DNA of 22,628 bases, from positions 1 through 22,628 of the forward strand of contig JBDRFG010000149.1 in the NCBI GenBank assembly GCA_043819135.1. The letters run 5' to 3'. Position numbers and translations under genes: made by a program. The notes under the pieces are model-generated. The model was not told the origin of the DNA. It saw only the letters and a list, made by a program, of their open reading frames with translations, and did not search any database. Shown in pieces: positions 1 through 22,628 of the stretch (its first letter is position 1; each line of letters begins with the position of its first letter). Source of the stretch: Candidatus Eiseniibacteriota bacterium. Its GTDB lineage: Bacteria; Joyebacterota; Joyebacteria; Joyebacterales; Joyebacteraceae.

Positions 1-191
1 CCGAGACCGCGCACCGCGTCCGTGGCGGCCTTGAGGGTCATCGTGAGGTTGTTACCGGTATCTCCGTCAGGAACGGGGAAGACATTGATCTCGTTCAGGT
101 GAAGACGCTTCGAGGCCACCAGCTCGGCTCCGCTGATGAGAGCCGAGATCAGGCAGGGACCGTCGATGTAGTGAATGTGATCTCGCGCCAT
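1..191 (-). CDS. DAK2 domain protein (FakA/YloV-like fatty acid kinase subunit, possibly DegV-fused); N-terminal part only, runs off the window
   Basis: Not in the ORF track. Manual translation from ATG at 191 gives MARDHIHYIDGPCLISALISGAELVASKRLHLNEINVFPVPDGDTGNNLTMTLKAA..., which has the DAK2 signature LNxINVFPVPDGDTGxN. GGAG lies upstream. Confidence 0.9.
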   Translation of the reverse strand, partial: MARDHIHYIDGPCLISALISGAELVASKRLHLNEINVFPVPDGDTGNNLTMTLKAATDAVRGL

Positions 192-286
192 CCGGGTGTT
201 CTCCGGTCGCTGCCTCAGGGGGGTAGAACATCCTCTATATCTACGATGTTCGAGGGGACGCTTCAACGGCGGGCAGGCCCAAGAGT

Positions 287-360
287 GGACAAACAGACCG
301 ACAGGCCTCGCATCACCGTGGCAGACGTGTTCGTCTGCGGCGACGTGAGACCTGCCGGTC
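287..360 (-). terminator. Long stem-loop (296-360) with a UGUUUG tail 3' of the histone gene; probable terminator or mRNA stabiliser
   Basis: 296-317 pairs with 339-360 and 321-327 pairs with 332-338. Four of the five non-Watson-Crick positions become G-U pairs on the minus-strand RNA. Confidence 0.65.
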
Positions 361-392
361 CTCGTTCACAGGCCACTGGCCTGGATTCTCTA

Positions 393-566
393 CTAGAAGT
401 CCTGGGGCTGGATCGTCTTGCGCCCGTTCGCCTGGGCTCTCTTGGCTGCCTTCTTCAGGGCGCTCTGAACGCGCTCGTCAACGACGCCAAGCGCATCGCC
501 GCTCAGGCGCATGTTGAGGTCCTTGACCAGAGCCTGAACCTTCGACTTGACCACGAAGTCTGCCAT
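393..566 (-). CDS. Bacterial histone-fold protein, 57 aa (short-alpha3 type, DUF1931/Bd0055/face-to-face-like)
   Basis: MADFVVKSKVQALVKDLNMRLSGDALGVVDERVQSALKKAAKRAQANGRKTIQPQDF. It has VVxSKV at alpha1, an L1 loop MRLSGDA (compare HMf ERVSDDA) and an L2 loop GRKTIxxxD with the R49-D56 clamp. GGGAGG precedes ATG 566, and the gene ends in tandem TAG TAG. Confidence 0.9.
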   Translation of the reverse strand: MADFVVKSKVQALVKDLNMRLSGDALGVVDERVQSALKKAAKRAQANGRKTIQPQDF

Positions 567-671
567 GGCTTGCCTCCCCATTACTGAGCTGTCGCTCAAC
601 TATGACACCCAGAACCATCGCCGGGCGTGATCCAGCGCTCCAGCGCCGGCGCTTCGCTCAGGAGCAAGGGC

Positions 672-700
672 AGAATAGCGGAAGGGCCGAAATCGCGCAA
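672..700 (-). promoter_or_regulatory. Sigma70-type promoter of the histone gene
   Basis: Minus strand TTGCGC (700-695), 17 bp spacer, TATTCT (677-672), about 100 nt upstream of the start codon. Confidence 0.55.
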
Positions 701-914
701 GAGGGAATATTGAGGTTCTCGAAGTGCGCTCCGCGAGGCGGCGGGCTTCAGATGGTCGCACGCACATGAGCAGGGTGGCGCGGGCGCCCGCCGGGACCCG
801 GACGCTTGCGACGCGACCGAAAGGGAATATTCCTAATCTATTATGGGGTATATGGTTAGGTCATGCTGCGGGCTCGCGCGCGGAAGCGATGTTCTGCAGC
901 CTGCCTGCTCCCCC

Positions 915-1637
915 TCACGCCCCCCTGAGGTGCCGGCGCACTGCCTTCCACGGGAAGAAGTAGGCGGCGAGCACGGGAATTATTGCCAGCCTGCTGAGAT
1001 TGGCCATGTGTAGACCCGCGAACACGAAGATGAGCAGGTGCATGCGCACCACGTTGCCGTAGGGCGCCGCGAACGAGTCCTTCCCCGATGGAGCTGGAGA
1101 GCCTGGGAATATGTCAGACAGGCGGGACAGGAAGCTCGCCACGATCAGTGGCCAGAACGAGGCGGCAGGCCTGGCGACCATGCCGAGGAAGCGCGGGAAC
1201 TTGTCGCCGTCGTCCACCAGCGGAAAGAACCCGTTCAGGAAGACGGCGTGCACGAAGTGGAACATGCCGAAGTGCACCGTGAAGAAAGCGAGCGCGCCCA
1301 GACCGCCGACCACTGCCAGGACCTTGTAGCCCACGAGTACATGCCGAACGCCGCGCACGATGCTCGAGACGATCGTCGCGTAGCCGACGGTGAGGCTCGA
1401 TATCCAGAGCCCCCAGATCACGTCCCGAGCTTCCCACCTGAAGACGGCGGCGCAGGCAACGGTCCCGGCGAACGCGAACAGGTCGAGGGCGAGGTCCCTC
1501 CCCCCGGGGGTGGAGTCCAACCTCAGGACCCTGACGGCCCCCTCTCGCAGGACCCTCAGCAGTGCAGTGGTATCAGACACGGTCGCCCCACTATGGAAGC
1601 GCGTTTCTCGCGCAATCACACCCTCTCGCACAGTCAC
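915..1637 (-). CDS. DUF6498-like integral membrane protein; start uncertain and may be further downstream
   Basis: Several hydrophobic segments, with motifs FFTVHFGMFHFVH and PYGNVVRMH typical of this family. Confidence 0.7.
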   Translation of the reverse strand: MTVREGVIARETRFHSGATVSDTTALLRVLREGAVRVLRLDSTPGGRDLALDLFAFAGTVACAAVFRWEARDVIWGLWISSLTVGYATIVSSIVRGVRHVLVGYKVLAVVGGLGALAFFTVHFGMFHFVHAVFLNGFFPLVDDGDKFPRFLGMVARPAASFWPLIVASFLSRLSDIFPGSPAPSGKDSFAAPYGNVVRMHLLIFVFAGLHMANLSRLAIIPVLAAYFFPWKAVRRHLRGA

Positions 1638-1790
1638 ACCTTAGAGCCGTAGCAAGCCCGGTTCCGTTCATGCGGTCCACCAGGACCCATGCCTGGGTTC
1701 CACCGGCAGGCGCGCGACGTAATTGCCGGGGCGCTGCGCTATCTCGGCCACCACGCTCGAGTAACCCGCGCATTGCGCAATATACTGCGC

Positions 1791-1819
1791 TGGTCAAGAG
1801 CGGCTGAATCTGGTATAAT
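1791..1819 (+). promoter_or_regulatory. Extended -10 promoter for the metallophosphoesterase
   Basis: TGGTCA (1791-1796), 17 bp spacer, perfect TATAAT (1814-1819) preceded by TGn. Confidence 0.6.
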
Positions 1820-1900
1820 ATGCTATGTGGAAGGGGGATTCGCTTCGGCGCCGCCCCCTGAGTCGTTTCCCAATGAGACTCCCTCTTTACGGAGTGACGC

Positions 1901-3661
1901 ATGTTCCCGGAGCGTGGACCGACGGCGATGAGCACCGTCGTGGTGCTGGTGGTCCTTGCGGTCTCGGCTGCTCTCACCTCCCCGGCCGCCGCGGAAGGCG
2001 CCCGTGCCCTCGGCGACACGCTGACCGTGGTGATGCGCCCAATCCTCCCGGTCCCGGAGATCGTCGTGCCCGGGGACAGCTTCGTCATCGAGGCGATGGC
2101 GCCGCAATCAACAACGGGGTGGGCCGTTCAGCTCGCTCGAGGAGCAGCGACACACGCCCTGAGCGTGGACTCGACCACCTACGAGTCGTCATTCGAACGT
2201 TGGTTCCTCTCGGTCACCGTCCCTGCCGACGTCCCGGCCGAAACGTACGGCCTCGAGGTCACGGCGTCCGGCGGCATCTACGACGAGGTGGACCACGCCG
2301 TCACGGTGCGGCAGAGCATCGAGGACGATTTCTACTTCATCCACGTCACTGACAGCCATCTCCCGACCCACAAGTACTACTACGAGTCGGGTGCGGACAC
2401 CGACACGACCGAGATGGAGGACCTCCACGAGGTCATCGATGACATCAACATCATCAATCCCGCGTTCGTGCTGTTCACGGGCGACATCATCAACGAAGGC
2501 GAGCTGGAAGACTTCCTCGACAAACGCTACTTCACACGCACCCAGCGCATTCTTCAGCGCTTCGACGTGCCAGTCTACTTGACCGCGGGCAACCACGACG
2601 TGGGCGGATGGGACGACACGCCGCCACCGGACGGAACCGCGCGGCGGAACTGGTGGAAGTTCTTCGGCTGGCGCTATCTGAACGACCCGCCGCCCGGAGA
2701 AGGCGTCCACACGCAGAACTACTCGTTCGACTACGGGGACGTTCACTTCATCGGGATCGAGGCCTACAACAACTACGACCGCTGGCGCACATCGATCTAC
2801 GGGGACGACAGCTTCACCGACGACCAGCTCGACTGGCTGGTCGACGACATCGGGACGGTCTCTCCGGCCACGCCGATCATCGCCTTCCACCACCGGGACT
2901 TCCAGGACCAGCTCAGTCTGGGCACTCTCGGCATCGACGGCGCGTTGTCGGGGCACATCCACTACACGGACGGTGACATCGGGGCCCACCCGTTCAATCT
3001 CTCGACGGAGACGGTCTGCGACGGCGAGCGCGCCATGCGGCTGGTGAGGGTCTCGGGTTCATCTGTCACCCCATCGGAGCCGATCGACGCCGGCTCGAGC
3101 GGCGGCAGTCTCAGGCTGCTGTTCGATGCGGCCAACGACGGCACGAACTCGGAGATCACAGCCACGGTCGACAACAATCAGCCGGAGAACTTCGAGCACG
3201 GGCTCATCAGGTTCCTCGTTGACGCGTCGCAGGCGCCCTACACGGTCGACAACGGGGAACTCCTCCAGATGATCGTGGACGGGTCGGTCGCCACCTGCTA
3301 CGTGCAGGTGGCCATGCCGGCTCACTCCAACACATACGTCACGATAAGCCCGGACGAATCGTCCGGCGTCGACGAAGACTCCGTCCCGTCGCTTGCCCTG
3401 CTGGGTCCGGCCTTCCCGAATCCCGCCGGGACACGCGCCACGGTAGCCTTCTCGCTGGGCGCTTCCGGGCACGCGATCGTGAGCGTGTACGATATCTCGG
3501 GACGGCTTGTCACGACGCTGTTGGACGGCCCGGCGGCCGCGGGCCCGCACAGGGTCGCGTGGGATCTCGCGGGCGCGGGCGATGTCGCGTCAGGCATTTA
3601 CATTTACAGGATCGAGTCGCTCGGCAAGAGCGTCTCGGGCAAGATGGTGGTCGTGCGGTAG
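1901..3661 (+). CDS. Secreted calcineurin-like metallophosphoesterase with a C-terminal FlgD-Ig/T9SS-type sorting domain
   Basis: Signal peptide; motifs DSH, GDIINEG, GNHD, HH and GHIH; C-terminus FPNP...VSVYDISGRLV..L...W...ASGIYIYRI...KMVVVR. Alternative start at 1928. Confidence 0.85.
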   Translation: MFPERGPTAMSTVVVLVVLAVSAALTSPAAAEGARALGDTLTVVMRPILPVPEIVVPGDSFVIEAMAPQSTTGWAVQLARGAATHALSVDSTTYESSFERWFLSVTVPADVPAETYGLEVTASGGIYDEVDHAVTVRQSIEDDFYFIHVTDSHLPTHKYYYESGADTDTTEMEDLHEVIDDINIINPAFVLFTGDIINEGELEDFLDKRYFTRTQRILQRFDVPVYLTAGNHDVGGWDDTPPPDGTARRNWWKFFGWRYLNDPPPGEGVHTQNYSFDYGDVHFIGIEAYNNYDRWRTSIYGDDSFTDDQLDWLVDDIGTVSPATPIIAFHHRDFQDQLSLGTLGIDGALSGHIHYTDGDIGAHPFNLSTETVCDGERAMRLVRVSGSSVTPSEPIDAGSSGGSLRLLFDAANDGTNSEITATVDNNQPENFEHGLIRFLVDASQAPYTVDNGELLQMIVDGSVATCYVQVAMPAHSNTYVTISPDESSGVDEDSVPSLALLGPAFPNPAGTRATVAFSLGASGHAIVSVYDISGRLVTTLLDGPAAAGPHRVAWDLAGAGDVASGIYIYRIESLGKSVSGKMVVVR

Positions 3662-3696
3662 ACGCTGCGGGGAACCAGCACCAACGGGGATCAGCG

Positions 3697-3725
3697 GGGC
3701 CGTCGGCGTGAGCCGGCGGCCCTGT
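3697..3725 (+). terminator. Hairpin between convergent genes; probable terminator
   Basis: GGGCCGTCGGC-GTGA-GCCGGCGGCCC, an 11 bp stem with a GNRA loop. The U-tail is weak. Confidence 0.5.
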
Positions 3726-3825
3726 CCGCGTACGCGTCCGGACGGACCGGGATGACCACAGAGACGTCGGGCCTGGCAGCGTCCGGCATGAACCCTTCCC
3801 CGGTGAGAGCTGATGACCGCGCCGG

Positions 3826-4548
3826 CTACCGCGACTGCCAGCGCATGGTCTCGAGCCGCTCGCGCAGCTGCCCGGCCGTGCTGAACTTCTTGAGAATGAG
3901 GGTACGCTTGAGGCCGCAGCAGATGGCCTTGACCTCGGGGGGCTGGCTCGAGTAGTGGGCCCGACCGCCCAGAGCGTCGTAGAAGATCCTCACGAGGTCG
4001 CACACGTCGTCCTGGATGTTCACCCTGCGCGGCGCGCGCCAGCGGTACAGGTCAAGGAGCTTGATGTCGAACCCCAACCCCGCGCGCTTGACGATGATGT
4101 TCTCGGTGTGCAGGTCCCCGTGGTATTCGCGCAGGTGATGGACGCTCTCGATGCCCGCCGCCAGCGCGTGAAGCAGATGCAGTGCCTGGTAGGCGTCCAG
4201 CCGCTTGCCGGGCTGGCGCCGCAGGAAGTCCCGGAGAAGCTCTCCCTCCACGTATTCGGAGACCACGAACGTCACCGGCACACCGAGGTAGTTGACCGTC
4301 TCCTGAGTGTGGTACTGGATGAGTATCGGGCAGTGGCGCAGGCGATGCAGCTTCTTGGCGTAGTAGGTCAACGTCGCGTTGCGGGGGTTGCGCTGCGGGA
4401 AGAAGAATTTCGCAGCGCGCTCGATGCCGGTGCTCAGTTCTCGCACGAGATAGACCTCGCCCTCCCACCCCGCGCCCAGGTGCATTGCGATCTCATACTT
4501 GTCCGCGAGCACGTCACCGACCCTGAAGTCAAACGACTCCAGACGCAA
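3826..4548 (-). CDS. Protein kinase-like domain protein (atypical, compact)
   Basis: Gly loop LGAGWEGEVY, AAKFF lysine, SEYVEG hinge, HGDLHTENI catalytic loop and KLLDL. TTG 4548 is the preferred start, though the ORF is open to 4674. Confidence 0.8.
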   Translation of the reverse strand: MRLESFDFRVGDVLADKYEIAMHLGAGWEGEVYLVRELSTGIERAAKFFFPQRNPRNATLTYYAKKLHRLRHCPILIQYHTQETVNYLGVPVTFVVSEYVEGELLRDFLRRQPGKRLDAYQALHLLHALAAGIESVHHLREYHGDLHTENIIVKRAGLGFDIKLLDLYRWRAPRRVNIQDDVCDLVRIFYDALGGRAHYSSQPPEVKAICCGLKRTLILKKFSTAGQLRERLETMRWQSR

Positions 4549-4683
4549 GGAACCACTCTGTTGCTTCCTTACGGTTGTCGTTGTGTCGGTACTGAATCTT
4601 CGTGGAGTCACGTGTGTCTCCGCGAGCGGCCGCGCCGTGCGCGCCGCCCTCCCTGCTTGAGCCCTGTGGAACACTCCCGAGAG

Positions 4684-5112
4684 CTACCCCTCATCTTCGA
4701 GGACTATGCCCTTCCCTTTGAGGAAGACCCCGAACTCCACGTCGAAAACCTCGATGTGCTTGAGGAACAGGTTGATGAGGAGTGTGTTGATCGCCTCGGC
4801 GAGAGACGCAGTGGCACCCTCCTCCTGGAAGTCTTCCGCGAGACCGGCGAGTGTCTGCGTGAACTTGGCGTGCTCCTTGAGATGCGGGTCACGCCCGGAA
4901 TACTCGTCGGCTCCCATGTGCTTCTCTTCCGTCTTGAAGTGAAAGTCCATGTAGCCGACCAGGAAGTCGAGCGTCCCCACGATCTCGCCCGGTCCATGAT
5001 GAGCCTCTACGGCCTCGGAGAACTCTGCGAGGTGTTTCAGCAGCATCTTGTGCTGCTCGTCGATCAGAGACACGCCGACCGACAGATTGTCGTTCCACAA
5101 CGACTTGGCCAT
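4684..5112 (-). CDS. Bacteriohemerythrin (di-iron O2-binding protein)
   Basis: WxDxLSVGVxxIDEQHK, HFxxEE, HxxEH and HIxxFD ligand motifs. ATG 5112 follows AAAGGGG. Confidence 0.92.
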   Translation of the reverse strand: MAKSLWNDNLSVGVSLIDEQHKMLLKHLAEFSEAVEAHHGPGEIVGTLDFLVGYMDFHFKTEEKHMGADEYSGRDPHLKEHAKFTQTLAGLAEDFQEEGATASLAEAINTLLINLFLKHIEVFDVEFGVFLKGKGIVLEDEG

Positions 5113-5221
5113 TCCTGGTACGTCCCCTTTCCACAACGGTCCACCCAGATTCGCTACTTAATGATATGGCCTTTCGGCGCCGAAGCCAACCCCGGACTCG
5201 GGCCGGGTGGTGACCGGAGTA

Positions 5222-5251
5222 TTGACGGGTCGGGGACACTGCGGCTACGAT
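5222..5251 (+). promoter_or_regulatory. Sigma70-type promoter for the transglutaminase-like gene
   Basis: TTGACG (5222-5227), 18 bp spacer, TACGAT (5246-5251). Confidence 0.5.
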
Positions 5252-5360
5252 GGGTGAACCAACGTCGAAGAGGCGTCCTGGGGCAGGATATGGGCGCTCT
5301 ACCGCTGAGCCGCAGCAACGGCGGCGGTGCCGGACAGCTGGCCTTCAGAGGGAGAATGGA

Positions 5361-8054
5361 ATGACACGGAGAACACTCTCGATCGCGGTGGGAGTCCTGT
5401 TCGCTGCGCTCTTGTTGCAGGCCGGCGCAGCCGGGGCGGAGTGGGTGTGGCCGCCGAGTGAAGAGGTCATGGACGCGGTCGAAGCAAACCTTTCACGGCA
5501 CTACGAGAGCGGGAAGCTCCGCGCGTATCTGGAGAACGCCGGCGCCGAGCAGAGGGAGGCCCTCGAGTTCCTGCTGGCCTGGCTGCCGCCGTCCGACCTC
5601 GGTGCGCTGCCCGCGGAAACGCTCATCGAGAACGTGGAGACCGCGCTCGAAGCCTGGCACGAAGCCCCCTGGCGAGACGAGATAGACCCGTACATCTTTC
5701 ACACGTACGTCCTTCCCCACCGCGTCACTCAGGAGCCGGTCCAGCGATGGCGTCCGAGACTGCGTGAACTGACTGCACCCAGGGTGGCGAGTATGGACCT
5801 CGGTACTGCGGCGCTCGAGATCAACCGCTTGGCGCGTGAGTGGGTCACATACGAGCCGAGTTCGCGACGCGACCAGGGCCCCCTGACGACCATGGAGCGC
5901 GGGATCGGGCGATGCGAGGAGGAGATGATCTTCGCCATATGCGCGCTGAGAAGCGCCGGGGTTCCCGCGCGCTACTGCGCCGTCCCGTGCTGGTGCACGG
6001 GCGACGGCAACCACGCGTGGACCGAGGTCTACACCGGGAGGGAGGAGGGCTGGCGCTACATAGGCTCCTGCGAACCCGCCGCGTGCCTCGACCAGGCCTG
6101 GTTCACGAACTCCGCCCGCAGGACCGGCACGGTGCTCTCCGCGGGATACGGAGAGGCGCCGGTGCCGGAGGAGTACGCGGAGACCCTCTACAAGCAGGCC
6201 GACGGCGTCACCACGCTCAACTCGATCGGGGTGTACAGCGACCCCGGGACGCTCGTCCTCGCATTCCCGGACGGGCACGAGCCGCGGGACGGATCGGGCG
6301 AAGCACCCGAGGGGAGCGACAAGGAGGTACCCGACGGAACAGCGGACGAGCCCGCCGAAGCCCACGTCCACACGTTCAACTGGGGCGGAGCGCAGCCCCT
6401 CCTGAGCCAGCCACTCGGGAGCGAGGTCCTGCTCGGACCCGGCGACTATCTCGTCACGGCGGAGCTGGACAGCGCGCCCTGGTCCGCGCTCGTGACGATA
6501 CTCTCGGGGCAGAGGACGGCGCTCGCACTCGCGCCGGACTTCGGCGTGCTGGAGCAGCCGGTCTGGCTGCGCTATCCGCTTCCGGTTGAGGACGGCAAGG
6601 AGGGCTGCTCGATCGAGGAGGACGACCCGGTCTGGCTACGTCATCAGAGGGACATCGCGCGGAGAGACCTGGACCGCAGCGAGAGGTCGCGGCCATCGCA
6701 CGAGTGGGTCGAGGTCATCGCGGGACGCCCCGAGGCCGGAGAGCTCAGCAGACAGATCGAACTGGCGGGCCCGCTGACCGGCGACTGGACGTCGTCGGTC
6801 CTCGCCCTCACTGGAGACACGCTGGACGTGGCCGTCGACCTTCTGCTCGAGATGGACATCAAGGATTTCTACGAGATGGACACCGAGGATCTGCCGGCGG
6901 TGCTGGGTGAGGTCGTGCGCGTCAAGGACGCGACCGCCGTGGTACCGGACAGCCTCTGGGGCAAATACGTGCTCTCGCCACGCCTCTATTTCCAGGAAGG
7001 CACCATGAGGTGGTGGACAGACCTGCCGTGGCTCGGGGCCGACACGGGGGCGCCCGCCGGACGGGACCTGCTGAGCGCCTTCCGCGAACGCGTCAGCAGG
7101 CTGGAGGCAACGCAGCTGGGTGCCATAGCGACGCCCGAGGACACGTGGCGATCCGGCCACGCGTCGCCTCCGAGCGCCCGCGCGTGTCTGGTGGGGCTGC
7201 TGCGGCGACACGGGATCGCCGCAAGGGCCGGGATGGGCGTCGACTACGTAGAAGCCTGGGAGGACGACGGCTGGACAAGGCTCGTACCATTCGAGGAGGA
7301 CGAGCCGGAGGACGCCGAGACCGGCGATGCCCCTCCGGAGGAAGGCTATCTGGCCGTGCGCTATTTCGACCAGGATGCGCCTCTCACGAACGTGGAGACG
7401 TGGAGGCAGACGCGCCTGACGCGATTCAAGGAGGGTCACTTCCAGACCTGGTACCTCGGCCAGCTCTCTGAGGGCGACGGTCTGGTCCAGTGGTCTCTCG
7501 CCCCGGATGAGTACTGGCTCTTCGGCGGCTTGAGGAATCCGAGAGGAGAGCCGCGATTCGTCGCGCGCCGCGTGGTGGTAGCGCCGGGAGACTCGGTCCG
7601 CTTCGACCTCGACGTGGGTATTCCGCTGGACGAGTGGGAACCTGCCGACCTCGTGCAGAGGGAATGGGATCCCGACACCTCGCTCGAGGTGACACGCGGC
7701 GACGCGGTCGGTAACCTGAGCGATGTCGCGGACGGCGTGCGGCTCCTGGTGCTCACGCTGTCAGGTCACGAGGCGTCCTTCCGACACCTGTCGGCGCTCA
7801 GCGAGGTGGACTGGGAGGCGTTGAACGTCGCCTTCATCCCCGTCGAGGTTGCTGGGCTGGCCGACCATCCTCCGGGGACCTCATCCGCCACCATCAGCGC
7901 GGAACTCGCAGAGAGCATCTTCGGGGTCAAGAACCCGAAGAGCCATCTTCCCCTTACCATTCTGCTGGACGAATCGGACGGAACGCTGGTCTGGTTCAGG
8001 GGACTTCGTCACGACATGGCGGAGCACCTGCAGCGTGTGCTCGACAACAGGTAG
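5361..8054 (+). CDS. Large secreted transglutaminase-like (papain-fold) domain protein
   Basis: Signal peptide after ATG 5361 (GAGGGAG upstream). Motifs YVLPHRV, GRCEE, ALRSAGVPAR, GNHAWTEVY and WRYIGSCEP, plus a second degenerate repeat (YVLSPRL...LLRRHGIAAR). Confidence 0.85.
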   Translation: MTRRTLSIAVGVLFAALLLQAGAAGAEWVWPPSEEVMDAVEANLSRHYESGKLRAYLENAGAEQREALEFLLAWLPPSDLGALPAETLIENVETALEAWHEAPWRDEIDPYIFHTYVLPHRVTQEPVQRWRPRLRELTAPRVASMDLGTAALEINRLAREWVTYEPSSRRDQGPLTTMERGIGRCEEEMIFAICALRSAGVPARYCAVPCWCTGDGNHAWTEVYTGREEGWRYIGSCEPAACLDQAWFTNSARRTGTVLSAGYGEAPVPEEYAETLYKQADGVTTLNSIGVYSDPGTLVLAFPDGHEPRDGSGEAPEGSDKEVPDGTADEPAEAHVHTFNWGGAQPLLSQPLGSEVLLGPGDYLVTAELDSAPWSALVTILSGQRTALALAPDFGVLEQPVWLRYPLPVEDGKEGCSIEEDDPVWLRHQRDIARRDLDRSERSRPSHEWVEVIAGRPEAGELSRQIELAGPLTGDWTSSVLALTGDTLDVAVDLLLEMDIKDFYEMDTEDLPAVLGEVVRVKDATAVVPDSLWGKYVLSPRLYFQEGTMRWWTDLPWLGADTGAPAGRDLLSAFRERVSRLEATQLGAIATPEDTWRSGHASPPSARACLVGLLRRHGIAARAGMGVDYVEAWEDDGWTRLVPFEEDEPEDAETGDAPPEEGYLAVRYFDQDAPLTNVETWRQTRLTRFKEGHFQTWYLGQLSEGDGLVQWSLAPDEYWLFGGLRNPRGEPRFVARRVVVAPGDSVRFDLDVGIPLDEWEPADLVQREWDPDTSLEVTRGDAVGNLSDVADGVRLLVLTLSGHEASFRHLSALSEVDWEALNVAFIPVEVAGLADHPPGTSSATISAELAESIFGVKNPKSHLPLTILLDESDGTLVWFRGLRHDMAEHLQRVLDNR

Positions 8055-8095
8055 ACGGCGCCGGCGGGATCGGTGCGGACAGGCGCGCCAGGCAG

Positions 8096-8909
8096 GTGCC
8101 CGCTCCGGGCGCCACGCGGCAGCTCCGCGACGCCATAGACCGCGGGGTCAACTACGTCGACGCGGCCGTCCCCTACCACACGGGAACCAGCGAGCCCGTC
8201 GTCGGCCGGGCGCCGAACGGCGACAGCTGGGCCAAGATGCGGGATCTCGGTGTGCTGGAGTTCCTGGAGGGCGCAAGGGCCGACGGCCGCATCGTCAACG
8301 CGGGCTTCTCGTTCCACGGCGGCCTCCCGGACTTCAAGGAGATCGTCGACGCCGGGGAATGGCAATTCTGCCAGATCCAGTACAAGTACCTCGACGAGAG
8401 GTTCCAGGCGGGTACGGAGGGACTCGAGCACGCGGCGTCAAAGGGACTCGGGGTCATCACAATGGAGGGCCTCAGAGGCGGGATGCTCGCACGAAGCGTC
8501 CCACCGGAAGTACAGCGCATCTGGGACGAGGCAGAGGTGAAGAAAACTCCCGCGGAGTGGGCTTTTCGCTGAATCTGGAACAGGCCGGAGGTTCATGTGA
8601 TCCTCTCCGGCATGAACGACGAAGGTCACATCGAGGAGAACCTGCGCATCGCCGACGAGGCGCTGCCCGGCTCGCTGGCGGACAGGGAACTGGAGCTCGT
8701 TCGGCGGGAAGCCTGCTCTCGCATCATTCTGCACCGAGTGCGGGACCTGCCTCCCGAGATGTCCGCAGGAGGTCCCGATCCCCGGACTCCTCAAACAGGT
8801 GGCCGCCGAGCTCGAGGATCCCTTCTTCCCTGTCAGAATCTGGATGCTCAAGAAGATGATGGCCTTCGGGCGCGGGCGCGCCAGGCGCGGGCGGCCCGAT
8901 TCCGCCTGA
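8096..8909 (+). pseudogene. Degraded aldo/keto reductase with a C-terminal 4Fe-4S domain
   Basis: Fragments AIDRGVNYVDAAVPYH.G.SE, GFSFHG, FCQIQY, MEGLRGG and EWAFR*IWNRPEV..ILSGM, with an in-frame TGA at 8570-8572. After a frameshift near 8705 comes CTECGTCLPRCPQ (from 8730), ending at TGA 8909. The N-terminus and internal blocks are missing. Confidence 0.88.
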
Positions 8910-9019
8910 CCATTCCCTCTCGGGTCGGGAGCCCCCAACCCCACCGACTCGCACCCGCCAACCGCGCCCGGTCCTCCACCGGGCGCCCGCAGAAATCTTC
9001 GCCGAGCCCAAGAATTCTC

Positions 9020-9047
9020 TTGCGCTCCTGAGCGTTCGGACTATGAT
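9020..9047 (+). promoter_or_regulatory. Sigma70-type promoter upstream of the Lys/Pro-rich small ORF
   Basis: TTGCGC (9020-9025), 16 bp spacer, TATGAT (9042-9047). Confidence 0.5.
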
Positions 9048-9241
9048 ATCCGACCATGCGGAATTCGTCGCACACTGGCGTCGGGTTCTAGCGGCAGTCG
9101 GGGGAAGTGAGGATCTCTGAGTGAGGCGGCTGCAGGAGGTGCGGTCGCTGGAGTGGGGTGGGCGCCATCGGGCGACCACGTTAAGGGATCTACCCTCTGT
9201 CAGGCGGCTCAGCAGGACAGAGCTGCCACCAGGAGAGCAAA

Positions 9242-9316
9242 ATGAAGAAGGCCAAGCCGAAGGGCACCAAGCCGGCCCCCAAGCCGCTGAACAAGCCCAC
9301 GCCGAAGGGTAAGTAA
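9242..9316 (+). CDS. 24-aa Lys/Pro-rich basic microprotein MKKAKPKGTKPAPKPLNKPTPKGK
   Basis: AGGAG RBS at 9231-9235, ATG 9242, TAA 9314-9316. All 9 Lys codons are AAG and 23 of 24 sense codons end in G/C. A terminator lies downstream. Confidence 0.7.
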   Translation: MKKAKPKGTKPAPKPLNKPTPKGK

Positions 9317-9388
9317 CTTCGGAGGCCCGTGAGGGCCAGGTAGAGGCGCAGTAAACTGTGGGGACCCGGCTGCTTGATCGGCAAAAGG

Positions 9389-9423
9389 AGAAGCGGAGCG
9401 TCTGACGGCGCTCCGCTTCTTTC
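9389..9423 (+). terminator. Intrinsic terminator after the microprotein
   Basis: AGAAGCGGAGCGTC-TGAC-GGCGCTCCGCTTCT, ending in a TTCTTTC run. Confidence 0.75.
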
Positions 9424-9542
9424 GTACCCGCCCGCAGACACACTCGCACTCCCACACGCACTTCGAGACGGAGTCCTTCAGTGCATTCCGTGGCCCGGGG
9501 AGTGCGTCCAGCGGAGCTGCCAGAGGATTCCCGGGACGCTCC

Positions 9543-9571
9543 TTGACATCACCGCTGACCGGTGCCAATGT
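9543..9571 (+). promoter_or_regulatory. Putative promoter for the radical SAM gene
   Basis: Perfect TTGACA (9543-9548), 17 bp spacer, weak -10 CAATGT with TGn extension. Confidence 0.4.
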
Positions 9572-9692
9572 GAGGTAAATAGTGGCTCTCACACCTCACG
9601 GACGTCCGCTCCGGAAACCTGTTCCGACCTGACCTCCCTTCTGGTCTCTTTGGGATATCTGACCGCCGACTGGCCTGCCAAGGGGAGGCCGC

Positions 9693-11174
9693 ATGAACGC
9701 GCTTCTCATATATCCCCGTTTCCCGGATACGTTCTGGGGATTCAAACACGCTCTCAAACTGGTTCGCAAGAAGGCCAGCTCTCCGCCGCTTGGGCTTCTG
9801 ACCGTGGCCGCCATGCTGCCCGACAATTGGGAACTCCGCCTGGTTGACGTCAACATTCAGGTGCTCACCAGTGACGATATCGCGTGGGCCGACTGTGCCT
9901 TGGTGAGCGCAATGGTCGTGCAGCGCGACTCTGCCCGGCAGATCATCTCGCGCTGCAAGCAGGGCGGGCTAGCAGTAATCGCCGGCGGTCCGCTCTTCTC
10001 GAGTGAGCACGCTGAGTTCGAGGAGGTCGACCACTTCGTGCTCAACGAAGCGGAGCTGACGCTTCGGCCCTTCCTTGAAGACTTCGCGCGCGGCGACGCC
10101 CGGCGCGTCTACAGCTCCAGCGAATTCGCCGACATGAGCGATACGCCCGCACCCCGCTGGGACTTGGTACGGTCGCGTGACTACGCGTCCAGAGACATCC
10201 AGTACTCCCGCGGCTGCCCGCACGACTGTGACTTCTGCAGTGTCACCCAGCTCTTCGGCCATCGCCCTCGCACCAAGAGCATCGAGCAGGTCGTGGAAGA
10301 ACTCGATGGTCTCTATGATCTGGGCTGGAGGGGAACTGTCGGTTTTGTCGATGACAACCTGATCGGGAACAGGAAGAAGCTCCGGACGGAGCTCTTGCCG
10401 GCTCTCATCGAGTGGCGAGCGGGCAAGTGGGGCATGAGTTTCAGCACGCAGGTAACCGTGAACCTCGCGGACGACGACAAACTCATGGACCTGATGGTCC
10501 GCGCCGGATTCGACACCGTGTTCGTCGGCATAGAGAGCGTGGACGAGGCCAGTCTCGCCGAGTGCAACAAGCGGCAGAACGAGCGCCGTGACCTCCTCAA
10601 CGACGTCCGGCGCATCCAGCGGGCCGGCATGCAGGTGCAGGGTGGCTTCATAGTCGGGTTCGACCACGACACACCGAAGATCTTCGAACGTCTGGCGGCG
10701 TTTATCCAGGAGAGCGGCATCGCAACGGCCATGGTGGGGATGCTTCAGGCCCCGGCGGGGACCAGGCTCTACGAACGCCTCAGAGGCGAAGGACGCATAA
10801 GAAGCGACATGTCCGGTGACAATGCGAACGGGACGACCAACATCGTGCCCACCATGGGCGTGAAACCGCTCGAGCAGGGCTACAGGAGAATGATGACCGA
10901 CCTCTACTCGCCCGGGGTCTACTACGCCCGGCTGCGGACCTTCCTGAGGGAGTACAAACCGAAGGCGGCGAAGACGCGGTTGCGCGGCTGGCACATCATG
11001 GCCTTCCTCCGCTCCCTGTACTATCTGGGCGTCGTGGGCAACGAGAGGTTCCGATACCAGGGTCTGTTGATCTGGACCCTCTTCCGCAATCCGAGGGCCT
11101 TCCCCACCGCCATCGTCCTCGCGATATCCGGCTACCACCTCAGGCTCTGCCTCGGCGCCCTGCCAACGATCTAG
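9693..11174 (+). CDS. B12-binding domain radical SAM protein (DUF4070-containing, HpnP-like family)
   Basis: N-terminal LIYPxFPxTFW...PPLGLLTVAA B12-binding region, GGP, SRGCPHDCDFC (CxxxCxxC), FVDDN, GIES and GGFIVGFDHD. GGGGAGG RBS. Confidence 0.92.
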   Translation: MNALLIYPRFPDTFWGFKHALKLVRKKASSPPLGLLTVAAMLPDNWELRLVDVNIQVLTSDDIAWADCALVSAMVVQRDSARQIISRCKQGGLAVIAGGPLFSSEHAEFEEVDHFVLNEAELTLRPFLEDFARGDARRVYSSSEFADMSDTPAPRWDLVRSRDYASRDIQYSRGCPHDCDFCSVTQLFGHRPRTKSIEQVVEELDGLYDLGWRGTVGFVDDNLIGNRKKLRTELLPALIEWRAGKWGMSFSTQVTVNLADDDKLMDLMVRAGFDTVFVGIESVDEASLAECNKRQNERRDLLNDVRRIQRAGMQVQGGFIVGFDHDTPKIFERLAAFIQESGIATAMVGMLQAPAGTRLYERLRGEGRIRSDMSGDNANGTTNIVPTMGVKPLEQGYRRMMTDLYSPGVYYARLRTFLREYKPKAAKTRLRGWHIMAFLRSLYYLGVVGNERFRYQGLLIWTLFRNPRAFPTAIVLAISGYHLRLCLGALPTI

Positions 11175-11219
11175 GGCGCCTGCGTATGGCGGACCGTGAA
11201 CGGGAACCGCGCGTGAGAG

Positions 11220-11249
11220 GAGCCCGGTCCGAATGGACCGGGCTCTTCA
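11220..11249. terminator. Perfect 11 bp hairpin between the convergent radical SAM gene and the cupin operon
   Basis: GAGCCCGGTCC-GAAT-GGACCGGGCTC-TTCAT. Confidence 0.7.
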
Positions 11250-11252
11250 TAG

Positions 11253-11283
11253 TGGCGGGGCGTAGTAGACGAGTTTCGAACTC
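11253..11283 (-). repeat. Degenerate direct repeat of the tRNA-Asp 3' end (att-like scar)
   Basis: TGGCGGGGCgtagtaGACGAGttTCGAACTC versus tRNA 16892-16917 TGGCGGGGCcGACGAGacTCGAACTC: 23 of 26 tRNA bases match, with one 5-nt insertion. Confidence 0.65.
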
Positions 11284-11304
11284 CCGGAGTCTGGCGGGCC
11301 CGGA

Positions 11305-11643
11305 CTACAGCACCTTGGTCGGCCCGGTAGGCCGTGGCACCTTGATCACCAGGAACCTGAGCGTCCCACCGCTCTCGTTGTACCAGCAGTGTGGGATCTT
11401 TGCTGGGCTGTCGACCAGCGTGTCGGGACCCACTTCCGTCTTCTCCTCCCCGACCTCGACGATTCCCGTGCCCTCGAGGACGTAGAACACGACGTCGACG
11501 GGGGTGATGTGGCGCTTGAGTGCTTCGCCTGGATGCAGCGTGATGTGCGAGACGAGTGCGTGCTCACTCTCGTAGAGCGCCCTCGCATCGACACCGTGCG
11601 GGTTCTTGCGAGGTTCCGCATCTTTCACGTTAATGGTGTTCAC
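11305..11643 (-). CDS. Cupin domain protein (Cupin_2)
   Basis: ITLHPGEALKRH.TP...FYVLEGTG.V.VG...PAKIPH.WYN cupin motifs. GTG 11643 follows GGAGAGG. Confidence 0.88.
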   Translation of the reverse strand: MNTINVKDAEPRKNPHGVDARALYESEHALVSHITLHPGEALKRHITPVDVVFYVLEGTGIVEVGEEKTEVGPDTLVDSPAKIPHCWYNESGGTLRFLVIKVPRPTGPTKVL

Positions 11644-11685
11644 TGACACCTCTCCTTTCAATGACACAGTAGTGTCTTGACGATC

Positions 11686-12936
11686 TCAGAAGCTGTACTT
11701 CAGCTTCGCGTATACCGAATCGTTCGCATCGTAGACTCCGAACATCCCCTCGTCGCCAATGAAGAAATCCGCCCCAGCGAGCACCTCGAATCCGTCCGCC
11801 ACGTCGTAGCTGACCTTCGGTCGCAGGAGCGCGTCGCTGTCGCTCAGGCCCAGGTACGAGAAGAACTCCAAGTGCAGCGTGTCGTTCAGGTAGTCATCTC
11901 TCACAAGGAAGGTCATCACGTCCGAGTGCTCGTCGGCTGACAGCGAATCGTCGTGGTCCAGGATCATTTCCTGAATGAACTGGGCGCTCATGCCGACGCC
12001 GAGAAGGGTCCAGTCGACTCCGACCAGGTAGTGAACGTAGTCGCGCTCGAGCACCCCGTCCCCGTTCAGCGGACTCTCGGTGGCAAGTTGTTTACCCCAG
12101 TAGTAGGCGCCTTCTCCGCGCACAACGACGCCGCCGACGCCCGTGCTGAAGCTCCCGCCGGCGAGCGTCATGCGGTGGTGCTGAGGAGTGATAGCCAGTG
12201 AGACGATCTCGTGAGTGTCGGGGTTCTGCTCCACAGACAGATGCAGCGCCGGCTCGTCGTCCCATGCATATCCAGCCATCATCTCCACATCGAAGGAGGA
12301 TGACAGAAGCGAGTACTTCGTGAACACCTCGCTGTTCTCGAGAGATGCGTCGACGTCCACCGAGGATGTATCGAAGCTCGGCTGTACTGGAAGCTGCAAG
12401 GATCTTGCCCAGATCGATCCTTCGTCCGGGGCGAGCGCGGGAGCAAACACAGGAACCCAGATGACTTCCAGCGTCCCGGCGTTCCTGTAGTAGTCGAACC
12501 TCACCGCGTCGACTCCGGTTCGTATCTCTTCGAAGTCCGGCAGGAGGAAGCGGCGGAGGTCCTTCGGCGATACGACGTCCGTTATGAACACGCCGTCGCC
12601 CTTCCCCCAGATGACCTGCTGCCTGCCGATCCGGAGGTCGACGCTGTCCCAGTAGATGTCGACATACGCCTGGCGCAGGCCCAACTCGAGCTCCTCGCCC
12701 GGACGCTGGTAGACATGTGGGTCAACGCGGAAGGCAACGTTGCCGCGCGATTGGTCCAACGTCAGACCGAGCGTGTTCTCGACGAGCGAGTAGTCCCCGC
12801 CGTCGATCAGGACCGCCGTGTGCTGCCGAACGTAGCCGCCGACGTGGATCGACTCCAGAGTGGCCGCGGGGGTCGCCGAGAAGGCCACACCGAGGACCGC
12901 GACGACCACCGTGAGACAGACCCGGAGGCTCCTCAT
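11686..12936 (-). CDS. Outer-membrane beta-barrel protein (DUF1302-like)
   Basis: Signal peptide, LRQAYVD...DLRIGRQQVIWGKGDG...DVVSPKD, alternating beta strands and C-terminal KLKYSF (BAM signal). Confidence 0.8.
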   Translation of the reverse strand: MRSLRVCLTVVVAVLGVAFSATPAATLESIHVGGYVRQHTAVLIDGGDYSLVENTLGLTLDQSRGNVAFRVDPHVYQRPGEELELGLRQAYVDIYWDSVDLRIGRQQVIWGKGDGVFITDVVSPKDLRRFLLPDFEEIRTGVDAVRFDYYRNAGTLEVIWVPVFAPALAPDEGSIWARSLQLPVQPSFDTSSVDVDASLENSEVFTKYSLLSSSFDVEMMAGYAWDDEPALHLSVEQNPDTHEIVSLAITPQHHRMTLAGGSFSTGVGGVVVRGEGAYYWGKQLATESPLNGDGVLERDYVHYLVGVDWTLLGVGMSAQFIQEMILDHDDSLSADEHSDVMTFLVRDDYLNDTLHLEFFSYLGLSDSDALLRPKVSYDVADGFEVLAGADFFIGDEGMFGVYDANDSVYAKLKYSF

Positions 12937-12937
12937 C

Positions 12938-13723
12938 CTAGAGCCCCCTCGTCATCATTCGTTCGGTGAACTTGCCGTCCGGGACACCCGAGTCAAGCTG
13001 GACGTCGTCCAGGGCCATGGTCGTTGTGTGGTCTCTCTGCACGTGATGCATCGTCGAGCGCGTGACTACCCAGTAGTCGCCGACATCCCCGTACTTGTCC
13101 ACGGTCAGCGTCTTCAGAAGCTCATCATCTTCGTCGTAGAAATCCTTCTTCACGACAATCCACTTGTCCGCGACGATCCAGCTTACGGTCCTGCCGTAGA
13201 TGTACTCCTCCTCGGTCGGCACGCTCTGGACCATGTAGCAGGGCTCGTCGTTCACGTCCTCACGCCCAAGCAACGTATGCGTGTCGCTGCTCGGATGGCG
13301 GTCACCAAGGTCGTCGTACGTGAAATCGGACCCCATGAAGTAGTCGCCCTTGCTGTCGCTGGAGATCCTCTTGACCTTCTTCAGCGCAGGCAGGTAGATC
13401 CACTGATCATCGTCCTGACCGACCGCCGTGTAGCTCCAGTTCATGAACGACGTGTTCCTGACATCTGCGGGGGACTCGAAGAACATCACGCTCTTTTCGA
13501 CGTCACCGAAGTCCTTCGTGAACTGGCGGATCTCACGCACGCGCTGGTCCCCGCGCGAGTTGATGAGCGTCATCGTGAGTTTGGACTGCATGTCCTCACC
13601 ATCGGGTCTGTAGTAGACACTCTCGACCAGCTCGAGCCCGCTGGGCTCCTCAGCTGATACCGAGGTGGCGGCGATGATCAGGAGCAACATGACAACTGCA
13701 CCGGTCCTCTTCATTTCGACCAT
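12938..13723 (-). CDS. Outer membrane lipoprotein-sorting (LolA-like) periplasmic protein
   Basis: Signal peptide; motifs F.SPADVRNT.F, DDDQWIYLPALKKVKRIS and FMGSDFTYDD. Confidence 0.88.
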   Translation of the reverse strand: MVEMKRTGAVVMLLLIIAATSVSAEEPSGLELVESVYYRPDGEDMQSKLTMTLINSRGDQRVREIRQFTKDFGDVEKSVMFFESPADVRNTSFMNWSYTAVGQDDDQWIYLPALKKVKRISSDSKGDYFMGSDFTYDDLGDRHPSSDTHTLLGREDVNDEPCYMVQSVPTEEEYIYGRTVSWIVADKWIVVKKDFYDEDDELLKTLTVDKYGDVGDYWVVTRSTMHHVQRDHTTTMALDDVQLDSGVPDGKFTERMMTRGL

Positions 13724-13775
13724 CCTTCCCCTGTTGGCGCTCTCACCGTGAACAGGCGTGAGGGCGCATGCGTTT

Positions 13776-16064
13776 CTAGTCTCGTTTCCTGAAGAAGGTC
13801 TTCGTCTGGATCATGACGACGACCATGATCGTGATCGTACCCAAGAGGCTGACGAACATGTTCCCGGACACGAGCACGCCGAGAGCCCTGTTCGGCGGGA
13901 ACGCCGAGTACAGCAGCACCAGGAAGCCGGCTATCACCACGACGGCGTTGAACAGGATGGCCCTGCCCGAGTGGTGCATGGTGTCCGCGACGGTGGCAAG
14001 CACATCGCCCGTGCTCTTCGCGGCAACTCTGAAGCGCTCCATGAAGTGAACCGCGTAGTCGATTCCCACACCCACCGCGATGCTCGATATGAGCGCCGTG
14101 GTCGTGCTGAGCGGTATGTTCAGGAGCCCCATGGCGCCGAAGCTCACGATGGCCGTGATCGAGATCGGGATCACGCCGATGAGCCCCGCCGAGATCCGCC
14201 TGAACATCAGGGACAAGAGTACGACTATGATGCCCAGCGACAGGACGAGGCTCTTCACCTGTCCCTTCAGGATCAGGTCGGAGAAGATCAGGCTCTTGTA
14301 GCCGGAGCCCGCGTAGTTGACGCTCACGCCCAGCTCCTCGAAGAGCGGCCTGAACTTCTCAACCACAGCAATGGCACTGTTGATGGTCTTCGAATCATCG
14401 CCCTTGAGCTGCAGAGTGACGTTTGAGCTGGCGTAGTCGTAGTCGACGGTCCTCCAGAGCGTCTCAGGGTCGCCCGACATCTCATATAGAAGAAGGTACT
14501 GCGCGACAAGCTCTGTGGACTCCGGAATCGTGTCGAACTCGGGACTGTCTGCGTGCATCACCATGTTGATACGCCGGAGGTAGTCCGCGAGGCCGAACGA
14601 ATTGCCGACCTCGGCGAGCGTCTCGCTCTCCGTCTGCATCTCGTCCATCAGGCGCAGCACATCCGGGCTCTTCATTCCACCCTCGTCCGCGCTCTCGAGA
14701 ATGACGTTCAACGTCGAGGTGCCGCCGAATCGCTCGTTTATGAACGCGTCGGTCAGAACGATGTCGCTGTCTCGCTCGAACTTCTCGAGGAAACTGGAGT
14801 TGATCCAGATCTTCGTCGCACCCATGGCGGACGCAACCACCACGATGATGGCCGCAGCGACAATCAGCCGCTTGTGCCTCATGAGGCCCTTGGCGAACCT
14901 CACCGCGATGTCGTCCGTCCCTTCCCGCTTAGAGTTGGCTTTCCTGGCTTTAGGCGGACCGAAGGCCACGACGCCCGCCGGGATCAGGACGAGAGACAGA
15001 ACCATCGCCACCATCACGCCAAATGCTGTGAACATGCCGAAGTACTTGATCGGATAGACGTCCGACGTCAGGAGCGAAACGAATCCCACCGCGGTCGTGA
15101 CGGAGGTCATGACGACGGGCTTCCACATGCCGCGTATCATCTCGGAGGCGCTGTCCCGGCCACCTGTTCCTGGGTGCTTCCTCTGGTAGAGCCCGAGGTG
15201 TCCATATATGTGAATTCCGTCGGCGACGCCTATCGCGATGAGCATCACCGGGATCATGGTCGAAACGGCGTAGATGGGGATGCCCATCCACGCCATCAGG
15301 CCGAACGTCCAGAGCGTGCTCAGGACCACGACGAGCAGCGTGAAGACCGTGCTCTTGGGGCTCCGCAGGACAAGCAGCAGGACGGCTATTATCACCAGAA
15401 GCACGATGGGGACCATGCGCTTCATGTCCTTGGGCGCCAGGTAGGCCATCGTCCCCTCGACGATGGGTCTGCCCGCGACATAGAGCTTCTCCGGCCCCTC
15501 GTAGCCGGCAGCGAGGTCCAGTATCTCGTGATAGAACTCCTGCGAGAAGGCCTCGTCACCGATCTCGGCGATGACCAACGTGACAGTCTCGTCCTCCGAC
15601 ACGAGCCTTCCGTGCATCATGTCGTTGGCCCTGACGTTCGCGCGGAGCACGTCGAGTTCTAGCTCGCTCTGCGGGACCTTCGAGTAGAACGCGCGCACAT
15701 CCAGCCCGCCCTCGGAGCCGGTGATGTTATCGGCGGTGTAGAGCGACGTAACGTCGCCTCTGTCAACCCGGTCGTGCTTCTGGAGTGCTTTCGTCAGATC
15801 CCTGACCTTCGACAGAGTGCCCGGATTGTATATCCCGCCCGGGTGCTCGACGGCGACGATGATGCCGTCCTTTATGTCAAACCACTCCTCCGCCTCGTCA
15901 CTGTAGACGAACGCCGGGTGGTCCTTCGGCATGTACTTGTCCAGGTCGGTCTCCATCCGGGTGTTGCCCGCGACGCCGACGAAGAACGCAGCAGAGACGG
16001 CGAAGACGGCCGTGAACACGAGCCACGGACGGCCCGTCAGGACTACCAGGAATCTGTGCATCAT
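13776..16064 (-). CDS. MMPL/RND family transporter (two-repeat, lipid-exporter type)
   Basis: Two repeats of TM, periplasmic domain and 5 TM. Motifs IAIGVADGIH, TSVTTAVGF, IAVGVGIDYAVH and SGRAILFN. ATG 16064 or 16061 follows AAAGGGG. Confidence 0.92.
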   Translation of the reverse strand: MMHRFLVVLTGRPWLVFTAVFAVSAAFFVGVAGNTRMETDLDKYMPKDHPAFVYSDEAEEWFDIKDGIIVAVEHPGGIYNPGTLSKVRDLTKALQKHDRVDRGDVTSLYTADNITGSEGGLDVRAFYSKVPQSELELDVLRANVRANDMMHGRLVSEDETVTLVIAEIGDEAFSQEFYHEILDLAAGYEGPEKLYVAGRPIVEGTMAYLAPKDMKRMVPIVLLVIIAVLLLVLRSPKSTVFTLLVVVLSTLWTFGLMAWMGIPIYAVSTMIPVMLIAIGVADGIHIYGHLGLYQRKHPGTGGRDSASEMIRGMWKPVVMTSVTTAVGFVSLLTSDVYPIKYFGMFTAFGVMVAMVLSLVLIPAGVVAFGPPKARKANSKREGTDDIAVRFAKGLMRHKRLIVAAAIIVVVASAMGATKIWINSSFLEKFERDSDIVLTDAFINERFGGTSTLNVILESADEGGMKSPDVLRLMDEMQTESETLAEVGNSFGLADYLRRINMVMHADSPEFDTIPESTELVAQYLLLYEMSGDPETLWRTVDYDYASSNVTLQLKGDDSKTINSAIAVVEKFRPLFEELGVSVNYAGSGYKSLIFSDLILKGQVKSLVLSLGIIVVLLSLMFRRISAGLIGVIPISITAIVSFGAMGLLNIPLSTTTALISSIAVGVGIDYAVHFMERFRVAAKSTGDVLATVADTMHHSGRAILFNAVVVIAGFLVLLYSAFPPNRALGVLVSGNMFVSLLGTITIMVVVMIQTKTFFRKRD

Positions 16065-16072
16065 CACCCCTT

Positions 16073-16090
16073 TGTGAATCACCATTCACA
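16073..16090. promoter_or_regulatory. Palindromic operator 1 (probable TetR site) upstream of the MMPL gene
   Basis: TGTGAAT-CACC-ATTCACA, directly adjacent to the RBS. Confidence 0.75.
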
Positions 16091-16126
16091 TCATCGGCAA
16101 AAAGAGAGATGCTCGCCGGCCTACAT

Positions 16127-16723
16127 TCACTCGCTTGCTACGGCCCTGCAGAACATGTCCCAGACGCGGGCGACATGTGCCGCAATATCGAAGTCCTCGC
16201 CCTCTGCGTGCCGGAGCTGGACCGCCGGCTGTATCAAGCCCGCAAACAGGAGTGCGACACTGGTCGGATCGATGTCCGAACGGACGTGACCCGATTCCTG
16301 TCCGTCCCGCACCAGTGCCTCAACCCTGGCCAGGTACCCCCTGAAGATCCCCTCCGTCTTTGCTCGGCGAACGGCACGTCCGCCCGGCACGTTCATGGAC
16401 GACATGATGTGCGGTACCGCTCCCCCGCTCTCTATCAGCGCCGCGTGCCTGGTCAGCAGCAGCTCGAGCGCCATCAGTGGATTCTCCGCCTCGTTCCGTG
16501 CCGCGTCGACGAGGCGGTAGACCCTGTCCCGAAAGACATCCAGAGCAGCACTGAGCACGTCCTCCCTGCCCTCGAAGTGGCGATAGACGGCAGAGGGAAC
16601 TAGTCCGACGCTCTCCGCGAGATCGGCGATGTTGAATCCCTCGCTGCCTCTCTCTGCCAAGAGAGCCAACGCCGCCGACGCTATCTGGTCTCGACGTGAG
16701 TCTGTGTCCATTCTCTGTGTCAT
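16127..16723 (-). CDS. TetR/AcrR family transcriptional regulator
   Basis: N-terminal HTH RRDQIASAALALLAERG...IADLAESVGL..SAVYRHF; C-terminal GQESGHVRSDID. Confidence 0.93.
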   Translation of the reverse strand: MTQRMDTDSRRDQIASAALALLAERGSEGFNIADLAESVGLVPSAVYRHFEGREDVLSAALDVFRDRVYRLVDAARNEAENPLMALELLLTRHAALIESGGAVPHIMSSMNVPGGRAVRRAKTEGIFRGYLARVEALVRDGQESGHVRSDIDPTSVALLFAGLIQPAVQLRHAEGEDFDIAAHVARVWDMFCRAVASE

Positions 16724-16737
16724 TGTGGCCCGTCCTC

Positions 16738-16783
16738 ATGTGAATCCATATTCACATCATAACCGCACCTGCTGTCATGTCAA
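16738..16783 (-). promoter_or_regulatory. tetR promoter with overlapping palindromic operator 2
   Basis: TTGACA (16783-16778), 16 bp spacer, TATGAT (16761-16756). ATGTGAAT-CCAT-ATTCACAT at 16738-16757 covers the expected transcription start. Confidence 0.8.
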
Positions 16784-16846
16784 CAAGAAACGTGCGCCCC
16801 TGGAAACACCAGCCTCGAAACGGCAAGTGGCCGCTGCCAAGGGGCG

Positions 16847-16882
16847 AAACGAGAAAGGGCCCGCTCTTGTGAACGAGCCCTT
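16847..16882 (-). terminator. Intrinsic terminator of tRNA-Asp
   Basis: Minus strand AAGGGCTCGTTC-ACAA-GAGCGGGCCCTT followed by TCTCGTTT. Confidence 0.75.
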
Positions 16883-16891
16883 CCCTTTGTA

Positions 16892-16969
16892 TGGCGGGGC
16901 CGACGAGACTCGAACTCGCGACCTCCGGCGTGACAGGCCGGCGTTCTAACCAAACTGAACTACGACCCC
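16892..16969 (-). tRNA. tRNA-Asp (GTC), 78 nt, CCA encoded
   Basis: GGGGTCG TA GTTC AGTTTGGTTA GAAC G CCGGC CTGTCAC GCCGG AGGTC GCGAG TTCGAGT CTCGT CGGCCCC G CCA folds into a full cloverleaf. Confidence 0.98.
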
Positions 16970-16989
16970 GCTGGTCTTGCTAGGAGGCC

Positions 16990-17018
16990 AATATAGCAGC
17001 GACGAACCCCCGTGTCAA
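16990..17018 (-). promoter_or_regulatory. Strong sigma70 promoter of tRNA-Asp
   Basis: TTGACA (17018-17013), 17 bp spacer, TATATT (16995-16990) with TGn extension. Confidence 0.8.
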
Positions 17019-17056
17019 TCCGAAATGGCGCGCTCCGCGGCTGCCCGCCCAGAGGC

Positions 17057-18478
17057 TCACGGCTTCTCCCCGTAGGCCCTCTCGAACCTGACCCCGGCGT
17101 AGTAGTGCCTGAGGATCTCGTCGTACCGGTAGCCCTGGCGCGCCATCTCCATGGCGCCGTGCTGGCACATACCGATGCCATGGCCGTTGCCTCTCCCCTC
17201 GGCCGTGACGCCGGTGACCCGTCCGGCTCTTCTCTTCACCTCCAACTCGAACCAGGCGCTGCGGAGGATGCGATCGGTCCCGGGGCGTCTGAGCAGCCAC
17301 CTCACGCGGTCGCCGAAGACCCGGTACGTCCCCGTGCCCGTCTCTATCTCCATCCACCGGACTCGACCCGAGGGCGTGCGCACGGAGACGCGGATGTCCC
17401 TCACGTCTCCCAGCGGCTGCCTGACGGGAGTCGATGCCGTACCAGGGAGCTGCTCTCGAACGAGTCTGGCGATCTCGTCCCCGTCCCATGTCTCGGTCCA
17501 CCTGAAGTGCGCACCGCCGCTGCAGAAGGCGTCGTTGAACTGGTCCTCCTCGCGACTGTCCCAGACCTGCGTCAGATACGGAACCCTCGGCAGTCCCCAC
17601 ACCTCGTGCCGCGCGTCCGTGCGCCCTCCGCAGTTCGCGTGGAAATAGGCATGGATGGGCTCGCCGGAGTGGCTCATGAAAACCCCTGCGGTTTCGAGGA
17701 TAGCCCGGTCGCAGACCGCGTCTTCCCCGTCGACGCCCGCGTAGACCTGGTCGTCGACCGTGGCGTAGACATCGAAGCCGCCACCGGCCCGTCTCCCGCC
17801 CGACGCGATCGCGTACGTGCGGGCGGCGACCGCCTGCGCCTTGACTGCCTCTATCTCACTCTCCGGCCTCGCTCCAATCTCCTTGGGTACGACGCCTCGC
17901 AGGTATGACTCGACGTCCACCACGTTGACAACCGTGAGCGAGCCGCGCCCCGACGGAAACAGCTCTATCTCGCCCCTGTAGGACACGCCTTCAAAGACGA
18001 GCGGCCCTGCGGCCTCGGGACGAATGCGGATAGTCCCCGCGTCCATGCGGAAGTCGTCGCCGGGCCCGGAGCCTGTTATCCCGCCGCCCGCGACCCCGAA
18101 TCGCCACCTGTCTCCTGCCTGCGCACTCCAGCTCTCGAGCGAGTCCACGTACAGCGCGACGGTGAAATCCCCCTTGCCCGACACCATGGCGTCGCGCACG
18201 CCGTGGGCCAGCCCGACGCGGATGAAAGGCACGACGTCCGGAAGCTCGCCCTGCTCATGGCCGGAACCGCCTTCCGGCTCTTTCGCAATGTCGTGGTAGT
18301 CACTCGACTCCGGGCGCTCGCGGGGTCCTCCGCCATCCGACAGGGGCCACACCCCGGCGCACCCCGCTGAGAACATCGCCAGCGCAAGGAGCAGGACAGG
18401 CAGAAGAAGAGCGCCGCAGATGAACCGCGGCGCCCAGTGGAATCTCGTCATGAGCTGTGCTGGAAGCGATCGGGACAC
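17057..18478 (-). CDS. SpoIID/LytB domain protein (lytic transglycosylase-like), probable lipoprotein
   Basis: YRG, VNVVDVESYLRGVVPKE, EAVKAQAVAARTY, DQVYAG and GNGHGIGMCQHGA...ILRHYY. Lipobox-like SAGC follows a hydrophobic stretch. Alternative start at 18451. Confidence 0.92.
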   Translation of the reverse strand: MSRSLPAQLMTRFHWAPRFICGALLLPVLLLALAMFSAGCAGVWPLSDGGGPRERPESSDYHDIAKEPEGGSGHEQGELPDVVPFIRVGLAHGVRDAMVSGKGDFTVALYVDSLESWSAQAGDRWRFGVAGGGITGSGPGDDFRMDAGTIRIRPEAAGPLVFEGVSYRGEIELFPSGRGSLTVVNVVDVESYLRGVVPKEIGARPESEIEAVKAQAVAARTYAIASGGRRAGGGFDVYATVDDQVYAGVDGEDAVCDRAILETAGVFMSHSGEPIHAYFHANCGGRTDARHEVWGLPRVPYLTQVWDSREEDQFNDAFCSGGAHFRWTETWDGDEIARLVREQLPGTASTPVRQPLGDVRDIRVSVRTPSGRVRWMEIETGTGTYRVFGDRVRWLLRRPGTDRILRSAWFELEVKRRAGRVTGVTAEGRGNGHGIGMCQHGAMEMARQGYRYDEILRHYYAGVRFERAYGEKP

Positions 18479-18480
18479 GA

Positions 18481-19059
18481 TCAGTCTTCCTTCTTCTCCG
18501 GAGCCACGTCCGGCGGAGTCTCCGGCTGGTCGGCCTCGGCAGGTGTTTCGTCCACCGCGGTCTCGTCAGCCCCGACTGCCTCGTCCTCGATGGGCTCGTC
18601 GGCCGGCGTCTCTGCAACCTTGCGCTCGGCCTCGTCCCTGAGCTTCGCCTCTTCCTCGAGCCTGGCGCGCTTGTGTGTCATGTCCTTGAAGGTCACAGGC
18701 TCGGTCACCAAAGCCAGGATGGACAGGTGGGCTCCGTCGCCACGCCTGTCTTCGACCTTGACGATCCTGGTGTACCCGCCCGGGCGGTCCGCGTAGCGGG
18801 GCCCAAGCTCGCTAAACAGCTTCGCAACGACCTTCTTGCTCCGGATGACCTTGAGGGCCGTGCGCCTCGCCGCTAGATCGCCCTCTCCCCGCTTCCCCAA
18901 CGTGATCAGCTTCTCAGCGAGCGAGCGGGCTTCCTTGGCCTTCGCGTCGGTCGTCTCGATCTGCTCGAGATCAAGGAGCGTGGTCACCATGTTGCGAAGC
19001 ATGGCCTTCCTGTGACTCCACGTCCTGTTGAGCTTCCGCCCCTTGTGCCTGTGTCGCAT
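18481..19059 (-). CDS. rplQ: 50S ribosomal protein L17 with an acidic C-terminal extension
   Basis: [29 protein letters not shown] and [14 protein letters not shown]. Confidence 0.98.
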
Positions 19060-19141
19060 CTACCGTCCTGCCTTTCTACCCCATCTCAGTCCCGAGCATT
19101 CGGCAGCGCCCGGACCCTGTATGCCGGCGCGGTGCGCCTCG

Positions 19142-20263
19142 CTACAGCGCGTCGTCGTCGATCTCGTCCTCTGCGGGAGCCTCCTCGGCCGCATCACTTG
19201 AATCGCCGTCCGGCTCCCCGCCCGAGGTCTCCGCGTCACCCGCGGCCTCCTCGCCCTCCCCCTCCGGTGTGTCCTCGCCCCAGTCGCCCCCAGGCAACAT
19301 GACGGCCTCGACGTCCATACCGAAGTGCAACCCCATATCGGAGAGGATGTCCACCAGCTCCTGGAGCGACTTCCGTCCGAAGTTTCGGTACTTCAGCATC
19401 TCGGCCTCGGACTTCTGCACCAGATCTCCGAGCGTCCGTATTCCCGCATCACGCAGGCAGTTAGACGACCTCACGGAAAGTTCGAGTTCCTCGACGCTGT
19501 GGTTCAGCACCTCCATGAGCTGCAACTGCTCCTTGTCGATCACCTCTTCCACTTCCTCCTCGGGCTCCACGTCGAACGACATCCAGAGAAGGAGATGGTC
19601 CTTGAGGATCTTCGCCGCGAAGGACACCGCGTCTTCCGGCGTGACCGTACCGTCCGTCCACACCTCGAGCATCAGCTTGTCGAAGTCGATGCGCTGGCCA
19701 ACTCGGGTGTTCTCGACTTCGTAGTGCACGCGTTTGACCGGCGAGAAGACCGAGTCGATCGGGATGAAGCCGATGGGCTTCTCGTCGAACTGGTGCTCTT
19801 CGGCCTGGACGTATCCCCTACCGGCGTCGATGATGACTTCCATGTGAAGCGTGGCATCGGCGCCAAGTGTTGCGATGTGCAGGTCGGGGTTTGTGATCTC
19901 GACGTTGGGATTAGGCGCGAAGTCAGACGCCTTGACGTCACCCTCGGATCTCCTGTCGAGAATCAGCGTTTCAGCTGAGTCGCTCAGAAGATTGACGTTC
20001 ATCTGCTTGAGATTCAGGATCAGTTCGGTCACGTCCTCTGTCACACCATCCACTACAGAGAACTCGTGCAGCACGCCATCGATGCTCACACCGATAACTG
20101 CGGCGCCCTGAAGTGACGAAAGAAGCGCTCGTCTCAGGGAGTTGCCGATCGTGATCCCGTATCCCCGCTCCAGAGGCTCCGCTGTGAGCCTCCCGTACGA
20201 CCCCGTTATCGTCTCGCGGTCCCAGACAACGGCATCGGGCATCCTAAGATTCTTCCACTTCAT
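19142..20263 (-). CDS. rpoA: DNA-directed RNA polymerase subunit alpha with an acidic C-terminal extension
   Basis: EPLERGYGITIGNSLRRALLSSLQG, HEFS, ELSVRSSNCL and NFGRKSL. ATG 20263 follows AGGAGG. Confidence 0.98.
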   Translation of the reverse strand: MKWKNLRMPDAVVWDRETITGSYGRLTAEPLERGYGITIGNSLRRALLSSLQGAAVIGVSIDGVLHEFSVVDGVTEDVTELILNLKQMNVNLLSDSAETLILDRRSEGDVKASDFAPNPNVEITNPDLHIATLGADATLHMEVIIDAGRGYVQAEEHQFDEKPIGFIPIDSVFSPVKRVHYEVENTRVGQRIDFDKLMLEVWTDGTVTPEDAVSFAAKILKDHLLLWMSFDVEPEEEVEEVIDKEQLQLMEVLNHSVEELELSVRSSNCLRDAGIRTLGDLVQKSEAEMLKYRNFGRKSLQELVDILSDMGLHFGMDVEAVMLPGGDWGEDTPEGEGEEAAGDAETSGGEPDGDSSDAAEEAPAEDEIDDDAL

Positions 20264-20312
20264 TCTGCTCTGGCCTCCTTGGAGCTGGGCCACCATCGGC
20301 CGAAGCCGTGGA

Positions 20313-20942
20313 CTACCTCGAGTAGAAGTTGACGATCAGCTGCTCGTTCACGGGCGACGGGATCTGGTCTCGCGACGGCAGATCCAGCACGCGACCCATG
20401 AATCTCTTCGGATCGAGTTCCAGCCAATCGACGGTCCCGACTCCGCTCTTCGCATCGACCGACATCCTCACCTCGTGCAGCTTCTGGCTCTTCTCCCGCA
20501 CGACGACTTCGTCCCCAGGCTTGATCGAATACGAGGGGATGTCGACCTTGCGCCCGTTCACCGTTATGTGTCCGTGTACAACAAGCTCTCTCGCAGCGGA
20601 CCTGGAGTAAGCGAAGCCCAGTCGGTACACGATGTTGTCCAGCCTCCGCTCAAGAAGCCTCATCAGGTTCTCGCCTGTAATGCCACGCTGATGGTCGGCT
20701 TCCGCGTAGTAGTTCCTGAACTGCTTCTCCAGCACCCCGTAGAGACGCTTGGCCTTCTGCTTCTCCATGAGCTGGATACCGTACTCCGTGGGCTTCCGGC
20801 GGCGCCTCTGGCCGTGCTGCCCCGGACCGTAAGGGCGCCTCTCAAATGCGCACTTGTCGGTGGAGCAACGCGTGCCCTTCAGAAAGAGCTTGGCGCCTTG
20901 TCTGCGGCAGATCCTGCACCGCGGACCGTGATACGTTGCCAT
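20313..20942 (-). CDS. rpsD: 30S ribosomal protein S4 (Cys-containing, zinc-binding type)
   Basis: GPRCRICRR...KC..ERRPYGPGQHG, LERRLDN and HGHITVNG. Confidence 0.98.
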   Translation of the reverse strand: MATYHGPRCRICRRQGAKLFLKGTRCSTDKCAFERRPYGPGQHGQRRRRKPTEYGIQLMEKQKAKRLYGVLEKQFRNYYAEADHQRGITGENLMRLLERRLDNIVYRLGFAYSRSAARELVVHGHITVNGRKVDIPSYSIKPGDEVVVREKSQKLHEVRMSVDAKSGVGTVDWLELDPKRFMGRVLDLPSRDQIPSPVNEQLIVNFYSR

Positions 20943-20959
20943 CTAGTGACCCTCCGTTC

Positions 20960-21331
20960 TCAGACTCTTCTCTTCTTGGGAGGACGGCACCCGTTGTGCG
21001 GAATGGGTGTCACGTCCCTGATCGCGGTGATCTTGAGCCCCGCGACCTGGAGCGCGCGAACTGCCGCCTCGCGCCCGGGTCCCGGTCCCCACACCAGCGC
21101 TTCTACCCTGCGAAGCCCCATCGGAATCGCCTGCTCGGCCGCGTTGCTCGCTACGAGCTGCGCGACGAACCCCGTGCTCTTCTTCGACCCCTGAAACCCG
21201 ACCCGCCCGGCGCTCGACCACGAAATCGTGTTGCCGTTCTTGTCGGTCAGGGTAACTATCGTGTTGTTGAAGCTCGCTCGGATGTGCGCGACTCCGTCGG
21301 GCTCAACCACCTTCTTCTTACGCTGAGCCAA
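20960..21331 (-). CDS. rpsK: 30S ribosomal protein S11
   Basis: [20 protein letters not shown] and [21 protein letters not shown] start after GGGAGG. Confidence 0.98.
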
Positions 21332-21350
21332 GACTACCTCCCGTCACCGG

Positions 21351-21737
21351 CTAGGCCTTCTTGCCGGCCTTCTTCCTCTTACCTGCTACTGTCTTCTTTG
21401 GTCCCTTTCTCGTGCGCGCGTTCGTTCTCGTCCTCTGGCCGCGGCACGGCAGACCCCGCCTATGGCGCCACCCACGGTAGCAGCCAATATCCTTCAGGCG
21501 CTTGATCGACAGGGCGATCTCGGTCCTGAGATTACCCTCCACGCGATAGCTGTTCTCGAGCACCTGCCTTATGCGCCCGAGCTCCTCCGCCGAGAGATCC
21601 TTGACCCGTGCAGACTCATCCACCCCCGCCTCTCTAAGGATCTTCTCCGACGACGTGCGACCCACTCCGTAGATGTACGTGAGCGCGACGACAGCCCGCT
21701 TGTTGTCAGGAACATCAACTCCGACAATACGCGCCAA
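21351..21737 (-). CDS. rpsM: 30S ribosomal protein S13
   Basis: [16 protein letters not shown] and [29 protein letters not shown] start after GGGAGG. Confidence 0.98.
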
Positions 21738-21761
21738 CGCGATTCCCTCCCTTTCGCGGCG

Positions 21762-21875
21762 TTAACCCTGCCGCTGATTGTGCCTTCTGTTCTTGCAGAT
21801 GACTCGGACTCGTCCGTGCCTCTTGATGAGCTTGCAGTGCTCACAGATCTTTTTTACAGAAGAACGTACCTTCAT
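21762..21875 (-). CDS. rpmJ: 50S ribosomal protein L36 (zinc-ribbon type), 37 aa
   Basis: [46 protein letters not shown]. Confidence 0.98.
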
Positions 21876-21915
21876 GTTGCCTCCCGACGCGCGAGGGACC
21901 ACCCTAGTGTCCGTA

Positions 21916-22134
21916 TCACTTGTAGCGGTAAGTGATGCGTCCCCGCGACCAGTCATACGGAGAGACCTCTACCGTCACCCTGTCACCGGGAAGTATCTTG
22001 ATGTAGTGCATGCGCATCTTCCCGGAGATGTGTGCCAGGACCTTGTGCCCGTTGTCGAGCTCGACCCTGAACATGGCGTTCGGCAGCGCCTCGACTACAA
22101 CTCCCTCGACTGTGATACCTTTCTGCTTCGCCAT
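21916..22134 (-). CDS. infA: Translation initiation factor IF-1
   Basis: [56 protein letters not shown]. Confidence 0.98.
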
Positions 22135-22201
22135 CAACCCCCCTGGGTGCCGCGATGTCCCGCGGGGCTGCCTCTTGAGCCCCCGGGACCAGCCGGCGCC
22201 C

Positions 22202-22628
22202 TCACTGCGTGAGAATGTCAGCCCCTGTCGTCGTCACGGCGACGGTGTGCTCGAAGTGCGCCGACCTGTGCCGGTCAGCGGTGACGACCGTCCAGTTGTC
22301 CGCCAACGTCTCTACCCCGGGCACTCCGGCGTTGATCATGGGCTCTATCGCCAGGATCATCCCCGCCTTGAGGACCGGCCCCCGCCCCGGATCACCGTAG
22401 TTCGGTATCTCCGGCGGCTCGTGAAGCTCGGTCCCGACTCCGTGCCCCGACAGCTCCCTGACGACCGAGAAACCCGCCTCCTCGGCCAAGAGCTGGATCG
22501 CGTGCGAGACGTCTGACAGGTGCACTCCCTCGCTCACGATCGAGATCCCCGTCTCCAGAGCCTGTCTGGTCACCGCGACCAGACGCTCCGTCCTCTCGGT
22601 GATCCCGCCTATCGCGAAAGTCCGCGCC
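22202..22628 (-). CDS. map: Type I methionyl aminopeptidase, C-terminal part (5' end outside the window)
   Basis: GHGVG..LHE.P, AIEPMIN and SAHFEHTV. The frame is open to the window edge (ARTFAIG...), and the position before infA is canonical. Confidence 0.96.

What the first reader, a model, noticed from the sequence alone, without database searches (positions are those of the whole stretch)
393..566. Stand-alone bacterial histone gene
Seen: a 57-aa basic protein (11 K/R versus 6 D/E) with its own RBS, promoter and tandem stops, carrying the histone-fold hallmarks MRLSGDA (L1) and NGRKTIQPQDF (L2, R-x6-D clamp). Compared with archaeal HMfB, alpha2 is about one turn shorter and the chain ends right after the conserved Asp, so alpha3 is truncated. 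Known: this architecture defines the recently described short-alpha3 prokaryotic histones, such as Bdellovibrio Bd0055/HBb and the Leptospira face-to-face histones, which bind or wrap DNA without forming canonical nucleosomes. Inference: the KR..NGRKT..PxDF ending looks more like the face-to-face tetramer class. This probably uncultured lineage may use a histone as a major chromatin protein.
Basis: partly seen in the sequence, partly recalled or inferred. Interest (0 to 1): 0.85.

Follow-up and report, generated by a model that had tools for sequence, protein, structure and literature searches.

The report
Tetramer-type bacterial histone gene
This small gene in an uncultured Eisenbacteria genome encodes a genuine bacterial histone of the already described ring-forming, DNA-wrapping "face-to-face" type, so it is a clear but fairly ordinary new member of a rare known family.

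Summary
The 57-codon ORF at 393-566 (minus strand) is real. It has 11 K/R against 6 D/E, a GGAGG site 6 nt before the ATG, and dN/dS of about 0.1 across seven genus-level orthologues.

- PDB sequence hits are HTkC (1.3e-7), HLp (4.8e-7) and HBb (2e-4).
- The monomer model (pLDDT 90.8) overlays HLp at TM 0.92 and 0.9 A.
- The FtF tetramerisation residues are kept (R43, N47, R49, D56, C-terminal F57). HBb-type dimers lack the first two.
- A four-copy model gives the handshake dimer plus the HLp-type dimer-dimer contact (ipSAE 0.85, best control 0.00). Similar complexes are solved, so this may be memory.

The "major chromatin protein" idea remains open:
- The gene occurs in 10 of 31 genomes, 3 of 8 genera, of this phylum.
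- 30 of 31 genomes carry HU/IHF genes, whether or not they have the histone.
- No RNA run was listed.

The tandem stop is not conserved. A conserved promoter-like site and an approximately 100-nt leader are. NCBI and JGI already label close relatives as DUF1931 or histone H3/H4. This is a new member of a known kind, of modest interest.

The parts
393..566 (-). Histone CDS: 57 codons plus TAG. Alpha3-truncated histone fold of the FtF class.
   Evidence: Translation. PDB sequence hits to HTkC, HLp and HBb. Model pLDDT 90.8. Foldseek TM 0.92 to HLp. dN/dS about 0.1.
390..392 (-). Second in-frame TAG (the tandem stop). Not conserved.
   Evidence: Present in this genome only, 1 of 7 aligned orthologues.
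573..579 (-). Shine-Dalgarno site GGGGAGG. GGAGG ends 6 nt before the ATG.
   Evidence: Sequence. GGGAGG is invariant in 7 of 7 genus-g1 orthologues, and GGAGGG is present in 2 of 2 g2 orthologues.
584..599 (-). Small hairpin (6-bp stem, 4-nt loop) just 5' of the SD.
   Evidence: Predicted in the folds of two genus-g1 leaders, the window's and G008's, and a hairpin of different sequence sits at the same place in genus g2. It carries no compensatory change within g1, and within g1 the whole-leader fold likewise has 0 of 40 pairs with one. Function inferred only.
567..665 (-). Putative 5' leader of about 100 nt.
   Evidence: Inferred from the promoter position. The block 567-715 diverges 0.119 per site, against 0.227 at third codon positions and 0.52 further upstream. 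No Rfam match. Folding z-scores are about 0.
672..700 (-). Promoter-like site TTGCGC-N17-TATTCT.
   Evidence: Nearly invariant in 7 of 7 g1 orthologues. g2 has TTGACA-N16-TATGCT at a similar distance from the ATG. It falls below the generic scan's threshold. Not experimentally mapped.
369..383 (-). Hairpin CAGGCC-AGT-GGCCTG, about 10 nt after the stop. A possible transcript end, with no T-run.
   Evidence: The arms are kept in 7 of 7 orthologues while the loop varies. The terminator scan found none.
915..1637 (-). Upstream neighbour: DUF6498 membrane protein. Context only.
   Evidence: Pfam E 1.2e-12. Adjacent to the histone in 5 of 6 other g1 loci.
3..191 (-). Downstream neighbour: N-terminus of a Dak2/FakA-like/DegV fusion protein, cut by the window end. 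Context only.
   Evidence: The orthologue in L017 is 641 aa with Dak2, FakA-like_M and DegV domains. It lies downstream of the histone in 6 of 6 other g1 loci.

Best explanation
The gene encodes a face-to-face (FtF) alpha3-truncated histone.

Inferred mechanism, by analogy with the solved relatives HLp (Leptospira perolatii) and HTkC (Thermococcus kodakarensis):
- Two 57-residue chains form a head-to-tail handshake dimer through crossed alpha2 helices.
- Two dimers close into a flat ring-shaped tetramer through two equivalent contacts. These are made by the end of alpha2 (R43, A46, N47), loop L2 and the one-turn alpha3 with the C-terminal carboxylate (Q53-F57).
- The R49-D56 clamp holds L2 in place.
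- The basic rim (K7, S8, K9, K15, G23, K50, T51) binds the DNA backbone without sequence preference, so that roughly 60 bp wrap around the tetramer.

In the cell it most likely acts as a nucleoid-associated protein alongside the two HU/IHF-family proteins of this genome. It appears to be expressed from its own promoter with a conserved leader of about 100 nt.

Shown here: the gene is real and constrained, the fold, the signature residues, and the modelled interfaces. Inferred: tetramer in solution, DNA wrapping, abundance and cellular role.
For: Sequence:
- phmmer against PDB gives HTkC 9f2c at 1.3e-7, HLp 9qt0 at 4.8e-7, and HBb 8fvx/8cmp at about 2e-4.
- A profile of 14 Eisenbacteria-clade sequences gives 9.9e-14, 4.5e-10 and 8.7e-9, with nucleosomal archaeal histones only at 0.003-0.9.
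- In the ungapped alignment to HLp, HLp R49/N53/R55/D62/F63 correspond to R43/N47/R49/D56/F57 here. HTkC R45 corresponds to R43 (residue roles from PMC12701072 sections 6, 7 and 9, and from passages of the HTkC preprint).
- Of the HLp DNA-contact residues A13, S14, K15, K17, K21, T27, G29, T56 and T57, the same residue is kept at 5 (S8, K9, K15, G23, T51). Two more are basic here (K7, K50) and two differ (Q11, L21).
- R43, N47, R49 and T51 are at least 90% conserved and D56 is invariant in 100 aligned relatives.
- 147 of the 166 stored proteins carry R-x3-N-x-R-x-T-x4-D.

Structure:
- AlphaFold2 monomer: pLDDT 90.8, helices 7-16 and 25-46, turn 54-56.
- Foldseek: HLp TM 0.92-0.94 at rmsd 0.9 A, HTkC 0.92, HBb 0.85-0.89, nucleosomal histones 0.53-0.75.

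Assembly (four-copy model):
- ipSAE was 0.85, 0.85 and 0.86 in three runs, and the best of 3 controls was 0.00.
- The runs agree in at least 100% of contacts, and the partner pLDDT is 93.
- In calibration the mark was reached by 20 of 30 proteins solved as pairs of one chain and by 1 of 23 solved as single chains. That calibration held two copies and used its own alignments, so the counts hold only roughly here.
- The scored copy touches one copy along the whole handshake surface. It touches another copy through that copy's residues 42-43, 46-47 and 53-56, all with expected error under 8 A. This is the surface described for the HLp tetramer.

Gene reality and selection: dN 0.038, dS 0.387, variable sites by codon position 7/1/29.
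Against: - No experiment exists on this protein.
- The complex model may score from memory, because HLp and HTkC tetramers are solved. The tool reports only the partner's contacts, so ring closure by the fourth copy is not seen directly.
- HLp S52 and T61, which take part in its hydrogen-bond network, are A46 and Q55 here.
- HLp K17 is Q11 here.
- Pfam and NCBIfam matches are all below their curated cut-offs: CBFD_NFYB_HMF 16.9 bits against 21.4, DUF1931 16.1 against 21.8, archaea_histone 15.3 against 50.
- On role: HU/IHF genes are present here (3 matches) and in 30 of 31 genomes of the phylum. The histone is missing from 19 of 19 genomes of five genera, 14 of them at least 90% complete. It is therefore dispensable for the phylum as a whole.
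- Codon usage is not informative.
Confidence: 0.8

Rival explanations
1. It is the principal chromatin protein of this lineage, as the FtF histone is in Leptospira. In this reading it coats most of the chromosome and is essential.
For: - Strong purifying selection.
- A strong SD, a conserved promoter-like site (consensus TTGACA -35 in genus g2) and a constrained leader.
- Single copy in the genome.
- Found in 7 of 8 genomes of the genus counting this one. The one miss also lacks the neighbouring DUF6498 gene, so an assembly gap is likely.
- Precedent: the FtF histones of L. interrogans and T. kodakarensis are reported as highly expressed (PMC12701072 discussion; HTkC preprint passages).
Against: - Leptospira is described as lacking HU and other classical NAPs. 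This genome has 3 PF00216 matches.
- In the phylum, 25 of 31 genomes have two PF00216 matches, irrespective of the histone.
- The histone is absent from 5 of 8 genera.
- Codon usage lies between ribosomal and other genes and is not informative.
Confidence: 0.2
2. It is a dimer-only DNA bender like Bdellovibrio HBb (Bd0055). In this reading it does not form tetramers or wrap DNA.
For: - It shares the fold with HBb (TM 0.85-0.89).
- It shares the RKT...D motif.
- HBb scores 2e-4 by sequence.
Against: - Bacterial dimers lack the R48/N52 positions of the FtF logo (Schwab et al. 2024, passage). In the alignment HBb has S and D where this protein has R43 and N47.
- The FtF proteins HTkC and HLp score about 1000-fold better than HBb.
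- The four-copy model places confident dimer-dimer contacts at residues 42-47 and 53-57.
Confidence: 0.08
3. It is a histone-fold protein that does not bind DNA, as proposed for DUF1931 pseudodimers. Its role would then be protein-protein scaffolding or something else.
For: - NCBI names close relatives 'DUF1931 domain-containing protein'.
- There is a weak Pfam DUF1931 match at E 0.013.
Against: - The DUF1931 match covers only profile positions 23-52 of 138 and scores 16.1 bits against a cut-off of 21.8.
- The protein has one fold, not two.
- It is net basic, +5.
- It keeps most residues that contact DNA in the HLp co-crystals.
- HLp itself is deposited under the same DUF1931 label, so the name carries no functional weight.
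Confidence: 0.04
4. It is a chance ORF, or a leftover of a mobile element, with no function.
For: - The ORF is short.
- The distribution in the phylum is patchy.
Against: - dN/dS is about 0.1, with 29 of 37 variable sites at third codon positions.
- The downstream Dak2/DegV gene adjoins the histone in 6 of 6 other g1 loci and the upstream DUF6498 gene in 5 of 6.
- There is no match in 50,697 phage records.
- GC content is like the surroundings.
Confidence: 0.01

Closest known systems
HLp, the face-to-face histone of Leptospira perolatii (PDB 9QT0, 9QT1, 9QT2; Hu et al. 2025, PMC12701072)
   Same: - Single histone fold with a short alpha2 and a one-turn alpha3 that ends in ...DF.
- RD clamp: R49-D56 here, R55-D62 in HLp.
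- Tetramerisation residues R49/N53/R55 of HLp correspond to R43/N47/R49 here.
- Model overlay: TM 0.92-0.94, rmsd 0.9 A, 35-36% identity.
- The modelled dimer-dimer surface is the same one.
   Different: - This protein is 57 aa against 63 aa and lacks the disordered N-terminal residues.
- S52 is A46, T61 is Q55 and K17 is Q11 here.
- The gene is not next to smc, map or a DUF350 gene. Here map lies about 22 kb away in the ribosomal operon.
- The host keeps HU/IHF, whereas Leptospira is reported to lack them.
HTkC, the archaeal FtF histone of Thermococcus kodakarensis (PDB 9F2C; Schwab et al. 2024, PMC11390915; preprint 10.64898/2025.12.06.692711)
   Same: - Best sequence match in PDB: 1.3e-7 for the single sequence and 9.9e-14 for the profile, at 40% identity.
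- HTkC R45, shown by mutation to be needed for the tetramer, corresponds to R43 here.
   Different: - HTkC has E at the position of N47 and a 2-residue insertion in L1.
- It has a different C-terminus.
- It comes from an archaeal host that also has nucleosomal histones.
HBb / Bd0055, the bacterial dimer histone of Bdellovibrio bacteriovorus (PDB 8FVX, 8CMP)
   Same: - Alpha3-truncated fold.
- RKT...D motif.
- Coexists with HU/IHF in its host.
   Different: - HBb lacks the R and N that make the FtF dimer-dimer contact (S and D at those positions).
- It is dimeric and bends DNA rather than wrapping it (PMC12701072 abstract).
Nucleosomal archaeal histones (HMfB and relatives; Pfam CBFD_NFYB_HMF)
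   Same: - Histone fold.
- Handshake dimer.
- RxTxxxxD motif.
   Different: - Their alpha3 has about 10 residues and their alpha2 is longer.
- Their tetramers form through a four-helix bundle and extend into hypernucleosomes.
- Here the Pfam score is below the cut-off and profile E-values to HMfA/HMfB are 0.05-0.9.

Membership tests
Alpha3-truncated histones (Schwab et al. 2024) | Histone fold whose alpha3 has only 3-4 residues and whose alpha2 is 4-5 residues shorter than in nucleosomal histones. | tested here: met
   The model has helices 7-16 and 25-46 (22 residues) and a 3-residue helical turn at 54-56, and the chain ends at 57. The best structural matches are the three solved alpha3 histones.
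Alpha3-truncated histones (Schwab et al. 2024) | RxTxxxxD motif (RD clamp). | tested here: met
   R49-K-T51-I-Q-P-Q-D56 is read from the sequence. D56 is invariant, and R49 and T51 are at least 90% conserved in 100 relatives.
Face-to-face (FtF) histones | Conserved R and N at the end of alpha2 (R48 and N52 of the FtF logo; HLp R49/N53; HTkC R45) that make the dimer-dimer contact. | tested here: met
   R43 and N47 align to them. Both are invariant in 14 Eisenbacteria-clade sequences and at least 90% conserved in 100 relatives.
Face-to-face (FtF) histones | Confident predicted homotetramer with two equivalent dimer-dimer interfaces. This is the criterion the family was defined by (interface PAE under 10 A). 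| tested here: met
   In the four-copy model, ipSAE was 0.85 against a best control of 0.00. Contacts under 8 A expected error link the scored copy to a second dimer at residues 42-43, 46-47 and 53-56. Caveats: a different program from the one used in the paper, the tool's calibration was for two copies, possible memory of 9QT0 and 9F2C, and only the partner's contacts are listed.
Face-to-face (FtF) histones | Clusters by sequence with FtF histones rather than with bacterial dimers. | tested here: inconclusive
   FtF proteins score better than HBb. In a tree of 85 rows the HBb-like row sits on a long branch outside. However, there are only 57 columns, and the published CLANS set was not available to cluster against.
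Face-to-face (FtF) histones | Stable tetramer in solution that binds DNA non-specifically and wraps about 60 bp. | not testable with these tools
   Needs SEC-MALS, EMSA, MNase and TPM on recombinant protein.
Bacterial dimer histones (HBb/Bd0055 type) | Absence of the FtF R48/N52 residues, and no confident multimer larger than a dimer. | tested here: not met
   Both residues are present, and the model gives a confident dimer-dimer contact.
DUF1931 pseudodimeric histones (Pfam PF09123; Aq_328, TTHA1568) | Two histone folds in one chain, matching the 138-position profile above its cut-off. | tested here: not met
   This protein has one fold of 57 aa. It scores 16.1 bits against a cut-off of 21.8 and matches only profile positions 23-52. 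The genome has no other PF09123 match.
Nucleosomal archaeal histones (Pfam PF00808, NCBIfam NF043032) | Full-length alpha3 and a match above the curated cut-off. | tested here: not met
   It scores 16.9 bits against 21.4 for PF00808 and 15.3 against 50 for NF043032. Alpha3 is one turn.

The most novel reading that the evidence does not exclude
One sub-clade of Candidatus Eisenbacteria (3 of 8 genera) acquired an FtF histone in a single event and has since run it on top of an unchanged two-gene HU/IHF set. It is expressed from a dedicated promoter with a constrained leader of about 100 nt that regulates histone dosage. If true, this would be a natural before/after comparison, within one bacterial family, of what adding a wrapping histone does to an HU-based nucleoid.
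Probability: 0.2. Interest if true: 0.5.

Novelty: new member of a known kind. Interest (0 to 1): 0.3.

Why it matters
Only two bacterial histones, HBb and HLp, have been characterised structurally and functionally (per the discussion of PMC12701072).

This gene adds Candidatus Eisenbacteria to the bacterial lineages with an FtF histone. The main text of Schwab et al. 2024 and Hu et al. 2025 name Spirochaetota, Planctomycetota, Bdellovibrionota and Myxococcota as the predominant ones. No paper in the searched library holds both 'Eisenbacteria' and 'histone'.

Its practical value is as a comparison case. Sister genera with and without the histone all keep the same HU/IHF complement. This bears on whether bacterial histones replace or supplement classical nucleoid proteins.

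It does not change what is known about how such histones work.

Tried and rejected
- **Expression evidence.** The look-up of sequencing runs (kind rna) on window 1-4000 listed no RNA holder.
- **Codon usage as an expression proxy.** The histone scores 0.01. Ribosomal-gene windows score 0.037 +/- 0.041 and other-gene windows -0.04 +/- 0.04. 11% of other-gene windows reach the histone's score and 21% of ribosomal windows fall at or below it. This is uninformative, and the reference sets score themselves.
- **Archaeal (DPANN) origin.**
  - In a quick tree of 85 rows and 57 columns, the Eisenbacteria rows sat with three DPANN archaeal rows and one Campylobacterales row (SH-aLRT 92, not starred).
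  - AU tests rejected neither Eisenbacteria as one clade (p 0.843) nor Eisenbacteria joined to the main 43-row, mostly bacterial cluster (p 0.741). That second group was named after seeing the tree.
  - In both tests the constrained tree had the higher likelihood, so the free search was poor. The donor is unresolved.
- **Leader as a structured RNA.**
  - No Rfam match at E <= 1 in 300-950.
  - RNAalifold found 0 of 40 pairs with a compensatory change.
  - Single-sequence folds were no more stable than shuffles (z 0.30, -0.32, -0.56).
- **Deep synteny.**
  - The DUF6498 and Dak2/DegV neighbours are not next to the histone in 2 of 2 g2 loci.
  - In three histone-less genomes the DUF6498 orthologue has no Dak2/DegV-like N-terminus within about 1.5 kb. 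In the one locus read, from g6, a convergent membrane-protein ORF follows it.
  - No insertion site could be defined.
- **Phage origin.** There was no tblastn match in the phage collection.
- **The search for related loci with alignment A1.** The search was repeated with a 29-row alignment, A2.
- **Supplements of Schwab et al. 2024.** 'Eisenbacteria' was not found in the 3 files readable as text. The main supplementary PDF, which holds the taxonomic figures, was too large to read. It may still list this phylum.

Full report
**The observation**

The minus-strand ORF at 393-566 translates to a 57-residue protein, MADF...PQDF. GGGGAGG lies at 579-573, with GGAGG ending 6 nt before the ATG. Two TAG codons end the frame.

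An alignment of the locus from seven genomes of the same genus shows three things:
- The SD is invariant.
- The second stop exists only here.
- One orthologue has an in-frame TAA two codons before the ATG. The 68-aa TTG form listed is therefore not the gene.

The coding region is under purifying selection. Mean dN is 0.038 against mean dS 0.387 over 21 pairs, and variable sites by codon position are 7/1/29. The gene is real.

**What the protein is**

Curated family libraries give only sub-threshold matches:
- CBFD_NFYB_HMF at E 0.008
- DUF1931 at E 0.013
- NCBIfam archaea_histone at E 0.021

The PDB sequence search is clearer:
- HTkC of Thermococcus kodakarensis (9f2c) at 1.3e-7
- HLp of Leptospira perolatii (9qt0-2) at 4.8e-7
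- HBb/Bd0055 of Bdellovibrio (8fvx, 8cmp) at about 2e-4

A profile of 14 Eisenbacteria-clade sequences raises these to 9.9e-14, 4.5e-10 and 8.7e-9. Nucleosomal archaeal histones come in only at 0.003-0.9.

An AlphaFold2 model built on 100 relatives has pLDDT 90.8. These 100 were chosen from 166 stored proteins by length 54-72 aa. I dropped P0013, whose C-terminus is aberrant, and P0141, which is N-terminally truncated. The model has helices at 7-16 and 25-46 and a single helical turn at 54-56.

Foldseek ranks HLp first (TM 0.92-0.94, rmsd 0.9 A). HTkC follows at 0.92 and HBb at 0.85-0.89. Eukaryotic and archaeal nucleosomal histones and TAFs come next at TM 0.53-0.75. The short alpha2 and one-turn alpha3 are the defining traits of the alpha3-truncated histones (Schwab et al. 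2024, PMC11390915, passages).

**Which class**

Schwab et al. separate face-to-face (FtF) histones from bacterial dimers by a predicted ring tetramer and by two conserved residues, R48 and N52 of their logo, which the dimers lack.

Hu et al. 2025 (PMC12701072; sections 6, 7, 9 and 13 read) show that in HLp the dimer-dimer contact uses R49, S52 and N53 against R55, T61 and F63. They also report that R49, N53 and R55 are conserved in predicted tetrameric bacterial FtF histones. The HTkC preprint (passages) shows that R45 is needed for the tetramer.

In the alignments these residues correspond to R43, N47 and R49 here. D56 and F57 match HLp D62 and F63. HLp S52 and T61 are A46 and Q55 here. HBb has S and D where this protein has R43 and N47.

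R43, N47, R49 and T51 are at least 90% conserved and D56 is invariant among 100 relatives. 147 of the 166 stored proteins carry R-x3-N-x-R-x-T-x4-D.

A four-copy model gave ipSAE 0.85, 0.85 and 0.86, against 0.00 for the best of three controls. The runs agreed in at least 100% of contacts and the partner pLDDT was 93. In calibration the mark was reached by 20 of 30 proteins solved as pairs of one chain and by 1 of 23 solved as single chains. That calibration used two copies and its own alignments.

The scored copy touches one copy over the whole handshake surface. It touches another copy through that copy's residues 42-43, 46-47 and 53-56, which is the HLp-type interface. HLp and HTkC tetramers are solved, so this pass shows likeness and may come from memory.

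Of nine HLp residues that contact DNA in the co-crystals, the same residue is kept at five, two more are basic here, and two differ (Q11, L21).

I therefore file the protein as an FtF histone. I infer, by analogy, a tetramer that wraps DNA without sequence preference.

**Where it occurs**

Close relatives (88-93% identity, 12 proteins) come from metagenomes. They are named 'DUF1931 domain-containing protein [Candidatus Eisenbacteria sp.]' by NCBI and 'histone H3/H4' by JGI. Record titles of the 89-96% identical loci also say Candidatus Eisenbacteria.

The window's genome is 2.69 Mb in 174 contigs and 92% complete. It has one copy and no other PF00808 or PF09123 match.

Across the 31 genomes held for the phylum, both the single protein and the 100-row profile find the gene in 10 genomes, from 3 of 8 genera:

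| Genera | Genomes with the gene |
|---|---|
| g1 | 7 of 8, counting this genome |
| g2 | 2 of 3 |
| g3 | 1 of 1 |
| g4-g8 | 0 of 19 (14 of the 19 are at least 90% complete) |

The one g1 genome without a match also lacks the neighbouring DUF6498 gene, so an assembly gap is likely.

Beyond the phylum:
- The representative library gave 180 proteins at E <= 1e-3.
- A pattern scan of GTDB species genomes gave at least 554 confirmed relatives. These span archaea (haloarchaea, Iainarchaeota, Aenigmatarchaeota, Heimdallarchaeota) and bacteria (Myxococcota, Planctomycetota, Elusimicrobiota, Acidobacteriota, Peregrinibacteria, Bdellovibrionota and others). The best match outside Eisenbacteria is 55-56% identical.

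The 57 alignment columns cannot resolve the origin, as the tree and AU tests show.

**Role**

Leptospira is reported to lack HU and other classical nucleoid proteins, and its FtF histone is essential.

Here the genome has three PF00216 (HU/IHF) matches. In the phylum, 30 of 31 genomes have at least one and 25 of 31 have exactly two, with or without the histone. The histone is thus an addition to an HU-based nucleoid and not a replacement, as with HBb in Bdellovibrio. Its abundance is unknown: no RNA run was listed and codon usage is uninformative.

The neighbours give no functional hint:
- Upstream is a DUF6498 membrane protein.
- Downstream is a Dak2/FakA-like/DegV fusion protein.
- This order holds in g1, with DUF6498 in 5 of 6 other loci and Dak2/DegV in 6 of 6. 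It does not hold in 2 of 2 g2 loci.

**Expression signals**

The 150 nt upstream of the ATG (about 567-715) diverge 0.119 per site among the seven g1 genomes. This compares with 0.227 at third codon positions and 0.52 further upstream.

The block holds TTGCGC-N17-TATTCT (700-695 and 677-672). This is below the generic scan's threshold. Genus g2 has TTGACA-N16-TATGCT at a similar distance from the ATG. Both imply a leader of about 100 nt ending in a small hairpin just 5' of the SD. The sequences of that hairpin differ between the two genera.

There is no Rfam match, no compensatory pair within g1, and no excess folding energy. I record this as a constrained promoter and leader of unknown function.

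A CAGGCC-N3/4-GGCCTG hairpin follows the stop in 7 of 7 genomes, without a T-run.

**Novelty**

The class, its structure and its mechanism are published. Relatives are already labelled in public databases. Earlier follow-ups of this scan reached the same class for similar genes in at least 32 genomes, one of them described as Eisenbacteria-like (unchecked notes, not used as evidence).

What is new:
- The lineage. No paper in the library holds both 'Eisenbacteria' and 'histone', and it is not in the main text or the three readable supplements of Schwab et al.. Their main supplementary PDF could not be read.
- The within-phylum pattern of presence and absence against a constant HU/IHF background.

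Verdict: a new member of a known kind, with interest 0.3.

Noticed in passing
window 567-715 (minus strand): A promoter-plus-leader block upstream of the histone gene is kept much better than synonymous sites: 0.119 against 0.227 differences per site in 7 genomes. It holds TTGCGC-N17-TATTCT, the palindrome GGCGCCGGCGCC, and a hairpin just before the SD. Genus g2 shows the same architecture with different sequence. There is no Rfam match and no covariation within the genus.
   Followed up: partly
proteins P0018, P0020-P0031 and others: 33 of the 150 listed representative hits match the query twice. They are single chains of about 115-150 aa with two FtF-type folds, and 22 carry the full R-x3-N-x-R-x-T-x4-D signature in both halves. 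Such FtF-type doublets are not discussed in the main text of Schwab et al. 2024.
   Followed up: no
proteins P0022, P0026, P0148: Three of these histone-fold doublets begin with a hydrophobic, signal-peptide-like N-terminus followed by a conserved 'RKPKEIVVVGSKVK' start. That would be odd for a DNA-binding protein.
   Followed up: no
plasmid collection, hits H1-H10: tblastn finds relatives (under 60% identity) on 78 plasmid or megaplasmid records. The organisms tallied are haloarchaeal genera, and the hits are mostly annotated as DUF1931 domain-containing protein. There were none in 50,697 phage records.
   Followed up: no
window 3-191 (minus strand); orthologue at L017 3442-5367: The gene downstream of the histone encodes Dak2, FakA-like middle and DegV domains in one 641-aa chain. 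From memory, fatty-acid kinase usually has these on two separate proteins, so this looks like a fusion of the two components.
   Followed up: no
G000:C51:746-1039 (L004): Besides two clear HU/IHF genes, this genome has a third, weak PF00216 match (25.5 bits, E 2.8e-5).
   Followed up: no
window 11686-16723 (minus strand): A cluster reads TetR regulator, MMPL/RND-type transporter, LolA-like protein and DUF1302-like protein. It looks like a lipid or lipoprotein export module (Pfam).
   Followed up: no
window 17057-22627 (minus strand): This is the end of the ribosomal protein operon, running in the direction of transcription: M24 methionine aminopeptidase (cut by the window end), S13, S11, S4, RpoA and L17, followed by a SpoIID-domain protein. 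The methionine aminopeptidase is about 22 kb from the histone, so this does not reproduce the Leptospira hlp-map-smc arrangement.
   Followed up: partly
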